Shown: positions 1-64,000 of the stretch, one piece after another
Layout of the letters: every line of letters starts with the position of its first letter
Numbering within the stretch: the stretch's first letter is position 1
Assembly (NCBI GenBank): GCA_965232515.1
Contig: CBDDPY010000002.1
Coordinates: 1,024,001-1,088,000 of the forward strand
Source of the DNA: Alphaproteobacteria bacterium
GTDB lineage: Bacteria > Pseudomonadota > Alphaproteobacteria > GCA-2731375
Direction of reading: 5' to 3'
DNA: 64,000 nt
Notes under the pieces: model-generated
Seen by the model: the letters and a program-made list of their open reading frames with translations, nothing else
Database searches by the model: none
Told to the model about the DNA's origin: nothing
Translations under genes and position numbers: made by a program

Positions 1-17
1 GGGTCGACGGCCCTGGG

Positions 18-3000
18 CTAGAACTCTTCCCACTCGTCGTCCGCCTCGGCGACCGACGCGGCAGCCGCGCCGCCGCCACCGCCACCGCCGACAGCAGCCA
101 CCTTGGTCGCAATCGTCTGCTGCTGCTGATGCACGGGGTTCGGCGCGGCGGCCGGCGCGGGGGCAGGGGCCGCGTCCAGGCCCAGCTCGTCCTCTTCGTC
201 ACCGGTCTTGAAGAAGCTCACCAGCTTCTTCAGATCGTCGACCTGCGCCGTCGTCGAGTGCAGCGCCGCCGTGGTCTCTTCCACCAGGGCCGCGTTCTGC
301 TGCGTCATCTCGTCCATGTTCGACACCGCCGTGCCGACCTCGTCCAGGCCGGACGCCTGTTCCTTGCTGGCCGCGGCGATGTCCGAGATGATGTCCGCCA
401 CCTTCTTCACCGAAGTGACGATCTCCTCCAGGGACGTGCCGGCCTTCTGCACCAGCCCGACGCCGTCGCGCACCTGGCTGTCCGAATTGCTGATCAGGTC
501 CTTGATCTCCTTCGAGGCCTTGCCCGAGCGTTGCGCCAGCGCACGGACCTCGGTGGCGACCACGGCGAAGCCTTTGCCGGCCTCGCCGGCGCGCGCCGCC
601 TCGACCGCCGCGTTCAGCGCCAAGAGGTTGGTCTGGAAGGCGATCTCGTCGATCATGCTCATGATCTCGGTGATCTGCTTCGACGAGTCCTCGATCTTGC
701 TCATGGCGTCCACCGCCGACGCCACGACCTCGCCGCCGTTCGACGCGGCATCCCGCGCCGCCACCGCCAGCTGATTGGCCTGCTGGGCGTTGTCGGCGTT
801 CTGGCGCACCGTCGCCGACAGCTCCTCCATCGAGGCCGCGGTCTCCTCCAGCGACGAGGCCTGCTGCTCGGTGCGCGACGACAGGTCGCCGGCGCCCGAT
901 GCGATCTCCGATGTGGCGTCGCTCACCGTGCCGGTGGCCGCGACGATCCGCTTGGCGATGCCGCCGATCTTCTCGGCCATCTGGTTCGAGTCACCCTTCA
1001 GCTTGGCGAAGGTGCCCTGGTAGTCGCCTTCGATACGCTGGGTCAGATCGCCCTGGGCCATCGCCGACATCACCGAGACCGTCTCGTTCAGGCCCCGGTC
1101 CACCGTGCCGACCAGCTGGTTCATGCCCTTGGCCAGCTCCAGCATGAAGCCCTGCTTGCCGGTCTCCTCCAGCCGCCGGCTGAAGTCGCCGGCGCCCGCC
1201 GCCGTCACCAGGTCCGCGACCTCGTCCTCGACCGCCAGCTGCGCCGTCACGTCGGTCCACTCGACCGAGGTCCCGGCCCGCTCGCCGCCCGGCCCGAACA
1301 CCGGCGTCACGATCAGGTCGAAGGTCAGGCCCGCGACCGAGACCCGGCCGTTATACGGTCCCTTCAGGCCGTCCAGCAGATTGCGCTGGTGCGACGGGTT
1401 CTTGTGGAACACGTCGATGTTGGTGCCGACCAGATTGTTCAGATCGAAGGCCGGCAGTTCCTGGCGGATGTCTGACTCGCGGCTGCGCATCAACTCGACC
1501 AGCGCCTTGTTGACGTAGACGATGTTGTAGTCGGCATCCGCGATCATGAAGTTCGTCGAGGCCGCGTCGAGCGTCGACTTGGCCCGCGCCATCTCTTCCT
1601 CGGTGACCAGCTTCTCGGTCACGTCCATCCACTGCACCGAGGTGGCGATGCGCTCGCCCTGGTCGTTGAAGGCCGGCGTCACCACCAGATCGAAGGTCAC
1701 GCCGCCGATCGTCAGACGGCCCTGATGCGGCTGCCGGAGGCCCGCCAGGATGCCGCGCTGATGCGCCGGGTTCTTGTGGAACACGTCGATGTTGGTGCCG
1801 ATCAGGTTCCTGGCATCGAGGTTCGGCAGGTCCTGCCGCATCTCCGCTTCGCGGCTCTCGAACAGCTCGTGCGCCGACCTGTTCATGTAGACGATGTTGT
1901 AATCGGCGTCCGCGATCATGAAGCTCGCAGACGCGTTGTCCAGCGCCGAGCGCGCCTGCGCCGCTTCTCTGCCGATTTCCCGGATCTTGTCGAGCGAACG
2001 GGCCAATTCGCCCAGCTCGTCCTTGTTGTCCATACCGGGCAGGACGACGTTCATGTCGCCGCCGGCCAACAGGCCGACGCCATCGGCGATGCTGGCGATC
2101 GGCCGGCTGATGCTTCGGGCGATCGTCCGCATCATCAGCATCAAGACCAACAAAACCAGACCGTAGCCGACCGCCATCGCCAGCAGCAGGTTTGTCGCGG
2201 CGCTCTGGTGGGAATCGGCCACATGCAGCAGGTCGGCGGCGACGCGGTCCTCCAACGCCTTCAGGACGTTGATTTTCTGCGTGATGGCATCGAACCAGAA
2301 ACCGCCTTGGATACCTTGCGTATCGCCGCTGTCGACGCTTGCGATCGCGATGTCGCGCAGCCGTTGAACTTCCTTCGCTTCCGGGCCGTTCAGCGCCGCG
2401 GTCAGCTGCTCGCCTTCGGCCGGTGTCGCAAACCGCACAAAGCTGTCGAAATAGGCCTGTTGTTGCGCGATCAGGCTGACAAAGCGCTGATAGACCGCCG
2501 GCTTGAATTGTCCGCCGCTGAAGCCGGCGGCGCCCATGGCGCGCTCGATGCCGGCGCGCTCCTTGCCTTGCAGCAGGCTGACATAGGCGTTGATCGTCGC
2601 CGTCACCTCCGGATCGGTGCTGAGCGCCGCCATCTCCTCGACGATGTCGAGCAGGCCTGCGATCGTTCCGGTGTAGTAGCCGGCCATCTGGGGCACCGAA
2701 ATCTGGAGACCGTCGATCTTGCCGCGCACGCCGGACAACTCGGCCAGGCGCGCGCTGGCTTTCCGGACCAAATCGGCGAAGTCCGGGCCAAATACAGCCG
2801 CGTCGAAGCCTTGCAGCGAAGCTTCGTATACCTCGCGCTTGCCGTTGGTTGCCTGCCGCTGGCCGCCGATGCGATCGGCGAACTTCTTGCCTTGGCTCGA
2901 CAGGAAACCCGCCGACATGCCGCGCTCTTTCTGCAGCTCATGCACGACCGCGCTGATCTCGGTGCCGAGATGCGCCAACGTCCCGATGCGGGTGGCTTCG

Positions 3001-3122
3001 TTCGACCGGTCCCAATTCTCGAAAACGGACTGGCCAACCAGGAACACCATCACGATGATCGGCAGCACCGCGGCCAGGGTCAGTCGCGTGGCGATCTTCA
3101 TATTGCTTATCAATGTCGTCAC
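18..3122 (-). CDS. Membrane-bound Aer2-like chemoreceptor (MCP1): NIT sensor, HAMP, 2x PAS-heme, HAMPs, methyl-accepting domain, C-terminal EWEEF
   Basis: Two TM segments flank NIT motifs ([31 protein letters not shown]). Two [12 protein letters not shown] PAS repeats; [27 protein letters not shown] hairpin tip. Confidence 0.92.
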
Positions 3123-3450
3123 AACGGCACCTTGAAATGCTTTTGTTTGCCCTGCCGCGCCGCGTCCTTGTCAATCAGACCGGGTGACGGCGAGCGTTTC
3201 GTATCGCTCGAATTCGAGCCCAAGGTGCCAATGCGATCTAAAAAATCTCTAAAAATCTCAAAATACCGGATTGTCTAATATTTATGGCCTGCAGGAGCAG
3301 TTTTGCGCCTGTAACAGGATCAGAAGTTTTCGTCGAAGTGTTCCGGCCGCGGACGAGCGCCGATCCAACAAAAAGGCTGCTTCACCAATAGCGGATGAAA
3401 ACATACGGCCACCGTCTGGCCCCTCCACAAGCGCCCCTCGGAAGATGGCG

Positions 3451-3481
3451 AAAACCCGGCCACAGAGACCTGTAGCCGGGC
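3451..3481 (-). terminator. Intrinsic terminator after MCP2
   Basis: Minus strand GCCCGGCTACAG-GTCT-CTGTGGCCGGGT followed by TTT, about 30 nt after the stop codon. Confidence 0.7.
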
Positions 3482-3509
3482 TTTGCTCAATCAAAGACGC
3501 CCGGCGGGA

Positions 3510-6302
3510 TCAGAACTCTTCCCAGTCGTCGTCGGCTGGTTCGGCGGCGGCCGCAGCCGCGCCGCCACCGCCGCCGACCGTGGCCACCTTGGTCTCCAGC
3601 TTTTTTTGCTGCCGGTGAACCGGATTGCCGCCGGCCGTCGCCAGGGCCGGGGCGGGGGCAGCATCGAGGTCCAACTCGCCCTCTTCCTCGCCGGTCTTGA
3701 AGAAGCGCACGAGCTTCTTCAGATCATCGGTCTGGCCGGTCATCGAATGCAGCGCCGCCGTGGTCTCCTCCACCAGGGCCGCGTTCTGCTGCGTCATCTC
3801 ATCCATGTTTGTCACCGCCGTACCGACCTCGTCGATCCCCGAGGCCTGCTCCTTGCTGGCCGCGGCAATATCCGAGATGATGTCCGCGACCTTCCTTACC
3901 GAGGTGACGATCTCTTCCAGGGACGTGCCGGCCTTCTGCACCAGCCCGACGCCGTCGCGGACCTGGCTGTCCGAGTTGCTGATCAGGTCCTTGATCTCTT
4001 TCGAGGCCCGGCCCGAGCGCTGCGCCAGGGCACGGACTTCCGTGGCGACAACGGCGAAGCCCTTGCCGGCCTCGCCGGCGCGCGCCGCCTCGACCGCCGC
4101 GTTCAAGGCCAAGAGGTTGGTCTGGAAGGCGATCTCGTCGATCATGCCCATGATCTCGGTGATCTGCTTGGACGAGTCCTCGATCTTGCCCATGGCGTCC
4201 ACCGCCGAGGCCACGACCTCGCCGCCGTTCGACGCCGCGTCGCGGGCGGCGACGGCAAGCTGATTGGCCTGCTGGGCGTTGTCGGCGTTCTGGCGCACCG
4301 TCGCCGACAGCTGCTCCATCGAAGCCGCGGTCTCTTCCAGCGACGAGGCCTGCTGCTCGGTGCGCGACGACAGGTCGCCGGCGCCGGCCGCGATCTCGGC
4401 GTTGGCATCGCTGACCGTACCCGTTGCCGCGACGATCCGCTTGGCGATGCCGCTGATCTTCTCGGCCATTTGGTTCGAGTCGTCCTTGAGCTTCAGGAAG
4501 GTGCCCCGATAGTCGCCTTCGATGCGCCGGGTCAGGTCGCCCTGGGCCATCGCCGACATCACCGACACCGTCTCGTTCAGACCGCGGTCGACGGTGGCGA
4601 CCAACTCGTTCATGCCCTTTGCCAGCTCCAGCATGAAGCCCTGCTTGCCGTCTTCGGCCAGCCGCCGGCTGAAGTCGCCGGCGCCCGCCGAGGCAACAAG
4701 GCCAGCCACTTCTTCCTCGACCGCCAGCTGCGCCGTTATGTCGGTCCACTCGACGGAGGTGCCGACACGCTCGCCATCCGCACCGAAAACCGGCGTCAGG
4801 ACAAGATCGAAGGTCAGGCCGGCGACGGCGATACGGCTACGGTGCGTCAAGCGCAACCCCTCCAGGATGCCGCGCTGGTGCGACGGGTTCTTGTGGAACA
4901 CATCGATGTTGGTGCCGATCAGGGTGTTCAGATCGAAGGCCGGCAACTCCTTGCGGATGTCGCTCTCCCGACTGCGGAACAGCTCGATCAGGGCCTTGTT
5001 CACATAGACGATGTTGTAGTCGGCATCCGAGATCATGAAGTTGGTCGAGGAGCTGTCCATCGTCGCCTTGGCGCGCGCCGCCTCGGTCTCGATCGCCAGC
5101 TTTTCGGTAATGTCCGTCCATTGCACCGCGGTACCGATGCGCGCGCCGGTCGGACTGAAGGCCGGCGTCATCACCAGATCGAAAGTCAGACCGGCAATCG
5201 CCAGCCGGCTCTCATGCGGCTGTCTGAGACCGTCCAGAATGCCGCGCTGATGTGACGGGTTCTTGTGGAATACGTCGATGCTGGTGCCGATCAGGTTCTT
5301 CGCGTCCAGATTCGGCAACTGTTGCCGCAGCTCGGCCTCGCGGCGCTCGAACAGCCGGCGGGCGGCGTCGTTCGTATAGACAATATTGTAGTCGGCGTCC
5401 GCCATCATGAAGCAGGCCGACGCGCCCTCGAGCGCCGACTGCGAGCGGGCGGCGACAACCGCGCTATCTCGGAAAGCCGACAGAGCGCCGGCCATCTGAC
5501 CGATTTCGTCACCCCGGCCCAGACCGGCAATGTCGAAGTCGAAGTTGCCCCGGTCCATCTCGGCGAAATTCTCGGTCACGGCACCGATCGGCCGGACCGT
5601 CGAGCGAACCATGACCAGACCGGCAATCGCGCCGACGCTGACCGCCACGACCGACACCACCAACAGCATGATCAGGCCAGCCTTTTCGTCTCGCTCGGCC
5701 TTCAACGCCGACGCCGCGGTGAATTCGGCCAGTTCCAGCAGCTGCTCCTCGAGCCGGTGGTTCAAGGCGTCTTCCTCGGCCTCGACCTCAAGGGCGGCCT
5801 CGATCGCCCGGGCGACCTCACCGGCCTCGAGCATGGCGATAACGGCAAGCGCGTGTTCGTCGAAGCGGTCGTGCGCGACCGCGATTTCCCGCAAAGTCGT
5901 CGTCACACGAGCGAATTCGGCCTTTGCCGCCGCGCTGTGCGCCAGCGATTGAACCTCGCTCGCCAACACAGAAGCCTCACGCAGTTCCTTGTCGACCTGG
6001 GCGGCCAGTTCCTCGAAACGGTGCTTTGATTCCTTGAAGTGGCCGATGGCGTTCTCGTTGACCTGCATCTCCTCGCCGAACCGCAACGACCGCTCGAGCG
6101 CGATCGACTGCTCGAGCTGGTGAAGAGAGATTTTCATCAAGGCATTGGTAAGTGGAATGTCGACCTCGGCGACTTCCTCCAGCTCCAATCCGATCTTCTG
6201 CATCTTTGCGGCGCCAATCGTGGCAATGATCACGCTGATCGCCAGCAGACCGCCGATCAAGCCATAGAACTTCGTTGAAATCCTCACGTTCGAGAGGCGC
6301 AT
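3510..6302 (-). CDS. Membrane-bound Aer2-like chemoreceptor (MCP2): helical four-helix-bundle-like sensor, HAMP, 2x PAS-heme, MA domain, DWEEF
   Basis: TM / helical periplasmic region / TM; two [12 protein letters not shown] domains; MCP signalling motif. Confidence 0.9.
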   Translation of the reverse strand: MRLSNVRISTKFYGLIGGLLAISVIIATIGAAKMQKIGLELEEVAEVDIPLTNALMKISLHQLEQSIALERSLRFGEEMQVNENAIGHFKESKHRFEELAAQVDKELREASVLASEVQSLAHSAAAKAEFARVTTTLREIAVAHDRFDEHALAVIAMLEAGEVARAIEAALEVEAEEDALNHRLEEQLLELAEFTAASALKAERDEKAGLIMLLVVSVVAVSVGAIAGLVMVRSTVRPIGAVTENFAEMDRGNFDFDIAGLGRGDEIGQMAGALSAFRDSAVVAARSQSALEGASACFMMADADYNIVYTNDAARRLFERREAELRQQLPNLDAKNLIGTSIDVFHKNPSHQRGILDGLRQPHESRLAIAGLTFDLVMTPAFSPTGARIGTAVQWTDITEKLAIETEAARAKATMDSSSTNFMISDADYNIVYVNKALIELFRSRESDIRKELPAFDLNTLIGTNIDVFHKNPSHQRGILEGLRLTHRSRIAVAGLTFDLVLTPVFGADGERVGTSVEWTDITAQLAVEEEVAGLVASAGAGDFSRRLAEDGKQGFMLELAKGMNELVATVDRGLNETVSVMSAMAQGDLTRRIEGDYRGTFLKLKDDSNQMAEKISGIAKRIVAATGTVSDANAEIAAGAGDLSSRTEQQASSLEETAASMEQLSATVRQNADNAQQANQLAVAARDAASNGGEVVASAVDAMGKIEDSSKQITEIMGMIDEIAFQTNLLALNAAVEAARAGEAGKGFAVVATEVRALAQRSGRASKEIKDLISNSDSQVRDGVGLVQKAGTSLEEIVTSVRKVADIISDIAAASKEQASGIDEVGTAVTNMDEMTQQNAALVEETTAALHSMTGQTDDLKKLVRFFKTGEEEGELDLDAAPAPALATAGGNPVHRQQKKLETKVATVGGGGGAAAAAAEPADDDWEEF

Positions 6303-6652
6303 GGCATAACCCCCATCAATTCGAATTGAATGTCAGAAATCTCGTTTCGACGCGACGCCGGAACCGGCTCGGCTTTCGTCCGGGCGCCGGTTCGGCGGCT
6401 GTTCGTTTCTGCGACGAGAGGGGCCGACAGACGGCCTGGCGCTTGCAATTGCCGCAGTCGGCAACGCGCTCTGAACTGTCTTCCAGTTCGACATACGGCT
6501 ATGGACCCCCAGCATCGCCGGCCGGAACTGTTATGGCGGAAAGTCCGCCCATTCCGGATTGCGAGAACAACGCTGGGATAGTCCGAAAGCGGTGAACATA
6601 CGCTTAATGTTGTTCTGTTGTGTGAAATATAGATGCAACTTGCGGGTGGATT

Positions 6653-6666
6653 TTGACTCAAATCAA
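6653..6666. promoter_or_regulatory. FNR/FixK-like box upstream of MCP2
   Basis: TTGACTCAAATCAA is one mismatch from TTGAT-N4-ATCAA and lies in the AT-rich part of the spacer. Confidence 0.45.
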
Positions 6667-7067
6667 ACGAGAAATACTTTATCAAGATACAATTTTACTT
6701 TGCTAGCAATCCCGCGACGCAATACTCGGATGACTCTTATCGAAGCCGAAACCGGCATGGCTCGCTCGGTCGGCTCTGCCATGAGAAAGCGGGGCGATCC
6801 CTTGACGACATGCCAACCCGGACGACGATCTTGCATCGATCGACAATCTGTTTTTGACGAACGATCAGTTTGTCAGCGTCGCATTGGACAAAGGTACGAT
6901 CGAACCATGCCATCGCCTTCAATTGGCCGATGCTGAAACACCAATCGGGTGCCAGCCCGAGATTGGGCGGTCTGCCGGAACGTGTCGTGAAGCCCCTACG
7001 GTCTCCTTTGGTTCGGCCGTCCGGTTAACTGGCCGCGCCCTTCGTTCTGAACGGCGCCTGAATAAGC

Positions 7068-9860
7068 CTAATACTCCTGCCAGTCGCCGTCGGCCGGTTC
7101 GATGACAGTTGCCGCGGGGGCAGCGCTGCCGCCGACGGCGGCCACCTTGGTTTCCAGCGTCTTTTGCTGTTGATGAACCGGATTGCCGTCGGGCGTCGGC
7201 AGGGTCGGGGCAGAGGCCGCGTCGAGATCCAGCTCGTCCTCTTCCTTGCCGGTCTTGAAGAAGCGCACCAGCGTCTTCAGATCGTCGATCTGGCCAGTCA
7301 TCGAGTGCAGCGCCGCCGTGGTCTCCTCCACCAGGGCCGCGTTCTGCTGCGTCATCTCGTCCATGTTCGACACCGCCGTGCCGACCTCGTCGATGCCCGA
7401 GGCCTGTTCCTTGCTGGCCGCGGCGATGTCCGAGATGATGTCCGCCACCTTCTTCACCGAGGTGACGATCTCTTCCAGGGACGTGCCGGCCTTCTGCACC
7501 AGACCGACGCCGTCGCGGACTTGGCTGTCCGAGTTGCCGATCAGCTCCTTGATCTCCTTCGAGGCCTTGCCCGAGCGCTGCGCCAGCGCCCGGACCTCGG
7601 TGGCGACAACGGCGAAGCCCTTGCCGGCTTCGCCGGCCCGCGCCGCCTCGACCGCCGCGTTCAAGGCCAAGAGGTTGGTCTGGAAGGCGATCTCGTCGAT
7701 CATGCCCATGATCTCGGTGATCTGCTTCGACGAGCTCTCGATCTTGCTCATGGCGTCCACCGCCGAGGCCACGACCTCGCCGCCGTTCGACGCCGCGTCG
7801 CGGGCCGCGACGGCAAGCTGGTTCGCCTGCTGAGCGTTGTCGGCGTTCTGGCGCACCGTGGCCGACAGCTCCTCCATCGAAGCCGCGGTCTCTTCCAGCG
7901 ACGAGGCCTGCTGCTCGGTGCGCGACGAGAGATCCCCGGCGCCCGACGCGATCTCCGACGTCGCGTCGCTGACCGTGCCGGTCGCGCCGACGATCCGCTT
8001 GGCGATGCCGCCGATCTTCTCGGCCATCTGGTTCGAGTCGTCCTTGAGCTTCAGGAAGGTGCCCCGATAGTCGCCTTCGATGCGCCGGGTCAGATCGCCC
8101 TGGGCCATGGCCGACATCACCGAGACCGTCTCGTTCAGGCCGCGGTCGACGGTGCCGACCAGCTCGTTCATGCCTTTCGCCAGCTCCAGCATGAAGCCCT
8201 GCTTGCCGGCTTCTTCCAGCCTAGTGCTGAAGTCGCCGGCGCCGGCCGCCTGCACCAGTTCAGCGATCTCGTGCTCAACCGCGAGCTGCGCCGTCACATC
8301 GGACCATTCCACCGAGGTGCCGACACGCTCGCCGCCCGGCCCGAACACCGGCGTCACTGTCAGGTCGAAAGTCAGGTCCGCGACCGTGATCCGGCCGTAA
8401 TGCGGCGCCGTCAGACCGTCCAACAGGTTGCGCTGATGTGACGGGTTCTTGTGGAACACGTCGATATCGGTGCCGACCAGGTTGTTCAGGTCGAACGCCG
8501 GCAACTCCTGACGAATCTCGCCCTCGCGGCCGCGGAACAACTCGACCAGCGCCTTGTTGATATAGACGATGTTGTAGTCGGCGTCCGCGATCATGAAATT
8601 GGTCGACGTGCCGTCTATGGTCGCCTTGGCCCGCGCCATCTCCTCTTCCGTCGCCAGCTTCTCGGTGATGTCGGTCCATTGAACCGAGGTGGCGATACGC
8701 TCGCCCTTGTCGTTGAAGGCCGGCGTCACGATCAGATCGAAGACCACGCCGCCGATCGTGAGGCGGCTTTCGTGCGGTTGCCGCAGCCCGTCCAGGATGC
8801 CGCGCTGATGCGCCGGGTTCTCGTGGAACATGTCGATGTTGGCGCCGATCAGGTTCCTGGCATCGAGGTTCGGCAGATCCTGCCGCATCTCCGCCTCGCG
8901 CGCCTCGAACAGTTCCTGGGCCGATTGGTTCACGTAGACGATGTTGAAATCGGCATCGGCAATCATGAAGTTCGCCGATGCATTGTCCAACGCCGACTGC
9001 GCCCGCGCGGCTACAGCGCCCGTCTCTTGTATCTCGACCAAAGCTCGCGCCAGGCCGCCAATTTCATCCGCACGGTCTGCCGCAGGTAGGTGCAGAGAAC
9101 TGACACCCGCTTTCACGTCTTGCACATAGGAAGCCATGCGCGACAGTGGCTGCGTGACAAGACGAGTCGCCGCACTCGACACGGCGACAAGAACGATGCC
9201 GGCAAACAGAATTGCAATCATGATGACGTTGGTCAGTTCCTGACCGGCCGCCAACTGACCATCAATGGCCGTTGAAACCTCAAGAATGCCGCGAACATCG
9301 CCAAGCCGCCAATCGGCCTTTGGTGTATCGGGGTGGGAATTGTGACAGTCAACGCAGCCCTGCAACTGCATACGGTCGGCAATCGCGACGCGGACCGTTT
9401 CCTTCCCATCGACCGTTTCACGGCGGACGAAAGTCGTGTCTGGATTGCTATTGAGGTATTCCCACGCCTGTTGCTGGAAATCGTCCAACCGGCGATCGGT
9501 ACGGTTAGGAAATGGATAGGCGCTGTAGAGATTTATTGTCGTGTCCCGCTCTCGCAACAATCGACTCAGATCATGAATGAACGTCGCCGGCAGGGGGATG
9601 GCGTTCGGATCCGCGGCGTGATTGATGCTGGGCTTCAGGGCACCGCTTTTCTTCGCTTTGACAATCACGTTTTTGGTGTAGTAGCCGCGAATGGTCTTGA
9701 ACTGATTGACAGTTTCCGTCGCTGACAACGCGGCGGCGTCGGTGGCATTCGACGCGATAATCCGCGGAATGAGCAACCCGGCCGAAATCACCAGAATCAA
9801 TAAGGCGATTGGAGTTGGAAGTATAAGTTTCCAAGCTAGACGTCGAGAAAGAAATTTCAT
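7068..9860 (-). CDS. Membrane-bound Aer2-like chemoreceptor (MCP3): DUF3365 c-type heme sensor, HAMP, 2x PAS-heme, MA domain, DWQEY
   Basis: Periplasmic IPLPATF...YSAYPFPNR...CVDCHNSHP...GDVRGILEV (CxxCH at 9342-9356). Start placed at ATG 9860 after a GGGGG RBS-like run. Confidence 0.9.
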   Translation of the reverse strand: MKFLSRRLAWKLILPTPIALLILVISAGLLIPRIIASNATDAAALSATETVNQFKTIRGYYTKNVIVKAKKSGALKPSINHAADPNAIPLPATFIHDLSRLLRERDTTINLYSAYPFPNRTDRRLDDFQQQAWEYLNSNPDTTFVRRETVDGKETVRVAIADRMQLQGCVDCHNSHPDTPKADWRLGDVRGILEVSTAIDGQLAAGQELTNVIMIAILFAGIVLVAVSSAATRLVTQPLSRMASYVQDVKAGVSSLHLPAADRADEIGGLARALVEIQETGAVAARAQSALDNASANFMIADADFNIVYVNQSAQELFEAREAEMRQDLPNLDARNLIGANIDMFHENPAHQRGILDGLRQPHESRLTIGGVVFDLIVTPAFNDKGERIATSVQWTDITEKLATEEEMARAKATIDGTSTNFMIADADYNIVYINKALVELFRGREGEIRQELPAFDLNNLVGTDIDVFHKNPSHQRNLLDGLTAPHYGRITVADLTFDLTVTPVFGPGGERVGTSVEWSDVTAQLAVEHEIAELVQAAGAGDFSTRLEEAGKQGFMLELAKGMNELVGTVDRGLNETVSVMSAMAQGDLTRRIEGDYRGTFLKLKDDSNQMAEKIGGIAKRIVGATGTVSDATSEIASGAGDLSSRTEQQASSLEETAASMEELSATVRQNADNAQQANQLAVAARDAASNGGEVVASAVDAMSKIESSSKQITEIMGMIDEIAFQTNLLALNAAVEAARAGEAGKGFAVVATEVRALAQRSGKASKEIKELIGNSDSQVRDGVGLVQKAGTSLEEIVTSVKKVADIISDIAAASKEQASGIDEVGTAVSNMDEMTQQNAALVEETTAALHSMTGQIDDLKTLVRFFKTGKEEDELDLDAASAPTLPTPDGNPVHQQQKTLETKVAAVGGSAAPAATVIEPADGDWQEY
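7894..8208. repeat. About 315-bp exact repeat shared by MCP3 and MCP4 (copy at 10923-11237)
   Basis: Base-by-base reading found no mismatch at offset 3029. It is part of roughly 2-kb near-identical 3' modules in all four MCP genes. Confidence 0.85.
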
Positions 9861-10037
9861 AATGAAGACCCCCATGATTTCAAAAAACATTAGATATTTT
9901 TAATAAATAAAATACTAAATTAGATGACTACTTTGCTTGCATTTGTACTCATCTGCACCATAGAACTATTTATGAGTGCAATTTCTCTGGATTAAACAAT
10001 TTTTGATAACACCTCCTCGAAAGTAGAGTTGTCAGAC

Positions 10038-10070
10038 AAAAGGGCCCGGCCGCATTGGCTGCAGCCGGGC
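10038..10070 (-). terminator. Intrinsic terminator after MCP4
   Basis: Minus strand GCCCGGCTGCA-GCCAA-TGCGGCCGGGC followed by CCTTTT. Confidence 0.7.
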
Positions 10071-10102
10071 ATATGGGCTCCCAAGGGATTGGAAGAGGGG
10101 GG

Positions 10103-13100
10103 CTAGAACTCTTCCCACTCGTCGTCGGCCTGCTCGGCGACCGCCGCCGCAGCCGCGCCGCCGCCACCGCCGACCGCGGCCACATTCTTCGCCAGCGTCT
10201 GCTGCTGCTGATGCACCGGATTGCCATCTGATCCAGGGTCAGGGGCAGTATCCGGCTCCAGCTCTTCCTCTTTCTCGCCGGTCTTGAAGAAGCGCACCAG
10301 CGTCTTCAGATCGTCGATCTGGCCGGTCATCGAGTGCAGCGCCGCCGTGGTCTCCTCCACCAGGGCCGCGTTCTGCTGCGTCATCTCGTCCATGTTCGAC
10401 ACCGCCGTGCCGACCTCGTCGATGCCCGAAGCCTGCTCCTTGCTGGCCGCGGCGATGTCCGAGATGATGTCCGCCACCTTCTTCACCGAGGTGACGATCT
10501 CCTCCAGTGACGCGCCGGCCTTCTGCACCAGCCCGACGCCGTCGCGCACCTGGCTGTCCGAGTTGCTGATCAGCTCCTTGATCTCCTTCGAGGCCTTGCC
10601 CGAACGCTGCGCCAGCGCCCGGACCTCGGTGGCGACAACGGCGAAGCCCTTGCCGGCTTCGCCGGCCCGCGCCGCCTCGACCGCCGCGTTCAGCGCCAGC
10701 AGGTTGGTCTGGAAGGCGATCTCGTCGATCATGCCCATGATCTCGGTGATCTGCTTCGACGAGCTCTCGATCTTGCTCATGGCGTCCACCGCCGAGGCCA
10801 CGACCTGACCGCCGTTCGACGCCGCGTCGCGGGCGGCGACAGCCAGCTGATTGGCCTGCTGGGCGTTGTCGGCGTTCTGACGCACCGTCGCCGACAGCTC
10901 CTCCATCGAGGCCGCGGTCTCCTCCAGCGACGAGGCCTGCTGCTCGGTGCGCGACGAGAGATCCCCGGCGCCCGACGCGATCTCCGACGTCGCGTCGCTG
11001 ACCGTGCCGGTCGCGCCGACGATCCGCTTGGCGATGCCGCCGATCTTCTCGGCCATCTGGTTCGAGTCGTCCTTGAGCTTCAGGAAGGTGCCCCGATAGT
11101 CGCCTTCGATGCGCCGGGTCAGATCGCCCTGGGCCATGGCCGACATCACCGAGACCGTCTCGTTCAGGCCGCGGTCGACGGTGCCGACCAGCTCGTTCAT
11201 GCCTTTCGCCAGCTCCAGCATGAAGCCCTGCTTGCCGTCTTCCGCCAGCCGCCGGCTGAAGTCGCCCGCGCCGGCCGCCTGTACCAGATCCGCGACCTCG
11301 TCCTCGACGGCCAGTTGCGCCGTTACGTCGGTCCACTGTACCGAGGTGCCGACCCGCTCGCCGTTCGGCCCGAACACCGGCGTCACGATCAAGTCGAAGG
11401 TCAGACCCGCGACTTCGACCCGGCCATTGTGCGGTGCTCGCAACCCATTCAGCAGGTTGCGCTGGTGCGACGGGTTCTTGTGGAACACGTCGATGTTGGT
11501 GCCGATCAGGTTGTTCAGATCGAAGGCCGGCAGCTCCCTGCGGATGTCGCCCTCGCGGCCGCGGAACAGCTCGACCAGCGCCTTGTTGACATAGACGATG
11601 TTGTAGTCGGCGTCCGCGATCATGAAGTTGGCCGACGCCGCATCCAAGGTCGACTTGGCCCGCGCCATCTCCTCCTCGGCCGCCAGCTTGTCGGTGATGT
11701 CGGTCCATTGAACCGAGGTGGCGATACGCTCGCCCTTGTCGTTGAAGGCCGGCGTTACCACCAGATCGAAGGTCACGCCGCCGATCTTCAAACGGCTCAC
11801 ATGCGGGTTGCTCAGGCCGGCCAGGATGCCACGCTGATGCGTCGGGTTCTTGTGGAAGTCGTCGATATTGCTGCCGATCAGGTTCCTGGCGTCGAGATTC
11901 GGCAGATCCTGCCGTAACTCCGCCTCACGGCTTTCGAACAGCTCTTGTGCCGCCTTGTTCATGTAGACGATATTGTAGTCGGCGTCGGCGATCATGAAGT
12001 TGGCCGAGGCCGCGCCCAAAGCCGATTGGGACCGAACCGCTCGAACGCTGGTCTCCTGCAGCGAGATCAACGCGGTCGTCATGGCGCCGATTTCGTCGGC
12101 GCGCTCGGCCGGCGGCACGTCGAACTGCGTATCGCCCTCGGCCAGCCGCGTCATCGCATCGGTCACGGCGTTGATCGGCCGGGTCATGCTTCGCGCAAAC
12201 CACGCGCCGATACAGCCGATCACGACGACGATAGCGGTCGCGACCGCGACCAGGTAAATCAGCAGGTGATTCACCGGCGCCAGCACTTCGGCCTCATCGA
12301 TCTCGGCCATGATGGCCCAGGTCGTGCCGAGGAACTCCAGAGCGCCGTAGGCCGACAGGACGGGAATACCGCGGTAGTCCGGCGTCACCATCACGCCACT
12401 CTCGCCGTCCAAAGCCCGGCGCACCGTCTCGGTGTCGACCTCCACCTTAAGGATGGTCGATTCCTGGGCGAACCGGGAATCGCTTCGCATCAGCCGATCG
12501 CCGCCGACGATATAGGTCTCGCCGCTCTCGCCCATGCCGGCGGCGGTCTGCATCACCTTGTTCAGTCGGTCGATCGGCATCTGGAACACCAGCACGCCCC
12601 GCAGCCGGCCGTCCGCATCCAGGATCGACGACGAAATGAAGCTGGCGGCCGCGCCATGGCTCGGCGCATAGGGTTTGAAGTCAAAGAACTGGTGGCTGTC
12701 GCGTTTCGCCGCATCCCGGGCCGCGCGAAACGCGTTGCCCAGATCGGTTTCCCGCCATTTGCCGGTGTTCACATTGGTCGCGTAGTCCAGCTCCTTGAAG
12801 ACCGTGTAGACCAGGTTGCCGTCGGTATCGAACAGAAAGATGTCGTAGTAGCCCCGTTCGCGCAGAAACGTGCGCAGCCAGGGATGGTATTCGGCGTGCA
12901 CGGCGCTGTAGCGCGAGCCGTCCTCGGCATCGTCGAGGTTTTCCTTCTGGCCCGTCGGATGCGGATTATCGTCGATATAGGCCTTTTGCAGATACGCCGT
13001 CGGCGCCGGCAGCTGGCGCCAAGCCTCTGAAAACGCCTCGAGCGCGGTCAACGCCGTCGGGTTGCTCGACATCGTCCGAAGGTCCTGTCGGATCGATTCG

Positions 13101-13291
13101 AGATAACGCTCCAGATCGTCCTTTTTGGTCGCTTCGAGAGCCGCCAGTTTCTCCGACGCCGCCGCCAACAGGCTTTCCGACGACGTGGTGAAACTGACCA
13201 GTGAGGCAATTGCCGTCGACGCGAACGCCAGCAGCACCATGGTTGTCGTCAGCTTGGCCGCGATCTTGATGTCACGTATCGCGCTGAACAT
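10103..13291 (-). CDS. Membrane-bound Aer2-like chemoreceptor (MCP4): dCache sensor, HAMP, 2x PAS-heme, MA domain, EWEEF
   Basis: dCache motifs (GYYDIFLFDTDGNLVYTVFKELDYAT, DFKPYAPS, GMGESGETYIVG, DYRGIPVLSAY). ATG 13291 is preceded by GGAGG. Confidence 0.92.
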   Translation of the reverse strand: MFSAIRDIKIAAKLTTTMVLLAFASTAIASLVSFTTSSESLLAAASEKLAALEATKKDDLERYLESIRQDLRTMSSNPTALTALEAFSEAWRQLPAPTAYLQKAYIDDNPHPTGQKENLDDAEDGSRYSAVHAEYHPWLRTFLRERGYYDIFLFDTDGNLVYTVFKELDYATNVNTGKWRETDLGNAFRAARDAAKRDSHQFFDFKPYAPSHGAAASFISSSILDADGRLRGVLVFQMPIDRLNKVMQTAAGMGESGETYIVGGDRLMRSDSRFAQESTILKVEVDTETVRRALDGESGVMVTPDYRGIPVLSAYGALEFLGTTWAIMAEIDEAEVLAPVNHLLIYLVAVATAIVVVIGCIGAWFARSMTRPINAVTDAMTRLAEGDTQFDVPPAERADEIGAMTTALISLQETSVRAVRSQSALGAASANFMIADADYNIVYMNKAAQELFESREAELRQDLPNLDARNLIGSNIDDFHKNPTHQRGILAGLSNPHVSRLKIGGVTFDLVVTPAFNDKGERIATSVQWTDITDKLAAEEEMARAKSTLDAASANFMIADADYNIVYVNKALVELFRGREGDIRRELPAFDLNNLIGTNIDVFHKNPSHQRNLLNGLRAPHNGRVEVAGLTFDLIVTPVFGPNGERVGTSVQWTDVTAQLAVEDEVADLVQAAGAGDFSRRLAEDGKQGFMLELAKGMNELVGTVDRGLNETVSVMSAMAQGDLTRRIEGDYRGTFLKLKDDSNQMAEKIGGIAKRIVGATGTVSDATSEIASGAGDLSSRTEQQASSLEETAASMEELSATVRQNADNAQQANQLAVAARDAASNGGQVVASAVDAMSKIESSSKQITEIMGMIDEIAFQTNLLALNAAVEAARAGEAGKGFAVVATEVRALAQRSGKASKEIKELISNSDSQVRDGVGLVQKAGASLEEIVTSVKKVADIISDIAAASKEQASGIDEVGTAVSNMDEMTQQNAALVEETTAALHSMTGQIDDLKTLVRFFKTGEKEEELEPDTAPDPGSDGNPVHQQQQTLAKNVAAVGGGGGAAAAAVAEQADDEWEEF

Positions 13292-13619
13292 CCGTTGTTC
13301 CTCCAATCCTTCGCCTTGCCGCTCATGGTCGAGCCGGCAACCCCATCGGCGTCGTACCGGTGGTGATTTCAGTTATTGAGAATGTTGCGCGCCATCAGGC
13401 CGCATATGAGTGAAATTAATATTAAATTCTTCTAATTTAGAATCTTCTGCGGTAATCGCGCGAACCGGGCCCGCAAACGCCGGCAAAACGGTGACGGAAA
13501 CGCGGATATTTCGACAGAAATCGAAATATCCGAAAATGGCCATTTTCTGCGGAATCTTAAGCCTTGACGCCCCTGTGCATGGGGTTGTTCCCGCGTTTCC
13601 CGGGCGCGATACCCCCCCT

Positions 13620-15242
13620 TCAACCGCCCTTGATAAGGTCGGCGGCCTTCTCGGCGATCATGATCACGGCGGCATTGGTGTTGGCCGAAACCAGCGTCGG
13701 CATAACAGACGCGTCGACCACCCGCAGGCCGTCGAGGCCGTGCACGCGCAGCCGGTCGTCGACCACGGCCAGGGGGTCGCGGCCCATCTTGCAGGTGCCG
13801 ACGGCGTGGTAGACGGTCGAACCGTTGCGGCGGGCATAGTCCAGCCAGTCGGCGTCGCTCTGCACCTCGTCGCCCGGCAGGATCTCGGCCACCCGGTAGC
13901 CGTCGAATGCGGGCGCCTGGCAGAACCGGCGGGCGAGCTTCAGGCCAGCGACCATGGTCTCGCGATCGGACGGGACGCTCAGATAGCCCGGCCGGATCGC
14001 CGGCGGTGTCGCCGGGTCGGCCGACACGATCGTGACGCTGCCGCGGCTGTCCGGCCGGTGCAGCCAGCAGCCGCAGGACATGCCGGGGAAGGGGTCGAGG
14101 CCGCCGGCGATCCCGCCCTCGAAGCTCGCCGGCATGAAGACGTATTGCAGGTCCGGGCTCTCGAGCTCGGGCCGCGAGCGTACCGAGGCGCCGACATGGG
14201 CGACGCTGAGCGCCAGCAGGCCGCGTCGGAAAACCGCGTATTTCGCCAGCTCGCCGAGGAACCGCAGGCCGCGGCTGCGCTCGTTCAGCGTCACCACGTT
14301 CCGCAGCCGGTAGGAGACCCGGGCGACGTAGTGATCCTGGAAGTTGCTGCCGACGCCCGCCAATGCGTGCCGGACCGGGATGCCCAGGTCGGCCAGCAGA
14401 TCCGGCGAACCGATGCCCGAGAGCTGCAGGAGCTGCGGCGAGTTCACCGCGCCGCCCGCGACGATGACTTCGCGGCCGGCCCGGGCGCGCAGGCTGCGGC
14501 CAGCCGCCTGGTAGACGACGCCGGTCGCCCGCCGCCCGTCGAGCGTGATCCGGGTCGTCAGCGCCCGGGTGACGACGCGCAGGTTGGCGCGCCGGCGCGC
14601 GGGCTTCAGGAATGCGGTCGCCGTGCTGCTGCGCCGGCCGTTCGCCATGCATTGCTGGAAGTAACCGACGCCGGCCTGATCGGCGCCGTTATAGTCAGGG
14701 TTCCGCGGCACGCCATGATGCTCAGCCGCGGCGATGAAAGCGTCGCTGATCGCATGCCGCTCGCGGATGTCGGCGACCTGCAGCGGCCCGCCCGCGCCAT
14801 GGAAGGCGTCGCCGCCGCCCTCGCGGTTCTCCGATTTCTTGAAGTAGGGCAGGACCTCGTCATACGACCAGCCGCGGTTGCCGAGCTGTGCCCAGTGGTC
14901 GAAGTCCTGCCGCTGGCCACGCACGTAAAGGTGGCCGTTGATCGAGCTGGAGCCGCCCAGCACCTTGCCGCGCGGAAAGTGGATGGCGCGGTTGCCCGAT
15001 TCGGGTTCCGGTTCGGTGGCGTAGCACCAGTTCACGCGGGCGTCGTCCAGTGTCTTGGTGAAGCCGGCCGGGATGTGAATGAACGGATTGCGGTCCGGAC
15101 CGCCGGCTTCCAACAGCAGCACCGTCGTCTCCGGATCTTCGCTCAACCGGTTGGCCAGCACGCATCCGGCGGAGCCGGCGCCGACGATAATGTAGTCGTA
15201 GGTCTCGGCGGCCGGAACGCCGCCGTTGGTATCCGCTGCCAT
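13620..15242 (-). CDS. GMC family oxidoreductase (choline/alcohol dehydrogenase-like)
   Basis: [45 protein letters not shown]...NTNA. Confidence 0.92.
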
Positions 15243-15304
15243 GTGCCTATCCTAGCGCCTCCCACACTCGCGACGCGCGCGCGCAATTGCTATTCTCCGG
15301 CGCC

Positions 15305-15727
15305 ATGGCAAGACAACCGAATTCGACGATCAGGCACCGCCAACGGCCGGTGCTGCTGGTCCGCGACAGCGCCGGCGCCCGCCTGTCCGCGGCCCGCGGG
15401 CTCGCCCGCCGACAAGGCCGGCCGCTGCATCGCGTCGATCTGTCCGCCGCCGGCGACAGCGGCGAGACCGAGAGGATGCTCGATCGCGCCTTCAAGGCGG
15501 CGGCCAATCGGTCGGCGGTGCTGTTCTTCGACGAAGCCGACGCGCTGTTCGGCAAGCGCACCGAGGTGCGCGACTCCCACGACCGCTACGCCAACCTTGA
15601 AGTCGGCTATCTGCTGCAACGGCTCGAGGCCCATCGTGGCATCGTCATCATCGGCGCCAACCGCCGCCAGCACATCGACGACGCGCTGCTGAAACGCTGC
15701 CGCGCAAGCCTGAGGCACGCGGGATGA
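15305..15727 (+). CDS. Small stand-alone AAA+-like domain with degenerate Walker A (possibly a remnant)
   Basis: VLFFDEADALFGKRTEVRDSHDRYANLEVGYLLQRLE and IDDALLKR are intact; the P-loop position reads RDSAGARLS. Confidence 0.65.
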   Translation: MARQPNSTIRHRQRPVLLVRDSAGARLSAARGLARRQGRPLHRVDLSAAGDSGETERMLDRAFKAAANRSAVLFFDEADALFGKRTEVRDSHDRYANLEVGYLLQRLEAHRGIVIIGANRRQHIDDALLKRCRASLRHAG

Positions 15728-15972
15728 GCGATTTCGTGCTGGTCTGGGTGCTGTCCTCGATCGCCATTCTGGTCGCGATCTACCTCATCCGGTCGATACG
15801 CTTCCGCCGCCCGGCGCGGGCATCAGAGATGCATCTGCGCGGCACGCTGGTGTTCTGCGCCGTGTTCGGCGCCATTCCGGCCTTCCTTTACGACACCCAG
15901 TCGCCGCCGCCTGTGGACCTGCCCGAAACGCTGCAGAGCCGGCCGGCGCTGCCGGAAACGACCGGCAACTGA
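15724..15972 (+). CDS. Small two-TM hypothetical membrane protein
   Basis: ATGA overlap with the upstream ORF; two hydrophobic segments and a Pro-rich tail. Confidence 0.6.
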   Translation: MSDFVLVWVLSSIAILVAIYLIRSIRFRRPARASEMHLRGTLVFCAVFGAIPAFLYDTQSPPPVDLPETLQSRPALPETTGN

Positions 15973-16000
15973 CGGTCGCCGATCTCCGCCAGCCGGCGTC

Positions 16001-17176
16001 TCATCCGGCTGCGTGAAAGCGCTTGAAGCCGGCCTCCAGGTCGGCGATCAGATCCTCGACATCTTCCAGGCCGGCATGGAACCGCAGGGTCGGCCCCTCA
16101 TAGGGCCAGGGCTTGGCGCTGCGGAAATTATTCGGCTGCGTGACCAGGACCAGGCTCTCATAGCCGCCCCAAGAGGCCCCCATTCCGTACAGCTCAAGAT
16201 CGTCGACGAGCGCCGCGACCTGGGCATCGGCGCAGGGTTTCAGCGTCACGCCAAACAGACCCGAGGCGCCCAGGAAGTCACGCTTCCACAACGCGTGGCC
16301 CGGGTCGTCGGGCAGGGCGGGGTGCATGACGCACTCGACCTCCGGCCGGCCGCGGAACCACTCGGCCAGCGCCAGCCCCTGCTTCATGTGCTGCCGCAGG
16401 CGCACGCCGATGGTGCGCAGCCCGCGCTGGGCCAGATAGATGTCGTCGGGACCGGCGGTCTGTCCCAGCTCGCGGGTGGTCGGCTCGAGCTGCGGCCAGA
16501 CCTCCTTGGTGGCCGTCACGGTGCCCAGCATCACATCCGAATGTCCGACGATGTATTTCGTCGCGGCCTGGATCGAGACATCGACGCCATGCTCGAACGG
16601 CTTGTAGAACAGCGGCGAGGCCCAGGTATTGTCCATCATAACTATGGCGCCGGCGGCGTGCGCGACCTCGGCAATGGCCGGGATGTCCTGCACCTCGAAC
16701 GTGAGCGACCCCGGACTCTCGACATAGACCAGCCGCGTATTGTCGCGGATCAGATCCTTGATCCCGGCATTGATGAGCGGATCGTAGTAGGTGGTCTCGA
16801 CACCGAACCGGGCCAGGATGCCGTTGCAGAACTTGTGCGTCGGCCCGTAAGCGTTGTCCGTGACCAGCACGTGATCGCCGGCCTTGAGGAAGGCCATCAT
16901 GGCGCAGGCAATGGCGGCCAGGCCCGAGGGATAGACAAGACATCGGTGGCCACCCTCAAGCGCCGCGACCGCATCCTCCAGCGCGTACGACGTGGGCGTA
17001 CCCCAACGCCCATAGACGACGGTGCGCTCTCCGTCGCTACGGGCCTGCTGGGCCGCGCGCAGGTCCGCGAGAGACCGGTGCAGCACCGTCGAGGCGTGAT
17101 AGACGGGAGGGTTAACGATGCCGAAGTTATCGTCTGGATGACGGCCGGCGACCACGATCTTGGTATCGTCTTTCAT
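16001..17176 (-). CDS. metC: Cystathionine beta-lyase
   Basis: VNPPVYHASTV, ESPGSLTFE, DNTW, QAATKYIVGHSD (PLP lysine), SWGGYESL; divergent from aapJ as in rhizobia. Confidence 0.93.
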   Translation of the reverse strand: MKDDTKIVVAGRHPDDNFGIVNPPVYHASTVLHRSLADLRAAQQARSDGERTVVYGRWGTPTSYALEDAVAALEGGHRCLVYPSGLAAIACAMMAFLKAGDHVLVTDNAYGPTHKFCNGILARFGVETTYYDPLINAGIKDLIRDNTRLVYVESPGSLTFEVQDIPAIAEVAHAAGAIVMMDNTWASPLFYKPFEHGVDVSIQAATKYIVGHSDVMLGTVTATKEVWPQLEPTTRELGQTAGPDDIYLAQRGLRTIGVRLRQHMKQGLALAEWFRGRPEVECVMHPALPDDPGHALWKRDFLGASGLFGVTLKPCADAQVAALVDDLELYGMGASWGGYESLVLVTQPNNFRSAKPWPYEGPTLRFHAGLEDVEDLIADLEAGFKRFHAAG

Positions 17177-17442
17177 ACGGTTCTCAACGCTTGCGGGTTT
17201 TCAAGAAAGATACGGCGGGTGAGCCGCATAATGGCATCGGCCCGCGGTCGACACCAGGGCCGCCGCCGTTGCATCGGCGGGCGGATTTTGTTGCAATGCA
17301 GCAAGCATCCGGTTTCTTGTGAGCCCTTGACGAGGTGTGATAGTTTCGTGAACACATGGCTTGCATTAGACGCTTCTGGTGCAACGATAAGAAATCTGCG
17401 CAAATGTGCAGGAACAGGAACTAGAACAGGGAAGGTTCTTAG

Positions 17443-18459
17443 ATGCGATACACGAGCCTAGTCGCCGCTGGCTTTGCGGCAATGTTTGTAGCCGGAACGG
17501 CCAGTGCCGGGACGCTCGACGATATCAAAGCCCGCGGTGAGCTGATTTGCGGCGTCACCACAGGCCTCGCCGGATTTGCGGCCCCGGACGATAAGGGCGA
17601 GTGGGCCGGCTTCGACGTCGATGTCTGCCGCGCCGTGGCCACCGCCATCTTCGGCGATCCGAAAAAGGTCAAGTTCGTGCCGACCACCGGCAAGAGCCGG
17701 TTCCCGGCCCTGCAGTCGGGCGAGGTCGACATGCTGGCCCGGAACACGACCTGGACCTTCGACCGGGACGTCAAGCTCGGCTTCGAGTTCACCGGCATCA
17801 ACTTTTATGACGGTCAGGGCTTCATGGTTCGCAAGGACCTTGGCGTGAAATCGGGTTATGAGCTCGACGGCGCCAGCGTCTGCGTGGCCACCGGCTCGAC
17901 CACCGAGCTCAACCTCGGCGACTTTTTCCGCGCCAACAACATGAGCTATACGCCGGTGGTCTACGAGAAGGCCGACGAAATCCGCACGGCCTATGACGCC
18001 AACCGTTGCGACGTCTACACGACGGACCGGTCCGGTTTGGCGGCACAGCGTTCGGAACTCAGCAATCCCGACGATCACATCGTCCTGCCGGAAGTGATCT
18101 CGAAAGAGCCGCTGGGTCCGTTGGTCCAGCACGGCGATCATCAGTGGGGCGATGTCGTCCGCTGGTCGCTGAACGTCATGATCATCGCCGAAGAACTGGG
18201 CATTACGTCCGCGAACGTCGATGACATGCGCGCCAGTTCGAAGAACCCTGAAATCCGGCGGTTGCTCGGTGTCGAGGGCGAATATGGCCCGCGGCTGGGT
18301 CTGGCGAACGACTGGGCCTACAACGTCATCAAGATGGTCGGCAACTATGCCGAGTCTTATGACCGCAACATCGGTCCGAACACCCCGATCGGACTTGAGC
18401 GCGGCGTGAACGCGCTGTGGACGGACGGCGGCATCCTGTACGCACCGCCGTTCCGCTGA
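17443..18459 (+). CDS. aapJ: General L-amino acid ABC transporter substrate-binding protein
   Basis: Signal peptide, GFDVDVCRAVA, RNTTWT, YDGQGFMV, ISKEPLGP, C-terminal YAPPFR. Confidence 0.93.
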   Translation: MRYTSLVAAGFAAMFVAGTASAGTLDDIKARGELICGVTTGLAGFAAPDDKGEWAGFDVDVCRAVATAIFGDPKKVKFVPTTGKSRFPALQSGEVDMLARNTTWTFDRDVKLGFEFTGINFYDGQGFMVRKDLGVKSGYELDGASVCVATGSTTELNLGDFFRANNMSYTPVVYEKADEIRTAYDANRCDVYTTDRSGLAAQRSELSNPDDHIVLPEVISKEPLGPLVQHGDHQWGDVVRWSLNVMIIAEELGITSANVDDMRASSKNPEIRRLLGVEGEYGPRLGLANDWAYNVIKMVGNYAESYDRNIGPNTPIGLERGVNALWTDGGILYAPPFR

Positions 18460-18473
18460 TCGTAATTTGACGG

Positions 18474-18507
18474 CGAGGCACGCCCGGGACTTGCCGGGCG
18501 TGCCTCG
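18474..18507 (+). other. 14-bp perfect stem-loop between aapJ and aapQ (mRNA stabiliser or attenuator)
   Basis: CGAGGCACGCCCGG-GACTTG-CCGGGCGTGCCTCG with no U-tract. Confidence 0.7.
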
Positions 18508-18545
18508 ATCACCGGCAAGCGATTTTAGCCACATGGGGTGCCGGG

Positions 18546-19733
18546 ATGGCCGTAGCTGACGTCAGCCAATCCTCAGCCAAGGTAAATTGGCTCTACGACG
18601 CGCGCGTGCGCGCGATCTTCTATCAGATCCTCACAATCACGGTCTTCGTCGGATTCATCATCTGGCTGGGCAACAATACCGCCCAGAACCTGGAAGACCG
18701 CGGCATCGCCACCGGTTTCGGCTTCCTCTCGCAGCCCGCCGGATTTGGCGTTCCCTTTTCATTGATCGAATATAGCGAGACGTCGCCTTACTGGGATGCC
18801 TTCGTTCTGAGCGTTCTCAACACGCTCTACATCTCCTTTATCGGCATTGTCCTGGCGACCGTCATCGGCTTCATCTTCGGCGTGATGCGCCTGTCGTCGA
18901 ACTGGATCATCTCCAAGTTCGCCGCCATCTACCTTGAGACGGCGCGGAATATTCCGCTGCTTCTGCAGATCCTGTTCTGGTACTTCGGCGTCCTGACGGC
19001 ACTGCCGCAACTTCGGCAGAGCATCAATATCGGCGACTCGATATTCCTTAACAATCGCGGTCTCTACACGCCATCGCCGATCTTCGGACCGGGTTTCGAA
19101 TTCGTCGTCATCGCCTTTCTGGTCGCCATCATTGGCGTCATCCTGGTCAAGCGTTGGGCGACAAAGCGCCAGGAAGCGACCGGCGAGCAGTTCCCGGTTT
19201 TCTTGACCGCGCTCGGGCTCATCATCGGCCTGCCGCTGCTGGCCTTTGCCGTCACGGGCTTCCCGCTGACCTGGGATTACCCCGAGCTGAAGGGTTTCAA
19301 CTTCCGCGGCGGCGCCGTCATGATCCCGGAGTTCATGGCGTTGCTGGCAGCGCTCACGCTGTATACGGCCGCCTTCATCGGCGAGATCGTGCGCGCCGGT
19401 ATCCAAGCGGTCAGCCACGGCCAGACCGAAGCGGCCTATGCCCTTGGCGTTCGCCCGAGCATCACCATGCGCCTGGTGATCATTCCACAGGCGCTGCGGG
19501 TGATCGTGCCGCCGCTGACCAGCCAGTACCTGAACCTGACCAAGAACTCGTCGCTGGCGGCCGCCATCGGCTATCCGGAGCTGGTCGCAGTCTGGTCCGG
19601 TACTGTGTTGAACCAGACCGGTCAGGCCATCGAATGCATCCTGATGACCATGCTGGTGTACCTGACGATCAGCCTGTCCATCTCGGTGTTCATGAACTGG
19701 TACAACAAGCGCATCGCGCTGGTGGAGAGGTGA
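18546..19733 (+). CDS. aapQ: Amino acid ABC transporter permease
   Basis: RNIPLLLQILFWY, GQTEAA (EAA loop), YLNLTKNSSLA, NQTGQA. Confidence 0.92.
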   Translation: MAVADVSQSSAKVNWLYDARVRAIFYQILTITVFVGFIIWLGNNTAQNLEDRGIATGFGFLSQPAGFGVPFSLIEYSETSPYWDAFVLSVLNTLYISFIGIVLATVIGFIFGVMRLSSNWIISKFAAIYLETARNIPLLLQILFWYFGVLTALPQLRQSINIGDSIFLNNRGLYTPSPIFGPGFEFVVIAFLVAIIGVILVKRWATKRQEATGEQFPVFLTALGLIIGLPLLAFAVTGFPLTWDYPELKGFNFRGGAVMIPEFMALLAALTLYTAAFIGEIVRAGIQAVSHGQTEAAYALGVRPSITMRLVIIPQALRVIVPPLTSQYLNLTKNSSLAAAIGYPELVAVWSGTVLNQTGQAIECILMTMLVYLTISLSISVFMNWYNKRIALVER

Positions 19734-19737
19734 CGAC

Positions 19738-20871
19738 ATGGCGACCATGGACACCTCGCAATCCGGTCACGACACACCGGCCGTCCACGTGCCGGCCCCG
19801 GATCTGCCGCCACCGGCAACCGAAGTCGGCATTCTCGGTTGGGCGAAGGCGAACCTGTTTTCGAACTGGTGGAACTCAATCCTGACCCTTGTCGGTCTCT
19901 ATCTTTTCTATCTGGTTCTGCCGCCAATCCTGGACTGGGCCATCTTCTCGGCCGATTTCATCGGCGAGAGCCGCGACGACTGCACCAGCGGCGGGGCTTG
20001 CTGGGTCTTCATCAGCATCCGCTTCGACCAGTTCATCTACGGCTTCTATCCGGAGGCGGAACGCTGGCGCCCGACGCTGGCCGTCGGCGTGGGGCTGCTC
20101 TGTCTGGTTTATTGCCTGACGGACGGCGTGCCGTTCCGCAAATACGTGGCGATGTTCCTGTGCGTTCCGTTCCCGATCATCGCCTTCTTTCTGCTGAGCG
20201 GCGGATTCGGCTTGCCGCACGTCGAAACGCCGAAATGGGGCGGCTTCCTGCTGACCATCGTCATCGCCTCGGTCGGCATCGCGTCGTCGCTGCCGATCGG
20301 CATCGCGCTGGCGCTCGGCCGGCGCTCGCAGATGCCGGTCATCCGCATGATCTGTATCGGCTTCATCGAGTTCGTGCGCGCCGTGCCACTGATCACCGTG
20401 CTGTTCATGTCGCTGGTGATCCTGCCGCTGTTCCTGCCGCCGGGCAGCAACTTCGACCAGCTCCTGCGGGCGCTGATCGGCGTGTCGCTGTTCTCGGCCG
20501 CTTACATGGCCGAGGTGGTGCGCGGCGGTCTGCAGGCCATGCCCAAGGGGCAATACGAGGCGGCCCAGGCGCTCGGCATGAACTACTGGACGATGATGCG
20601 GCTGATCATCCTGCCGCAGGCGCTAAAGATCGTTATTCCTGCGATCGTCAGCAGCTTCATCGGCCTGTTCAAGGACACGACACTGGTGCTGATCATCGGC
20701 CTGGTCGACCTGCTGGCCATGATCCAGCTCGCCGTCACCGACTCCAAGTGGATCGGCCTCGCGACCGAGGGCTACGTCTTCTGCGCCGTCCTGTTCTTCA
20801 TCTTCTGCTTCGGTATGTCGCAGTACTCGATGTACCTGGAGCGGAAGCTGCACACCGGACACAAACGCTGA
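19738..20871 (+). CDS. aapM: Amino acid ABC transporter permease
   Basis: GACW, WGG.LLT, LALGRRS, AYMAEVVRGGLQA, GQYEAA, FKDTTLV. Confidence 0.92.
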   Translation: MATMDTSQSGHDTPAVHVPAPDLPPPATEVGILGWAKANLFSNWWNSILTLVGLYLFYLVLPPILDWAIFSADFIGESRDDCTSGGACWVFISIRFDQFIYGFYPEAERWRPTLAVGVGLLCLVYCLTDGVPFRKYVAMFLCVPFPIIAFFLLSGGFGLPHVETPKWGGFLLTIVIASVGIASSLPIGIALALGRRSQMPVIRMICIGFIEFVRAVPLITVLFMSLVILPLFLPPGSNFDQLLRALIGVSLFSAAYMAEVVRGGLQAMPKGQYEAAQALGMNYWTMMRLIILPQALKIVIPAIVSSFIGLFKDTTLVLIIGLVDLLAMIQLAVTDSKWIGLATEGYVFCAVLFFIFCFGMSQYSMYLERKLHTGHKR

Positions 20872-20916
20872 TCGCACAACGACAACAATCAGCACATCTC
20901 CGAACAGGGAGCTGAC

Positions 20917-21717
20917 ATGAGCCAAATCGACGAACATATGCCGGCGGATCACATCCCCGACCGGTCGAAGATGACCGTTTCCGACGAGGTCGCGATCCAG
21001 ATCGTCGGCATGCACAAGTGGTACGGCTCGTTCCACGTGCTGAAGGACATCAACCTGACGGTCTATCGCGGCGAGCGCATCGTCATCTGCGGTCCCTCGG
21101 GCTCGGGTAAGTCCACCTTGATCCGTTGCCTGAACCGGCTGGAGGAGCACCAGCAGGGGCAGATCGTCGTCGACGACATCGAGTTGACCAACGACCTGAA
21201 GAACATCGACTCGATCCGCCGCGAAGTCGGCATGGTGTTCCAGCACTTCAACCTGTTCCCGCACCTGACGGTGCTGGAGAACTGCACGCTGGCGCCGATC
21301 TGGGTGCGCAAGCAGCCGAAGGCGGAGGCCGAAGAGATCGCCATGCACTATCTGGAGCGTGTGCGCATCCCCGAGCAGGCGATGAAGTATCCGGGCCAGC
21401 TCTCGGGCGGTCAGCAGCAGCGCGTGGCCATCGCGCGGTCGCTGTGCATGAACCCGCGCATCATGCTGTTCGACGAGCCAACCTCGGCGCTCGACCCCGA
21501 GATGATCAAGGAAGTGCTCGATGTGATGATCACGCTGGCGGAGGAGGGCATGACCATGCTCTGCGTCACCCACGAGATGGGTTTCGCCCGCACTGTCGCC
21601 AACCGCGTGATCTTCATGGACGGCGGCGAGATCGTCGAGCAGAACGAGCCGCAGGAGTTCTTCGACAACCCGCGCAGCGACCGCACCAAGTTGTTCCTAA
21701 GTCAGATCCTGCACTGA
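20917..21717 (+). CDS. aapP: Amino acid ABC transporter ATP-binding protein
   Basis: [33 protein letters not shown]. Confidence 0.95.
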
Positions 21718-21756
21718 CGCGAATACAGATCCTCGGTCAGCCCGAGGCCGGCAACG

Positions 21757-22551
21757 TCAACTGCCGGCCTTGTGGGCATCCCAGTATTTGGTCGTCAGGC
21801 CCTGCATGACAATGTCGTGGTAGCGCTGCAGGCAACCGCGCAACCCGCTGCCACCAGCGTTCTCGACAATGTTCCAGCAGGCCTCGTACGCCCATAGCGC
21901 CTGCTCATGCCCGGACGAGGCTTCCTCGCCTGCAGCTATCCCGGCCACTTCTTGCCAGAGGCTCTGTCGCTCACTCGGGTCCGGCATGCCATCGGCCGGC
22001 ATGGCATTGACCAGCGCATTCGTAATCCGCGCCGTATCGGCCGACTTGCCACCACGGTCGACGATGACCTGGCCAGCCGTCCGCAAGGGACCGCTCGCCA
22101 TCGCCACTTCCTCTTCCGTGATGGGGTAGGGATCGCCCCGCGACACTTGCGGCGCCAGAGCGACGCGTTCGCCGACGCTGACGGCGATGGCTGTGGCGCC
22201 GTTGTCGGTCAGGACCTCTTGCGGCACCGACAGGCGCAACGCGGAATAACCGCGAACGCTGACGATCTCCAGATCAGCCGCCGGCCGTTCCTGCACTTCC
22301 CCATCGGGTAAGGTCAGAACCAGACGAATATCGGCGTCGCCAATAGCGGTATAGATCGTACCCGCCGCCGGCGACGGACGGTTCTCCTGCAGGCAGAATG
22401 CGCTGAACTCAGCGGCGCAAACGCCGTCGGTACAGGCAAGCACCGTCGGTTTGTCTGTCTCGACCAAAGCGAGAATCTGCGGCGCCGCTTGTGCAGCGGC
22501 CGGCAGCAAGGCACATGAGAACACGAACGCTGCACAGATCGATCGGGACAT
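21757..22551 (-). CDS. Secreted Cys-containing hypothetical protein
   Basis: Signal peptide (AAAQA), GGAGG RBS, fills the gap between genes; no family recognised. Confidence 0.7.
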   Translation of the reverse strand: MSRSICAAFVFSCALLPAAAQAAPQILALVETDKPTVLACTDGVCAAEFSAFCLQENRPSPAAGTIYTAIGDADIRLVLTLPDGEVQERPAADLEIVSVRGYSALRLSVPQEVLTDNGATAIAVSVGERVALAPQVSRGDPYPITEEEVAMASGPLRTAGQVIVDRGGKSADTARITNALVNAMPADGMPDPSERQSLWQEVAGIAAGEEASSGHEQALWAYEACWNIVENAGGSGLRGCLQRYHDIVMQGLTTKYWDAHKAGS

Positions 22552-22670
22552 GGCATGCCTCCTGAACGAATGCGCCGCCCCCTAGCCCTCAGCCGGCGCC
22601 GGTGGGTACAGGTGTCTATGCAAGTGTCGGCCAGATTGGGCACGACCGTCAACGGGGCCGCGAGGCGCGC

Positions 22671-23648
22671 TCAAGATTCCTCAAGAACCGGATCAAAACG
22701 CTGCCAGGGCGACGGCACTTCCTTGCGCCCGATCGGCTGAAATCCGAATCGCTGATACATCGGCAACGCCTTCGGATGATCCAACGTGCAAGTATTGACC
22801 GTCAGGCGCGCCGGCTCGCGAGACCAGGCAATGTCGATGGCCTTGGTCAGCAGGTAAGGGCCGAGGCGCATGCCGATGAAGTCCGGCATGATGCCGAAAT
22901 AGGCGAGATCGATGTCCGGCATCTCGCGCCGATCGAGCTCGAAGAAACCGGCTGGCACGCCGTCGACGTAGAGCACGAAGATATCGACCCGGTCGTTCCG
23001 GATGATTTGCGCCAGCGCATCATCACTGAGCTTCTTGCGATCGGTCCAAATCCAGTCCCGTCCGACGGCATGGTAGAGGAAGCGATAGAAGCCGACCGTC
23101 GGATTGATGGCCTGCAGCAGCGCGAGCTTCTTCGGCGTCGGCGCGACCAACTGCAGGGGCGGGCGCCGGTTCATCTCCAGATATGTGATGACAACGGGCT
23201 CGTCGGTCTTCTGACCGCCGGCCTTCACCGCATTACCATCAAGCCGTTTCGACATCACCTCGCGGGGCTCAACGATGTAGCCCAGCCGTTGATAGAAACC
23301 GATCACCCGCGTGTTGGTGTCGCGGACCATCAGCTCGATCTTCTGCACCCCGGCCTTGTCCAGCCATTTCTCGCAGGCATGCACCATACGTCGACCGAGC
23401 CCCTGTTCCCGTTCGTCGGGATGGGTGGCGACGTACCACATCCAACCGCGGTGGCCGTCATGGCCGACCATGGCGGCGGCGATCAGCCGGTTGTCGCGTT
23501 CGCCGACCAGAATCTCGCCATGCCCACTGTCCCGGCAGAACTGGAAATCCCGCACGGGATCGTTGAGCGGATTGACCAGCAGGTCGGCGGCGTCCCAGAG
23601 CGCGATGACGGCGGCTTCATCGTCCGCCTCGGCGGCGCGGATCTTCAT
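22671..23648 (-). CDS. Tandem GNAT acetyltransferase (YpeA-like N-terminal domain plus a second GNAT domain)
   Basis: MVGHDGHRGW...QGLG...FYQRLGY, then YFGIMPDFIGMRLG...TCTLDHPKALPMYQRFGF. Start set at ATG 23648. Confidence 0.85.
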   Translation of the reverse strand: MKIRAAEADDEAAVIALWDAADLLVNPLNDPVRDFQFCRDSGHGEILVGERDNRLIAAAMVGHDGHRGWMWYVATHPDEREQGLGRRMVHACEKWLDKAGVQKIELMVRDTNTRVIGFYQRLGYIVEPREVMSKRLDGNAVKAGGQKTDEPVVITYLEMNRRPPLQLVAPTPKKLALLQAINPTVGFYRFLYHAVGRDWIWTDRKKLSDDALAQIIRNDRVDIFVLYVDGVPAGFFELDRREMPDIDLAYFGIMPDFIGMRLGPYLLTKAIDIAWSREPARLTVNTCTLDHPKALPMYQRFGFQPIGRKEVPSPWQRFDPVLEES

Positions 23649-23655
23649 CGCGCGA

Positions 23656-24504
23656 TCAAGTGACAACGGGCGTGTCGGCGCGGCTGCCCCATTCGCTCCA
23701 CGAGCCGTCGTAAAGCGAAATGTCGTCACGGCCGATGACGTGCAGGCCCAGCAGCAGCAGCGCCGCCGATATGCCCGACCCACAGGACGTGACGACCGGT
23801 GCGCTGTCGTTGATGCCGGCGGCGCGGAACAGCTTGCTCAGGTCGGCTGGCGGCTTCAGCGTGCCGTCGCCATTCAGCAGATCCGTATAAGGCAGATTGA
23901 AGGCGCCCGGCATGTGTCCACTGCGCATGCCTGCCCGCGGTTCGGGCTCGCGTCCGGTAAAGCGGCCGGCCGAACGCGCGTCGAGGATCTGTTCGTCGGC
24001 GCTCTTGGTCAAGGTCAGGACCTCGTCCACGGAACGCACCATGCCCGGACTGAATTGGGCCGCGAAGGTCGTCGGCAACGTTGCCGGCGGCGCGTCCGTG
24101 ACGGCGTGGCCATCGGCGCGCCACTTGCTCATGCCGCCATCGAGCACGGCGACGTTGTCGTGACCGAAGGCGCGGAACATCCACCAGACCCGGCAGGCGC
24201 CGGTCATCTTGCCACCGTCGTAGCAGACGATCCTGTGGCCGTTGCCGATGCCAAGCATGCCGACCTCGTCGCCGAACTTGGCATTGGTCGGAAACATATG
24301 CGGCAATGGGCTGTTCGTATCGCAGATCCCATCGATGTCGAAGAACACCGCGCCAGGGATATGGGCGGCGTCGTATTCGCCACGCGGACTGCGGTTTTCG
24401 GTCGGCAGATAGAACGATCCATCGACCACGCGCAAATCCGGTGCGCCGAGGTTGTCGGCAAGCCAGTCGGTCGACACAAGCGGACCGAAATTGTTGTCGG
24501 ACAT
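23656..24504 (-). CDS. sseA: 3-mercaptopyruvate sulfurtransferase
   Basis: HIPGAVFFD, RVWWMF, DARSAGRF, active loop CGSGISA, YDGSWSEW. Confidence 0.93.
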   Translation of the reverse strand: MSDNNFGPLVSTDWLADNLGAPDLRVVDGSFYLPTENRSPRGEYDAAHIPGAVFFDIDGICDTNSPLPHMFPTNAKFGDEVGMLGIGNGHRIVCYDGGKMTGACRVWWMFRAFGHDNVAVLDGGMSKWRADGHAVTDAPPATLPTTFAAQFSPGMVRSVDEVLTLTKSADEQILDARSAGRFTGREPEPRAGMRSGHMPGAFNLPYTDLLNGDGTLKPPADLSKLFRAAGINDSAPVVTSCGSGISAALLLLGLHVIGRDDISLYDGSWSEWGSRADTPVVT

Positions 24505-24529
24505 CTTTGGTTTCCTGTCGTCGAAATGC

Positions 24530-25243
24530 CTAGTCGGCGAATGCCAGCGAAACGCGTCGGTTTTGCCGGCCCTTCTTTTCGATCTTGCGCACCAACACGG
24601 CGCCGATCTCGGACGTGTTGCGCACGTGCGTACCGCCGCAGGGCTGCAGATCGCAATCGGCCACGTCGATCAGCCGCACCCGGCCCGCGCCCGTCGGAGG
24701 TTTCACCGACATCGTCTTCACGAGGTCGGGCTTGGCCGCCAGCTCCTCATCGGTGATCCAGGTCGGCGTCACGTCGTGTCCGGCCTGGACCAGAGCATTC
24801 AGCTTCTCGGTGATCTCTTCCTTCGACTGCTCCAGCTCGGGCATATCGAAATCAAGGCGTCCCTTGTCATCGCCAACCTGACCGCCGGTCACCGGAAACG
24901 GCAAGACAGCCGACAGCAGATGCATGCAGGTATGCATGCGCATCATCCGGTAGCGCCGATCCCAGTCGATCGTCGCCGTGACCTGCGCGCCGACATCGGG
25001 CAACGCCTCGCCCTCGGCAGGCACATGAACGATCTCGTCCGGCGTGTCGCCCTTGACCGTGGTCGCAATCCGGATGCTGGTCCCGTCGGCCAAGGTCATC
25101 ATGCCGGTATCACCCGGCTGACCGCCGCCGGTCGGATAGAAAACCGTACGGTCGAGCACGATCCCGCCACGATCGTTGACCGCCGCGACCTCGGCCTCGC
25201 AGGTCTTGAGATAAGCATCGTCGCGGAACAGCGGTTCGGTCAT
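24530..25243 (-). CDS. alaX: Alanyl-tRNA editing protein (AlaX-M)
   Basis: FYPTGGGQPGD, HTCMH (HxxxH), CGGTH; ATGA overlap with cysK. Confidence 0.9.
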   Translation of the reverse strand: MTEPLFRDDAYLKTCEAEVAAVNDRGGIVLDRTVFYPTGGGQPGDTGMMTLADGTSIRIATTVKGDTPDEIVHVPAEGEALPDVGAQVTATIDWDRRYRMMRMHTCMHLLSAVLPFPVTGGQVGDDKGRLDFDMPELEQSKEEITEKLNALVQAGHDVTPTWITDEELAAKPDLVKTMSVKPPTGAGRVRLIDVADCDLQPCGGTHVRNTSEIGAVLVRKIEKKGRQNRRVSLAFAD

Positions 25244-26259
25244 GACATACCTCCCGCCGGATCGAACCAGGGCGGCGTCGGCAAGCCCTTTTCCTTCAGG
25301 AACGCAACGTTGAACATCTTGCTCATGTAGCGCTGCGCACCATCGCAAAGGACGGTGACGATGGTATGGCCGGGGCCCATTTCCTTCGCCATGCGGATCG
25401 CGCCGGCGACGTTCACGCCGCTTGAGCTGCCGAGACAGAGGCCCTCGTGCTGCAGCAGGTCAAAAGCGACCGGCAGCGCCTCCTCGTCAGGGATCTGGAA
25501 CGGCAGATCCACCTCGAGCCCTTCCAGGTTGCCAGTGATGCGGCCCTGGCCGATGCCTTCGGTGATCGAGCTCCCTTCGGCCTTCAGCTCGCCGTGCACA
25601 TAGTAGTTGTAGAGCGCCGCGCCCATGGGATCGGCCATGCCGATCTTCACATCGGGCTTGCGCGCACGCAGCGCCGTCGCGACGCCGGCCAGCGTGCCGC
25701 CGGTGCCGACGGCACAGATGAAACCGTCGACCTTGCCATCGGTCTGTTCCCAGATCTCCGGCCCCGTCGTCTCGATATGACCCTGACGGTTCGCGACGTT
25801 GTCGAACTGATTGGCCCAGATCGCGCCGGCGTCGTGCTTCTCCGCCATTTCGGCGGCAAGGCGCCCGGAATACTTGATGTAGTTGTTGTCGTCGCGATAG
25901 GGCACGGCCGCCACCTCGCGCAGGTCGGCGCCGCAAAGCCGCAGCATGTCCTTCTTTTCTTGCGTCTGCGTCTCCGGGATGACGATGATCGTGCGGTAGC
26001 CGCGCGCGTTCGCGACCAGCGCCAGACCGATGCCGGTATTGCCGGCAGTGCCTTCGACGATAATGCCGCCAGGCCTCAGCAAGCCCTTGGCCTCGGCGTC
26101 CTTGACGATGGCGAGCGCCGCCCGGTCTTTTACCGAGCCGCCGGGGTTGAGGAATTCGGCCTTGCCGTAGATCTCACAACCGGTCAACTCAGAGGCCTGC
26201 TTCAAACGGATGAGCGGCGTGTTGCCGATCGTATCGGTAAAGCCATCACGGACGTTCAT
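25240..26259 (-). CDS. cysK: Cysteine synthase A family PLP enzyme
   Basis: IGNTPL, KAEFLNPGGSVKDR, EGTAGNTG, VGTGGT. Confidence 0.9.
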   Translation of the reverse strand: MNVRDGFTDTIGNTPLIRLKQASELTGCEIYGKAEFLNPGGSVKDRAALAIVKDAEAKGLLRPGGIIVEGTAGNTGIGLALVANARGYRTIIVIPETQTQEKKDMLRLCGADLREVAAVPYRDDNNYIKYSGRLAAEMAEKHDAGAIWANQFDNVANRQGHIETTGPEIWEQTDGKVDGFICAVGTGGTLAGVATALRARKPDVKIGMADPMGAALYNYYVHGELKAEGSSITEGIGQGRITGNLEGLEVDLPFQIPDEEALPVAFDLLQHEGLCLGSSSGVNVAGAIRMAKEMGPGHTIVTVLCDGAQRYMSKMFNVAFLKEKGLPTPPWFDPAGGMS

Positions 26260-26332
26260 GTCGGGTCGATCCTGCGGCGAATGTAAGAAGATCGTGCAAG
26301 CGAAGGAGACTACCTGCCGGCACTGGGCACGA

Positions 26333-26965
26333 TCAAGCGGGTGGACGCATCTCTCGCTGATCGTTTCGCAGCCGGTCGCGGTTCAGCGCCAACCATTGCA
26401 AGGCGATCACGGCGGGACTCGCCACGATCTGACCGTCGTTCATTGCCGCCATGGCGTCGGCGAACGGCACCACGACGACCCGGATGTCCTCGTTCTCATC
26501 GTCCAGTCCGTGAACGCCGCCCGCTTCACTGGCGTCGACCGGCGCGCAATACACGATGATCCGCTCGCTGAGCGTGCCGGGACTGGAGTAGTAGCGCAGA
26601 ACCGGCCATAGCCGAGACAGATGCAGGCCCGCTTCTTCCATTGCTTCGCGCCGAACGGCCGCTTCAGCATCCTCTCCATCGTCGACGGCACCGGCAGGAA
26701 CCTCCAGCATCCAAGGGGCTTCGCCGTTGGCGTATCCCCCGATCCGGAACTGCTCGATCATCACGACCTCGTCGCGGACGGGATCGTAGGGCAGGACGGC
26801 GACGGCATCGCCGCGTTCCAGAACCTCCCGATCGATGGGCGCGCCGATGCCGCCGGCAAACAGCCGGTGCCGCAGTTCGTAGCGGTCGACCCGGTAATAG
26901 CCCTGATAGACCGTTTCCCGCTTGAGGACCTCGACATCGTCGCGGCCGAAACTCGATTTCGTCAT
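26333..26965 (-). CDS. nudF: ADP-ribose pyrophosphatase (Nudix)
   Basis: AVLPYDP, EQFR, Nudix box GAVDDGEDAEAAVRREAMEEAG, SPG, ENEDI. Confidence 0.88.
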   Translation of the reverse strand: MTKSSFGRDDVEVLKRETVYQGYYRVDRYELRHRLFAGGIGAPIDREVLERGDAVAVLPYDPVRDEVVMIEQFRIGGYANGEAPWMLEVPAGAVDDGEDAEAAVRREAMEEAGLHLSRLWPVLRYYSSPGTLSERIIVYCAPVDASEAGGVHGLDDENEDIRVVVVPFADAMAAMNDGQIVASPAVIALQWLALNRDRLRNDQREMRPPA

Positions 26966-26969
26966 CGGA

Positions 26970-28247
26970 TCAACTCAGGTCCTCTTGCGGCGGGACAACA
27001 CGGCGGACGAGGGGGCCGATGGTCAGCCCCTGGACGACAATGGAAAAAACCACCACGCCATAGCAGACGGCAAGGATCACATCCTTCTCGGGCGAAGGTG
27101 GCAAGGATAGGGCCAGCGCCACCGAGATTCCGCCGCGCAGGCCGCCCCAGGTCAGCGCCGGTATGGCGCCTTGCGTGAACTCCCGAAACGCGCCGAGCGC
27201 ACGGATCGGCAGGCCGACCGAAACGAACCGCGCGGCCAGTACAATGGGGATCGCCAGGATCGCGGCCCAGATCACGCCGGCCTCGCCCTTGATCAGCACG
27301 ACTTCCAGGCCGATCAACAGGAACAGGACGGCGTTCAGGATCTCGTCGACGAGAGTCCAGAAATTGTTCAAGTGTTCTCGGGTCGTCTCGCTCATCGCCA
27401 ACCGTGAGCCGTGGTTGCCGATCAGCAGGCCGGCCGCGACCATGGCAATCGGCCCCGACAGATGCAGCATGTGCGCGATCTGGTAAGTTCCGGTCACCAG
27501 CGCCAGCGTGATGATGACCTCGAGGTTGTATTCGTCGATCGAGCGCATGGCGAGAAAGGCGATCAGCCCCGTGCAGAGGCCGAGCGCGGCGCCGCCGACC
27601 GCGTCGCGCAGGAAAAACCCAGCTATGTCGACGGCCTCGAGAGCAACGCCGCCCTGGCCGGCCGCGCCGACGGCGATACCGGCGACGATGGTGAAGACGA
27701 CAACGCCAACGCCGTCATTGAACAGACTCTCGCCGGCGATCTTCGCTTCCAGGCTGTGCGGCACCTTGGCGGTCTTCAGAATGCCGAGCACCGCGACCGG
27801 GTCAGTGGGAGAGATCAGCGCGCCGAACAGCAGGCAATAGATGAACGGCATGTCGATGCCGAGAAGGGCGAAGACCAGCGACATGGCGTAGCCGACCAGA
27901 AACGTCGACAGGACGACGCCGAAGGTGGCCATGAGCGCGATCGCCCATTTGCGGCGCGCCAACTGCGAGATATCGACATGCAGCGCGCCGGCGAAGAGCA
28001 GAAAGCTCAACATGCCGTCCATCAGCGTGCCGGAAAAATCGATCTCCACCAGCAGGGCGCGCAGACCGGCACCCAAGCCCCAGGCCGGCGCGACCGAATC
28101 GATGGCAAGCACCGCGAGCGAGGCGCTGAGCGCGATCAGCACCAGGCCAATGGTGCGCGGCAGCCTCAGAAAACGGTGGTTCAGGTAGCCAAAAACCGCC
28201 GCCAACGTCAGCAGGATGGCGACGTCATTGAGGACGGTCTCGATCAT
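26970..28247 (-). CDS. nhaP: Na+/H+ antiporter, CPA1/NhaP family
   Basis: [32 protein letters not shown]. Confidence 0.9.
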
Positions 28248-28296
28248 GGCGGGTCTTGAACAGCGCTCGGCGTGGCGGATCGTCCGACCGGCGGCA

Positions 28297-28617
28297 TCAA
28301 TTCATGCCCGTGCGTCGGCGGATGTACCGGTCGCCGTCTCGGCCCTCGAATAGCTGCTCCAGCAGCGGATGGCGGATCGGATCGCCACTGTCGTCGGGGT
28401 CGAGGTTGCGCTCGGCCACGTAGGTGGTGTGCGAGGCGTCGTGGACCAGGACGTGGTACCAGGGCCGGTCTTTCGGCGGCCGCGACCGGGCCATCTGCTC
28501 GTACCATTCCTCCGTACCGCGGAAATCGGGATCGACGTCATAGACGACGCCGCGATAGCCGAACAGCTTGTGCCGAACGGCCTCGCCGATGCCAAACCGG
28601 GCCTCCAACGTCGCCAT
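28297..28617 (-). CDS. hspQ: Heat shock protein HspQ
   Basis: [38 protein letters not shown]. Confidence 0.9.
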
Positions 28618-28712
28618 CTGCCTGACCGTGTGCTCTTTTTTCTTGCCAATCCGCCGTCGAGATCGATCTCATATCACAGCTTTATGCGCCCAGCGAAGGG
28701 AAGGTCCGACCC

Positions 28713-29153
28713 ATGCCGCGGATGCTGTCGTCTTTGATCGTCTGTCTTGCTCTGCTTTTCGGAGCCTCGCACGTGGTGCGTGCCGATCCGGCCGGCGTCA
28801 CCGCGGCCGACCGCGCCGCTATGCAGAACGTGATCCAGCAACAGATGGATGCCTTCCGACGTGACGATGGCCAGACGGCGTTTTCGTTCGCATCGCCGGA
28901 TATCCGCCGCATGTTTCAGACGCCCGAGACCTTCATGTCGATGGTGCGGCAGGGCTACGCCCCGGTCTATCGTCCACGCGAGGTCGAGTTCCGCGAGGTT
29001 ATCGAACGCGACGGAAAGGTCGTTCAGCGGGTCTACGTGGTCGGGCCGGACGGCGTACCGGTTATTGCGCTCTACATAATGGAACGACAGTCGAACGGCA
29101 TCTGGAAAATCGGTGGTTGCACACTGTTGAAGTCGGATGACGTGACGGCATAG
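28713..29153 (+). CDS. DUF4864-family exported protein
   Basis: Signal peptide; VIQQQMDAFRRDD...AFSFASP...FMSMVRQGYAPVYRP...WKIGGC. Confidence 0.8.
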   Translation: MPRMLSSLIVCLALLFGASHVVRADPAGVTAADRAAMQNVIQQQMDAFRRDDGQTAFSFASPDIRRMFQTPETFMSMVRQGYAPVYRPREVEFREVIERDGKVVQRVYVVGPDGVPVIALYIMERQSNGIWKIGGCTLLKSDDVTA

Positions 29154-29215
29154 CATTCGCTAATATTCGGCCTTTCCGCTGCGTTAACTATGTTTGAAAA
29201 AATTGTCCTCTGACG

Positions 29216-29244
29216 TGATCCGGATTGGCTGGCCTGTCGTAAGA
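29216..29244 (+). promoter_or_regulatory. sigmaE (ECF11, RpoE-ChrR) promoter upstream of chrR
   Basis: TGATCC-N18-TAAGA (preceded by CG) matches the Rhodobacter sigmaE promoter consensus. Confidence 0.8.
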
Positions 29245-29299
29245 GGATTACCTGCGAAATTGCCTCGGGCTACGGCCCGACCCATGGCGTGTTGAGTAG

Positions 29300-29959
29300 A
29301 TGCCGACACATCATTTGAGCGACGAACTGCTGCTGGACTATGCCGCCGGCAACCTGGATGCGATGACCGGCATGCTGGTCGCGACACATCTTGCATTGTG
29401 CCCGAGTTGCCGGGCGGCCGTGGCTGATTTCGACCGGTTCGGCGGTTCGCTGCTGGAGACGTTACCGGCGGCAGATCTGACCGATGGCGCGCTCGATCGC
29501 GCGATGACGGCTATCGACGGCGTGCCTGTCGAGCCACCGCGTGCGACCGGAACCGCAAGCGGTCATCCCACCGCCGATTTGCTGCCGCGGCCGTTGCGCG
29601 ACGTAGTCGGCGACGACGTTGCGGCGCTCGACTGGCGCCGCCGGTTTCCGGGCGTTCAGGAAGTCTTTATCGCCACATCGCCGGATGGGCCGACAGCATC
29701 CCTGCTGCGCATTCAGGCCGGGCGCGCGGTACCACGACACACCCACCAGGGCGAAGAATACACGATGGTGCTGAGCGGCGGGTTCACCGACCATCTTGGC
29801 AGCTTTCGGCGTGGAGATGTGGCGATCACCGACGATACGGTTCAGCATCGTCCGGTCGCGGACCTGGACGGCGATTGCCTATGTCTCGCCGTCACCGACG
29901 CGCCGCTGCATTTCTCCGGACCGCTGGGATGGCTGATCAATCCGTTCCTGCGCGCCTGA
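29300..29959 (+). CDS. chrR: ChrR anti-sigma-E factor (ZAS + cupin)
   Basis: HHLSDELLLDYAAG, HLALCPSC (HxxxCxxC), cupin HTHQGEE...HRP. Confidence 0.92.
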   Translation: MPTHHLSDELLLDYAAGNLDAMTGMLVATHLALCPSCRAAVADFDRFGGSLLETLPAADLTDGALDRAMTAIDGVPVEPPRATGTASGHPTADLLPRPLRDVVGDDVAALDWRRRFPGVQEVFIATSPDGPTASLLRIQAGRAVPRHTHQGEEYTMVLSGGFTDHLGSFRRGDVAITDDTVQHRPVADLDGDCLCLAVTDAPLHFSGPLGWLINPFLRA

Positions 29960-30046
29960 CCGACCGTCGGGGCCGGATTGACGTCTGCGGCCTCGCATGC
30001 AAATCAATGCCCATGATCGGACCCGCCCTACCGGGAGGAGACCAAG

Positions 30047-30730
30047 GTGCGCGCACGTAGCTCACATCTCTTTTCCGCCGTCGGCGTTTTCCTGGCCATT
30101 GCCATCGCCATAACGGCAACGGCCGTCTCGGCGCAGAGCAATGCGCCGACGACGGACAAACTCGCCTTCGAGGTGCTGCGCAAGGGTAAGCCAATCGGCA
30201 CGCACACGATCGCGTTCAAGCCGAACGGCGATGCGTTGCAGGTCGACATCGATATCAGGCTCGACGTCAAGTTCCTGATGTTCAACGCCTACAGCTATCG
30301 GCATAGAAACCAGGAGCTCTGGCGCGACGGCCGCCTGGTTCAGATCGAGACAAAGACCGACGACGACGGCGAGAGCTTCTTCGTCGAAGGCCGCGCCAAC
30401 GGCAAGGGCTTCGAGGTGAACGGCAGCGGCGGCGACGCAGTCGCCCCGGCGGACATCATCCCCACCAGTTACTGGGATCCGGCGATCGTGAAGCAGGACA
30501 AGCTGCTGAACACGCAGACCGGCGAGCTGATGGAGGTGTCGGTCGAACCCGGCGACGAGACCGAAATCGTTGTTGGGGATAAGACGGTCGACGCCCGGCA
30601 CTACGTGATGTCCGGGGACCTCGATCTGGAGCTCTGGTACGATCCGGCCGGCACGCTGAAACGAATCCGCTTCGAAGCCAGCGACGGATCGACCATCGAC
30701 TACCGGGCGATGGTGCCGGGGCAAGGGTGA
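30047..30730 (+). CDS. Exported DUF6134-like beta-rich protein
   Basis: Signal peptide; RKGKPIGTH, YRHRNQELW, PTSYW, LLNTQTG, LWYD. Confidence 0.75.
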   Translation: MRARSSHLFSAVGVFLAIAIAITATAVSAQSNAPTTDKLAFEVLRKGKPIGTHTIAFKPNGDALQVDIDIRLDVKFLMFNAYSYRHRNQELWRDGRLVQIETKTDDDGESFFVEGRANGKGFEVNGSGGDAVAPADIIPTSYWDPAIVKQDKLLNTQTGELMEVSVEPGDETEIVVGDKTVDARHYVMSGDLDLELWYDPAGTLKRIRFEASDGSTIDYRAMVPGQG

Positions 30731-30754
30731 TCGAAGCGGTGCACCGGACGCGTA

Positions 30755-31507
30755 ATGCGGGGTAGCGGTTGCGTCTGGATTACCGGCGCCAGCACCGGCC
30801 TCGGCCGTGCTATCGCATTACGTTTCGCTGCCGCCGGTCATCGCGTCGCGGCATCCGCCCGCGGTCTTGAGCAACTGCAATCGCTTGCTGACGACGCTGA
30901 AGGCGAGGTGACTCCCAAGCCGCTCGACGTCACCGACCGCGCAGCGACCGCCGCGACGATCGCCGAGATCGAGGAAACCTGCGGTCCAATCGACATCGCC
31001 ATCCTCAACGCCGGCACCCATCTGCCGATGGCGGCCGACAAATACAACGCCGATACCGTGGCGAAGCTGCTCGAGGTCAACGTCATGGGGGTCGCGCACG
31101 GGCTGGAGGCCCTGTTGCCGCGCATGATCGAGCGCCGCGCCGGTACCGTCGCCGTGGTCTCGTCCGTCGCCGGCTATCGCGGCCTGCCAACAGCCGCTGC
31201 CTATGGCGCCAGCAAGGCCGCGCTGATCAACATGTGCGAGAGTCTGAAGCTGGAGCTGGACCAGCACGGCGTACGGCTGGTGCTGATCAACCCGGGCTTC
31301 ATCGACACGCCGCTGACGGCCAAGAATCCATTCCCGATGCCATTCCTGATGCCGGCGGACAAAGCGGCCGAGCGGGTCTATCGCGGCCTGATCCACGGCA
31401 GCGGCTTCGAGATCACCTTTCCGCGCCGGTTCACCTGGATGCTGAAGTTTTTGCGCATGCTGCCGTATCGGCTGTATTTCGCGGCAACGCGGAAGACGGT
31501 GCCGTGA
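30755..31507 (+). CDS. SDR family oxidoreductase
   Basis: WITGASTGLG, NAG, YGASK, NPGFIDTPLT. Confidence 0.92.
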   Translation: MRGSGCVWITGASTGLGRAIALRFAAAGHRVAASARGLEQLQSLADDAEGEVTPKPLDVTDRAATAATIAEIEETCGPIDIAILNAGTHLPMAADKYNADTVAKLLEVNVMGVAHGLEALLPRMIERRAGTVAVVSSVAGYRGLPTAAAYGASKAALINMCESLKLELDQHGVRLVLINPGFIDTPLTAKNPFPMPFLMPADKAAERVYRGLIHGSGFEITFPRRFTWMLKFLRMLPYRLYFAATRKTVP

Positions 31508-31950
31508 CGGCTGCCAGTCTCGACGCGGCGGTGGCCGCCTACGAGGTCTACTTCGCCGGTCTGACGCCCGAGACGGTGGCCGATCTGCGCGATCTCGCCG
31601 CGGCCGACATGCGGTTCCGCGATCCCTTCAACGACGTACAAGGCGTCGAAAAGGTCATCCGCCTGCTGCTGATGTCGTTCGAGGACACCGAGGGCATGCG
31701 GTTCGAATTCATCGACCGGGCGGTCTCGGACCACGTCTGCTATTACCGCTGGCGTTGTCTGTTCACGCCGAAACGCATGCCGAAGTCCGGCATCTGGACC
31801 TTCGACGGCATGAGCGAGGTGGCGTTCGATCCGCAAGGGCGGGTGGTCTCCCACATCGACCACTGGGATGCGTCAACCCAGTTCTATGCCCGGCTGCCGG
31901 TCGTCGGCAGCCTGATCCGCCTGGTGCGCCGCCGCCTCGCTGTCGACTAA
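31504..31950 (+). CDS. SnoaL-like / NTF2-fold protein
   Basis: GTGA overlap with the SDR; FRDPFNDVQG, GMSEV, HIDHWD. Confidence 0.85.
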   Translation: MTAASLDAAVAAYEVYFAGLTPETVADLRDLAAADMRFRDPFNDVQGVEKVIRLLLMSFEDTEGMRFEFIDRAVSDHVCYYRWRCLFTPKRMPKSGIWTFDGMSEVAFDPQGRVVSHIDHWDASTQFYARLPVVGSLIRLVRRRLAVD

Positions 31951-33320
31951 GCGGCCGCCGTCTGGGCCGCGGCGCGACGGTCGATCCGGGCGCGCAGCCG
32001 AGCCTGGCGCTTGGCGTCGATGGGATAGCCCCAGATGAAGGCGATCGAGCAGAGCTTGATGACGATGGGCGCGCCGCCGTAGAGCAGCGACAGGGCCAGC
32101 AGAGCACCGGCGTCATTGTCGCCGGCGGCCTCGAAGCCAGTCAGGTCGAGAAGCGGGAAGGCGAGCCCGACAGCCAGCGCCAGGGCCAGCTTGGTGGCCA
32201 TGCTCCAGAGCGCGAAATATAGGCCTGTCCGCTGGGCGCCCGAACGCAGCGTATCGAGGTCTACGACGTCGGCCTGCATGGACGCCGGCAGCGCCAGGTC
32301 GGCGCCGAGGCAAAAGCCGGTCAGGATGCAGACAGCCATGAATGGCCAGACATCGCCGGGTCCGAGAAACGGCACCGCGGCGAAGAACAGGCATGTCACG
32401 GCCATGCCCACCGACCAGCTGCGGTGCTTGCCGAAACGGTAGCTGATCCGCAGCCAGAGCGGCACCGACAGCACGCCGCAGAGGAAATAGACGAGCAGCA
32501 GCAGACCGGCCTGTTCCGGCGTCGCCAGCACGTTCTCGACGAACAGAAGGAACAGCGTGGCCGTGAAGCCGTTGGCCGTGCCGTTCAGCAGATAAGCCAG
32601 CAGCAGTCTCCGAAACGGGCCGTTGCGCCAGACCAGACGCAGACCGTGGCGCAGGTTGACCGACGTGACCGATCGGACGCTCGGCTCCGGCACCCGGAAC
32701 AAGGCCAGCAGCATGGTGAGCGGTAGCCCGACGCCGACGAAAATTGCCAGGACGTAAAGCGTCTCGGCCTTGCCGCTGCCGACGACGTCCATCACTTCCG
32801 GCAGGATGGCCGGCAAGGCCGCGGCCAGAACGGTGCCCAGCACCACGCAGGCTTCCCGCGCGCCAACCACCCGGGTGCGTTCGTTATAGTTGCCCGAAAG
32901 TTCCGCGCCCCAAGCCGTGTAGGGCAACAACACCAGCGTCCATCCAACATAGAGCGCCAGGGTCCAGCCCAGCAGATAGCCGACTCCAACCGTTTCCGGC
33001 GGCACGAACAGCAGATAGATCGCCACCACGATCAGCGGCACGCCGACGACGATCCAGGACTTGCGGCGTCCCCAGCGAAACGCGATCCGGTCGCTGAAGA
33101 ACCCGACCAGCGGATCCGACACCACGTCGAACAACCGCGCGAACAACAGGACCGCGCCCACGGCCGTCAATCCCAGGCCCAGGTCCTGGGCGTAAAACGC
33201 CGGCAGGTAGATGTAGATGGGCAGCGTGAGCGCGGCCAACGGCAGGCCGGGCAAGGCATAGAACAGGAGTTGATTGAACGGCAGGCGATCGGTCGACGCC
33301 GCCCGATCCGGGCTAGTCAC
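31947..33320 (-). CDS. MFS_2 / GPH-family transporter
   Basis: About 12 TMs; ARLFDVVSDPLVG, WGRRK, AWGAELS, ADVVD. Confidence 0.9.
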   Translation of the reverse strand: MTSPDRAASTDRLPFNQLLFYALPGLPLAALTLPIYIYLPAFYAQDLGLGLTAVGAVLLFARLFDVVSDPLVGFFSDRIAFRWGRRKSWIVVGVPLIVVAIYLLFVPPETVGVGYLLGWTLALYVGWTLVLLPYTAWGAELSGNYNERTRVVGAREACVVLGTVLAAALPAILPEVMDVVGSGKAETLYVLAIFVGVGLPLTMLLALFRVPEPSVRSVTSVNLRHGLRLVWRNGPFRRLLLAYLLNGTANGFTATLFLLFVENVLATPEQAGLLLLVYFLCGVLSVPLWLRISYRFGKHRSWSVGMAVTCLFFAAVPFLGPGDVWPFMAVCILTGFCLGADLALPASMQADVVDLDTLRSGAQRTGLYFALWSMATKLALALAVGLAFPLLDLTGFEAAGDNDAGALLALSLLYGGAPIVIKLCSIAFIWGYPIDAKRQARLRARIDRRAAAQTAAA

Positions 33321-34572
33321 GCGCCAGGGCCAGCTGTTTTACGTCGGTGAAATCGGCCCGGAAGCCGGCTTCGCAATAGGCGAGGTAATACTCCCACATC
33401 CGTCGGAAACGTTGATCGAACCCAAGCGGCTCGATCTGCGGCCAGGCCGACAGAAAGCGTTGACGCCAGTCGGCCAGCGTTCGGGCGTAATCGCCGCCAT
33501 AGTCCCGATCGCCGCGCCAGTGCAAACCGGCCGCCTGCGCCTGCTTGCGCAGGCTAGCCGGCGACAGCAGGCAGCCGCCGGGGAAGATGTAGCGCTGAAT
33601 GAAATCGGCCTTGCTGCGATAGGCGTCGAAATACCTGTCGGCCATGGTGATGACCTGAATGCCGGCCACGCCGCCCGGCTTCAGGCAGTCGCGGACCTTG
33701 GCAAAAAACGTCGGCCAATACTTCTCGCCGACCGCCTCCAGCATCTCAATGGAGGCGATGCGGTCGTAACCGCCGCTGACGTCGCGATAGTCCTGCAGAC
33801 GAATATCGACCTTTTCGGCAAGCCCTTTCTCGAACATACGCTGTTTCGAATAGTCGTGCTGCTCGCGCGAGATCGTCAGCCCGGTGACGCGGCAGCCGAT
33901 ATGCTTGGCCGCGAACTCGGCGAACCCGCCCCAGCCGCAACCGATTTCGAGCACGTGGTGATCGGGTCCGATGCCCGCGGCCTCGGCGAGACGCGCATAC
34001 TTCTGATGTTGCGCGGCTTCGAGACTGTTTGCGCCATTGCCGTAGACAGCCGACGAGTAGGTCATGCTCGAATCCAGCCAGCGGCCGTAAAACGCATTCC
34101 CCAGGTCGTAGTGATGCGCGATGTTACGCCGGCTGCCGGAGCGGGAATTCGATCGCAGCAAATGGAACACCCGGTTCAACAACCGCTGTACCAATTTTCC
34201 GCGCAGCATCTCGTCGTCGAACACGGCCTCGTTGCGCCCTGCGAAGTAGAGCAGGGACAGCAAGTCCGGCGTGTCGAAGTCGCCATCCATATAGCTCTCG
34301 GCGAAGCCGACGCCGCCATTCAGAAGCAGTCGCCTTGGCGCCAGTTCGTTGCGCAACAGCATTTCGCCCTCGGGACCGTCTTCGGGTCCCTGCATGCGAT
34401 AGCGCCGCCCATCCGGCAATTGCACGGTCAGCGCGCCGTAGCGGGCCTGCGTGCTGATGGCCAGAAACAAACGCGTCAAGCGACGGGCATTCGGCACCTG
34501 CAAACCGTCGCGCACCGTTTCCAGCACCACCGCGTCGGCGCCACGGCAGATATCCTGCATCTCCAGCACCAT
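33313..34572 (-). CDS. cfa: Cfa-family SAM-dependent fatty-acyl methyltransferase (CfaS/UfaM-like)
   Basis: GFAESYMDG, NIAHHYDLGNAFY, LEIGCGWG, FIQRYIFPGG, YYLAYCEAGF. Confidence 0.9.
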   Translation of the reverse strand: MVLEMQDICRGADAVVLETVRDGLQVPNARRLTRLFLAISTQARYGALTVQLPDGRRYRMQGPEDGPEGEMLLRNELAPRRLLLNGGVGFAESYMDGDFDTPDLLSLLYFAGRNEAVFDDEMLRGKLVQRLLNRVFHLLRSNSRSGSRRNIAHHYDLGNAFYGRWLDSSMTYSSAVYGNGANSLEAAQHQKYARLAEAAGIGPDHHVLEIGCGWGGFAEFAAKHIGCRVTGLTISREQHDYSKQRMFEKGLAEKVDIRLQDYRDVSGGYDRIASIEMLEAVGEKYWPTFFAKVRDCLKPGGVAGIQVITMADRYFDAYRSKADFIQRYIFPGGCLLSPASLRKQAQAAGLHWRGDRDYGGDYARTLADWRQRFLSAWPQIEPLGFDQRFRRMWEYYLAYCEAGFRADFTDVKQLALARD

Positions 34573-34574
34573 CT

Positions 34575-35405
34575 CTATTCCGCCGCGCCGGCCAATCGCG
34601 CATCCCCCGACGCCGCCGGCCGTTCGCTGCGCGGACCGTACGACGCCTCACGATCGGGAGCCGGCGGCCTCCCGTGATACTTGGCTCCCTTAAGCCAGAT
34701 CCACAAAGCCTCCCAGTGGATGGCAGAGATGATTTTAAGGGTCATGAGCGGATACTGGCAAAATGCTTTCAACAGGGTCGCATCGCTCAATTCGACGCGC
34801 CGGCCCGTCAATGCGGCGATTAGTTGCGGCCCCTGTGGCACGCTTTGCCGAATGACGATCGAAAGATCCTCGGCCGGCGGCCGGATCAGGAACCGGTAAT
34901 CCGATTGCATGCCAATAAACGGCGATACATGGAACTGCTTGGCGCAGCGCTGCCGCACCTGAGCTTCGTTGACGCCGGCGGGCAGCGGCAGCACATAGCA
35001 ATGCTGCTCGCCGAACGTGTTCTTGACCTCGTAGATGATGGCGCGCAGCCGGTCTGCGGCGTCGTGGCAGAAGAAGACGCTCAACGGATTGAACACGTAG
35101 CCGAGAATGCGCGGATAGCACAGGATCGAAACACGGCCGCCTTCAAGGTCGATGTTATCGCGCGCCAGCAGCTCTTCGGCCCATGAACGCAACGGCGTAC
35201 CGTCGCGACGGCCATGGTCCTTGTCGTGGAAGCTGAACAGATTGAACCGGTTGTGCGAGAACAAGCGCAGTTGCGCCGCATCCGCGTCAATGCGGTCAAT
35301 GTCGAGCCACATCGAGAACACGCGATAGGTGAACCGGTGTCGGAACGGCCGCAGCCGGTGATGCATCACACGGCCGAAATACAGGCTGGACTCCGCCTGG
35401 GTCAT
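34575..35405 (-). CDS. DUF1365 protein (RSP1090/UfaO-like)
   Basis: VMHHRLRPFRHRFTY, PRILGYVFNPLS, EVKNTFGEQH, FHVSPF, IHWEALWIWLKG. Confidence 0.9.
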   Translation of the reverse strand: MTQAESSLYFGRVMHHRLRPFRHRFTYRVFSMWLDIDRIDADAAQLRLFSHNRFNLFSFHDKDHGRRDGTPLRSWAEELLARDNIDLEGGRVSILCYPRILGYVFNPLSVFFCHDAADRLRAIIYEVKNTFGEQHCYVLPLPAGVNEAQVRQRCAKQFHVSPFIGMQSDYRFLIRPPAEDLSIVIRQSVPQGPQLIAALTGRRVELSDATLLKAFCQYPLMTLKIISAIHWEALWIWLKGAKYHGRPPAPDREASYGPRSERPAASGDARLAGAAE

Positions 35406-35411
35406 TGTCGT

Positions 35412-36749
35412 TCAGTCCCCCGCCGCGGCCAGCGCCGCATCGTCCCGCCAGAGCGCCGGCGGCGGCGACAGCAACCGGCGCTTGCCCGCCACCCATGGTC
35501 GCTTGACGCCCAGCGCCTCGGCAACCTCCAGGCCCGACGTGAAGGCGTCCTCGTGGAAGCCGTAGCCGAAATAGCTGCCGCAGAACCAGATGCGGTCGGT
35601 TCCCTGCAGACGGTCGAGGCATTGTTGCGCCGCCAGCGCCGGAGCGTCGAACAGCGGATGATCGTAGGTCATTTCCGCCAGGACCAACTCGTCGCGCGGC
35701 TGCTCGTTCGGATTGACAGTGGCGAACAGCGGACAGCTCTGATCGATGTTCTGCAGCTTGTTCATCCAATAGGTCAGCGAGACAGTATCCCCGCTATGGT
35801 CCATCGACTCGGCGGTGTAGTTCCAGCTTGACCAGATCCGACGCCGCCGCGGCATCAACGCGCTGTCACGATGCAACACGGCCCGGTTCGCCTGGTAGGA
35901 GAAGGCGCCCAGCAGCTCACGCTCATCGTCGGTCGGTTCGGCCAGCATCGCCAATGCCTGATCGGCGTGGCTGGCGATTACGACATGGTCGAATCGTTGG
36001 TGCCGGCCGCGCGCATCGCGCAGAAGCACACCGCTCGGCTCGCGCTTGACGGCGATGACGGGCGTGTTCAGCAAGATCTGGCCAGGCATCTGTTGCAGAA
36101 TGCGTTCGACATAGCTGCGGCTGCCGTTGGTTACCGTGCGCCACAGCGGCTGATCGTTCACCGTCAGCAGGCCGTGGTTGGCGAAGAAGCGGACAAACGA
36201 CTCGGCCGGAAAGCGAAGCATGCCGTCAACCGAGCACGACCAGATCGCCGCGCCCATAGGCAGCAGATACCAACGCCGGAATGGATCGCCGTATCCGCCG
36301 GCATCCAAATAGTCGCCGAGCGTCAGTCCGGCCAGGCGACCGGCGGCCAGGTCCGGCGCCGCGGACCGATTGAACCGCAGCAGGTCGAGCAGCATGCGGA
36401 TAAAACGCGGCCGCGCGAGATTGTGCGCCTGCGCGAAAACGGTGACCAGGTTGGTGCCGGCCCACTCCAAACCGCCGCAGCCGGTATGGACGGAAAACGA
36501 CATCTGGCTGGCTTCCGTCGCGACATCCAGATGCCGGAACAGGGCTGACAGGTTCGGATAGTTGGGTTCGTTGTAGACGATGAAGCCGGTGTCGACCGAT
36601 ATCGTCTGGCCCTGCCAGGCGACGTCGTGGGTATGGCAATGACCGCCGGCATGTCCGCCGGCCTCGAACATCGTGACGTCGTGCTTTTTCGACAGCAGCC
36701 ATGCCGCGCCGAGACCTGCGGCACCGCTGCCGACAACTGCAATACGCAT
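35412..36749 (-). CDS. FAD-dependent oxidoreductase (RSP1091/UfaD-like)
   Basis: IAVVGSGAAG, VDTGFIVYNEPNYPN, FFANHGLL, WSSWNY, GYGFHED. Confidence 0.9.
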   Translation of the reverse strand: MRIAVVGSGAAGLGAAWLLSKKHDVTMFEAGGHAGGHCHTHDVAWQGQTISVDTGFIVYNEPNYPNLSALFRHLDVATEASQMSFSVHTGCGGLEWAGTNLVTVFAQAHNLARPRFIRMLLDLLRFNRSAAPDLAAGRLAGLTLGDYLDAGGYGDPFRRWYLLPMGAAIWSCSVDGMLRFPAESFVRFFANHGLLTVNDQPLWRTVTNGSRSYVERILQQMPGQILLNTPVIAVKREPSGVLLRDARGRHQRFDHVVIASHADQALAMLAEPTDDERELLGAFSYQANRAVLHRDSALMPRRRRIWSSWNYTAESMDHSGDTVSLTYWMNKLQNIDQSCPLFATVNPNEQPRDELVLAEMTYDHPLFDAPALAAQQCLDRLQGTDRIWFCGSYFGYGFHEDAFTSGLEVAEALGVKRPWVAGKRRLLSPPPALWRDDAALAAAGD

Positions 36750-36752
36750 GAG

Positions 36753-38210
36753 CTAAGCAGCCCCCCTGGTGATCGTCTTGTACGCGGCGAGCGCGCGGTC
36801 ACGGGCCATGCCGTGGTCGACGATTCGATTTGGATAGATTTCGCCCAATTTGACATCCGATTGCAACAGCATCGCATCGGGCGCCGTCCATGGACGGTGG
36901 ATGTGGCTGTCCGGCAGCGCCGACAACTCCGGCACCCAGCGGCGAACATATGCGCCGTCGGGATCGAAGCGTTCGCCCTGGAGTACGGGATTGAAGATGC
37001 GGAAATAGGGCGCCGCATCCGCGCCGGATCCCGCCACCCATTGCCAACTGGCGGCGTTGTTGGCGAGATCGGCGTCGACGAGCGTATCCCAGAACCATGC
37101 CTCGCCGTGCCGCCAATCGAGCAACAGGTCCTTGATGAGAAACGAGGCGACGACCATTCGCACCCGGTTGTGCATCCAACCGGTGTGCCAGAGTTGGCGC
37201 ATCCCGGCATCGACAATGGGGTAACCGGTCTGCCCCCGCTGCCAGGCGCGCAGCAGAGCCGGATCGTCGACCCAGGGAAAGCTGTCAAAATCAACGCGAA
37301 GATTGCGTTCCGGCAAGCCGGGGAAATGGAACAGCAGATGATAGGAAAACTCGCGCCAGCCGATTTCACTCAGGAACTTCGCGGTCGACTTGCCTTTTGC
37401 CGAATCCACGCCGCCCGCAACGGCGTGCGACACCGCATGCCAGATCGTGCGCGGACTGATCTCGCCAAAGTGCAGGTACGGCGACAGGCGCGAGGTCGCG
37501 TCGACCGCCGGCAAGTCGCGTTCCGTGGCATAACCGGAAAGAGCGCGCTCCATAAATAACTGCAAGCGGTCGCGCGCGCCGGCTTCGCCCGGCACCCAAC
37601 TCTCCCGCAGCCCGGCGGCCCAATCGGGTTTCATCGGCCGGAGTTGCCAATCGGCCAGCTTGTCGCCATCCGGCGCGTCGCTCCAACCGCGGATGCGCTC
37701 CGGCGCCGGGCGCGGCGCCGCCGGCTCGGGCAGGCGCAGGCAGGCTTTCCAGAATGGCGTGAATGCCTTGTAGCGGTCGCCGGCCTGGTTGCGCACCTCC
37801 CATGGCTCGAACAGCAGATTGCCGTTGTAGCTTTCGGCGTCGACGCCCAGCGCCTTCAGATCGGCCTTGATGCGGCCGTCCCGGTCGACCGCAAAAGGTT
37901 CGTAGCAGCGGTTCCAGTAAACCGCCGCCGCCCCGGTCGAACGGACCAGTTCCACTATCACCTTGGCGGCGTCGCCGGACCGCAACAACAACGGTGCGCC
38001 GAGATCGGCGAGACCTTTGGCCAAGTTCTCGAGACTGCCGTGCAACCACCAACGGCCGGCGCCGCCGGCGCGCCAGCCGGCCGGCGTCTCGTCGTCAAGC
38101 ACGTAGACCGGCAGCACCGGACGGCCGCTATCCACGGCGGCTATCAGTGCCGGATTGTCAGAAAGTCGGAGGTCCTGCCGGAACCAGACAATAACGGGAT
38201 GTTCGACCAA
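36753..38210 (-). CDS. phrA: Class I deoxyribodipyrimidine photolyase
   Basis: WFRQDLRLSDNPAL, SRLSPYLHFGEISP, TGYPIVDAGMRQLWHTGWMHNRVRM, DAAPYFRIFNP. Start uncertain (TTG 38210; ORF open to 38246). Confidence 0.93.
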   Translation of the reverse strand: MVEHPVIVWFRQDLRLSDNPALIAAVDSGRPVLPVYVLDDETPAGWRAGGAGRWWLHGSLENLAKGLADLGAPLLLRSGDAAKVIVELVRSTGAAAVYWNRCYEPFAVDRDGRIKADLKALGVDAESYNGNLLFEPWEVRNQAGDRYKAFTPFWKACLRLPEPAAPRPAPERIRGWSDAPDGDKLADWQLRPMKPDWAAGLRESWVPGEAGARDRLQLFMERALSGYATERDLPAVDATSRLSPYLHFGEISPRTIWHAVSHAVAGGVDSAKGKSTAKFLSEIGWREFSYHLLFHFPGLPERNLRVDFDSFPWVDDPALLRAWQRGQTGYPIVDAGMRQLWHTGWMHNRVRMVVASFLIKDLLLDWRHGEAWFWDTLVDADLANNAASWQWVAGSGADAAPYFRIFNPVLQGERFDPDGAYVRRWVPELSALPDSHIHRPWTAPDAMLLQSDVKLGEIYPNRIVDHGMARDRALAAYKTITRGAA

Positions 38211-38312
38211 GTTTTCCGTTCTCTGCCACGCAAAGAATGAGCGCAAACCACGTCCGGAGACGCCAAGCGAACCGCCGTGTTCCAGCGGTTCGCTTTGTTA
38301 CAAACTACGCTC

Positions 38313-38341
38313 TTCTACGATTTTTCGATGCGTTCAGATCA
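38313..38341 (-). promoter_or_regulatory. sigmaE-type promoter upstream of the photolyase operon
   Basis: Minus strand TGATCT-N18-TAGAA (preceded by CG), same geometry as the chrR promoter. Confidence 0.7.
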
Positions 38342-38364
38342 CAGAAATCGAATAAACCTGCACC

Positions 38365-40110
38365 CTAGGGCTGCTGCATTTCCATCAAGGCCGTAAAGGC
38401 GTTTTCGCCGTTAAGCATAACCTGACCGTCCCGCCGGACCTCCAGGCGGTAGGTCAGGGAATCGCCCTGCTGAACTCCCTTGTCGGCGAAGCTCTGCAGG
38501 GCCTTGACGACATCCGGCGAGGGCGCTCCCGAGACATCGCCGGCCATGTAGCTCTTGACCAAGTCGGTCAGGCCCGCGAGCCGCAGATCGAAAGCGCCGA
38601 CCACGCCGAGCGGCGTCGATGCATCCGCCTTCAGAGCGCCGGATAGATCGCCGGACAGCTTCGGCGCTTCGAATTCGCCATTCTCGATGCTGAGGATCGT
38701 GCCGGCTTGCGTCAGCTCCTGGCGAAGCTGTTCGAACAAAACGCCGCTGGAGGTAACCTGGCCGAGCAGCGCGTATTCCAGCGCCATCACGCCGCCGCGC
38801 TTGGCCACGCTGGCAAGCGGAATGCGATCCAGCGTCGTGCGCAGGCGGAACTCCTGCGGCGACAAGCCATCGTCGACGCCGGTCCGCGCCGATTTCACGC
38901 CGCCATGACCATAGTCCAGGATGAAGTTCGACAGCGGCTGATCGAGATTTTCGAATGCCAGTGTCAGATGCGCGTCGGCCAGCTGCAGATCGCCGTTACG
39001 GCTGCCGACGACATTCAGATCCTTTACGGCGAAATTGAACGCCACGCCGCCCAGCAATCCGGTCACATCAAACTCGGGCTGGCCGTGGCCCTGCTGCCGG
39101 TTCGACTCAAGCTCCTGGGCGATATTGGTATAGCGCTCCATGTCGAACTTGGTGAATTCGGCGCCGACCGTCAGTTCGCCCAATTGAAAGCTGTTCCCGG
39201 CATCGGCCAAAGCCTTAATACCGCGCAGGCTGAACGTGGCGGGTCCTGACCAAAGGCCATCCGTTTCCTGCAGGTCGCTATTGATCGCAATCGTCTCGAT
39301 AGTCGCGCGATCGGCCTGGCCACGCGCCTGAATGACTGTCTGGCTCAGCTCGACATCCGTGAAGATCACGGCCTGCAACAGACGGTCCCAACGAATCTTC
39401 GCGCGACGGGAACCGAACGTTACGTCAGTGACGATATCGGTCTGCGCGCTGCGGACGACGAGCGCCGCCGGCAAATCGATTTCGATATCGTAGAGCCGGT
39501 CGTCGCTGACATTCACCCGGCCGGTCACGGTGCCGATCTCGACATCGCTGCCGCGGCCGCTGACCAGGTAGATGTCGCTCACCTTCACATCGTAGCCGGC
39601 ATCGTTCCCAGTGACCGTGACGTCGCCATAGCTCAGTCGGCCGCTGCGCTCGCCGACGCTCTGGTCGACCTGCGCGAGCATGTCCTTGACGGCGAATTCG
39701 ACGCGCTCGCGCTCATCGCGCGGCTCGCGGTTCGTTACCACCTTCTTCTCGGACATGCGCGGCTGGGTCGCGGTGGGCCGGTCGGCGGGCTGCGCCGGCG
39801 CCTCGGCCACATCCCGGCCCATCGCCTGCAAGGCGCTGCGGGCCGGCTCATATCCCTGCCTGGCTGCCATCTGATACCACTCGGCCGCGACCTCCGGATC
39901 GGCGGCGACGCCGATGCCGAGATGATACATAGTGCCGAGGCTGAACTGCGAGCGGGCGTCGCCGGCGTTCGCTTCCGCCATCCAGGCCGCCATGGCGCCG
40001 TCGTAATCGCCGGCCTGAAACCGCCGCTGTCCGTCGCTGAAATCGGCCAAAGCCGGGGCCGACAGTCCGACGGCCAAGGCCGCCGCGATGAACACTCGCT
40101 TCATGGTCAT
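38365..40110 (-). CDS. Exported Sel1-repeat protein with a large beta-rich C-terminal domain
   Basis: Signal peptide; SQFSLGTMYHLGIGVAADPEVAAEWYQMAARQG; the C-terminal domain loosely resembles DUF2125/YdgA. Confidence 0.75.
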   Translation of the reverse strand: MTMKRVFIAAALAVGLSAPALADFSDGQRRFQAGDYDGAMAAWMAEANAGDARSQFSLGTMYHLGIGVAADPEVAAEWYQMAARQGYEPARSALQAMGRDVAEAPAQPADRPTATQPRMSEKKVVTNREPRDERERVEFAVKDMLAQVDQSVGERSGRLSYGDVTVTGNDAGYDVKVSDIYLVSGRGSDVEIGTVTGRVNVSDDRLYDIEIDLPAALVVRSAQTDIVTDVTFGSRRAKIRWDRLLQAVIFTDVELSQTVIQARGQADRATIETIAINSDLQETDGLWSGPATFSLRGIKALADAGNSFQLGELTVGAEFTKFDMERYTNIAQELESNRQQGHGQPEFDVTGLLGGVAFNFAVKDLNVVGSRNGDLQLADAHLTLAFENLDQPLSNFILDYGHGGVKSARTGVDDGLSPQEFRLRTTLDRIPLASVAKRGGVMALEYALLGQVTSSGVLFEQLRQELTQAGTILSIENGEFEAPKLSGDLSGALKADASTPLGVVGAFDLRLAGLTDLVKSYMAGDVSGAPSPDVVKALQSFADKGVQQGDSLTYRLEVRRDGQVMLNGENAFTALMEMQQP

Positions 40111-40393
40111 TTTCCCTTAAGCGTCGCGGATGAGCGGTCGGGCGCTACTGTTTCCGGCCGACCCCATGCCTTGCGCACAGAAACCACCAATTATGGACAA
40201 AATAAGGCTGCAAATTCGTAAAGCACCGACGACAAAGCCGGGTCCTGAAGGCAATTATGAATTGCAATTCCGCTGGCGAAAACGTCTTTTCTGGCGAACG
40301 GGCCGGGAACACAAAAATGCGCCGCACGGCGACGGCGATTATGCTAAGCAAGCCGCAACGAAGCCGGTCCAACGGCGCGCTGGGAGGAGTTTA

Positions 40394-41608
40394 ATGTCGG
40401 TCGCGTACGAGCCGAGAAGTCCTGACACGATTGCCGATCCGTTTCCCGTCCTTGCCCGCCTGCGCGAGGAGGAGCCCCTGCATTGGAGCCGCTCGCTGGG
40501 CGGCTGGGTCGTCACCCGTTATGAGGATTGCCAATTCGTTACGCTCGACAAGCGCTTTTCGGCCGACCGCATGCGGCCGTTCTTCGAACACCTGCCGCCC
40601 GACCGCCGGGCCCAGGTCAAGGAGCTGGAGTGGTCGGTCGGCCTCTGGGCCGTCTTCCAGGATCCCCCGGAACATACCCGGCTCCGGCGTCTCCTGAACC
40701 GGGGCTTCACCTCGCGCGCCATCGAGCGTGTGCGGCCGCGCATCGTCGACATCGTCGACCAGCTGCTGGACGGCATCATCGAGCAGGGCGAGATGGACGT
40801 GATCCGGGACTTCGCCTATCCGCTGCCGGCCTCGGTGGTGATGGAGATGCTCGGCGTGCCGCGCAGCGAGCTCGACAACTTCAAGACCTGGTCCGACGAT
40901 CTGGCGTTGTTCGTCGGCGGCGCCCTGATCACGCCGGAAAAATACGACCGTGCCGAGGCGGCGACGGTGGCGATGAGCGAATGCTTCCGTGGCATCATCG
41001 CCGAACGGCGAGCCGAACCGCGCGACGACATGATCAGCGAGCTGATCGCGGCCGAGGAGGCGGGCAGCATGCTGAGCGAGGAGGAGCTGATCGCGACCTG
41101 CATTCTGCTGCTGTTCGCGGGCCACGAGACGACGGCGAACCTGATCGGCAACGGCCTCTATTATCTGATGCGGTTTCCCGAACAGCAGGCGCGGCTGCGG
41201 GCCGATCCCTCGTTGGCGGCCACCGCGGTCGAGGAGTTCCTCCGCTATGACGGACCGAGCGGCGCGCTGGTACGCGTCGCCCATGCCGATGTGCCGCTGC
41301 ATGGGGCAACCATCCGCCAGGGCGACCGGGTGTTCGCGATGCTGAACGCCGCCAACCGGGACCCGCGTACGTTCGACGAACCGGACCGCTTCGACATCGG
41401 CCGTCCGGTGAAACGCAACGTCACCTTCGGGCACGGCATCCACTTCTGCCTAGGTGCGCCGCTGGCGCGGCTTGAAGGGCAGATCGCGATCCCAAGGGTG
41501 CTGGAGCGTCTGACCGACCTGACGATCGCCCGTGACGATCTGGTTTGGAGCGACAGCATGATCCTGCGCGGCCTGACGTCGCTGCCGATCCGGTTTCGCG
41601 CCGCATGA
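40394..41608 (+). CDS. Cytochrome P450
   Basis: DPPEHTRLR, AGHETT, EEFLR (ExxR), FGHGIHFCLG; GGGAGGAG RBS before ATG 40394. Confidence 0.95.
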   Translation: MSVAYEPRSPDTIADPFPVLARLREEEPLHWSRSLGGWVVTRYEDCQFVTLDKRFSADRMRPFFEHLPPDRRAQVKELEWSVGLWAVFQDPPEHTRLRRLLNRGFTSRAIERVRPRIVDIVDQLLDGIIEQGEMDVIRDFAYPLPASVVMEMLGVPRSELDNFKTWSDDLALFVGGALITPEKYDRAEAATVAMSECFRGIIAERRAEPRDDMISELIAAEEAGSMLSEEELIATCILLLFAGHETTANLIGNGLYYLMRFPEQQARLRADPSLAATAVEEFLRYDGPSGALVRVAHADVPLHGATIRQGDRVFAMLNAANRDPRTFDEPDRFDIGRPVKRNVTFGHGIHFCLGAPLARLEGQIAIPRVLERLTDLTIARDDLVWSDSMILRGLTSLPIRFRAA

Positions 41609-42537
41609 CGAGAGCCAGCAAGTCATCGGGCCGGCTTGAGCATCTGCTTCGGTCCGGCCGCTTTGTGGTGACGGCGGAAACGACACCGCCACTGACCACG
41701 GACGCCTATCAGGTCATTGATCGCGTGGCGCCGCTGAAAGGCCTCGTCGACGCGGTCAACGTGACCGACGGCGCTGGCGCCCGGGCGCATCTATCGAGCC
41801 TGGCCGCGGCGGCGCGGATGCTGCAGGCCGGCATCGAACCGGTGCTGCAATTCACCACACGCGACCGCAACACGCTGGCGCTGGAACGCGACGTTCTGGG
41901 CGCGGCGGCGTTCAACATTCCGAACATGCTGGTGATCGGCGGCGATCCGATCGAACGCGGCGACGCGCCCGAAGCCACCGCAATCAACGATCTCGACAGC
42001 AAGGGGCTCGTCGGCCTCGTGGCGCACATGCGCGATCAGGCCAAACTGCCTTCGGGACGCGAGATCAAGCCGCCGCCAAAGCTGTTCGTCGGCGTTGCCG
42101 ACACGCCCGTTGATCCGCCCGCCGGCTGGCAACCGCACAGCCTGCTGGCGAAGATCGGCGAGGGCGCGGATTTCGTGCAGACGCAGTTCTGCTTCGACAT
42201 CGAGATCTGCCGGCGCTACGCGGCCGCGCTGGTGGACCTCGGCATCACCCAAAAGGTCTTTGTTCTGCTGGGCATCGGTCCGTTGGCATCCGCACGACAG
42301 GCCACCTGGATCCGCGACAATCTGCCAGGCTCGATCGTTCCCGATACCGTCATCGCGCGTCTGGAGGGGGCTGCCGACCCAAAGGCCGAGGGCAGGGCAG
42401 TCTGCGCCGAGCTGGTGCAAGCCTTGAAAGCGACCGCGGGCGTCGCCGGCGTCCATCTGATGGGGCCGCGAGCGGAGAGCGACATCGCGCAGTCCATCGA
42501 GGCCGCCGGCATCCTCGACGAGCGGCAGACGGCTTAA
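41605..42537 (+). CDS. metF: Methylenetetrahydrofolate reductase family protein
   Basis: TAETTPP, NVTD, TTRDRN, GGD, GADFVQTQFCFD, GVHLM; ATGA overlap with the P450. Confidence 0.85.
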   Translation: MTRASKSSGRLEHLLRSGRFVVTAETTPPLTTDAYQVIDRVAPLKGLVDAVNVTDGAGARAHLSSLAAAARMLQAGIEPVLQFTTRDRNTLALERDVLGAAAFNIPNMLVIGGDPIERGDAPEATAINDLDSKGLVGLVAHMRDQAKLPSGREIKPPPKLFVGVADTPVDPPAGWQPHSLLAKIGEGADFVQTQFCFDIEICRRYAAALVDLGITQKVFVLLGIGPLASARQATWIRDNLPGSIVPDTVIARLEGAADPKAEGRAVCAELVQALKATAGVAGVHLMGPRAESDIAQSIEAAGILDERQTA

Positions 42538-44072
42538 TCGCCGCCGGCCCCGTCGTCCGGCCGGCGCAGCCGCAGCAGGAAGATGAACGGCGTGACCACG
42601 AACGCGGTGATCGCGAACAGCCAGAACGCGTTTACATAGCCGATCATCAGCGCCTGCCGTTCGATCTCGCCGCCAAGCGCGATCAGGCTGCGCGGGCTCT
42701 CGGTGTTCCAGGCCCCAGTGACCCAGGAATAGCGAAGCGTCTCGTTGAAGGGCGACACGACCTCGGTCATCGTCGCGTAGTTGATGTTCGCCGTGCGCAG
42801 CACCACGGCGATGCTGATCGAGATGAAGATACTGCTGCCGATGTTGCGCAGCAGATGGAACACGGCCGTGCTCTCGGGCAAATACTTCGGGTCCAGGGTG
42901 GCGAAGGTGATCATGGTCAGCGGCACCCAGATCAGCCCGACGCCGAGACCCTGAACGGCGCTGGTCCAGGCGACGTCCCAGGTCGTCAGGTTGATGTCGA
43001 AGTGGGCCATGTACCAGCCGGCGATGCCCTGCATGAGGAAGCCGATGGCCAGCCAGTAGCGCGGGTCGAAGCGGCTGGCGAACATCATGATGAAGAAGCC
43101 GGCGAGCGTGCCGATGCCGCGCGCGGCCAGCAGCAGGCCGATGATGGTGTCGGGATAGCCGCGCAGGTTTTGCAGCAAGGCTGGGAACAAGGTCATCGGC
43201 GTGAAGTTCAGCATGCCAAAGGCAAGCGTGAACATCAGGCCCAGTGCGAAGTTGCGATCGAGCAGGAGCTTCGGATTGAGGAACGGCTTGGCGGCCGTCA
43301 GGCTGTGGACCGCGAAGATCCAGAAGGCGACGAGAGCCAGGCATGCCTCGATGACGATCTCGGGCGACTCGAACCAGTCCTGGCGTTCGCCGCGGTCCAG
43401 CATCAGTTGGAATAACGCAATCGCCGCGCTCAAGGACAGAAACCCGATCCAATCGAGCGGCACCTCCCGTTCGCGCCGGCGGTCGGTGATGAACAGCCAG
43501 GCGCCGAGCAGCGTGATCAGACCGCAGGGCACGATCATGAAGAACACCCAGCGCCAGTTCTGCGCCTCGGTCAGGTAACCGCCGATGGTCGGCGCAATGA
43601 TTGGTCCCAACACCACGCCCATGCCAAAGATCGCCATCACGCCGCCATGCTGGCGCCTCTCATAGGTGTCGAGCACGATCGCCTGCGACAGTGGCACCAG
43701 CGGCGCGCCGAACAGACCCTGGCCGATGCGATAGACCACCAACTCCGGCAGGCTTGTCGCCAAGCCGCAAAGCAGCGAGAAGGCGCTGAACAGGAACACG
43801 CCGTAGAGCAGCAGGTTGCGGCGGCCGAAACGCGCTGCGAGCCAGCCGGTCATCGGCGTCGCGACGGCGGTGGCGACGAGATTGAAGGTCACGACCCAGG
43901 CGATCTGGTCCTGTGTCGCCGACAATGTCCCCTGCATCTTCGGCAGGGCGACATTGGCGATGGTGACGGTCATGGCGTAGAGCGCCGTCGCCATGGTCAG
44001 GGTGGCCAGCACGACGGCGCGGCCGAGCGCCGTCGCCGGTGGTGTATAGGCGGCGCTATCTAGGCTGGCCAT
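42534..44072 (-). CDS. DHA2 family MFS efflux permease (EmrB-like)
   Basis: TIANVALP, GWLAARFGRR, PLVPLSQ, WRWVFF, QLMLDRGERQDWF. Confidence 0.9.
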   Translation of the reverse strand: MASLDSAAYTPPATALGRAVVLATLTMATALYAMTVTIANVALPKMQGTLSATQDQIAWVVTFNLVATAVATPMTGWLAARFGRRNLLLYGVFLFSAFSLLCGLATSLPELVVYRIGQGLFGAPLVPLSQAIVLDTYERRQHGGVMAIFGMGVVLGPIIAPTIGGYLTEAQNWRWVFFMIVPCGLITLLGAWLFITDRRREREVPLDWIGFLSLSAAIALFQLMLDRGERQDWFESPEIVIEACLALVAFWIFAVHSLTAAKPFLNPKLLLDRNFALGLMFTLAFGMLNFTPMTLFPALLQNLRGYPDTIIGLLLAARGIGTLAGFFIMMFASRFDPRYWLAIGFLMQGIAGWYMAHFDINLTTWDVAWTSAVQGLGVGLIWVPLTMITFATLDPKYLPESTAVFHLLRNIGSSIFISISIAVVLRTANINYATMTEVVSPFNETLRYSWVTGAWNTESPRSLIALGGEIERQALMIGYVNAFWLFAITAFVVTPFIFLLRLRRPDDGAGGD

Positions 44073-44107
44073 GCGGTCCGCCGGTCACGCCTGCCGGCAG
44101 GGGGGGA

Positions 44108-44494
44108 TCAGGCCGGCGCGTTGCGCGCCTTCGCCTCGCGGCGTCTGTTTCGGGCGTAAAGCCAGACCGCCAGCAATTCGTAGATGCCGGCCGCGACGTG
44201 GCGCACGCCGGGCCAGCCAACCACCGTCGCCAGCCAGCGGTAACGCGGAATCTCGGACCACAGGGCGGCGAAAGCCGGCACCCCGATCCGCAGACGGCCG
44301 TCGCGGTCGATCACGTGCAACCGCCGCTTCACGGCCTCCTGATCGAGGCCCAGCGCCGCAACGTCCGCCGGCTGTCTGGAAATATCGCACCACGTTAGCT
44401 CGTGATTATCGCACGCAGTTACGCGTTTGTAGTGCTCAATCTCGCGCCGGCAGATCGGGCAGGCGCCGTTGTAGTAGGTGGTGACACGCGACAT
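44108..44494 (-). CDS. DUF393 (DCC thiol-disulfide oxidoreductase-like) protein
   Basis: YYNGACPICRREI, RRLHV, GVPAF. Confidence 0.85.
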   Translation of the reverse strand: MSRVTTYYNGACPICRREIEHYKRVTACDNHELTWCDISRQPADVAALGLDQEAVKRRLHVIDRDGRLRIGVPAFAALWSEIPRYRWLATVVGWPGVRHVAAGIYELLAVWLYARNRRREAKARNAPA

Positions 44495-44539
44495 GCCCTT
44501 GATATTGCATCGCCAGACGTAGCCGGCAAGTCGGCGGCG

Positions 44540-46285
44540 TCATTCGCCGTCCGTCAGCCGGTGATCAGCGAGACGGCGCAAGCCGGCATACTCCTGCTCG
44601 CGCACCTGCGCCAGCAGCAGATTGACCGCATCGAGCGGCGTACCCAGCGCCTGCAGAACCTGTCCGGCGAGTTGCAGACTGGACTCTATGGCCTCCGGCA
44701 CGGCTTCGGTGGCGCCGGCGGCGATAAGTTCGGTCGTGTGCTGCACGTCGCGGGAGCGCACGTAGATCTTCAGCTCGGGCCAAGCCTGCCGGATGCTGGT
44801 CACCGCCCGCGCGGACGCCGTCGGATCGTCGAGCGTGATGACGATCGCGGCCGCGCGACGGGCGCCCAGCCGTTCCAGCACCTCGCGCCGGCTCGCGTTG
44901 CCGTAGAACGCGGGCACACCGCGCTTGCGCGCCTCGGTCACGCGCGCGGCGTTGATGTCGAGCGCGACATAGGACACCGCTTGCACCTCGAGCAACCGCG
45001 CGACGGTCCGGCCGACCCGACCATAGCCGGCGATCAGGACATGGCCCTCCAGATCCTGATCGTCCTCGGGGCCCGGCGACAGCGTCCCGGTGGCCTCGGA
45101 CGATGCGATCACCGATCCGACGCGGCGGGCAAAAATCGCCAAGAATGGCGTGACCACCAGCGAGAGGCTGGCCACGATCAGCATGAACTGCCCGACCGGA
45201 TCGGGCATCAGGCCGACGGCGACGGCGGCGCCGACCACCACGAAAGCGAACTCGCCGGCCTGTCCCAGGAGAAGGCCGGCCTCGACGGCAGCGGCGCGCG
45301 GCACGCCGAACAGCAGGCAGAGGGCGATCGCGATCGCCGCCTTCAAGACGATCAGCCCGACCACCGACATCGCCAGCCAGAAGGCCTTGTCGGCGACCTG
45401 GCCGAAATCAATCGCCATGCCCACCGAGATGAAGAACAGGCCGAGCAGCAGCCCCTTGAACGGCGCGATGTCGGTTTCGACCTGATGGCGGAATTCGGTC
45501 TCGGCCAGCAGCAGGCCGGCGAGAAACGCGCCAAGAGCCATGGATAGCCCGGCAACGCCGGTGCCGAAGGCCGTGCCCAGGATCGCCAGCAGGATCATGC
45601 CGGTGAACAGCTCGGGGCTGCGGGTGCCGGAGACCAGCTTGAACAGCGGCCGCAGCAGCAACCGACCCGCCACCATGATCGCGGCGACCGCCGCCAGCGC
45701 CTTCAACGCCACGACGCCGAGATTGGTGAGCACAGAACCCTCGGTGCTCTGACCGAAAACCGTGACCGCGAACAGGATCGGCACCACCGCCAGGTCCTGG
45801 AACAGCAGTATGGAAAAGCAGGTCCTTCCGGCCCGCGACCCGAGTTCGCCGCGTTCGATCAGCAGCTGCATCACGACCGCGGTCGAGGAAAGCGCCAGAC
45901 AGGCGCCCAGCACGATCGCGGCCTCCGTGCTGTTGCCCCAACCCCAGGCAACGAGACCGATGACGATCCCGGTCACGACCACCTGCGCCATGCCCAGGCC
46001 GAAGACCGAACGCCGCATGGCCCAGAGGCGCTCGACCGACAATTCCAACCCGACCGTGAACAAGAGGAACACCACGCCGAGCTCGGCCAGGCGTTGCACC
46101 CCCTCGACATCATCGATGACGCCAAGACCGTGCGGTCCGATCAGCGCGCCGATGGCGAGATAGCCCAGAATCGGGCTGGCCCGCAGCCGCTGAAACAACG
46201 GCACCACCAACACGGCTGAAACAAGAAAAACGACGATTTCTTTGATGTACGGGATCTCAGGGCCGTGACCGACCGATGCCTCCAA
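44540..46285 (-). CDS. CPA2/Kef-type cation:proton antiporter with TrkA-N domain
   Basis: ELGVVFLLF, LSSTA, LLFQDLAV, GAFLAG, GYGRVG. Confidence 0.9.
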   Translation of the reverse strand: MEASVGHGPEIPYIKEIVVFLVSAVLVVPLFQRLRASPILGYLAIGALIGPHGLGVIDDVEGVQRLAELGVVFLLFTVGLELSVERLWAMRRSVFGLGMAQVVVTGIVIGLVAWGWGNSTEAAIVLGACLALSSTAVVMQLLIERGELGSRAGRTCFSILLFQDLAVVPILFAVTVFGQSTEGSVLTNLGVVALKALAAVAAIMVAGRLLLRPLFKLVSGTRSPELFTGMILLAILGTAFGTGVAGLSMALGAFLAGLLLAETEFRHQVETDIAPFKGLLLGLFFISVGMAIDFGQVADKAFWLAMSVVGLIVLKAAIAIALCLLFGVPRAAAVEAGLLLGQAGEFAFVVVGAAVAVGLMPDPVGQFMLIVASLSLVVTPFLAIFARRVGSVIASSEATGTLSPGPEDDQDLEGHVLIAGYGRVGRTVARLLEVQAVSYVALDINAARVTEARKRGVPAFYGNASRREVLERLGARRAAAIVITLDDPTASARAVTSIRQAWPELKIYVRSRDVQHTTELIAAGATEAVPEAIESSLQLAGQVLQALGTPLDAVNLLLAQVREQEYAGLRRLADHRLTDGE

Positions 46286-46429
46286 TGTCTCTCTCCCGCA
46301 CGCCGCGACGGACGTCAGCAGCTTATCACGAAGCCGGGGCGCCCCTGCTGTCGCTTAGCCGCAACCGACCGGTAAATCAACCGGGCAGAGAGAAATCTTC
46401 AGTTGGCGGAGGCCGTTCGGGAGTTCGGT

Positions 46430-46648
46430 CTAGCAACCGGTGCAGGGCGCTTTACCGCAATTGCCGACAAGATGGTACCGAAGCCGAAGCAGCCCGTCCC
46501 GGCCGGCATCCACGACCCGCAGCAGCAGATCGGAGACCGCCCGCGACCGAAGCGCCGTGCCCTGCGCTCGCAGCGACATGGCGGCCGCGTTATTCAGAAT
46601 GCTCGTCGGATTGCCGGCTGCTTGAACCATGGAATTGAGCGTCATCAT
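46430..46648 (-). CDS. Small hypothetical protein (72 aa)
   Basis: GGGAG RBS; occupies an otherwise empty 900-bp gap; ends CGKAPCTGC. Confidence 0.45.
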   Translation of the reverse strand: MMTLNSMVQAAGNPTSILNNAAAMSLRAQGTALRSRAVSDLLLRVVDAGRDGLLRLRYHLVGNCGKAPCTGC

Positions 46649-47201
46649 TGTCGATCTCCCTCGGCTGTCGCCGAAAACAGGCCCCCGGTCCGGCCGGCGG
46701 CGACCATACCCTAGAAAGACTTAAGGGATGCCGGACCGGGGGGCCGATGTCGCGAAGCAACAGTCTGAAATTACGGCTCTCTACCGCCATTCACAAACGA
46801 GAACTTCTTTCGTTCAATTAAGATAATGTTATCTGAAGACAGACACCGCCTGACTGACCCGCGATCCGGGCGGCGGCGTTCATCCTGGCATCGCCCAGTG
46901 TGCCTCTATGCGACAGGGCAATCCCAAATCGGGTCAAACACGACGTGGAAACCGCCGATTGTCGCCGTCAATCGCTGGCACGGCACGTGCAGGTGATTAG
47001 GCGATCTTCTGAGGGCCGCTATCCCCCCGAGTACAGGCGAACCTCGCGTACAGGAAGGTCTCGGCCCGTCGGCGGCGTATGGTCGGCGGGCCGATTTCGT
47101 TACTGGAGCCGGTGACGAGCGCTTGCGGCCAGTGTCGGCACGACATATCTGAACGACAGGCCCGTTGCCTGGTTCGATCGAGACGCCACACATGCCGCTC
47201 A

Positions 47202-48239
47202 ATGGCTGATGCTCCGAACACCTCGCCGCCCATCGAGCAGACGCGCGGCCAGGAGCTTACGCCTATCGGTATCGACGAAGCCGTGGCCGGCGAGGTCGTC
47301 GACTGGGCCGTCGCGCGGTACTTCGATACCCGGCGCGACAAGATCACCGGCTTCGTCGATCGCCATTTCAGCTTCCAAGGCAGCTTGCGCCTGCATCGTC
47401 ACGCCGTCGGCTGGGACGTCTTGCGGGCGCCGGTCAACGTCGCTTTCGTATTGCCCACCGCCGGCATGAAACTCACGGCGCTCGGTCTTCGCCGATGTGG
47501 GCCGGGCGCCGCCGACACCGCGCGCTGGCTCGAGTCGCGCGACCTGTTTCTCAAGACCCGCGTCGGCGCCGAACTGCAATGGCTAATGCATACCGAGCTA
47601 TTGGAACTGCCCCTCGAGCAGGGCGGGCGACGCTTCGATCGCGACGCGCTCGCCGAACAGATCTTTTCGCATCCCCTTGTGCATGGCGCCCTGGAGCAGA
47701 CGATCCTGTCGGTTCGACAGGCCGCCGACCGGCCGGCGTTTCGCGAACGGCTGACGGAAGCGATGTCGACCTATACCGGTACTCGCGCCGCCGCCGCCGA
47801 TATCGCCAATGCGCTCATCGCCGCCGGTGTCGGCGCTGCCGCCTTCAAGCAACTGACGCCGGGCGCGATCACCATGGGCCCGGCGCTGGCCGCGGTGCTG
47901 GCGCAGCAATTCGCGATCCTGAATTTTCCGCTCGGCGCCGGCCTTGGCGGCCTGTGGTATGGCGCCTTTCCGGCCGCGGCCCCCGGCGCGCTTGTCGCCG
48001 GCAGCACGGCTGGCCTGATGGGCGTCGCCGCGGTCATGGCTGCCTTTGCCGGCATCCTCGCCGACCCGGCCCAGCGCAAGCTCGGCCTCCATCAGCGGCG
48101 GCTGCGCCGCATGCTCGACACGCTCGAACGGCAGTTCGGCGGCGACGCCGATGCCCAGTTCATCGTGCGCGATCACTACATCGCGAGGCTGGTGGACATC
48201 GTCGACTTGATGCGGGTCGCCATTCGCGTCGGCCAGTAG
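47202..48239 (+). CDS. Conserved hypothetical membrane protein (DUF6635-like)
   Basis: HAVGWDVLRAPVN, YTGTRAAAADI, FPLGAGLGGLWY, DPAQRKLGLHQRRL. Confidence 0.75.
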   Translation: MADAPNTSPPIEQTRGQELTPIGIDEAVAGEVVDWAVARYFDTRRDKITGFVDRHFSFQGSLRLHRHAVGWDVLRAPVNVAFVLPTAGMKLTALGLRRCGPGAADTARWLESRDLFLKTRVGAELQWLMHTELLELPLEQGGRRFDRDALAEQIFSHPLVHGALEQTILSVRQAADRPAFRERLTEAMSTYTGTRAAAADIANALIAAGVGAAAFKQLTPGAITMGPALAAVLAQQFAILNFPLGAGLGGLWYGAFPAAAPGALVAGSTAGLMGVAAVMAAFAGILADPAQRKLGLHQRRLRRMLDTLERQFGGDADAQFIVRDHYIARLVDIVDLMRVAIRVGQ

Positions 48240-48257
48240 CCGACCCTTCGCTCGCGG

Positions 48258-49436
48258 TCAGGCGTATCGGTTTTGCCGCGGCTCGTACGGCCCGTCCCAG
48301 AGCAAGCAATCGGGTCCCAGGTCGCGCAGGCTGGGGCATCCCATCTGGGCGAGGGTGAGCTCGATTTCCTGATGCAGGATGTCGATGGCACGGCCGGCCC
48401 CGGCGACGCCGGCGGCAGCGGCGCCATAGAGCGTTGGCCGCCCCAGGAAGACGAAGCTCGCGCCGAGGCAGAGCGCGACCAGCACGTCGGCGCCACGGCG
48501 GACGCCGCTGTCCAGCATCAGGGTCATGCGGTCGCCGACGGCCGCGTTGATCGCCGGCAGCACCTCGACGGGCGAGGGCGCCCGGTCGAGCTGGCGGCCG
48601 CCATGGTTCGACACGATGAGGCCATCAACACCCAACTCGGCCGCCCGCAGGGCGTCCTCCGGGTGCATGATGCCCTTGATCACGAAATTGCCCGGCCAGA
48701 GGCGGCGGAAGGTTTCGACATCGTGCCAAGTCGGCGACGTCGGCGTGTTCGTACTGACGAACTCCGCGACGTCGTGGGCGTCGGTGGCATCGCTCGCATA
48801 ACGCTGCCAGTTGGAGAACATCGGCATGCCGTTCTTCAGGTAGCTCGCGAGCCAGCCGGGATACCGGAGCGCGTCGAGCTTGGTCGCGAGCGACAGTTTG
48901 AGCGGCCGCTTGAATCCGTTGCGAAGATTGCGTTCGCGCTTGGCGTGCACCGGCACATCGACGGTCAGCACCAGCGTTGACAGACCGGCGTCGCGCGCCC
49001 GAACGATCATGTCCTTCGAGATTTCGCGGTCGCGGGCGGTATAGAGCTGATACCAGCCGTGCTCGGGCGCCAGTCTGCCCAGATCCTCGATCGAGGCGGT
49101 GCTGGCGCCGGACATGATGAAGGGCACGTCGGCGGCCTTCGCGGCCTCGGCCAGCATCAGGTCCGCGCCGGGGCGGAACAGGGCGGCGATGCCGGTCGGC
49201 GAAATGCCAACCGGACTGGCATAACGGCGGCCGAAGAGCGTGGTGCTTTGATCGACATGCGTGACATCGACCAGGTAGCGCGGCACCAGTCGGTGCTGGC
49301 GGAATGCCCATTGGTTCCTGTCCAGGCCGTCCTCGTCCTCGACGCCGCCATCGATGAAGTCGAAGGCGATCTTCGGCAGGCGGCGCTTGGCCAACCGACG
49401 CAGGTCCTCAATGTTGATGGCGTCGTCGAGATTCAT
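48258..49436 (-). CDS. FMN-dependent alpha-hydroxy acid dehydrogenase (LldD/MdlB family)
   Basis: LTVD, IKGIMH, SNHGGRQLD, DSGVRRGAD, GRP. Confidence 0.92.
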   Translation of the reverse strand: MNLDDAINIEDLRRLAKRRLPKIAFDFIDGGVEDEDGLDRNQWAFRQHRLVPRYLVDVTHVDQSTTLFGRRYASPVGISPTGIAALFRPGADLMLAEAAKAADVPFIMSGASTASIEDLGRLAPEHGWYQLYTARDREISKDMIVRARDAGLSTLVLTVDVPVHAKRERNLRNGFKRPLKLSLATKLDALRYPGWLASYLKNGMPMFSNWQRYASDATDAHDVAEFVSTNTPTSPTWHDVETFRRLWPGNFVIKGIMHPEDALRAAELGVDGLIVSNHGGRQLDRAPSPVEVLPAINAAVGDRMTLMLDSGVRRGADVLVALCLGASFVFLGRPTLYGAAAAGVAGAGRAIDILHQEIELTLAQMGCPSLRDLGPDCLLWDGPYEPRQNRYA

Positions 49437-49618
49437 CGTTTCCGCAGCCCCGTTGGCCGGCATCCCCGCCCTTAGGCGGGGATGCCGCAATGTTTTGATT
49501 TTGCCGTCATATTATGGTTCGCCGAAATCCGGCGACCAAGGGAATTGACCGGCGGGATACGGCTCTGAAGCCCGGGATGGGCATCGCCGCGGGAAGAAGC
49601 ACAATGCCGGAAAGTACA

Positions 49619-49647
49619 AAGGCCCAGACCGTCAAGGTCCGGGCCTT
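49619..49647 (-). terminator. Terminator-like hairpin after tRNA-Asn
   Basis: Minus strand AAGGCCCGGACC-TTGAC-GGTCTGGGCCTT followed by TGTACTTT. Confidence 0.7.
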
Positions 49648-49656
49648 CGTGAATTC

Positions 49657-49732
49657 TGGCTCCCCGGGCCGGACTCGAACCAGCGACCCAGCGGTTAACA
49701 GCCGCTTGCTCTACCAACTGAGCTACCGGGGA
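49657..49732 (-). tRNA. tRNA-Asn(GTT)
   Basis: 76 nt: TCCCCGG acceptor stem, TAGCTCAGTTGGTAGAGC D-arm, GCGGCTGTTAACCGC anticodon arm, GGTTCGAGTCC T-arm, encoded CCA. Confidence 0.98.
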
Positions 49733-49840
49733 TTACGAGCCTCTAAATGACGCAATCGCCGCGCCAAATCAAGGCCCGCGGTACATAGCAAAATGAGCTG
49801 TCGGATGCCAGCGGATGTTTGCCGTCAAGTGACGCTTTCG

Positions 49841-50740
49841 CTACGGCGTTTCGGGCGGCGCCGGCTCGGCGAGAAAGTCTGCGACGGCCGTCACGACGTC
49901 CGGATCCAGCAGGATGCGATTGTGGCCGAGACCGTCGGTCAGATGCAGCCGGGCGTCCGGCCAGGCCTCGGCAATGGCCTTGCCGTCAGCGGACGGTACT
50001 TGCTGATCGCCACGGTCGTGCAGGACCAGAGCTGGGATCGTCATCGTCGCCGCGAGGCGGGGACCGTCGAGACGGTCGAAGGGCACGCCTGCCCGACGCT
50101 GAACCTCGTGGAGCATGGCCCGGCGTCCGCCCATGGCGAGGCCGAGCATGTCGGCGACGCCGCGCACGAACACCTCGGCCCGCGCGGGCGGCGCGACCAG
50201 CGCCACCCGACCCACATCCAAGCCGTCCGACAGGGCGAGGACGGTGGCCGCCGAACCGACGGAATGGGCAATCACGCCATGCACGGGGCCGACCGCCTCG
50301 GCCACCGCGGCCACGGCATGCCCCATCTCGGGAATGGTCACCTGACGCCCGGCCGAGGCGCCATGGGCCGGCAGATCCACGGCGACCACCCGGAAACCAT
50401 GGGCCAGCAGCGGCGCGACAAACGCCCCGAACTGGCGGTGATCGCCCTCCCAGCCATGTACTGCCAGTACAACGGGTCCCTGGCCCCAGGCGCGGACGGA
50501 AAGGCCTGGCCAGCCCGGCACGGCAACCGACGTCGCCTCCGCATCAGGCTCGACCAGATGGCGCTCAGCCGGCCGGCGCCGAGGCGTCAGGAAAAGTTCG
50601 GCCGACCAGCGCCCCATTCGACCCGGCGCGACCGCCGAGGCCGCGAACATGAGTGCTCTGATCGCATGAAGTTTCACTGTGGTTGGCCGAACGTTCGTGC
50701 TTTTATGATTGGCGGGCGTGGCGTATTGAGCAATTGCCAT
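49841..50740 (-). CDS. Alpha/beta hydrolase
   Basis: HGWEG, DLPAHGAS, AHSVG nucleophile motif, HDRGD, GLGH; GGAG RBS before ATG 50740. Confidence 0.9.
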   Translation of the reverse strand: MAIAQYATPANHKSTNVRPTTVKLHAIRALMFAASAVAPGRMGRWSAELFLTPRRRPAERHLVEPDAEATSVAVPGWPGLSVRAWGQGPVVLAVHGWEGDHRQFGAFVAPLLAHGFRVVAVDLPAHGASAGRQVTIPEMGHAVAAVAEAVGPVHGVIAHSVGSAATVLALSDGLDVGRVALVAPPARAEVFVRGVADMLGLAMGGRRAMLHEVQRRAGVPFDRLDGPRLAATMTIPALVLHDRGDQQVPSADGKAIAEAWPDARLHLTDGLGHNRILLDPDVVTAVADFLAEPAPPETP

Positions 50741-50760
50741 GTCGTCTCCAAGAAAGGCGC

Positions 50761-51348
50761 TTAAGCAGTTGATTGCGCGATCAGGGTCTCGAAGGCGAGG
50801 CCGGCGCGTTGGCCGGCTTTGGGATCGCGCAGCATCCGATTGGCGAAGTTGTAGCCCAGCAGAATGGAATGGAAGGCAAAGGCGAACTGCGCCGTGTCGA
50901 GATCGGGCTTGAAGTCGCCCTGGCGCACGGCCTTGTCGGCGATGCGGGCGATCAGATCCAGCCACTCGTTCTGTTGTTCGCACAGATAGTCGCGCAGCGG
51001 TCCGGGCTGATCGTCGAGCTCGGCGCTCGATGCCTGCAGCGGACAGCCGGCCGGCTGATCCTTGCCGGCCCAACTGAGATAGTTTTCGAAAAGCTTTCGC
51101 AGTCGCGCGATACCATCGCCCGGTGTCAGCGCGCTGGCGACCACGCGCTCGGTGAACCTGTGCACCATTTGCTCGAGCACGGCCTGCTGCAGCGCCTGCT
51201 TCGAGCCGAAATGGGCGAAGAGGCCGCTCTTCGACAATCCCGTGGTCTTCGCCAGCTCGCCGATGCTGAGCGCCGCCAGTCCCTCGACGGATGCCAGCGC
51301 CAGCGCCTGGTCGACGATCATAAAGCGTGTCTGTTCGCCCTTGCCCAT
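50761..51348 (-). CDS. TetR family transcriptional regulator
   Basis: GLAALSIGELAKTTGLSKSGLFAHFGSKQAL HTH; GCP motif. Confidence 0.93.
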   Translation of the reverse strand: MGKGEQTRFMIVDQALALASVEGLAALSIGELAKTTGLSKSGLFAHFGSKQALQQAVLEQMVHRFTERVVASALTPGDGIARLRKLFENYLSWAGKDQPAGCPLQASSAELDDQPGPLRDYLCEQQNEWLDLIARIADKAVRQGDFKPDLDTAQFAFAFHSILLGYNFANRMLRDPKAGQRAGLAFETLIAQSTA

Positions 51349-51353
51349 ATCGA

Positions 51354-51383
51354 CAAAATAAGGACGATCGTTCTATTTTGCAA
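51354..51383 (-). promoter_or_regulatory. TetR operator palindrome overlapping a sigma70-like promoter
   Basis: Minus strand TTGCAA-17nt-TATTTT-6nt-ATG, containing the dyad CAAAATAGAACGATCGTCCTTATTTTG. Confidence 0.7.
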
Positions 51384-54300
51384 GTCGTTCGACGGCGAAT
51401 GGCGAGATATCGATGCTGCTTTGACCCGTCCGGATCAACTCGGCGATGATGCGGCCGAATAGGGGCCCCATGGTGTAGCCGTTGGCGCCGACGGCATTGA
51501 AGAAACCGGGATATCCCGGCATCTCGCCAATGACCGGCGCGCCGTCAATCATCACGCCCACAGCGGCCCAACTGCGGATGATGTTGAGACCGCCAACCGC
51601 CGGCAGCACCCGGCAGGCCGCCCATAGATTGCCTTCCAGGCTTTCCCGAAGCGTCTTGGGCCAACCCAGGACTGAATCGTAGTCGGCGAACCAGCCGCCG
51701 CCGATGATCAGGTTGCCGTTCGCCGCCTGCTTCATCGTCAGATGCCGTCCGGCGAGCGCCAGCAGCTGCTCGACCATGGGCGCGGCGGGCTCGGTCACGA
51801 TCATCTGCTGCGGCGCGCTTCTGACCGGCAGATCGATCCCTAAATGGGCCGCGATCTCAGCGCTCCAGCCGCCGGCCGCGTTGACCACCCGGTTGGCCCT
51901 AACGCGGCCGCGGCTAGTGCCAACATGATAGCGGCCGTCCTCATGGGTCAGCTCGCAAACTTCGGTCTGAGGACGAAATCGCGCGCCCGCTGCCAAAGCG
52001 GCGTCTAGCAGGGCGGGCGTCGCCAACAGCGGGTTGATCTTGCCTTCGCCGGGGCAGAGCGCACCGCCGACCATCCGCTCCGAGATCAGCGGCACCCGTG
52101 CGCGCAGCTCGGATTGCGACAGTAGTCCCGTCTCGATTCCATAGCGGCGTTCGACGGCCGCCTTTCGTTCCAGAAATGCGAGTCCTTCCGCGTCTTCCGC
52201 GACCATAAGCCCGCCGGTGATCTTCAGCTCGAAGTCGGCCGCCAGCTCGCGCTCGAGCGCCTGCCACTCGGCGATGCCGTCGCGCTGCAGCGGCAGGGTT
52301 CGGATCGCCGGCGAGGTGTCGTCGCCGGCGTTGAAATCGAACGACAGGAGCTGCAGATGCAGACTGCCCGCGTTGCCGCCCGATGCCTGACCGTTCGCCT
52401 GACCACGATCGACGATCAAGGTGTCGATGCCTTCTTTCGCCAGGCAATAGGCAGCACTGATCCCGATGACACCTGCGCCGATCACCAGGACATCGGTATC
52501 GGCAAAATCCTCTTCGGCCACCGATTTGCGTTCGATGGCCGATGGCACGGCGACCGGACGATAGCCGCCCCATTCCGGTTTCTCGGCCGCGAGCGCCGCC
52601 GATGGTATCGGCTTCAGCGGTCCTTTCGGCGCGGGCACATCGACAGCCGAGGTCGGCGCATCGGCCACCCCTTCGACCAGCGCCGCCAGCAGCGGCAGGC
52701 AATAACGTCCCTGACATCGGCCCATGCCAGCCCGGGTCATCCGTTTCAATGCACCCAGATCGGTCGCGCCTGCGGTCACCCTATCCTCGAGCATGCCCCG
52801 CGTCAGGTTCTCGCAACGGCAGAGGATCGTGTCCGCATCGGCGAAGGCAAGGGTTGTCGGCGACGCCGCGAACAGCGACCAGAGCGACCGCTGAAAAGCC
52901 AGATGCCGGTCGCGCAAGCGCCGTTCGTCGCGGTCGGAACCAGCCGGCCAGCCGAGTTCACCCAAAATCGCCTTGGCGGCAAGGCGACCCTCGGCGCGCG
53001 CGACCTGGGCCCCGTTCGTGACGCCGCCGTCGCCAGCCAGGAACAAGCCAGGCACACTGGTCCGGCCATCATCGTCCCGCCGTGGCGTCAACCAGTCCGA
53101 TCGCCGTTTGTCGAAAGCACAGCCCAGGAGCCGGGCGAGTTCATTGCTCGGCTGAAATCCATACCCGATGCAGACGGTATCGACGGCATAGCTCAGTCTT
53201 CGGTCATCGCGCGGCCGACCTGCGGCATCGATGCCGGCGAGCTCGGCTGATCGGACACGCTCGCCGCCGTCTGCACGGACGATATGGTGGCCGAAGTAAA
53301 GCGGTACGCCGTGCCGGCGGAGCGTTCGCAGATAGCTGAGCCCCTGGCGCATCAGTCCGGGCGCTCGCCGGAAGCCGTCGAACCCCGCGCGCCAGCGGCG
53401 TGGAAACGGATGCGGCGCGGCCTCCGCCACGGCGACCACGTCGACACCGCCGGCCAACAGCTCACAGGCAAGCTGCAGGTTGAGCGGGCCGTTGCCGGCG
53501 ATCAGAACCCGATCGCTCGGCCCAACGCGATAGGACCGCGCGAGGCTTTGTGCCGCACCCGTCGTCATGACGCCCGGCAACGTCCAGCCGGGAAACGGCA
53601 GGCCGAATTCATAAGCGCCGGTAGCCAGCAGCACGTATCGCGACCGGAAAACGCGCGACGCGCCGTCCTGCACGACACCGACCTCGAAGCCGTCGTCGGT
53701 GCACGCCGCGTTCCAGACCACGGCGCCCTGCAGGCGCTGCACCGACGGTCCGGCGGCCTGGTCGATGAGTGTCCGCCCGTCGGCATATTGCCGGTCGGCG
53801 CTATCGCCGCCGGCGGCGACATAAGACGACGCGAGTTGCTTGTAGAACTGGCCCCCAGGCGACGGCCGCTCGTCGACAAGGACGACCGCAACATCGGAAT
53901 CGCCCAGCAATGCGGCGGCCGCAAGCCCGGCCGGGCCGGCGCCAACGATCAGGACGTCGCAGTCTCCGTCGTCCAAATGCGACGCTGTTTTTTCCGGCAC
54001 GTCCGGCACGGCAGTGCGGTAGTCCTGCGTACCGACCCGCATGCCATCGCGCGCCTCCGTCAGGCAGGCGCGCTGGGCCGAGCCGCCGTCGATCGACACC
54101 ATGCAATCGAAACAGACGCCCATGCCGCAGAACAGGCCGCGGGGCCGGCCGTCGCGATCGCGCCGCAGTGTCAGCTTGCCCGCCGCCGTCATGGCCGCGG
54201 CGATCGACTCGCCGGCAAGCGCCGGCACATCCTCGCCGTCGACGGAGATCGTGATCGGCGCGCCGCGCTGACGGAAGCGGTCGCCCGTCAGACGGGGCAT
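51373..54300 (-). CDS. Fused 2Fe-2S / FAD-BFD / DAO oxidoreductase (opine or D-hydroxyproline dehydrogenase gamma-alpha-beta, HcnABC-like architecture)
   Basis: FCGMGVCFDC...AC; IVGAGPAG, ATGA, CRCE...GMGRCQGRYC; then VIGAGVIG, ASGGNAG, all in one frame. Start set at ATG 54300. Confidence 0.88.
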   Translation of the reverse strand: MPRLTGDRFRQRGAPITISVDGEDVPALAGESIAAAMTAAGKLTLRRDRDGRPRGLFCGMGVCFDCMVSIDGGSAQRACLTEARDGMRVGTQDYRTAVPDVPEKTASHLDDGDCDVLIVGAGPAGLAAAALLGDSDVAVVLVDERPSPGGQFYKQLASSYVAAGGDSADRQYADGRTLIDQAAGPSVQRLQGAVVWNAACTDDGFEVGVVQDGASRVFRSRYVLLATGAYEFGLPFPGWTLPGVMTTGAAQSLARSYRVGPSDRVLIAGNGPLNLQLACELLAGGVDVVAVAEAAPHPFPRRWRAGFDGFRRAPGLMRQGLSYLRTLRRHGVPLYFGHHIVRADGGERVRSAELAGIDAAGRPRDDRRLSYAVDTVCIGYGFQPSNELARLLGCAFDKRRSDWLTPRRDDDGRTSVPGLFLAGDGGVTNGAQVARAEGRLAAKAILGELGWPAGSDRDERRLRDRHLAFQRSLWSLFAASPTTLAFADADTILCRCENLTRGMLEDRVTAGATDLGALKRMTRAGMGRCQGRYCLPLLAALVEGVADAPTSAVDVPAPKGPLKPIPSAALAAEKPEWGGYRPVAVPSAIERKSVAEEDFADTDVLVIGAGVIGISAAYCLAKEGIDTLIVDRGQANGQASGGNAGSLHLQLLSFDFNAGDDTSPAIRTLPLQRDGIAEWQALERELAADFELKITGGLMVAEDAEGLAFLERKAAVERRYGIETGLLSQSELRARVPLISERMVGGALCPGEGKINPLLATPALLDAALAAGARFRPQTEVCELTHEDGRYHVGTSRGRVRANRVVNAAGGWSAEIAAHLGIDLPVRSAPQQMIVTEPAAPMVEQLLALAGRHLTMKQAANGNLIIGGGWFADYDSVLGWPKTLRESLEGNLWAACRVLPAVGGLNIIRSWAAVGVMIDGAPVIGEMPGYPGFFNAVGANGYTMGPLFGRIIAELIRTGQSSIDISPFAVERLAK

Positions 54301-54302
54301 GC

Positions 54303-55190
54303 TCAGGTAACCGTCAGGCTCAGCTCTCGCACCGTGCGCACCGCCCAATCCCGCTCGGCCGCGTTCGCGGGCAGCCGGGGCGGGCGGGGCGGCCCGACCG
54401 GCAGTCCCATTTCGGTGAGCGCCGCCTTGGTTGCCGTGACATAGCGATGCTGACCGACCAGTTCGATCACCGGCAAGATCTCGTGGTAGAGCGCGCGGGC
54501 GGCCGGCACGTCGGCCTTTTCCACGCACAGGCGGTAGAGGTCGGCGAAGGCGCGCGGCGCGACATTGGAGCCGACGGCCACCCAGCCCAGCGCGCCGTTC
54601 AAGAAGGATTCGTAGCCCATGATGCCGCCGAAGACGGTCATCCGGCCGTCGCTGAGGCGCAGAATGTCGCGCACCCGCGTCACGTCCATGGTCGATTCCT
54701 TGATGTAGGAAACGTTCTCGATCTCGGACAGGCGCGCGATCAGCGGCGGCCGCATGTCGACATTGGCCGTCGCCGGATTGTTGTAAAGCATGACCGGAAT
54801 GCCGATGGCGTCGGCGACTGTCTTGTAGTGGTGATACAGCTCGTCGTCGGTCGGCGTGCTGTAGAACGGCGGCACGATCATCACGCCGTCGGCGCCGAGG
54901 CGTTCGGCCTCTTGACTGTAGCGGACGACGTCGAGCGTGTTCTCTGCCGCGGTGCCGACGAAGACCGGCACGCGGCCGTCGGCCCGGCGGATCACGATCT
55001 CGGCCACCCGTCCGCGCTCGTCGTCGGTGAGCGACAGGAACTCGCCGGTGCTGCCGTTCGGCACCAGGCCATGGATACCCTCGTCGATCTGCCAGTCGAC
55101 CAATCGCTTCAGCGCGTCCTCGTTGACGGCGCCGCCATCGGCGTCGAAGGGCGTGATCATAACCGTGAATGTACCTTGATATATGCGCAT
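54303..55190 (-). CDS. DHDPS/NAL-family lyase or deaminase (not DapA)
   Basis: GSTGE, LYNNP, IKES (Schiff-base Lys); lacks the DapA YNVPxR arginine. Confidence 0.88.
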   Translation of the reverse strand: MRIYQGTFTVMITPFDADGGAVNEDALKRLVDWQIDEGIHGLVPNGSTGEFLSLTDDERGRVAEIVIRRADGRVPVFVGTAAENTLDVVRYSQEAERLGADGVMIVPPFYSTPTDDELYHHYKTVADAIGIPVMLYNNPATANVDMRPPLIARLSEIENVSYIKESTMDVTRVRDILRLSDGRMTVFGGIMGYESFLNGALGWVAVGSNVAPRAFADLYRLCVEKADVPAARALYHEILPVIELVGQHRYVTATKAALTEMGLPVGPPRPPRLPANAAERDWAVRTVRELSLTVT

Positions 55191-55201
55191 GACCGGACTG
55201 T

Positions 55202-56479
55202 TCAGTTGATGAGGTTGCGGGGGAGGAACATGACGATGTCGGGCACGTAGGTCGCCAGCAATAGGCAAGCCAGCATGAACAGGAACGGCAGGCTGATCTT
55301 GGAGGCGACCTGCATGATGCTGCGGCCGGCGATGCTGCTGGCGACGAACAGCGTGATGCCGTAGGGCGGCGTGATCATGCCGATCGACAGGTTGATGACG
55401 ACGACGACGCCAAAATGCAGCGGATCGATGCCGAAGTCCCGGGCGATCGGCATCAGGACCGGCACCAGGATCAGGATCGCCGAGATGCTTTCCATGAACA
55501 TGCCGATGCAGATCAGCAGCAGATTGACCAGCGCCAGGAAGACCCAGGGATTGTCGGAGAGCGACTTGATCTGTGCGGCGATCGCGGCCGGCACGTTCTG
55601 GGACGAAATCAGCCAGGAAAACACACTGGCCGTGGCGATGATCATCATCACGGCGGCCGAGATCGCGGCGGCGCGCAGGATCAGATCCGGCAGTTCGGCA
55701 AACGTCAGCTCGCGGTAGACGAACAGCGCGATGACCAGGCCGGTGAAGACGGCGACCGACGCGGCCTCGGTCGGTGTGAACACGCCGCCGACGATGCCGC
55801 CGACGATGATCACCGGCATGACGAAGGCGGGACCGGCGCTGATGAAGGTGCCGACCAGGCGGCGAAACGTAAACGGCCGGGCGTCGCGATAGGCGTCGCC
55901 GCCGCGCCGGGCATGCAGATAGCTCGCCAGCATCAGGCCGACCATCATGATCAGGCCGGGCACGATGCCGCCCAGGAACATGCCGCCGACCGACAGATTA
56001 GAGATGGTCGCCAGCACCACCATCATGATGCTGGGCGGGATCACCGGCCCCAACGTGCCGGCGGCGGCCATAATCCCGGCCGCAAAATCGATGTCATAGC
56101 CGCGCTTCTTGACCTCGGGCAGCATGATCGAGGAGGTGGCCGCGGTATCGGCCGAGCCGGAACCGGAAATCGCGGCGAGCCCGGTGCCGGCGACGACGGC
56201 CACCATCAGCAGGCTGCCGGTGATCCAGCCGACAAGCGCGGTCGCGAAGTCGATGATGCGCTGGGCGATACCGCCCCGCTCCATGATCAGGCCGGCCAGC
56301 ACGAAGAACGGGATCGCCATGATCGTGAAGGAGTCGAGCCCCGCATAAATGCGCTGCGCGACGATGCTGATCGGCACGCCGCCGAGCTCAAGCGTCAGCG
56401 CCGCGGAGACACCGAGCGCGAAGACGATCGGGGTGCCGATCAGGATCAGAACGAGAAAGGCGATGATCGTGACCGTCAC
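55202..56479 (-). CDS. dctM: TRAP transporter large permease
   Basis: AIPFFVLAG, ISGSGSAD, IPPS, FTPTEA, GMITPPYG; GTGA overlap with dctQ. Confidence 0.92.
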   Translation of the reverse strand: MTVTIIAFLVLILIGTPIVFALGVSAALTLELGGVPISIVAQRIYAGLDSFTIMAIPFFVLAGLIMERGGIAQRIIDFATALVGWITGSLLMVAVVAGTGLAAISGSGSADTAATSSIMLPEVKKRGYDIDFAAGIMAAAGTLGPVIPPSIMMVVLATISNLSVGGMFLGGIVPGLIMMVGLMLASYLHARRGGDAYRDARPFTFRRLVGTFISAGPAFVMPVIIVGGIVGGVFTPTEAASVAVFTGLVIALFVYRELTFAELPDLILRAAAISAAVMMIIATASVFSWLISSQNVPAAIAAQIKSLSDNPWVFLALVNLLLICIGMFMESISAILILVPVLMPIARDFGIDPLHFGVVVVINLSIGMITPPYGITLFVASSIAGRSIMQVASKISLPFLFMLACLLLATYVPDIVMFLPRNLIN

Positions 56480-57024
56480 GACGACGTCTCCACCGCCGGC
56501 GTGACCCGCGGCCGCGGATCGCGCCAGCGTCTGAGCAAGGCCAAGATCAGCTCGAAAGCAAAATAAGTCAGGCCGATCGGTAGCGACAGGTAGGGCAGCC
56601 ACATGGGAATGCCGAGGGCAGGCGAGGTCTGGATCTGGCCGATCCGGATCAACCCGAAGCTGCCGACGACGGCGCGCCAGAGGAACCACAGGCAAATCGC
56701 GCCGATCACCAGGGTCAGCAGGCGCAACATCGGGATCGGCAAGCGCTGGGCCAGTATGTCAACGCCGACATGCAGATTGCGCCGCATGGCGATGCCGGCG
56801 CCCAGCAGCACCATCCAGATCTGCGCGAAAGTCGCTGTCTCCGACGCCCAGCCGATCGAATAGTTGAAGACGTAGCGCCCCAAGACCTGGATCAGCACGG
56901 CGACCGCCATGTAGCCGTAGAACAGGATAACGGCCCAGGTGACAATGCCACGCAACGCGGCGGTCAGCGTTCCACAGATCCGGATAACGCTATCCAGCAT
57001 GCGTGGCGTCCGTTCCGTATCCAA
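56476..57024 (-). CDS. dctQ: TRAP transporter small permease
   Basis: Four TMs; QVLGRYVFN, WASE, HVGVD, SPAL. Start may be ATG 57000. Confidence 0.9.
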   Translation of the reverse strand: MDTERTPRMLDSVIRICGTLTAALRGIVTWAVILFYGYMAVAVLIQVLGRYVFNYSIGWASETATFAQIWMVLLGAGIAMRRNLHVGVDILAQRLPIPMLRLLTLVIGAICLWFLWRAVVGSFGLIRIGQIQTSPALGIPMWLPYLSLPIGLTYFAFELILALLRRWRDPRPRVTPAVETSS

Positions 57025-57095
57025 CCCGTCCGTATCAAAGCGACAGGGCGCGCCCGCCCCAGGGAGCGGACGGGCGCGCCAAACCGCCCACGCAG

Positions 57096-58064
57096 CTACT
57101 GCGTTGCGAGGATCATCTCCAGCAGCTTGCGGTCGGCATCTGTTTTGACGAAATCGTCATAGACTTTTTGTGACGCCTGCCGGAACGGACCGGGATCGGG
57201 ACGCGTGACCTTGACGCCCTTGTCCTTCAGCGACGCCAGCAGGCTGTTGTCGCTGTCTGCATAGGCCTTGCGCTCGACGGCGGCCGACGCCAGGCCGGCC
57301 TCGACCAGCACCTGCTGCACGTCGGCCGGCAGCGACTGGAACTTGGTCTCCGACATGATCAGATCGGCCACAAGCGCCGTCCAGCCGACCTGCGCCCAGT
57401 AGGGCGCCACCTCGTAGAACTTCTTCGAGTTGTAATTGGTGTTGGCGGCCTCGGCGCCGTCGACCAGGCCGGACTGCAACGCGCCGTACAGCTCGCTGTA
57501 GGCAAGCGGTGTGGCGTTCGCGCCGAATGCATTGAACGACGCCACATGGGCCGGCACCTGCATGGTGCGGATCTTCAGGCCTTCCAGGTCGTCATAGGAA
57601 TTGATCGGCTGGCTGCGGGTCATGATGTGCCGGATGCCGGCCTCGTAGAAGCCGAGCAGGCGGAAGCCCTTTTCCTGCATCGCCGCGTTCAGCTCCTGGC
57701 CGACTGGCCCGTCCATGACCTTGTACATGTGCGCGCGGTCGCGGAACAGGAACGGCAGATCAAAGATGCCGAGCTTGGGCACGAAGTTGGTGACCACGCC
57801 GTTCGACGGCACGGTGATGTCGAGCGTGCCGAGCAGCAAGCCCTCGATCATCTCCTTTTCGTTGCCGAGCTGGTTGTTGGGGAATATCTGAACCTCGACC
57901 TTGCCCCCGGTCTTTTCCTTGACGATACGGGCAAACTCCATCAGGCCGATATGATAGGGCTCGTCGGGATTTGCCGAGTGCCCCGCCTTCAACACGATCG
58001 TGTCGGCGGCCGCGGTCGCGACCATGGACAACGACAGCAACATACCCAGCAGCAATTTTTTCAT
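57096..58064 (-). CDS. dctP: TRAP transporter substrate-binding protein
   Basis: Signal peptide; FPNNQLG, DLPFLF, GLKIR (carboxylate-binding Arg), ELYGALQSGLVDG. Confidence 0.93.
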   Translation of the reverse strand: MKKLLLGMLLSLSMVATAAADTIVLKAGHSANPDEPYHIGLMEFARIVKEKTGGKVEVQIFPNNQLGNEKEMIEGLLLGTLDITVPSNGVVTNFVPKLGIFDLPFLFRDRAHMYKVMDGPVGQELNAAMQEKGFRLLGFYEAGIRHIMTRSQPINSYDDLEGLKIRTMQVPAHVASFNAFGANATPLAYSELYGALQSGLVDGAEAANTNYNSKKFYEVAPYWAQVGWTALVADLIMSETKFQSLPADVQQVLVEAGLASAAVERKAYADSDNSLLASLKDKGVKVTRPDPGPFRQASQKVYDDFVKTDADRKLLEMILATQ

Positions 58065-58126
58065 TTTGGCCTCCATCCAGAAGTCGAGCGCCTCCTCAAC
58101 CCATTGCCGGATTGCACGGCAATTTT

Positions 58127-58147
58127 TGGTATACCACTTGTATACCA
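58127..58147. promoter_or_regulatory. Tandem GntR/FadR-type operators upstream of dctP
   Basis: Perfect palindrome TGGTATACCA (58127-58136) plus TTGTATACCA (58138-58147). Confidence 0.8.
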
Positions 58148-58185
58148 TAGCCGTATCGATCTGGCTACGCCGCCGCCCGGCAGCC

Positions 58186-58842
58186 CTAAAGGTTGTCCAA
58201 AACCCCGGCCCGAACCTGTTCCAGATGCTTGGCCATGGCCTTCCGGGCGCGGGCCGGTTTGCCGCTTTCCAGCGCCGTCAGGATAGCCTCATGCTCGGCG
58301 ATCCCCGGACGCAAGCGCTGCGGCACGGTCTGGGATTCGAACAAACGGGTGATGTTGCGCAAGCTGCGGATAATGCGCGCCGCCACGGCATTGCCGCCGG
58401 CATCAGCGATGCCATTGTGCAGAGCGTCATCGAAGGCCCAGTGGGCCTCGTTCGTCGGCTTCGCGTCCGCCTTCAGCTTCTCGAGCATCCGCCGCAGCTC
58501 GGCCAAGAGCTCCGGCGCCAGGTTGCCGCTGGCCGCTTCGATGGCGTCGCATTCCAAAAGCTGCCGAACGCTCAGGGCCTGAAGATACTCCTCCAGCGTC
58601 ACCACCTTCACCGACAGCAGCCGCTCGGTCAGACGTACGAGCCAGCCCTCACCCTCCAGCCGAACCAGGGCTTCACGCGTCGGCGTTCGCGATATGCCGA
58701 GCGCATCGGCCAGCTTGCGCTCCTGGATAACCGTCCCGCCCGGTAGTTCGCGCGACAGGATCATTCTGAACACGGAATCGTAGGCGACCTCGGCGAGGCT
58801 GTTGCGCTCCTTCTGCTGCCCCTTTGTCGCCTGCCGCGTCAT
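58186..58842 (-). CDS. GntR (FadR/FCD) family regulator
   Basis: ERKLADALGISRTPTREALVRLEGEG; FCD residues DDALH, GN, EH. Confidence 0.92.
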   Translation of the reverse strand: MTRQATKGQQKERNSLAEVAYDSVFRMILSRELPGGTVIQERKLADALGISRTPTREALVRLEGEGWLVRLTERLLSVKVVTLEEYLQALSVRQLLECDAIEAASGNLAPELLAELRRMLEKLKADAKPTNEAHWAFDDALHNGIADAGGNAVAARIIRSLRNITRLFESQTVPQRLRPGIAEHEAILTALESGKPARARKAMAKHLEQVRAGVLDNL

Positions 58843-58851
58843 CTCGCCGCC

Positions 58852-59796
58852 TTATTGGCCGCCCTCGCCGGCCGCATGCGGCTTCAGCACGGCGTAAATG
58901 ATCCGATTGATGGGCGTCGGCACGCCAAGCTCTTCGCCCAGCCGGCAGACCGTGCCAGCCACCCATTCGACCTCCAACGGCCGGCCGTGCTCAAGATCGA
59001 CCAGCATCGAGGCCTTCACGTCCGGCAGCCAACTGTCGAATTGCCGGAAGATGGTATCGACGATATCGGGCGCCAGGAAGACACCCTTGGCCCGGCCAAC
59101 GGCGGCGACCTCGTGCATGCAGTCGCTGGCGAGCCCTCGCAGGTGCGGCTGCCCGTAGACGACGCCGACCGGCTTGCGCGCAAGGCAGGTGAGGCCGGCA
59201 TTACAGGCGAACAGCACGAACTTGCTCCAAAGCACGCGCTCGATCCCGGGGCTGACCTGCACGCCCAGGCCGGCCTGTTCGCAGGCCCGCTCGAAACGTT
59301 CGACGCGTGGGCTGACCGCGCCATCGCGCTCGCCGAATATCATGGCCGGCCCGTCGCCTTCGGCATAGCGAATGACGCCGGGATCAATGCGCGTGCCGGA
59401 GACGTAGGTCACCCCTGGCACCACGTGTTCCGCACCGACGATCGCGCCCAGAAGGTCGGGCGCCTCGACGCCGTTCTGCAGCGTGATCACCATGGTGTCA
59501 TCACCGACCAGCGGACGTATGGCGTCCCCGGCCGCCTGCAGGTCATAGAGCTTGACGCAAAACAGGACCACATCGACCGGACCGACAGAGGCTGGGTCGT
59601 CCGTTGCCTGCGCGGGCTGCACCGACAGATCGCCCGACGGCCCGGTCAGCTTGAGACCATTCTGACGAATTTCGTCGAGGTGTTCGCCTCGGGCGATAAA
59701 GGTCACTTCCTCGCCAGATATCGCCAGCTTGCCGCCGTAGTAGCCGCCGACGCCGCCAGTCCCCATCACTGCAATTCTCATCTCGGAACGCCCCAT
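58852..59796 (-). CDS. Ketopantoate reductase (PanE/ApbA) family reductase
   Basis: GTGGVGG, ARG, VKLY, QNG, WSK, SMLVD, E motif. Start may be 59781. Confidence 0.88.
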   Translation of the reverse strand: MGRSEMRIAVMGTGGVGGYYGGKLAISGEEVTFIARGEHLDEIRQNGLKLTGPSGDLSVQPAQATDDPASVGPVDVVLFCVKLYDLQAAGDAIRPLVGDDTMVITLQNGVEAPDLLGAIVGAEHVVPGVTYVSGTRIDPGVIRYAEGDGPAMIFGERDGAVSPRVERFERACEQAGLGVQVSPGIERVLWSKFVLFACNAGLTCLARKPVGVVYGQPHLRGLASDCMHEVAAVGRAKGVFLAPDIVDTIFRQFDSWLPDVKASMLVDLEHGRPLEVEWVAGTVCRLGEELGVPTPINRIIYAVLKPHAAGEGGQ

Positions 59797-59881
59797 GCCG
59801 CCGAGACGCCAAACCTGACGTCATTTCGGCGCGGATACTAGCGCGATTCGTCCTAACGCCTGATTGCCGTTCGGCCCCTAT

Positions 59882-60823
59882 TCAGCTCTCCGGCGGCGGA
59901 ACAACGCCGGTGCGCTCGGTGATCAGGCCGTAGGCTTCGATGCGGCGGTGCTTGTCGAAGTTGAACACGGTGCGCTTGATGTAGTCGCCGAGATCGAGGT
60001 CGCAGTTGAAGACGATGACCTCGTCGTCCTCGGTCAGCGCCTGGGCGACAATCTCGCCGGTCGGCGCGACAATGCAGGAACCGCCATAGAGGCCGAACCC
60101 ATCCTCCTTGCCGGCCTTGGCCGTGCCGATCACCCACATGCCGTTCTGGTAGGCGGCCGCCTGCATCGACAGGCGATGGTGGAACATGCGCAGATGCAAC
60201 GGCTCGTCGTGATAAATGTTGGTGGTCGGCGTGTTGTAGCCCAGCACAACCATCTCGGCGCCCTGCAACGCCATGACCCGGAACGTCTCGGGCCAGCGCC
60301 GGTCATTGCAGATGCACATGCCGAGGACGCCGTCCATGGTTCGCCAGACCGGAAAACCGAGATTACCGACCTCGAAGTAGCGCTTCTCCAGATGCTGGAA
60401 GGGCGCGTCGGGCAGGTGGTCCACATGGCCGGGCAGGTGGACCTTGCGGTACTTCCCGACAATCCCGCCGTCCGGATCGACCAGGATGGACGTGTTGTAG
60501 CGGTGGGTCTCGCCATCTTCTTCTGCCAACTCGGCATAGCCGAGATAGAAGCCGACCCCCAGCCGCTTCGCCTCATCGAATAGCGGCTGGGTCTCGGGCC
60601 CGGGCATGCTGGCCTCGAAGAACCGGTCGACTTCGGCCTGGTCCGCCATCCAATAGCGCGGAAAGAAGGTGGTCAGCGCCAACTCGGTGAACACGACGAA
60701 CCGGCAGCCGGAGGCATGCGCCTCTCGCAACATCTCGATCAGGCGCTTGACGACGCTGGCGCGGTCATCGGCCAGATGGATGGGGCCCATCTGGGCAGCG
60801 GCGGTTTTCAGATAACGTGGCAT
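59882..60823 (-). CDS. hyuC: N-carbamoyl-D-amino-acid amidohydrolase (D-carbamoylase)
   Basis: Nitrilase-fold triad FTELALTTFFPR / YRKVHLPGH / ICNDRRWPE; HLEKRYF, GYNTP. Confidence 0.92.
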   Translation of the reverse strand: MPRYLKTAAAQMGPIHLADDRASVVKRLIEMLREAHASGCRFVVFTELALTTFFPRYWMADQAEVDRFFEASMPGPETQPLFDEAKRLGVGFYLGYAELAEEDGETHRYNTSILVDPDGGIVGKYRKVHLPGHVDHLPDAPFQHLEKRYFEVGNLGFPVWRTMDGVLGMCICNDRRWPETFRVMALQGAEMVVLGYNTPTTNIYHDEPLHLRMFHHRLSMQAAAYQNGMWVIGTAKAGKEDGFGLYGGSCIVAPTGEIVAQALTEDDEVIVFNCDLDLGDYIKRTVFNFDKHRRIEAYGLITERTGVVPPPES

Positions 60824-60839
60824 GGAACGCTCCCCGCAA

Positions 60840-62306
60840 TCAGCCCAGCAAGTCGGCGCCGAAGTTGCGGGCCGGATCCAGTTCGGGCGAGGGCCGGCCC
60901 AGCGGCTTCGCGGAGTCCGGCTTGTCGCAGGGCAGGAACTCGCCGGAGCCGCGCTCGACCAGCAGTTCGCCCTCGTCGACCACGACCCGGCCGCGGCTCA
61001 GCACCGTCACCGGCCAGCCGGTGTTGCGCCGGCCTTCGTACGGCGTGTAGCCGACATTGTCGTGCAGCATCTCGGTGCCGATGGTCAGCTCCTTATCGGT
61101 GTCCCAGATCGCGATGTCGGCGTCCGAGCCCACCGCGATGGTGCCCTTGCGCGGGAACAGGCCATAGAGCTTGGCGGCGTTGGTGGCGGTCAGCGCAACG
61201 AACTCGTGGATGTCGAGGCGGCCCTTGCGCACGCCCTCGGAATAAAGCATCGGCAGGCGGATCTCGATGCCGGGCACGCCGTTGGCGACTTCCTTGAAGG
61301 ACGGGTTCGGGCCCTTCGACAGCTTGCCGGTCTCGTCGTAGCGGTAGGGGGCGTGATCGGACGAGAAGACCTGGAAGGTGCCGTTGCGCAAGCCCAGCCA
61401 GATCGCTTCCTGGGCCGCGGCGTCGCGCGGCGGCGGGCTGCAACAGAACTTGGTGCCCTCCGAGCCGGGCAGGTCGAGATCGTCGGCGGTCAGGAACAGA
61501 TATTGCGGGCAGGTCTCACCGTAGATCTTCAGGCCGCGGTTCTGCGCCTCCTTGATCTGGCGCGAGGCTTCCTCGGTCGAGACGTGCACGATCAGCAGCG
61601 GCACGTCGAGCAGCGTCGCCAGCTCGATCACGCGGTTCGTGGCTTCGCCTTCTCCGATGCGCGAATGGGCGACCGCATGATACTTCGGCTCGCGGTGCCC
61701 CTTCTGCAGCAGGCGGTCGCTGATCCAGCGGATCGCCTCGTGGTTCTCGGCATGCACCATGACCATGGCGCCCTCGCGCCGCGCCAGCGCCAGGATGTCG
61801 AGGAACTGATAATCGTCGATCTTCAGGAGATCGTAGGTGGTGTAGACCTTGAAGGAGGTATAGCCGTCGCGGATCAGGGCCGGCAGCTCCTGGCCCAACA
61901 CCTGCTCGGTGGGATCGGAGATGATCAGGTGAAAGGCATAGTCGATCACGGCCTTGGGGCCGGCGCATTCGTGATAGTCCTTCACCACATCACGCAGCGA
62001 CTGGCCCTTGTGCTGGGCGGCAAACGGAATGATGGTCGTGGTGCCGCCAAAGGCCGCCGACACGCTGGCGCTGTAGAAGTCGTCGGCGGTCATCAAGCCG
62101 GCGGCCGACCTCTGCTCGACATGGCAATGGCTCTCGACCCCGCCCGGCAGCACCAGCTTGCCGCTGGCGTCGATCTCGCGCTTTCCAGCGCCCAGTTGGT
62201 CGGCCAGCGCCGCGATGCGGCCGTCGCGAATGCCGATATCGCAGCTCATCAAATCCGTTGCCGTCGCGATGTTGGCGTTGCGAATTACCAAGTCGAAGTC
62301 AGCCAT
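60840..62306 (-). CDS. hydA: Dihydropyrimidinase / D-hydantoinase
   Basis: PGGVESHCH, GGTTT, SFKVY, HAEN, VHVS, ETCPQYL, SSDHAP. Confidence 0.92.
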   Translation of the reverse strand: MADFDLVIRNANIATATDLMSCDIGIRDGRIAALADQLGAGKREIDASGKLVLPGGVESHCHVEQRSAAGLMTADDFYSASVSAAFGGTTTIIPFAAQHKGQSLRDVVKDYHECAGPKAVIDYAFHLIISDPTEQVLGQELPALIRDGYTSFKVYTTYDLLKIDDYQFLDILALARREGAMVMVHAENHEAIRWISDRLLQKGHREPKYHAVAHSRIGEGEATNRVIELATLLDVPLLIVHVSTEEASRQIKEAQNRGLKIYGETCPQYLFLTADDLDLPGSEGTKFCCSPPPRDAAAQEAIWLGLRNGTFQVFSSDHAPYRYDETGKLSKGPNPSFKEVANGVPGIEIRLPMLYSEGVRKGRLDIHEFVALTATNAAKLYGLFPRKGTIAVGSDADIAIWDTDKELTIGTEMLHDNVGYTPYEGRRNTGWPVTVLSRGRVVVDEGELLVERGSGEFLPCDKPDSAKPLGRPSPELDPARNFGADLLG

Positions 62307-62478
62307 CGATCACCCATTCATCCTCGTAACGCCGCACTGCCCCGGCAGGCTCCGCGGCGCGGCTTGGCACAAAGCCATTGATCCGGGCCGGAAGTGTCAC
62401 ATAGCATCTAGCGCAATGAAAACACCGGTTGCGCCGTCAAACCAGAAAACACATGCAGCCAACAATGGGAGCGCAGCA

Positions 62479-63324
62479 ATGACAAGAGCAACATCGGCCG
62501 TGGCGATCGTCTGCGGGATTTTCCTCGGCGCCGGCGCGGCACTGGCCGACGGACACGGTCCGTTGAAGGTGGCGCTGGACGGCACGTTCGCGCCGCACGC
62601 CATGCCGAAACTGGACGGTGGCGTCGAAGGCTTCAACGTCGACTTGGCGAACGAGATCGGCAAGCGCCTGGGCCGCGAGATCGACATCACGGCGGCGCAA
62701 TGGTCGGGCCTGCTGCCGGCGATGCAGGCCGGCAAGTACGATTTCCTGGTCGCGCCGACCACGGTCACCGAGGAACGCACGAAAAGCCTGCTGTTCACCG
62801 AGGGTTATCTGAACACCGACTACCAGTTCCTGATCAAGAAGGGCAGCGCCGACATCAAGGCCTTAAGCGATCTGAAGGGTAAGGTCGTCGCGGTCAACAA
62901 GGGATCGGCCTACGACCGCTGGGCGCGTGGCCTCGAAGGCGAGATCGGCTGGAAGGTCGAGTCCTACGGGACGAATACGGACGCGGTTCAGGCGGTGGTC
63001 TCGGGACGCGCCTACGCCAACGTCGCCGGCAACACGGTGATCGCCTGGGCGGCCAAGAAGAACCCGAACGTGCAGCTTTCCTATCTGCACTCCACGGGCC
63101 GGGTCTTCGCCATGCCGTTTCGCAAGGACGACGTCGCCATGCGCAACAAGGTCGAGAACGTCATCGAATGCATGAAGCTCGATGGCACCTTCGCCAAGAT
63201 GAGCGAGAAATGGTTTGGCGTCACGCCGGCCGCCGACTCGGCGGCGATGACGGTCTATCCGGGCTATGGCGTGCCGGGGATGGAAGGTCACGAGGCCAGC
63301 GACCACACGCCCGATTGCGGCTAG
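62479..63324 (+). CDS. Polar amino acid ABC transporter substrate-binding protein
   Basis: Signal peptide; DGTFAPH, GFNVDL, TEER, KWFG; GGGAG RBS. Confidence 0.9.
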   Translation: MTRATSAVAIVCGIFLGAGAALADGHGPLKVALDGTFAPHAMPKLDGGVEGFNVDLANEIGKRLGREIDITAAQWSGLLPAMQAGKYDFLVAPTTVTEERTKSLLFTEGYLNTDYQFLIKKGSADIKALSDLKGKVVAVNKGSAYDRWARGLEGEIGWKVESYGTNTDAVQAVVSGRAYANVAGNTVIAWAAKKNPNVQLSYLHSTGRVFAMPFRKDDVAMRNKVENVIECMKLDGTFAKMSEKWFGVTPAADSAAMTVYPGYGVPGMEGHEASDHTPDCG

Positions 63325-63408
63325 TCCCGCACGGCAATATCCGATCAGCAACGCAGCCGGCGGTGCCGGCTGCGTTTGCTTTCCGTCGCCCTGTAACTTG
63401 ATAGAGAC

Positions 63409-64000
63409 ATGACAGCCACAGGCAATGGCCACGTGATGCTGCAGGTTCGCGACCTGCACAAATCGTTCGGCGATCTCGAGGTTCTGAAGGGGGTCGACCT
63501 CGATGTCGTCGACCGCGAGTTGGTGTTCATCATCGGCCCGTCGGGCTCCGGCAAGAGCACGCTGCTGCGCTGCTGCAACCGCCTGGAAGAACCGACCAGC
63601 GGCGCCATCCGGGTCGACGGCGTCGACCTGCTGGCGAAGGACACCGACATCAACGCCATGCGGCGGCGGATCGGCATGGTGTTCCAATCCTTCAACCTCT
63701 ATCCGCACATGACGGCCCAGGGCAACGTGACGCTGGCGCTGCGCAAGGTGCTGGGCAAGTCGCGGGCCGAAGCGGACGAGATCGCCGTCGGGGCGCTGGC
63801 GAAAGTCGGGCTCGCCGACAAGCACGCCGCATATCCCAGCGAACTGTCGGGTGGGCAGCAGCAGCGCGTCGCCATCGCCCGGGCGCTGGCGCTGGAGCCG
63901 AAGATCATGTTGTTCGACGAGCCGACCAGCGCGCTCGACCCGGAACTGGTCGGCGGCGTGCTGAACGTCATGCGCGACATGCGCGAAGCCGGCATGACCA
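63409..64000 (+). CDS. Polar amino acid ABC transporter ATP-binding protein (truncated by window end)
   Basis: Own translation: [48 protein letters not shown]. Confidence 0.92.

Follow-up and report, generated by a model that had tools for sequence, protein, structure and literature searches.

The window, meaning the whole stretch of 64,000 nt analyzed here (Alphaproteobacteria bacterium GCA_965232515.1 CBDDPY010000002.1:1024001-1088000), carries on its minus strand four neighboring ORFs, referred to as genes A–D (Table 1), with gene A stopping 17 nt short of the window edge. All four encode the architecture TM–sensor–TM–HAMP–PAS–PAS–diHAMP–36H signaling domain–pentapeptide, so that the tandem organization claimed by an earlier, sequence-only reading was borne out by the ORFs, the Pfam domains, the hydropathy profiles, and the C-termini. 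In every gene, Pfam detected HAMP, PAS, HAMP_2 (after PAS2), and MCPsignal (E about 1e-52), and the hydropathy scan bracketed a sensor of 160–300 aa with two TM segments. The sensors are a NIT domain in A, a 4HB-like bundle in B, a CxxCH sCache_heme domain (DUF3365/Tll0287) in C, and a dCache domain in D. The remaining chassis of 641–644 aa is 83–88% identical between paralogs at the protein level and 84–89% at the DNA level, versus 16–24% for the sensor–TM–HAMP1 parts, the latter in a forced alignment. This likeness of the chassis beside the disparity of the sensors is far beyond chance and upholds the proposal that unrelated sensors share one chassis. All four genes comprise an intact ORF, those of B, C, and D followed by a hairpin, and their upstream regions are mutually unalignable; overall, the hairpin scan returned 15 sites compared with 10.2 ± 3.7 in shuffles.

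The Tll0287-like and dCache_1 domains were recovered above the Pfam cut-offs and the NIT domain at E 3e-66, and the B sensor yielded just a weak TarH match (E 7e-5, 23.2 bits, below the 25.2 cut-off), which was its sole sensor match; its nearest ESM Atlas clusters were 4HB_MCP_1/HAMP (score 0.97). A sequence search returned no PDB match for either the B or the D sensor. The D module was matched at E ≤ 1e-30 by 4276 library representatives, the closest being dCache MCPs, and 13291, the gene D start given in the sequence-only reading, is the likely one; the database form begins there. In the hydropathy scan, the TM segments of gene A fall near residues 8 and 307, and those enclosing the C sensor near residues 17 and 216, which indicates an extracytoplasmic location for the latter sensor. 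Its match to PF11845 reached 54.7 bits (cut-off 24.1), and its CVDCH motif at residue 179 (9342-9356, minus strand) belongs to a CxxCH present in every one of the 47 aligned homologs. The AF2 model of this sensor (pLDDT 89.6) matched GSU0935 (3b42) and Tll0287 (5b82) in Foldseek with probability 1.00 each, pointing to a Cache-type fold.

Table 1. Coordinates of genes A–D and associated features, counted from the first base of the window.
Feature	Position	Strand	Remarks
Gene A, NIT-sensor Aer2-type receptor	18..3122	-	ORF 1034 aa; database form of 1027 aa begins at 3101
A periplasmic NIT domain, residues 58-298	2229..2951	-	Pfam NIT E 3e-66; NasR 4akk E 1e-27
A PAS-heme 1 and 2, residues 392-626	1245..1949	-	putative heme His codons 1776-1778 and 1404-1406
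A di-HAMP and 36H kinase-control (MA) module	201..1244	-	Pfam HAMP_2, MCPsignal
A C-terminal pentapeptide EWEEF	21..35	-	fits x-[HFYW]-xx-[HFYW]
Gene B, 4HB-like-sensor Aer2-type receptor	3510..6302	-	930 aa
B periplasmic helical sensor, 4HB/TarH-like, about residues 30-205	5688..6215	-	weak TarH match
B PAS-heme 1 and 2, residues 289-523	4734..5438	-	
B pentapeptide DWEEF	3513..3527	-	
Gene C, sCache_heme-sensor Aer2-type receptor	7068..9890	-	940 aa; alternative start ATG 9860 possible
C periplasmic Tll0287-like/sCache_heme domain, residues 48-206	9273..9749	-	Pfam PF11845 E 2e-14
C PAS-heme 1 (FHENP) and 2 (FHKNP), residues 299-533	8292..8996	-	
C pentapeptide DWQEY	7071..7085	-	
Gene D, dCache-sensor Aer2-type receptor	10103..13306	-	ORF 1067 aa; database form of 1062 aa from 13291
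D periplasmic dCache_1 domain	12287..13171	-	Pfam dCache_1 E 8e-13, 48.9 bits (cut-off 45)
D PAS-heme 1 and 2, residues 428-662	11321..12025	-	
D pentapeptide EWEEF	10106..10120	-	
315-nt tract in gene C (di-HAMP/start of MA)	7894..8208	-	perfectly identical to 10923-11237 of gene D
315-nt partner tract in gene D	10923..11237	-	identical to 7894-8208 of gene C
Terminator-like hairpin	10044..10070	-	11 pairs, 9 G-C; just past gene D stop
Weaker hairpins	6945-6960 (after gene C), 3407-3421 (after gene B)		same hairpin scan

PAS-heme core and signaling domain

All eight PAS domains of the window match the PAS-heme domain of Pseudomonas aeruginosa Aer2 (PaAer2; E 1e-36 to 1e-39), with PAS1 reaching E 9e-39 against 3vol and 2e-36 against 4hi4, and PAS2 also matches Vibrio cholerae 6ceq (E 1.5e-19). 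In gene C, residues 417–626, which span PAS2 and the di-HAMP, align to residues 20–229 of 3vol (E 1.6e-66). The motifs FH(K/E)NPxHQR, FDLxxTP(A/V)F, and V(Q/E)WxD(V/I)T were found in eight of eight domains and align with the His, Leu, and Trp of the PaAer2 PAS domain in 3vol and 4hi4, where FH(K/E)NP corresponds to FHKNP. The equation of these motifs with the three PaAer2 residues, already made in the sequence-only reading, is therefore supported, except that PaAer2 reads FSL and not FDL. The His of Eη that coordinates b-type heme, which is H234 in PaAer2 (PMC13401364), the signaling Leu of Hβ, the Trp of Iβ that stabilizes O2, and the C-terminal DxT, whose roles in Aer2 PAS domains are described in PMC10107281 (Leu, Trp, and DxT), are all conserved in each of the eight domains. 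The same four features were located, by regular expression or by eye, in the six PAS domains of three extra paralogs. From these residues, we infer heme binding and an O2 response for genes A–D.

The PAS plus di-HAMP arrangement that constitutes the Aer2 core feature (Stuffle et al. 2022) is present in genes A–D, and the NCBIfam "aerotaxis transducer Aer2" was the best model for all four (E 1e-185 to 1e-192). Their scores against this Vibrio Aer2 equivalog model (NF041847) were 616–642 bits, about half the curated cut-off of 1200; genes A–D are relatives, not equivalogs. Residues 585–888 of gene C align without gaps to residues 222–525 of Tsr over 304 residues, which assigns the signaling domain to the 36H class. 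In this alignment, the Q/E/E/E residues of gene C fall on the positions of the Tsr methylation sites. The C-terminal tails of all four proteins conform to the pentapeptide motif x-[HFYW]-xx-[HFYW] as given in PMC7184735.

Chimeric origin and exchange within the family

The four tandem genes are real, but they represent only part of a larger family, as at least three further paralogs with 4HB, HBM, and a second NIT sensor lie outside the window on the same 7.33-Mb contig, which raises the family to at least seven members bearing at least six distinct sensors. Residues 13–291 of gene C share 53% identity with a 583-aa sCache_heme MCP, residues 12–425 of gene D 52% with a plain dCache MCP, and residues 5–395 of gene A 46% with a plain NIT MCP, whereas the MA domains reach just 34%, 31%, and 30%, respectively. 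None of the 119 non-self best matches to the C module carries a PAS Pfam entry; among the 119 non-self best matches to the A module, such entries occur only in one same-contig paralog and one histidine kinase, and 22 of the 25 scanned best matches to the D module are MCPs without PAS. Because the N-terminal modules are 46–53% identical to those of PAS-less MCPs and the signaling domains only 30–34%, the genes are, as judged from these alignments, chimeras fused at the HAMP1/PAS1 junction.

A tract of 315 nt is identical between genes C and D, although their chassis on average differ at 222 of 1938 nt, and this tract is accordingly taken as the product of gene conversion. Mosaic identities were also observed elsewhere in the family: at PAS2, L001 shares 95% identity with gene A, versus 81% for P0087, which has the same HBM sensor as L001, and gene A and P0077 are 96–100% identical along the chassis with different sensors. 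Across the four cassettes, dS is 0.27–0.44 and dN/dS 0.16–0.22, and the chassis is under purifying selection across both PAS domains. In the proposed history, complete input modules of ordinary MCPs (TM1, periplasmic sensor, TM2, and HAMP1) would have been grafted onto one cytoplasmic cassette, in which the two PAS-heme domains and the di-HAMP precede a 36H kinase-control module bearing methylation sites and a flexible tail that ends in a pentapeptide for tethering CheR/CheB. Duplication would then have generated at least seven paralogs genome-wide, including the four arranged in tandem in the window, and recombination and gene conversion inside the cassette may have kept it near-identical while the sensors remained distinct.

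Relatives and known systems

Of 79 related loci, 17 encode forms with a periplasmic domain between TM segments, which make up 19 of the 86 PAS-heme receptor ORFs. These forms occur in Alpha-, Beta-, and Gammaproteobacteria with CHASE3, 4HB/TarH, HBM, NIT, or globin+4HB sensors, and usually lie inside a CheY-A-W-(MCP)-R-D-B cluster. None of the 79 loci holds more than two such receptors, and titles and abstract openings of the open-access papers listed in literature searches revealed no described array of this kind. Hence, the suggestion that a four-member array had not been described agrees with these searches as regards array size, and the architecture itself is not unique. The further statement that Aer2 is normally soluble holds for the characterized receptors only. 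Since the survey finds membrane-bound PAS-heme receptors with periplasmic sensors to be widespread inside Che2/F7-like clusters, the view that Aer2 receptors are soluble has to be revised, and the survey also bears on the evolution of Tar-like receptors.

Among known receptors, VcAer2 resembles genes A–D in its two consecutive PAS-heme domains followed by a di-HAMP and a 36H signaling domain, in line with the Vibrio model and 6ceq matches, and its own PAS1 is reported to modulate PAS2; in contrast to genes A–D, it is described without a recognized TM–sensor–TM–HAMP module (PMC7184735). PaAer2/McpB shares the pocket His, Leu, Trp, and DxT, the in-line connection from PAS to di-HAMP, the 36H class, and the pentapeptide tether, but it has one PAS domain after three cytoplasmic HAMP domains, is predicted to be cytosolic, and is encoded in a Che2 cluster. 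LiAer2 of Leptospira interrogans is described as membrane-embedded, with a periplasmic domain before the PAS-heme and Aer2 core, and as the one characterized receptor for which integration of a small-molecule signal with O2 has been proposed; its sensor, given as a dCache in the sequence-only reading, is termed just a "periplasmic ligand-binding domain" by Stuffle et al. Unlike genes A–D, it is reported to have three PAS domains, a hexacoordinate deoxy-heme, and an inverted response in E. coli, and it is presented as a single receptor rather than as a sensor-swapped family. Gammaproteobacterial Aer2-like receptors are characterized by Ortega et al. (2020; PMC7184735) as having no periplasmic domain, a description from which all four genes depart and to which LiAer2 is the published exception. 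Genes A–D share with the Tar-like receptors of later-stage F7 systems the 36H class and a periplasmic sensor between TM helices followed by HAMP. Tar-like receptors are proposed by the same authors to have arisen from Aer2-like ones by a domain swap; as the PAS-HAMP repeats lost in Tar-like receptors are kept in genes A–D, these look like a hybrid state of that transition.

The input modules have relatives of their own. That of gene C (CxxCH Cache, TM, and HAMP) is 49–56% identical to many sCache_heme MCPs of about 583 aa and has the same fold as 5b82 and 3b42, but gene C adds the two PAS-heme domains that its 119 best relatives lack and could therefore carry up to three hemes on one chain. 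A C-terminal hemerythrin domain is present in 16 of the 120 best relatives of the A NIT module (names given include a Rhodospirillaceae bacterium MAG). These NIT-HAMP-MCP-hemerythrin receptors represent another way of joining a NIT sensor with a possible O2/iron-binding domain, with the second sensor at the C-terminus, in contrast to the PAS-heme domains in the signal path here.

Candidate two-input signaling and its alternatives

Taken together, we consider it rather probable that genes A–D are intact, selectively maintained members of the membrane-bound Aer2 (PAS-heme) lineage with a joint output for an external cue and O2. Signaling would proceed in line, with periplasmic ligand occupancy moving TM2 and HAMP1, HAMP1 being seated on the N-terminus of PAS1, and PAS1 then modulating PAS2 as in VcAer2 and VvAer2; from this chain, the output of each receptor would depend jointly on the outside cue and on O2, or some other gas bound by heme, in the cytoplasm. 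Both the ligands and a coupling between the inputs we infer, and the "O2-gated chemosensory panel" of the sequence-only reading, with O2 gating the ligand signals, is plausible. The NIT sensor may respond to nitrate or nitrite and the sCache_heme sensor to NO, and the panel as a whole would suit a choice between O2 and alternative respiratory substrates. A signaling-linked sCache_heme protein is reported to bind NO without a stable O2 complex (PMC12889525). The NIT domain of P. aeruginosa PA4520 is reported to have bound neither nitrate nor nitrite (PMC6381276), so a NIT domain alone is no proof of nitrate sensing. The last PAS plus di-HAMP of VvAer2 and LiAer2 reportedly still signal alone; N-terminal parts can thus be dispensable, and coupling of the periplasmic input might be weak. 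The inverted LiAer2 response in E. coli (PMC13401364) renders the sign of any gating unpredictable.

For Aer2, the question of how one chemoreceptor integrates two inputs has been raised only with regard to the periplasmic domain of the Leptospira receptor. The locus provides a ready comparative set, with a near-invariant PAS-heme/di-HAMP/36H cassette behind four sensors, in which behavioral differences among paralogs would be assignable to the input module alone, and it offers precise natural fusion points for engineered chimeric receptors. Such natural chimeras could reveal how an external chemical signal and internal oxygen are jointly read by bacteria; in gene C, a likely NO sensor of heme-c type in the periplasm is paired with two predicted heme-b O2 sensors in the cytoplasm. 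More tentatively, the cassette may be a recombination-competent universal adaptor into which modules were plugged at HAMP1/PAS1 at least five to seven times, with conversion keeping it uniform. The result would be a combinatorial two-input O2 logic set for nitrate/nitrite-type, NO-type, and dCache/4HB/HBM cues and living Aer2-to-Tar-like hybrids. In that case, a facultative respirer could adjust the weight given to each external cue according to the O2 state inside the cell, and the genes would be living examples of the hybrid postulated by Ortega et al. in the evolution of E. coli-type chemotaxis.

It is conceivable, if doubtful, that the receptors do not steer swimming and are instead multiple inputs to a Che2/F7-type pathway controlling another output, for example a stress or sigma-factor response via an RsbU-like phosphatase, which would make "chemotaxis panel" the wrong name. 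In all five related loci scanned (L009, L010, L039, L073, and L045), a TM di-PAS-heme receptor lies within or adjoins a che cluster. L009, L010, and L039 preserve the full CheY-CheA-CheW-(receptor)-CheR-CheD-CheB order, as described for Aer2-containing clusters (PMC7184735); L073 stops inside the receptor, so that only the upstream CheY-CheA-CheW is visible, and the L045 ORFs submitted to the scan did not include CheR, CheD, or CheB. A response-regulator–SpoIIE phosphatase is encoded in L009, L039, and L073, an Hpt protein in L009 and L039, and a STAS protein in L010, and the function of stage 1–2 (ancestral) F7 systems is called unclear by Ortega et al. (PMC7184735). Nevertheless, 36H receptors with pentapeptides are described there as also serving flagellar control in many bacteria, and the clusters of L009 and L039 come right after flagellar FliG, FliH, FliI, and FliJ. 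Moreover, the window genes lie outside such a cluster on the visible side, no che, flagellar, or denitrification gene being detected among the 44 other ORFs scanned at 13.6–63.7 kb (the left side ends at window base 1).

We regard as unlikely that the signal read by the PAS-heme pair is NO, CO, or the redox state of the heme, or that the pair mainly forms a dimerization and spacer scaffold lengthening the receptor, with the periplasmic sensor as the sole physiological input. The PaAer2 PAS-heme domain also binds CO and NO, and two of the sensors (NIT and sCache_heme) point to nitrogen-oxide chemistry. PAS domains can also be scaffolds or localization determinants (PMC10107281), but the retention of the O2-stabilizing Trp with His, Leu, and DxT in all eight domains and the purifying selection across both argue for O2, as does the report of Stuffle et al. 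that O2 is bound, with similar affinities, by each of the nine Aer2 PAS domains examined to date. Very improbable, finally, is a very recent duplication or an assembly error (a collapsed or chimeric repeat) without functional meaning. The closest public relatives (L001, L008, L066, and P0110) do lie on short contigs of 3.9–5.7 kb, as expected when repeated cassettes break assemblies. Against this, the four cassettes differ at 222–314 of 1938 nt with the dS given above and dN/dS of about 0.2, and each gene has its own intact ORF and upstream region, with hairpins after B, C, and D. Comparable receptors also exist elsewhere: P0110 has the sensor type of gene B (Pfam names none in P0110) with PAS domains 86–88% identical, and L001 has the HBM sensor of P0087 with PAS domains 81–89% identical.

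The shared cassette and its four sensors

Genes A–D lie in tandem as four long ORFs in the leftmost 13.3 kb of the window; they were translated and exhibit a third-position GC of 0.80–0.89, comparable to other genes of the window (64% GC). In all four, Pfam placed HAMP, PAS, PAS, HAMP_2 (di-HAMP), and MCPsignal in the same cytoplasmic order, a hydropathy scan found one hydrophobic segment on either side of the sensor, and the C-terminal tails read EWEEF (A and D), DWEEF (B), and DWQEY (C). This common cassette starts a few residues ahead of PAS1 and continues to the end of the protein; it is 83–88% identical in protein and 84–89% in DNA among the paralogs. The sequences upstream of it are only 16–24% identical in an alignment that had to be forced. 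The sequence-only reading had described one architecture carrying unrelated sensors, and the Pfam matches, the hydropathy scan, and the paralog identities bore out every particular of that observation. Hairpins lie 3′ of D, C, and B, and a motif comparison of the four upstream regions found nothing alignable in common, both of which suggest that A–D form separate transcription units. A single FNR/Anr-type box in the 765-bp gap upstream of B (TTGACTCAAATCAA), one mismatch from the consensus, was given no weight, as at least one match occurred in 51 of 100 shuffles. The sigma-70 matches all lay within genes at equivalent cassette positions and were taken as chance, and an Rfam search of bases 1–16000 returned no match.

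Features of the window and of related loci (locus rows in coordinates of the locus; percentages are identities to the matched protein)
Feature	Position	Strand	PAS1 start (residue)	N-terminal module match	Signaling domains, same protein
Gene A	18–3122	minus	392	residues 5–395, 46% to a 690-aa NIT MCP	30%
Gene B	3510–6302	minus			
Gene C	7068–9890	minus	299	residues 13–291, 53% to a 583-aa sCache_heme-HAMP-MCP	34%
Gene D	10103–13306	minus	428	residues 12–425, 52% to a 730-aa dCache MCP	31%
FNR/Anr-type box (rejected)	6653–6666				
C/D identical tract (315 nt)	7894–8208 = 10923–11237				
GMC oxidoreductase gene	13620–15242	minus			
146-aa ORF	15287–15727	plus			
Photolyase region	31947–38246	minus			
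Fused-oxidoreductase region	51373–58842	minus			
Globin/PAS-heme MCP, L054	8765–12265				
Globin/PAS-heme MCP, L074	8765–11872				
Globin/PAS-heme MCP, L002	580–3432				
Globin/PAS-heme MCP, L004	9074–11911				
Four consecutive MCP genes, L045	9194–19507				

The PAS1 domain of gene C matched the PAS structures of Pseudomonas aeruginosa Aer2 (PaAer2; 3vol, E 9e-39; 4hi4, E 2e-36), PAS2 matched 6ceq, the structure of a PAS domain from a V. cholerae chemoreceptor (E 1.5e-19), and PAS2 with the di-HAMP matched residues 20–229 of 3vol (E 1.6e-66). In PaAer2 numbering, the leucine of F(S/D)L corresponds to L264 and the tryptophan of VQW to W283. When residues are counted along the alignment, the FHKNP histidine occupies the position of H234, given as the PaAer2 heme ligand in PMC13401364. 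Stuffle et al. use the names E-eta His, H-beta Leu, and I-beta Trp for these residues. All three, as well as the DxT motif, were kept in each of the eight PAS domains of A–D. Residues 585–888 of gene C align without gaps to residues 222–525 of Escherichia coli Tsr, which assigns the signaling domain to the 36H class, and Q, E, E, and E stand where Tsr has its methylation sites (297, 304, 311, and 493). The tails of A–D fit x-[HFYW]-xx-[HFYW], a tether motif that Ortega et al. (PMC7184735) describe as fundamental to Aer2-like receptors. For all four genes the top NCBIfam model was the Vibrio “aerotaxis transducer Aer2”, at 616–642 bits against a cut-off of 1200, and A–D are regarded as relatives without equivalog status.

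The sensor of gene A matched Pfam NIT (E 3e-66) and the NasR NIT domain 4akk (E 1e-27), and caution on the NIT ligand is warranted by the PA4520 NIT domain, for which PMC6381276 reports binding of neither nitrate nor nitrite. The B sensor had only a sub-threshold Pfam match to TarH, so that a 4HB-like assignment is offered as a possible lead only. The C sensor matched Tll0287-like/DUF3365 (Pfam, E 2e-14) and carries a CVDCH motif, the CxxCH pattern being invariant in 47 of 47 aligned homologs. Its single-sequence AlphaFold model (pLDDT 43.7) was set aside and the model from the 47-row alignment (pLDDT 89.6) used instead, which matched the Geobacter heme-c sensor GSU0935 (3b42) and Tll0287 (5b82) with probability 1.00 each, among many Cache domains. 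A 2026 preprint (PMC12889525) reclassifies the Tll0287/DUF3365 family as sCache_heme; in it, a member linked to TM and HAMP is reported to bind NO with slow dissociation and to form no stable O2 complex. The D sensor matched dCache_1 (Pfam, 48.9 bits, cut-off 45) and has relatives in the thousands. Searches of PDB sequences with the C, D, and B sensors gave none or chance-level matches only.

Chimeric junctions and exchange among paralogs

The N-terminal modules of A, C, and D (TM-sensor-TM-HAMP1) each align with a conventional MCP whose signaling domain is far less similar, and these matches end close to the start of PAS1 (see table); on this evidence the three genes are chimeras joined at the HAMP1/PAS1 boundary. 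No PAS Pfam entry occurred in the 119 non-self best matches of the C module, and among the 119 of the A module such entries occurred only in P0243, another protein of the source contig, and in one histidine kinase. For the D module, 25 of the 33 best-ranked representatives were scanned (PAS threshold E ≤ 1e-8), leaving out eight multi-stretch or short ones (P0364, P0373, P0374, P0378, P0382, P0385, P0390, and P0393). Twenty-two of the 25 were MCPs without a PAS match, including P0383, whose 150-aa gap could hide a PAS domain, and the remaining three comprised one histidine kinase, one GGDEF protein, and one protein with PAS alone. Those relatives of the modules that bear names belong to Alphaproteobacteria (Pelagibius, Hyphomicrobiaceae, Nitratireductor, Rhodospirillaceae, and Denitrobaculum), as do the MAGs with the closest cassette loci (L001, 85%; L008, 69%; L066, 64%), from which the source is inferred to be an alphaproteobacterium. 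The scan of species-representative genomes gave at least 552 confirmed matches, of which the top 80 correspond to 79 loci, and every locus other than L001, L008, and L066 reached at most 49%.

The family extends beyond the window. A search with the PAS-PAS region of D found two more proteins of the source contig (7,332,416 bp) outside the window, P0077 (933 aa, with a 4HB/TarH sensor) and P0087 (1030 aa, with an HBM sensor), B not being among the 120 proteins listed, and the NIT module of A found P0243 (1059 aa), which carries another NIT sensor, 66% identical to that of A. All three carry the cassette and pentapeptide as in A–D and keep the heme-pocket motifs, as judged by regular expression or by eye; with A–D, they bring the family in this genome to at least seven members. 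Since the stop of gene A lies 17 nt from the left edge of the window, further members of the array may follow beyond that edge. HAMP1 is 41–60% alike among A, P0077, P0087, and P0243, whereas the segments of B, C, and D do not share this similarity, and grafting therefore occurred at more than one point.

Among A–D the cassettes exhibit a dS of 0.27–0.44 and a dN/dS of 0.16–0.22; they are not fresh copies. Identity at four-fold sites was 0.57–0.88 in the cassette versus 0.15–0.5 in the unrelated HAMP1 region, apart from one pair at 0.88 over 8 sites only. C and D share a perfectly identical 315-nt tract, although 222 of the 1938 positions in their cassettes differ. A simple calculation puts the chance of such a tract at about 1e-14 or less, and we read it as gene conversion. 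The family is also mosaic beyond this pair: the cassettes of A and P0077 are 96–100% identical under unrelated sensors, and L001 and P0087 both carry HBM, with the PAS2 of L001 95% identical to that of A and the PAS2 of P0087 81% identical to that of A and 86–91% to those of B and P0110. The latter protein has a sensor of the B type (without a Pfam name) and PAS domains 86–88% identical to those of B, from which the B lineage is older than the split between the two species.

Signal path and relation to known Aer2 receptors

Published Aer2 work (PMC13401364; Stuffle et al.) supports in-line transmission in which the last PAS-heme domain acts through DxT on the di-HAMP and kinase-control module, with the PAS ahead of it as modulator. 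In A–D, HAMP1, the usual output of a transmembrane sensor, is fused to the N-terminus of PAS1, so that a periplasmic signal would have to cross both heme domains before it arrives at the kinase-control tip, and joint processing of ligand and O2 by each receptor would be the most economical reading. Stuffle et al. suggest the same for LiAer2, the membrane-bound receptor of Leptospira interrogans. Against joint processing stand the reports that the last PAS domain is enough for signaling in truncated VvAer2 and LiAer2 and that the sign is inverted in LiAer2 (PMC13401364). The pairing of NIT and sCache_heme with O2-type PAS domains suggests that nitrogen-oxide and O2 sensing are linked, as do the NIT-HAMP-MCP proteins with a C-terminal hemerythrin (PF01814) that make up 16 of the A module's 120 best relatives (residues 1–383). 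Such pairing of NIT with another domain that may be O2-related is recurrent; several other relatives of this module carry PilZ.

The Aer2 kind and its membrane-bound variant (LiAer2) were already known, and Ortega et al. (PMC7184735) report multiple Aer2-like copies in F7 clusters of some Xanthomonadales; Aer2-like receptors are described there as having no periplasmic domain, whereas A–D have one. In the open-access literature, covered by titles and abstract starts, we found no description of an array of membrane-bound Aer2 paralogs, although supplement tables of PMC7184735 and PMC12889525 may list TM-bearing Aer2-like forms, nor of a receptor joining PAS-heme with sCache_heme or NIT, although those supplements may list sCache_heme-PAS. 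What appears to be new is a family of several members in which a single cassette is combined with swapped sensors, along with the defined junctions of the chimeras, the ongoing gene conversion, and a potential three-heme receptor.

Related loci and gene neighborhood

A PAS-heme HMM built from six of the eight PAS domains in the window found 86 PAS-heme-type ORFs in the 79 related loci, a set biased toward the query. A TM-periplasmic (≥100 aa)-TM form was present in 19 ORFs from 17 loci, two close N-terminal hydrophobic segments in 28, one segment in 7, and none in 32. The two-segment ORFs would be called “soluble” (in Pseudoalteromonas, for example, the segments lie at about residues 12 and 42); such close pairs suggest that a hairpin anchors these proteins in the membrane and that they have no periplasmic domain. 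Among the TM forms, the sensors included CHASE3 (Shewanella), TarH/4HB (Betaproteobacteria), HBM, NIT (Glaciecola), and globin with 4HB (Undibacterium), several having no Pfam match, and in the D PAS-PAS search an extracytoplasmic-sensor Pfam entry was present, by our own reading, in 11 of the 120 listed proteins, five of them from the source contig. Among the 79 loci, only L009 (a Gynuella MAG, in adjacent genes) and L045 held two TM-periplasmic forms, and none held more than three PAS-heme ORFs. The four MCP genes of L045, a betaproteobacterial MAG, lie beside CheA and encode a TarH di-PAS-heme receptor, a multi-PAS receptor, a 691-aa protein with one PAS-heme, and a PaAer2-like TM receptor with HAMP_N3 and McpB_HAMP_2. 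In four betaproteobacterial loci (Undibacterium and uncultured MAGs), an N-terminal globin domain precedes PAS-heme in one MCP, ordered in L054 and L074 as globin, TM, 4HB, TM, HAMP, and PAS-heme domains, two different heme-based gas sensors in one receptor.

In all five loci scanned of the 79, the TM receptor lay inside or adjoining a che gene cluster, with the full order CheY-CheA-CheW-(receptor)-CheR-CheD-CheB in L009, L010, and L039, the Che2/F7-type setting described for Aer2 in PMC7184735. A response-regulator-SpoIIE phosphatase was present in L009, L039, and L073, an Hpt protein also in L009 and L039, and a STAS protein in L010. In the window, none of the 44 other ORFs scanned was a che, flagellar, or denitrification gene. 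In the photolyase region, five genes follow one another; besides the photolyase they encode a flavin amine oxidoreductase, DUF1365, a cyclopropane-fatty-acid-synthase-like methyltransferase, and an MFS_2 transporter. The fused oxidoreductase of the other region (1051 aa, with 2Fe-2S, Pyr_redox_2, BFD-like, and DAO domains) adjoins a DHDPS-family enzyme, the TRAP transporter proteins DctM and DctP, and a GntR/FCD regulator, a region that looks like a catabolic island for an amino-acid-derived compound. Beside the GMC oxidoreductase gene, the 146-aa ORF matches no more than a part of the AAA ATPase model and may be a gene fragment.

Follow-up and report, generated by a model that had tools for sequence, protein, structure and literature searches.

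Can a single chemoreceptor weigh nitrate outside the membrane against oxygen inside the cell? The question is raised by MCP1, a receptor gene at 18..3122 on the reverse strand of the window, the whole stretch of 64,000 nucleotides from an alphaproteobacterial genome that was analyzed here. A sequence-only reading of this DNA had proposed that one protein compares the two electron acceptors, for example by steering the cell to nitrate only when O2 is low.

MCP1 joins a NIT domain to an Aer2-type core

The MCP1 gene is a single open frame that encodes 1034 amino acids from a GTG at 3122, with an alternative ATG start at 3101 that gives the 1027-residue form found in databases as the identical protein P0002. 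This gene and all window features whose coordinates are given below lie on the reverse strand. Its domains run in the order TM1-NIT-TM2-HAMP-PAS-PAS-diHAMP-kinase control-EWEEF, and the span singled out by the sequence-only reading, 1250-3122, covers residues 1-624, from the N-terminus through the second PAS domain. Pfam places NIT at residues 58-298 (E 3.2e-66, 224.6 bits against a cut-off of 24.9), HAMP at 334-379, PAS matches from 391, HAMP_2 at 660-717 and MCPsignal at 784-940 (E 3e-53). There are only two hydrophobic segments, at about residues 10-35 and 309-335, and because they flank the NIT domain, that domain is placed outside the membrane. TM1 (about residues 12-34, 3021..3089) is defined by Kyte-Doolittle values above 1.6 in a 19-residue window with window starts 8-19, and TM2 (about residues 311-333, 2124..2192) by the same hydrophobicity profile.

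HAMP1 (residues 334-379, 1986..2123; Pfam HAMP E 3.8e-15) holds the junction at which identity to the paralogues starts. Further along, the last PAS domain is followed by a di-HAMP unit (residues 627-719, 966..1244; also recognized by Pfam), an arrangement that is a core feature of Aer2 and is collinear with the PAS-HAMP4-5 structure of PaAer2, 3VOL (E 9e-70 for PAS2 and di-HAMP together). The kinase-control module (residues 732-982, 177..929) aligns to residues 276-526 of Tsr in 6S1K over an equal length of 251 residues (E 2.7e-73), which suggests a 36-heptad (36H) module, a class drawn from length rather than from a count of heptads. The protein ends in the pentapeptide EWEEF (21..35), preceded by an Ala/Pro/Gly-rich linker, so that MCP1 has both an MCP signaling domain and a tethering pentapeptide. 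Tsr structures match MCP1 at E 1e-73. VvAer2 also ends in EWEEF, to which adaptation enzymes may bind (PMC10107281). Pfam, the hydrophobic segments and the alignments to 4HI4 and 3VOL together bear out the earlier description of MCP1 as a receptor with NIT outside the membrane and two Aer2 PAS domains inside.

Both PAS domains retain the heme and oxygen residues of Aer2

PAS1 (residues 386-503, 1614..1967) aligns to 4HI4 with E 2e-36, and PAS2 (residues 509-626, 1245..1598) is included in the alignment to 3VOL; both scores are far beyond chance. Identity to the solved, heme-bound PAS domains of PaAer2 is 55-60%, as estimated from the alignment, with His, Trp, Leu and DxT retained. PAS1 carries E-eta His449, a G-beta His, an H-beta Leu, I-beta Trp498 and DVT, while PAS2 carries E-eta His573, a G-beta Tyr, an H-beta Leu, I-beta Trp622 and DVT. 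His449 and His573 each sit in an FHKNPxHQR motif that aligns to PaAer2. In the Aer2 literature, an E-eta His that coordinates b-type heme is a defining feature of Aer2 PAS domains (PMC10107281, PMC10468136), as are an I-beta Trp, an H-beta Leu and a DxT motif; the I-beta Trp specifically stabilizes O2, and every Aer2 receptor tested responds to O2 (PMC10107281). With these residues conserved, PAS1 and PAS2 of MCP1 probably bind heme and O2 as in Aer2.

The NIT domain resembles NasR and may bind nitrate or nitrite

The periplasmic NIT domain (2229..2951) matches PF08376 above its gathering score over profile positions 1-238 of 239, and the two motifs quoted in the earlier reading are found at residue 62 (ELQKERG) and residue 187 (KERAGIERA). 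They contain R67 of QKERG (codon 2922-2924) and E193/R194 of IERA (R194 codon 2541-2543). To our knowledge, the only solved NIT domain is that of NasR (4AKK), which matches MCP1 by sequence with E 1e-26. An AF2 model of the MCP1 domain consists entirely of helices (pLDDT 93.9), and Foldseek pairs it with 4AKK at E 8.8e-12, a TM score of 0.86 and an rmsd of 2.6-2.7 Å, the next match being at E 0.049. The modeled domain thus matches the all-helical fold of NasR. The two share the QxERG and ERA motifs and 29-30% identity by fold alignment, although NasR, from Klebsiella oxytoca, is a soluble one-component antiterminator with ANTAR output.

Substitutions of R50 and R176 abolish the nitrate response of NasR (PMC9581486), and counterparts of NasR R50, E175/R176 and R236 are all present in MCP1. 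This mapping is a motif comparison that draws on primers printed in PMC9581486, on the text of PMC7496416 and on a family alignment, rather than on a residue-level NasR alignment. The primers named R49A and R176A in PMC9581486 alter, as printed, the preceding Glu codon, and we relied on the motif and not on the labels. In an alignment of 28 NIT receptors R67 is invariant, R194 is at least 90% conserved, and R256 in QRLRD is invariant or at least 90% conserved. With such near-invariance in the whole family, the arginines do not tell NIT domains that bind these ions from those that do not. In the reading favored here, the periplasmic ligand of the MCP1 NIT domain would be nitrate, nitrite or both. 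The premise that NIT domains bind both ions does not hold in general, however: the NIT domains of PscN and Dd15070 bind nitrate and nitrite with micromolar Kd (table in PMC12358799), while that of PA4520 bound neither, and P. putida and P. fluorescens have NIT receptors and yet show no or only minor nitrate taxis (both PMC6381276).

The heme core is shared by receptors with different sensors

Seven receptors in the genome have the PAS-PAS core, six of them in one tandem array. The sensors in front of it are NIT (twice), 4HB/TarH, HBM, dCache_1 and Tll0287-like, with five of the paralogues being non-NIT, and the His motif is present in all 14 PAS domains of the seven. Profile and identity comparisons place the same core in MCP2, with a 4HB/TarH-like sensor (3510..6302), in MCP3, with a Tll0287-like periplasmic domain containing CxxCH (7068..9890), and in MCP4, with a dCache_1 sensor (10103..13306).

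From HAMP1 to the end, MCP1 is 97-100% identical to its 4HB neighbor MCP0. The MCP1 core shares 96-97% identity with that neighbor's core but just 72-73% with the core of the second NIT receptor, and the NIT domains of the two NIT-Aer2 copies are about 70% identical to each other. Between MCP1 and MCP0, residues 332-392 show protein identity climbing from 53% to 80% and then to 97%; at the nucleotide level, an identity of 81% from nt 1033 gives way to 91% or more. Judging by this gradient, the sensor cassette appears to have been swapped recently, with the junction in HAMP1. A core that is 97-100% identical behind NIT and behind 4HB argues that the heme module is not tuned to nitrate, and its closer similarity to the 4HB neighbor than to the second NIT receptor argues that it has been homogenized within the array rather than co-adapted to NIT. 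On these identities, the predicted double PAS-heme module is a shared chassis, and not a purpose-built comparator of nitrate and oxygen. Reuse of this heme chassis behind six other sensors means that O2 is best seen as a common co-input to the whole receptor family.

Distribution and precedents of the NIT-Aer2 design

NIT occurs together with an Aer2-like PAS in 39 of the 150 best representatives at 50% identity, a fraction obtained with a query that includes PAS1 and favors PAS-bearing matches. Thirty of these 39 (29 besides MCP1) have both His and Trp in at least one PAS, and nine lack any PAS in which heme His and Trp occur together, so NIT is combined with Aer2-type PAS in 29 or more further clusters at 50% identity. 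At one locus, L027, a NIT-PAS receptor of the Aer2 type lies between cheA-cheW and cheR-cheD in a Che2-like operon, in the slot of Aer2; it has two PAS domains with the His motif and a third PAS-like segment. Among the 120 proteins listed in a search with the Aer2 core, NIT is found in four (two of them from the source genome), CHASE3 in five and 4HB/TarH in three. NIT accounts for about 3% of extracellular sensor domains (PMC6381276). In a sample of 400 other genomes of the class, with three candidates scored per genome, no match reached E 1e-95 over both the NIT and the PAS parts, which is weak evidence, and in a pattern scan of species genomes one of 28 loci took in both NIT and PAS. The NIT-Aer2 design is already visible in databases; what makes it valuable is less its surprise than the experiment that it makes possible.

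The closest precedent is LiAer2 of Leptospira interrogans (Orillard & Watts 2022, via PMC10107281), a published exception to the soluble Aer2 receptors. Like MCP1, LiAer2 is embedded in the membrane, and its periplasmic domain is followed by more than one PAS-heme domain and then by di-HAMP and kinase control (PMC10107281). It differs in having three PAS domains, where MCP1 has two together with an extra HAMP after TM2 and a recognizable NIT domain, and in a deoxy heme that is hexacoordinate. A homologue from Leptospira noguchii, P0171, is 44% identical to MCP1 over PAS-PAS-diHAMP, and Pfam finds no known family in its N-terminal part, taken as a stand-in for LiAer2.

MCP1 has in common with the Aer2 proteins of V. 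cholerae, V. vulnificus and P. aeruginosa (4HI4, 3VOL) the PAS fold, in which E-eta His, I-beta Trp, H-beta Leu and DxT are all kept, as well as a di-HAMP unit, a kinase module equal in length to that of Tsr, and the EWEEF tail. VcAer2 also has two PAS-heme domains, with the upstream domain modulating the downstream one. These three proteins are soluble, lack a periplasmic domain and are encoded inside Che2 (F7) clusters, whereas MCP1 has two TM segments flanking a 270-aa NIT domain and is encoded outside any che cluster. The NCBIfam equivalog for Vibrio Aer2, NF041847, scores MCP1 at 624.6 bits, below its cut-off of 1200, and aligns over profile positions 245-804 only.

From the side of the sensor, PscN and Dd15070 (PMC12358799) and PA4520 (PMC6381276) have, like MCP1, a periplasmic NIT domain between two TM segments followed by HAMP and an MCP module, but no cytoplasmic PAS-heme module. 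Family relatives of the source organism have NIT receptors of ~700 aa that are 38-46% identical to MCP1 in the NIT part. Chemoreceptors of the DcrH type also combine, in a single MCP, a domain in the periplasm and an O2-binding domain in the cytoplasm; there, the O2 binder is a di-iron hemerythrin attached to one end, whereas MCP1 has its PAS-heme domains in series, after HAMP and before the kinase module. Three NIT-HAMP-MCP proteins also have a hemerythrin domain (P0076, P0079, P0090).

The genome encodes nitrate respiration and a single CheA

The genome encodes a single CheA, in a cluster cheY-cheY-cheA-cheW-cheR-cheB-cheY at C2:5.84 Mb that is without an MCP. MCP1 lies in the receptor array at 1.02 Mb, 4.8 Mb from this only che cluster and far from the nar locus as well. 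The nar locus reads narK-narK-narGHJI, beside NnrS and a Crp/Fnr regulator, and NarG scores 2179.7 bits against a cut-off of 1084. By this gene content, the source genome does respire nitrate. The suggested check for nap, nar and nir genes was thus answered in part: narGHJI was found, while NapA, NirK, NirS and NirB had no match above the cut-offs in a genome that is 96% complete. Weak NapA/NarG matches at C2:7.160-7.176 Mb are other molybdopterin oxidoreductases.

Upstream of MCP1, the interval 3123-3509 holds no FNR/Crp box with up to two mismatches, and a promoter and terminator scan of 1-7200 gave counts no higher than shuffled sequence. RNA-seq contigs from four runs of one study include pieces 97-99% identical to the NIT-coding part, such as 2097-2499 with three differences, and one piece also spans non-coding 3063-3290; DNA carry-over is possible, and these pieces are no evidence of MCP1 transcription.

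Discussion

On balance, we favor a reading of MCP1 as a membrane-bound receptor of the Aer2 lineage that acquired a periplasmic NIT domain, and in which periplasmic and heme signals are integrated in line on a chassis that is not nitrate-specific. Binding of nitrate and/or nitrite by the periplasmic NIT domain would start the signal, which would have to cross TM2 and HAMP1 and then pass along PAS1 and PAS2 in series, with O2 at the hemes setting the conformation of both. The di-HAMP unit, last in line, would set CheA activity, so that kinase output would depend jointly on the ligand outside and on O2 inside the cell. With the architecture confirmed, both sensors apparently intact and nitrate respired, dual input is plausible. 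The proposal that one protein weighs nitrate against O2 therefore stands in part: the architecture, the nar genes and the single CheA speak for it, while a chassis found behind non-nitrate sensors, a core that is not NIT-specific and the variable ligand of NIT domains speak against it. Sequence cannot show whether nitrate is followed only at low O2, the specific logic proposed.

It is possible, though we consider it unlikely, that the NIT domain senses another ligand or none and that MCP1 is a membrane-anchored O2 transducer for aerotaxis, its periplasmic domain perhaps serving localization. The non-binding PA4520 domain and the little or no nitrate taxis of P. putida and P. fluorescens (PMC6381276) would fit such a receptor, as would a chassis that works behind unrelated sensors and a truncated LiAer2 that signals with PAS3, di-HAMP and kinase module alone (PMC10107281). 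Weighing against it are the retained counterparts of the NasR residues and the NasR fold, the micromolar binding of both ions by two NIT chemoreceptor domains (table in PMC12358799), and the fact that a nitrate-respiring genome keeps two diverged NIT-Aer2 copies.

Aer2 hemes bind NO, and the ligand inside might accordingly be NO, or the heme might report its redox state, which would make MCP1 a sensor of N-oxides: nitrate or nitrite outside and NO from nitrite turnover inside. We regard this as quite improbable. The measured O2 and CO dissociation constants of VvAer2 PAS-heme (PMC10107281) do indicate that Aer2 hemes bind more than one gas. Nitrite could accumulate where NirK and NirS are not found above cut-offs, and the nar locus adjoins NnrS, a Pfam family tied to the NO response. 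Yet the O2-stabilizing I-beta Trp is present in both PAS domains and the G-beta Tyr in PAS2, the module serves five non-nitrogen sensors, and the O2 response is common to all tested Aer2 receptors (PMC10107281). It is least credible of all, to the point of being very improbable, that the PAS pair is a mere structural relay or dimerization spacer that senses no gas. PAS domains can act as transducers or dimerization modules (PMC10107281), and the heme His is replaced in some NIT-PAS homologues, including among the nine representatives without a His and Trp pair in any PAS; but the His motif persists in 14 of 14 paralogue PAS domains, and the four heme-pocket features are kept at the estimated 55-60% identity to PaAer2.

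Returning to in-line integration in MCP1, it is conceivable, if doubtful, that all seven receptors are conditioned by oxygen, with the double PAS-heme module as a series gate between interchangeable periplasmic sensors (including the heme-c Tll0287-like one) and the single CheA, such that responses to outside ligands are transmitted, inverted or silenced by the O2 state of the hemes. If so, the NIT members would give nitrate taxis only under hypoxia, a two-input logic element in one chemoreceptor, and MCP1 and MCP0, being near-identical, would amount to a chimera experiment made by nature. More broadly, the tandem array provides natural controls, as the chassis is 97-100% identical behind a different sensor. 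In LiAer2, the one membrane-bound Aer2 that has been studied, the periplasmic domain is without a known ligand. For an Aer2 with a NIT domain there is an obvious candidate for the periplasmic input, and the combination of periplasmic and cytoplasmic heme signals in one receptor becomes directly testable. If both inputs interact, MCP1 would show how a nitrate-respiring bacterium positions itself relative to two electron acceptors.

Results

MCP1, the NIT-HAMP-PAS-PAS-diHAMP-MCP receptor, is encoded on the minus strand (window 18..3122) by a single unbroken frame of 1034 aa starting at a GTG; the database version (P0002) begins seven codons downstream, at ATG 3101. Pfam places NIT at residues 58-298 (E 3.2e-66), HAMP at 334-379, PAS matches from residue 391 onward, HAMP_2 at 660-717 and MCPsignal at 784-940. 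Hydropathy gives only two membrane-length hydrophobic stretches, about residues 10-35 and 309-335, and because these flank NIT, that domain is placed in the periplasm and all beyond residue 335 in the cytoplasm. The kinase-control module aligns with that of Tsr at equal length (251 residues), and the C-terminus, EWEEF, is identical to the terminal pentapeptide of V. vulnificus Aer2 (VvAer2; PMC10107281). The sequence-only reading spanned 1250-3122, or residues 1-624, through the end of PAS2, and saw there two NIT motifs outside the membrane and two Aer2-type PAS domains inside. Both motifs occur in the translation (residues 62 and 187), and the arrangement is confirmed by Pfam, hydropathy and alignment to structures of P. 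aeruginosa Aer2 (PaAer2).

In those alignments, PAS1 matches the PaAer2 PAS structure 4HI4 (E 2e-36), and PAS2, with the subsequent linker and HAMPs, is collinear with 3VOL (E 9e-70). Both domains retain the FHKNPxHQR histidine (His449, His573), the H-beta strand Leu, and a Trp followed by D-V-T (Trp498, Trp622). At the G-beta position PAS2 has Tyr in place of the PaAer2 His, PaAer2 residue numbers being counted along the alignment. Both domains are of the Aer2 type and appear capable of binding heme and O2.

The NIT domain is an ordinary member of its family. It matches Klebsiella oxytoca NasR (4AKK) at E 1e-26, and its predicted structure, modeled from 28 aligned sequences, is all-helical (pLDDT 93.9) and fits NasR with TM 0.86 and an rmsd of 2.6-2.7 A (second-best match, E 0.049). 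Across the 28-sequence alignment R67 (QKERG) is invariant, with conservation of at least 90% at R194 (IERA) and R256. In NasR, the nitrate response is reported to be lost upon the substitutions designated R50A and R176A (PMC9581486), and pocket residues include E175 and R176 (PMC7496416); our mapping of MCP1 onto NasR is a motif comparison with primers printed in the former rather than a residue-level alignment. The conserved arginines are at most necessary for a nitrate response. The premise that NIT domains bind nitrate and nitrite holds for two other chemoreceptor domains, which bind both at 2-47 uM according to a table in PMC12358799, but fails for PA4520, whose NIT domain bound neither (PMC6381276).

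Seven copies of the PAS-PAS-diHAMP core occur in the genome, which spans 7.39 Mb in 4 contigs and is 96% complete; six of them lie within one minus-strand array. Here MCP4 (window 10103-13306) has a dCache_1 sensor on the common core, MCP3 (7068-9890) a Tll0287-like sensor and MCP2 (3510-6302) a 4HB/TarH sensor, all on the minus strand. Next to MCP1, just outside the window start, MCP0 (minus) also has a 4HB/TarH sensor, and a minus-strand PAS-GGDEF gene for a diguanylate cyclase (L007:15097-16200, G000:C2, before the window) separates it from the sixth member, an HBM/4HB receptor (minus). The seventh core belongs to a second NIT-PAS-PAS receptor at 4.78 Mb (L008:4214-7399, minus), adjoined by a Crp/Fnr-type regulator (L008:2740-3546, minus). 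These two receptors hold the only NIT domains in the genome, each on this core; they share 66% identity over the first 520 residues, with NIT at about 70% and the PAS region at 60-77%. MCP0 and MCP1 show no relatedness up to about residue 330, past which identity is 53%, 80% and then 97-100%, from HAMP1 to the end, except for 90% in the final two C-terminal windows; nucleotide identity is 91-99% from nt 1183. The break within HAMP1 therefore points to exchange of sensor cassettes on a common chassis at that junction, and the identity pattern among MCP0, MCP1 and the second NIT receptor to homogenization of the chassis within the array.

Several further features of this region were observed. 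The periplasmic Tll0287-like domain of MCP3 (Pfam E 1.9e-14) carries a CxxCH motif at residue 179 (window about 9342-9356, minus), which suggests a putative c-type heme outside the membrane; with two inner PAS-heme domains, MCP3 is a possible three-heme receptor. An intergenic site at 6653-6666, about 350 nt upstream of MCP2, differs at a single position from TTGAT-N4-ATCAA, a palindrome of the FNR/Crp type. Allowing up to 2 mismatches, the whole window holds 25 matches against 11.5 expected, several inside repeated MCP coding regions. For window 1-6400, RNA-seq contigs (four runs, one study) hold pieces 97-99% identical to MCP1 and MCP2, indicating that the samples contained a close relative; because one piece also spans non-coding DNA, they are not evidence of transcription.

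A check of the genome for nap, nar and nir genes turned up a nar locus. NarG scores 2179.7 bits (cut-off 1084), and its locus (L009, G000:C2:7196001-7216000) runs NnrS, Crp/Fnr regulator, two NarK-like MFS transporters, narG, narH, narJ, narI and a PpiC-type isomerase; NapA, NirK, NirS and NirB gave nothing above cut-offs in this 96% complete genome. On this evidence the organism respires nitrate but is not a full denitrifier, and since neither NirK nor NirS was found, nitrite may be the end product. The search for CheA gave one gene, within a cheY-cheY-cheA-cheW-cheR-cheB-cheY cluster, and all the receptors described here presumably feed this single pathway.

Of 40 relatives examined, only the single congeneric genome gave a match that covers both NIT and PAS (74% identity, interrupted by a contig end), and eleven others encode conventional NIT-HAMP-MCP receptors roughly 700 aa long; a class-wide sample yielded none in 400 other genomes, with 3 candidates scored per genome. 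In a search of 1.84 billion representatives clustered at 50% identity, NIT is present in 103 of the 150 top matches and paired with Aer2-like PAS in 39, shares biased upward by a query that included PAS1; His and Trp are kept in at least one PAS in 30 of the 39 (29 besides MCP1). A search with the Aer2 core returned, among the 120 matches listed, NIT in 4 (2 from this genome), CHASE3 in 5, 4HB/TarH in 3 and globin in 3. In an alphaproteobacterial MAG, a cheA-cheW-receptor-cheR-cheD-cheB-like operon (L027:665-8313) encodes a 1177-aa NIT-PAS receptor that has two PAS domains bearing the His motif, a third PAS-like segment and a DWAEF terminus. Its place between cheA-cheW and cheR-cheD-response regulator is the slot of Aer2 in Che2 clusters, described as CheAWYRDB including Aer2 in PMC10107281. 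Hemerythrin is a second way of joining NIT to an O2-binding module: it occurs in 7 of 36 PAS-less NIT receptors among the homologues listed, and in NIT-HAMP-MCP proteins of other organisms it is N-terminal (P0076) or C-terminal (P0079, P0090). The linking of NIT to an O2-binding module has thus arisen at least twice, a suggestive pattern.

Discussion

By the order of parts, the sole route from NIT to the kinase module in MCP1 runs through TM2, HAMP1, PAS1, PAS2 and the di-HAMP. For soluble Aer2, PMC10107281 describes O2 at the last PAS-heme as driving the receptor into its signal-on state, which causes tumbling, by way of the DxT motif and the di-HAMP, with this last PAS modulated by upstream PAS domains. 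Going by its title, the study of Airola et al. (2013) calls this mechanism in-line. In MCP1, NIT ligand occupancy would modulate the PAS-heme signaling state, or be modulated by it, and CheA output would become a joint function of the two. Both sensory regions seem undamaged, and we somewhat favor a dual-input receptor as the most likely function; the sign and logic of its integration (gate, sum or veto) are not derivable from sequence. In the portions seen of the literature on Aer2, NIT chemoreceptors, heme MCPs and Alphaproteobacteria, a scope short of the original Leptospira interrogans Aer2 (LiAer2) and 2023 NIT-chemoreceptor studies, we found no described NIT-Aer2 receptor, and the titles and abstract openings of works naming Aer2 together with NIT gave no sign of a fusion.

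The more specific proposal, that MCP1 compares nitrate with O2, is plausible and gains no support beyond that. The heme chassis is reused across the array, and the MCP1 heme module resembles its counterpart in a 4HB receptor more closely than its counterpart in the second NIT receptor, which argues against any nitrate-specific tuning. A sensor-swapped receptor family built on one heme chassis is more telling than the comparator idea.
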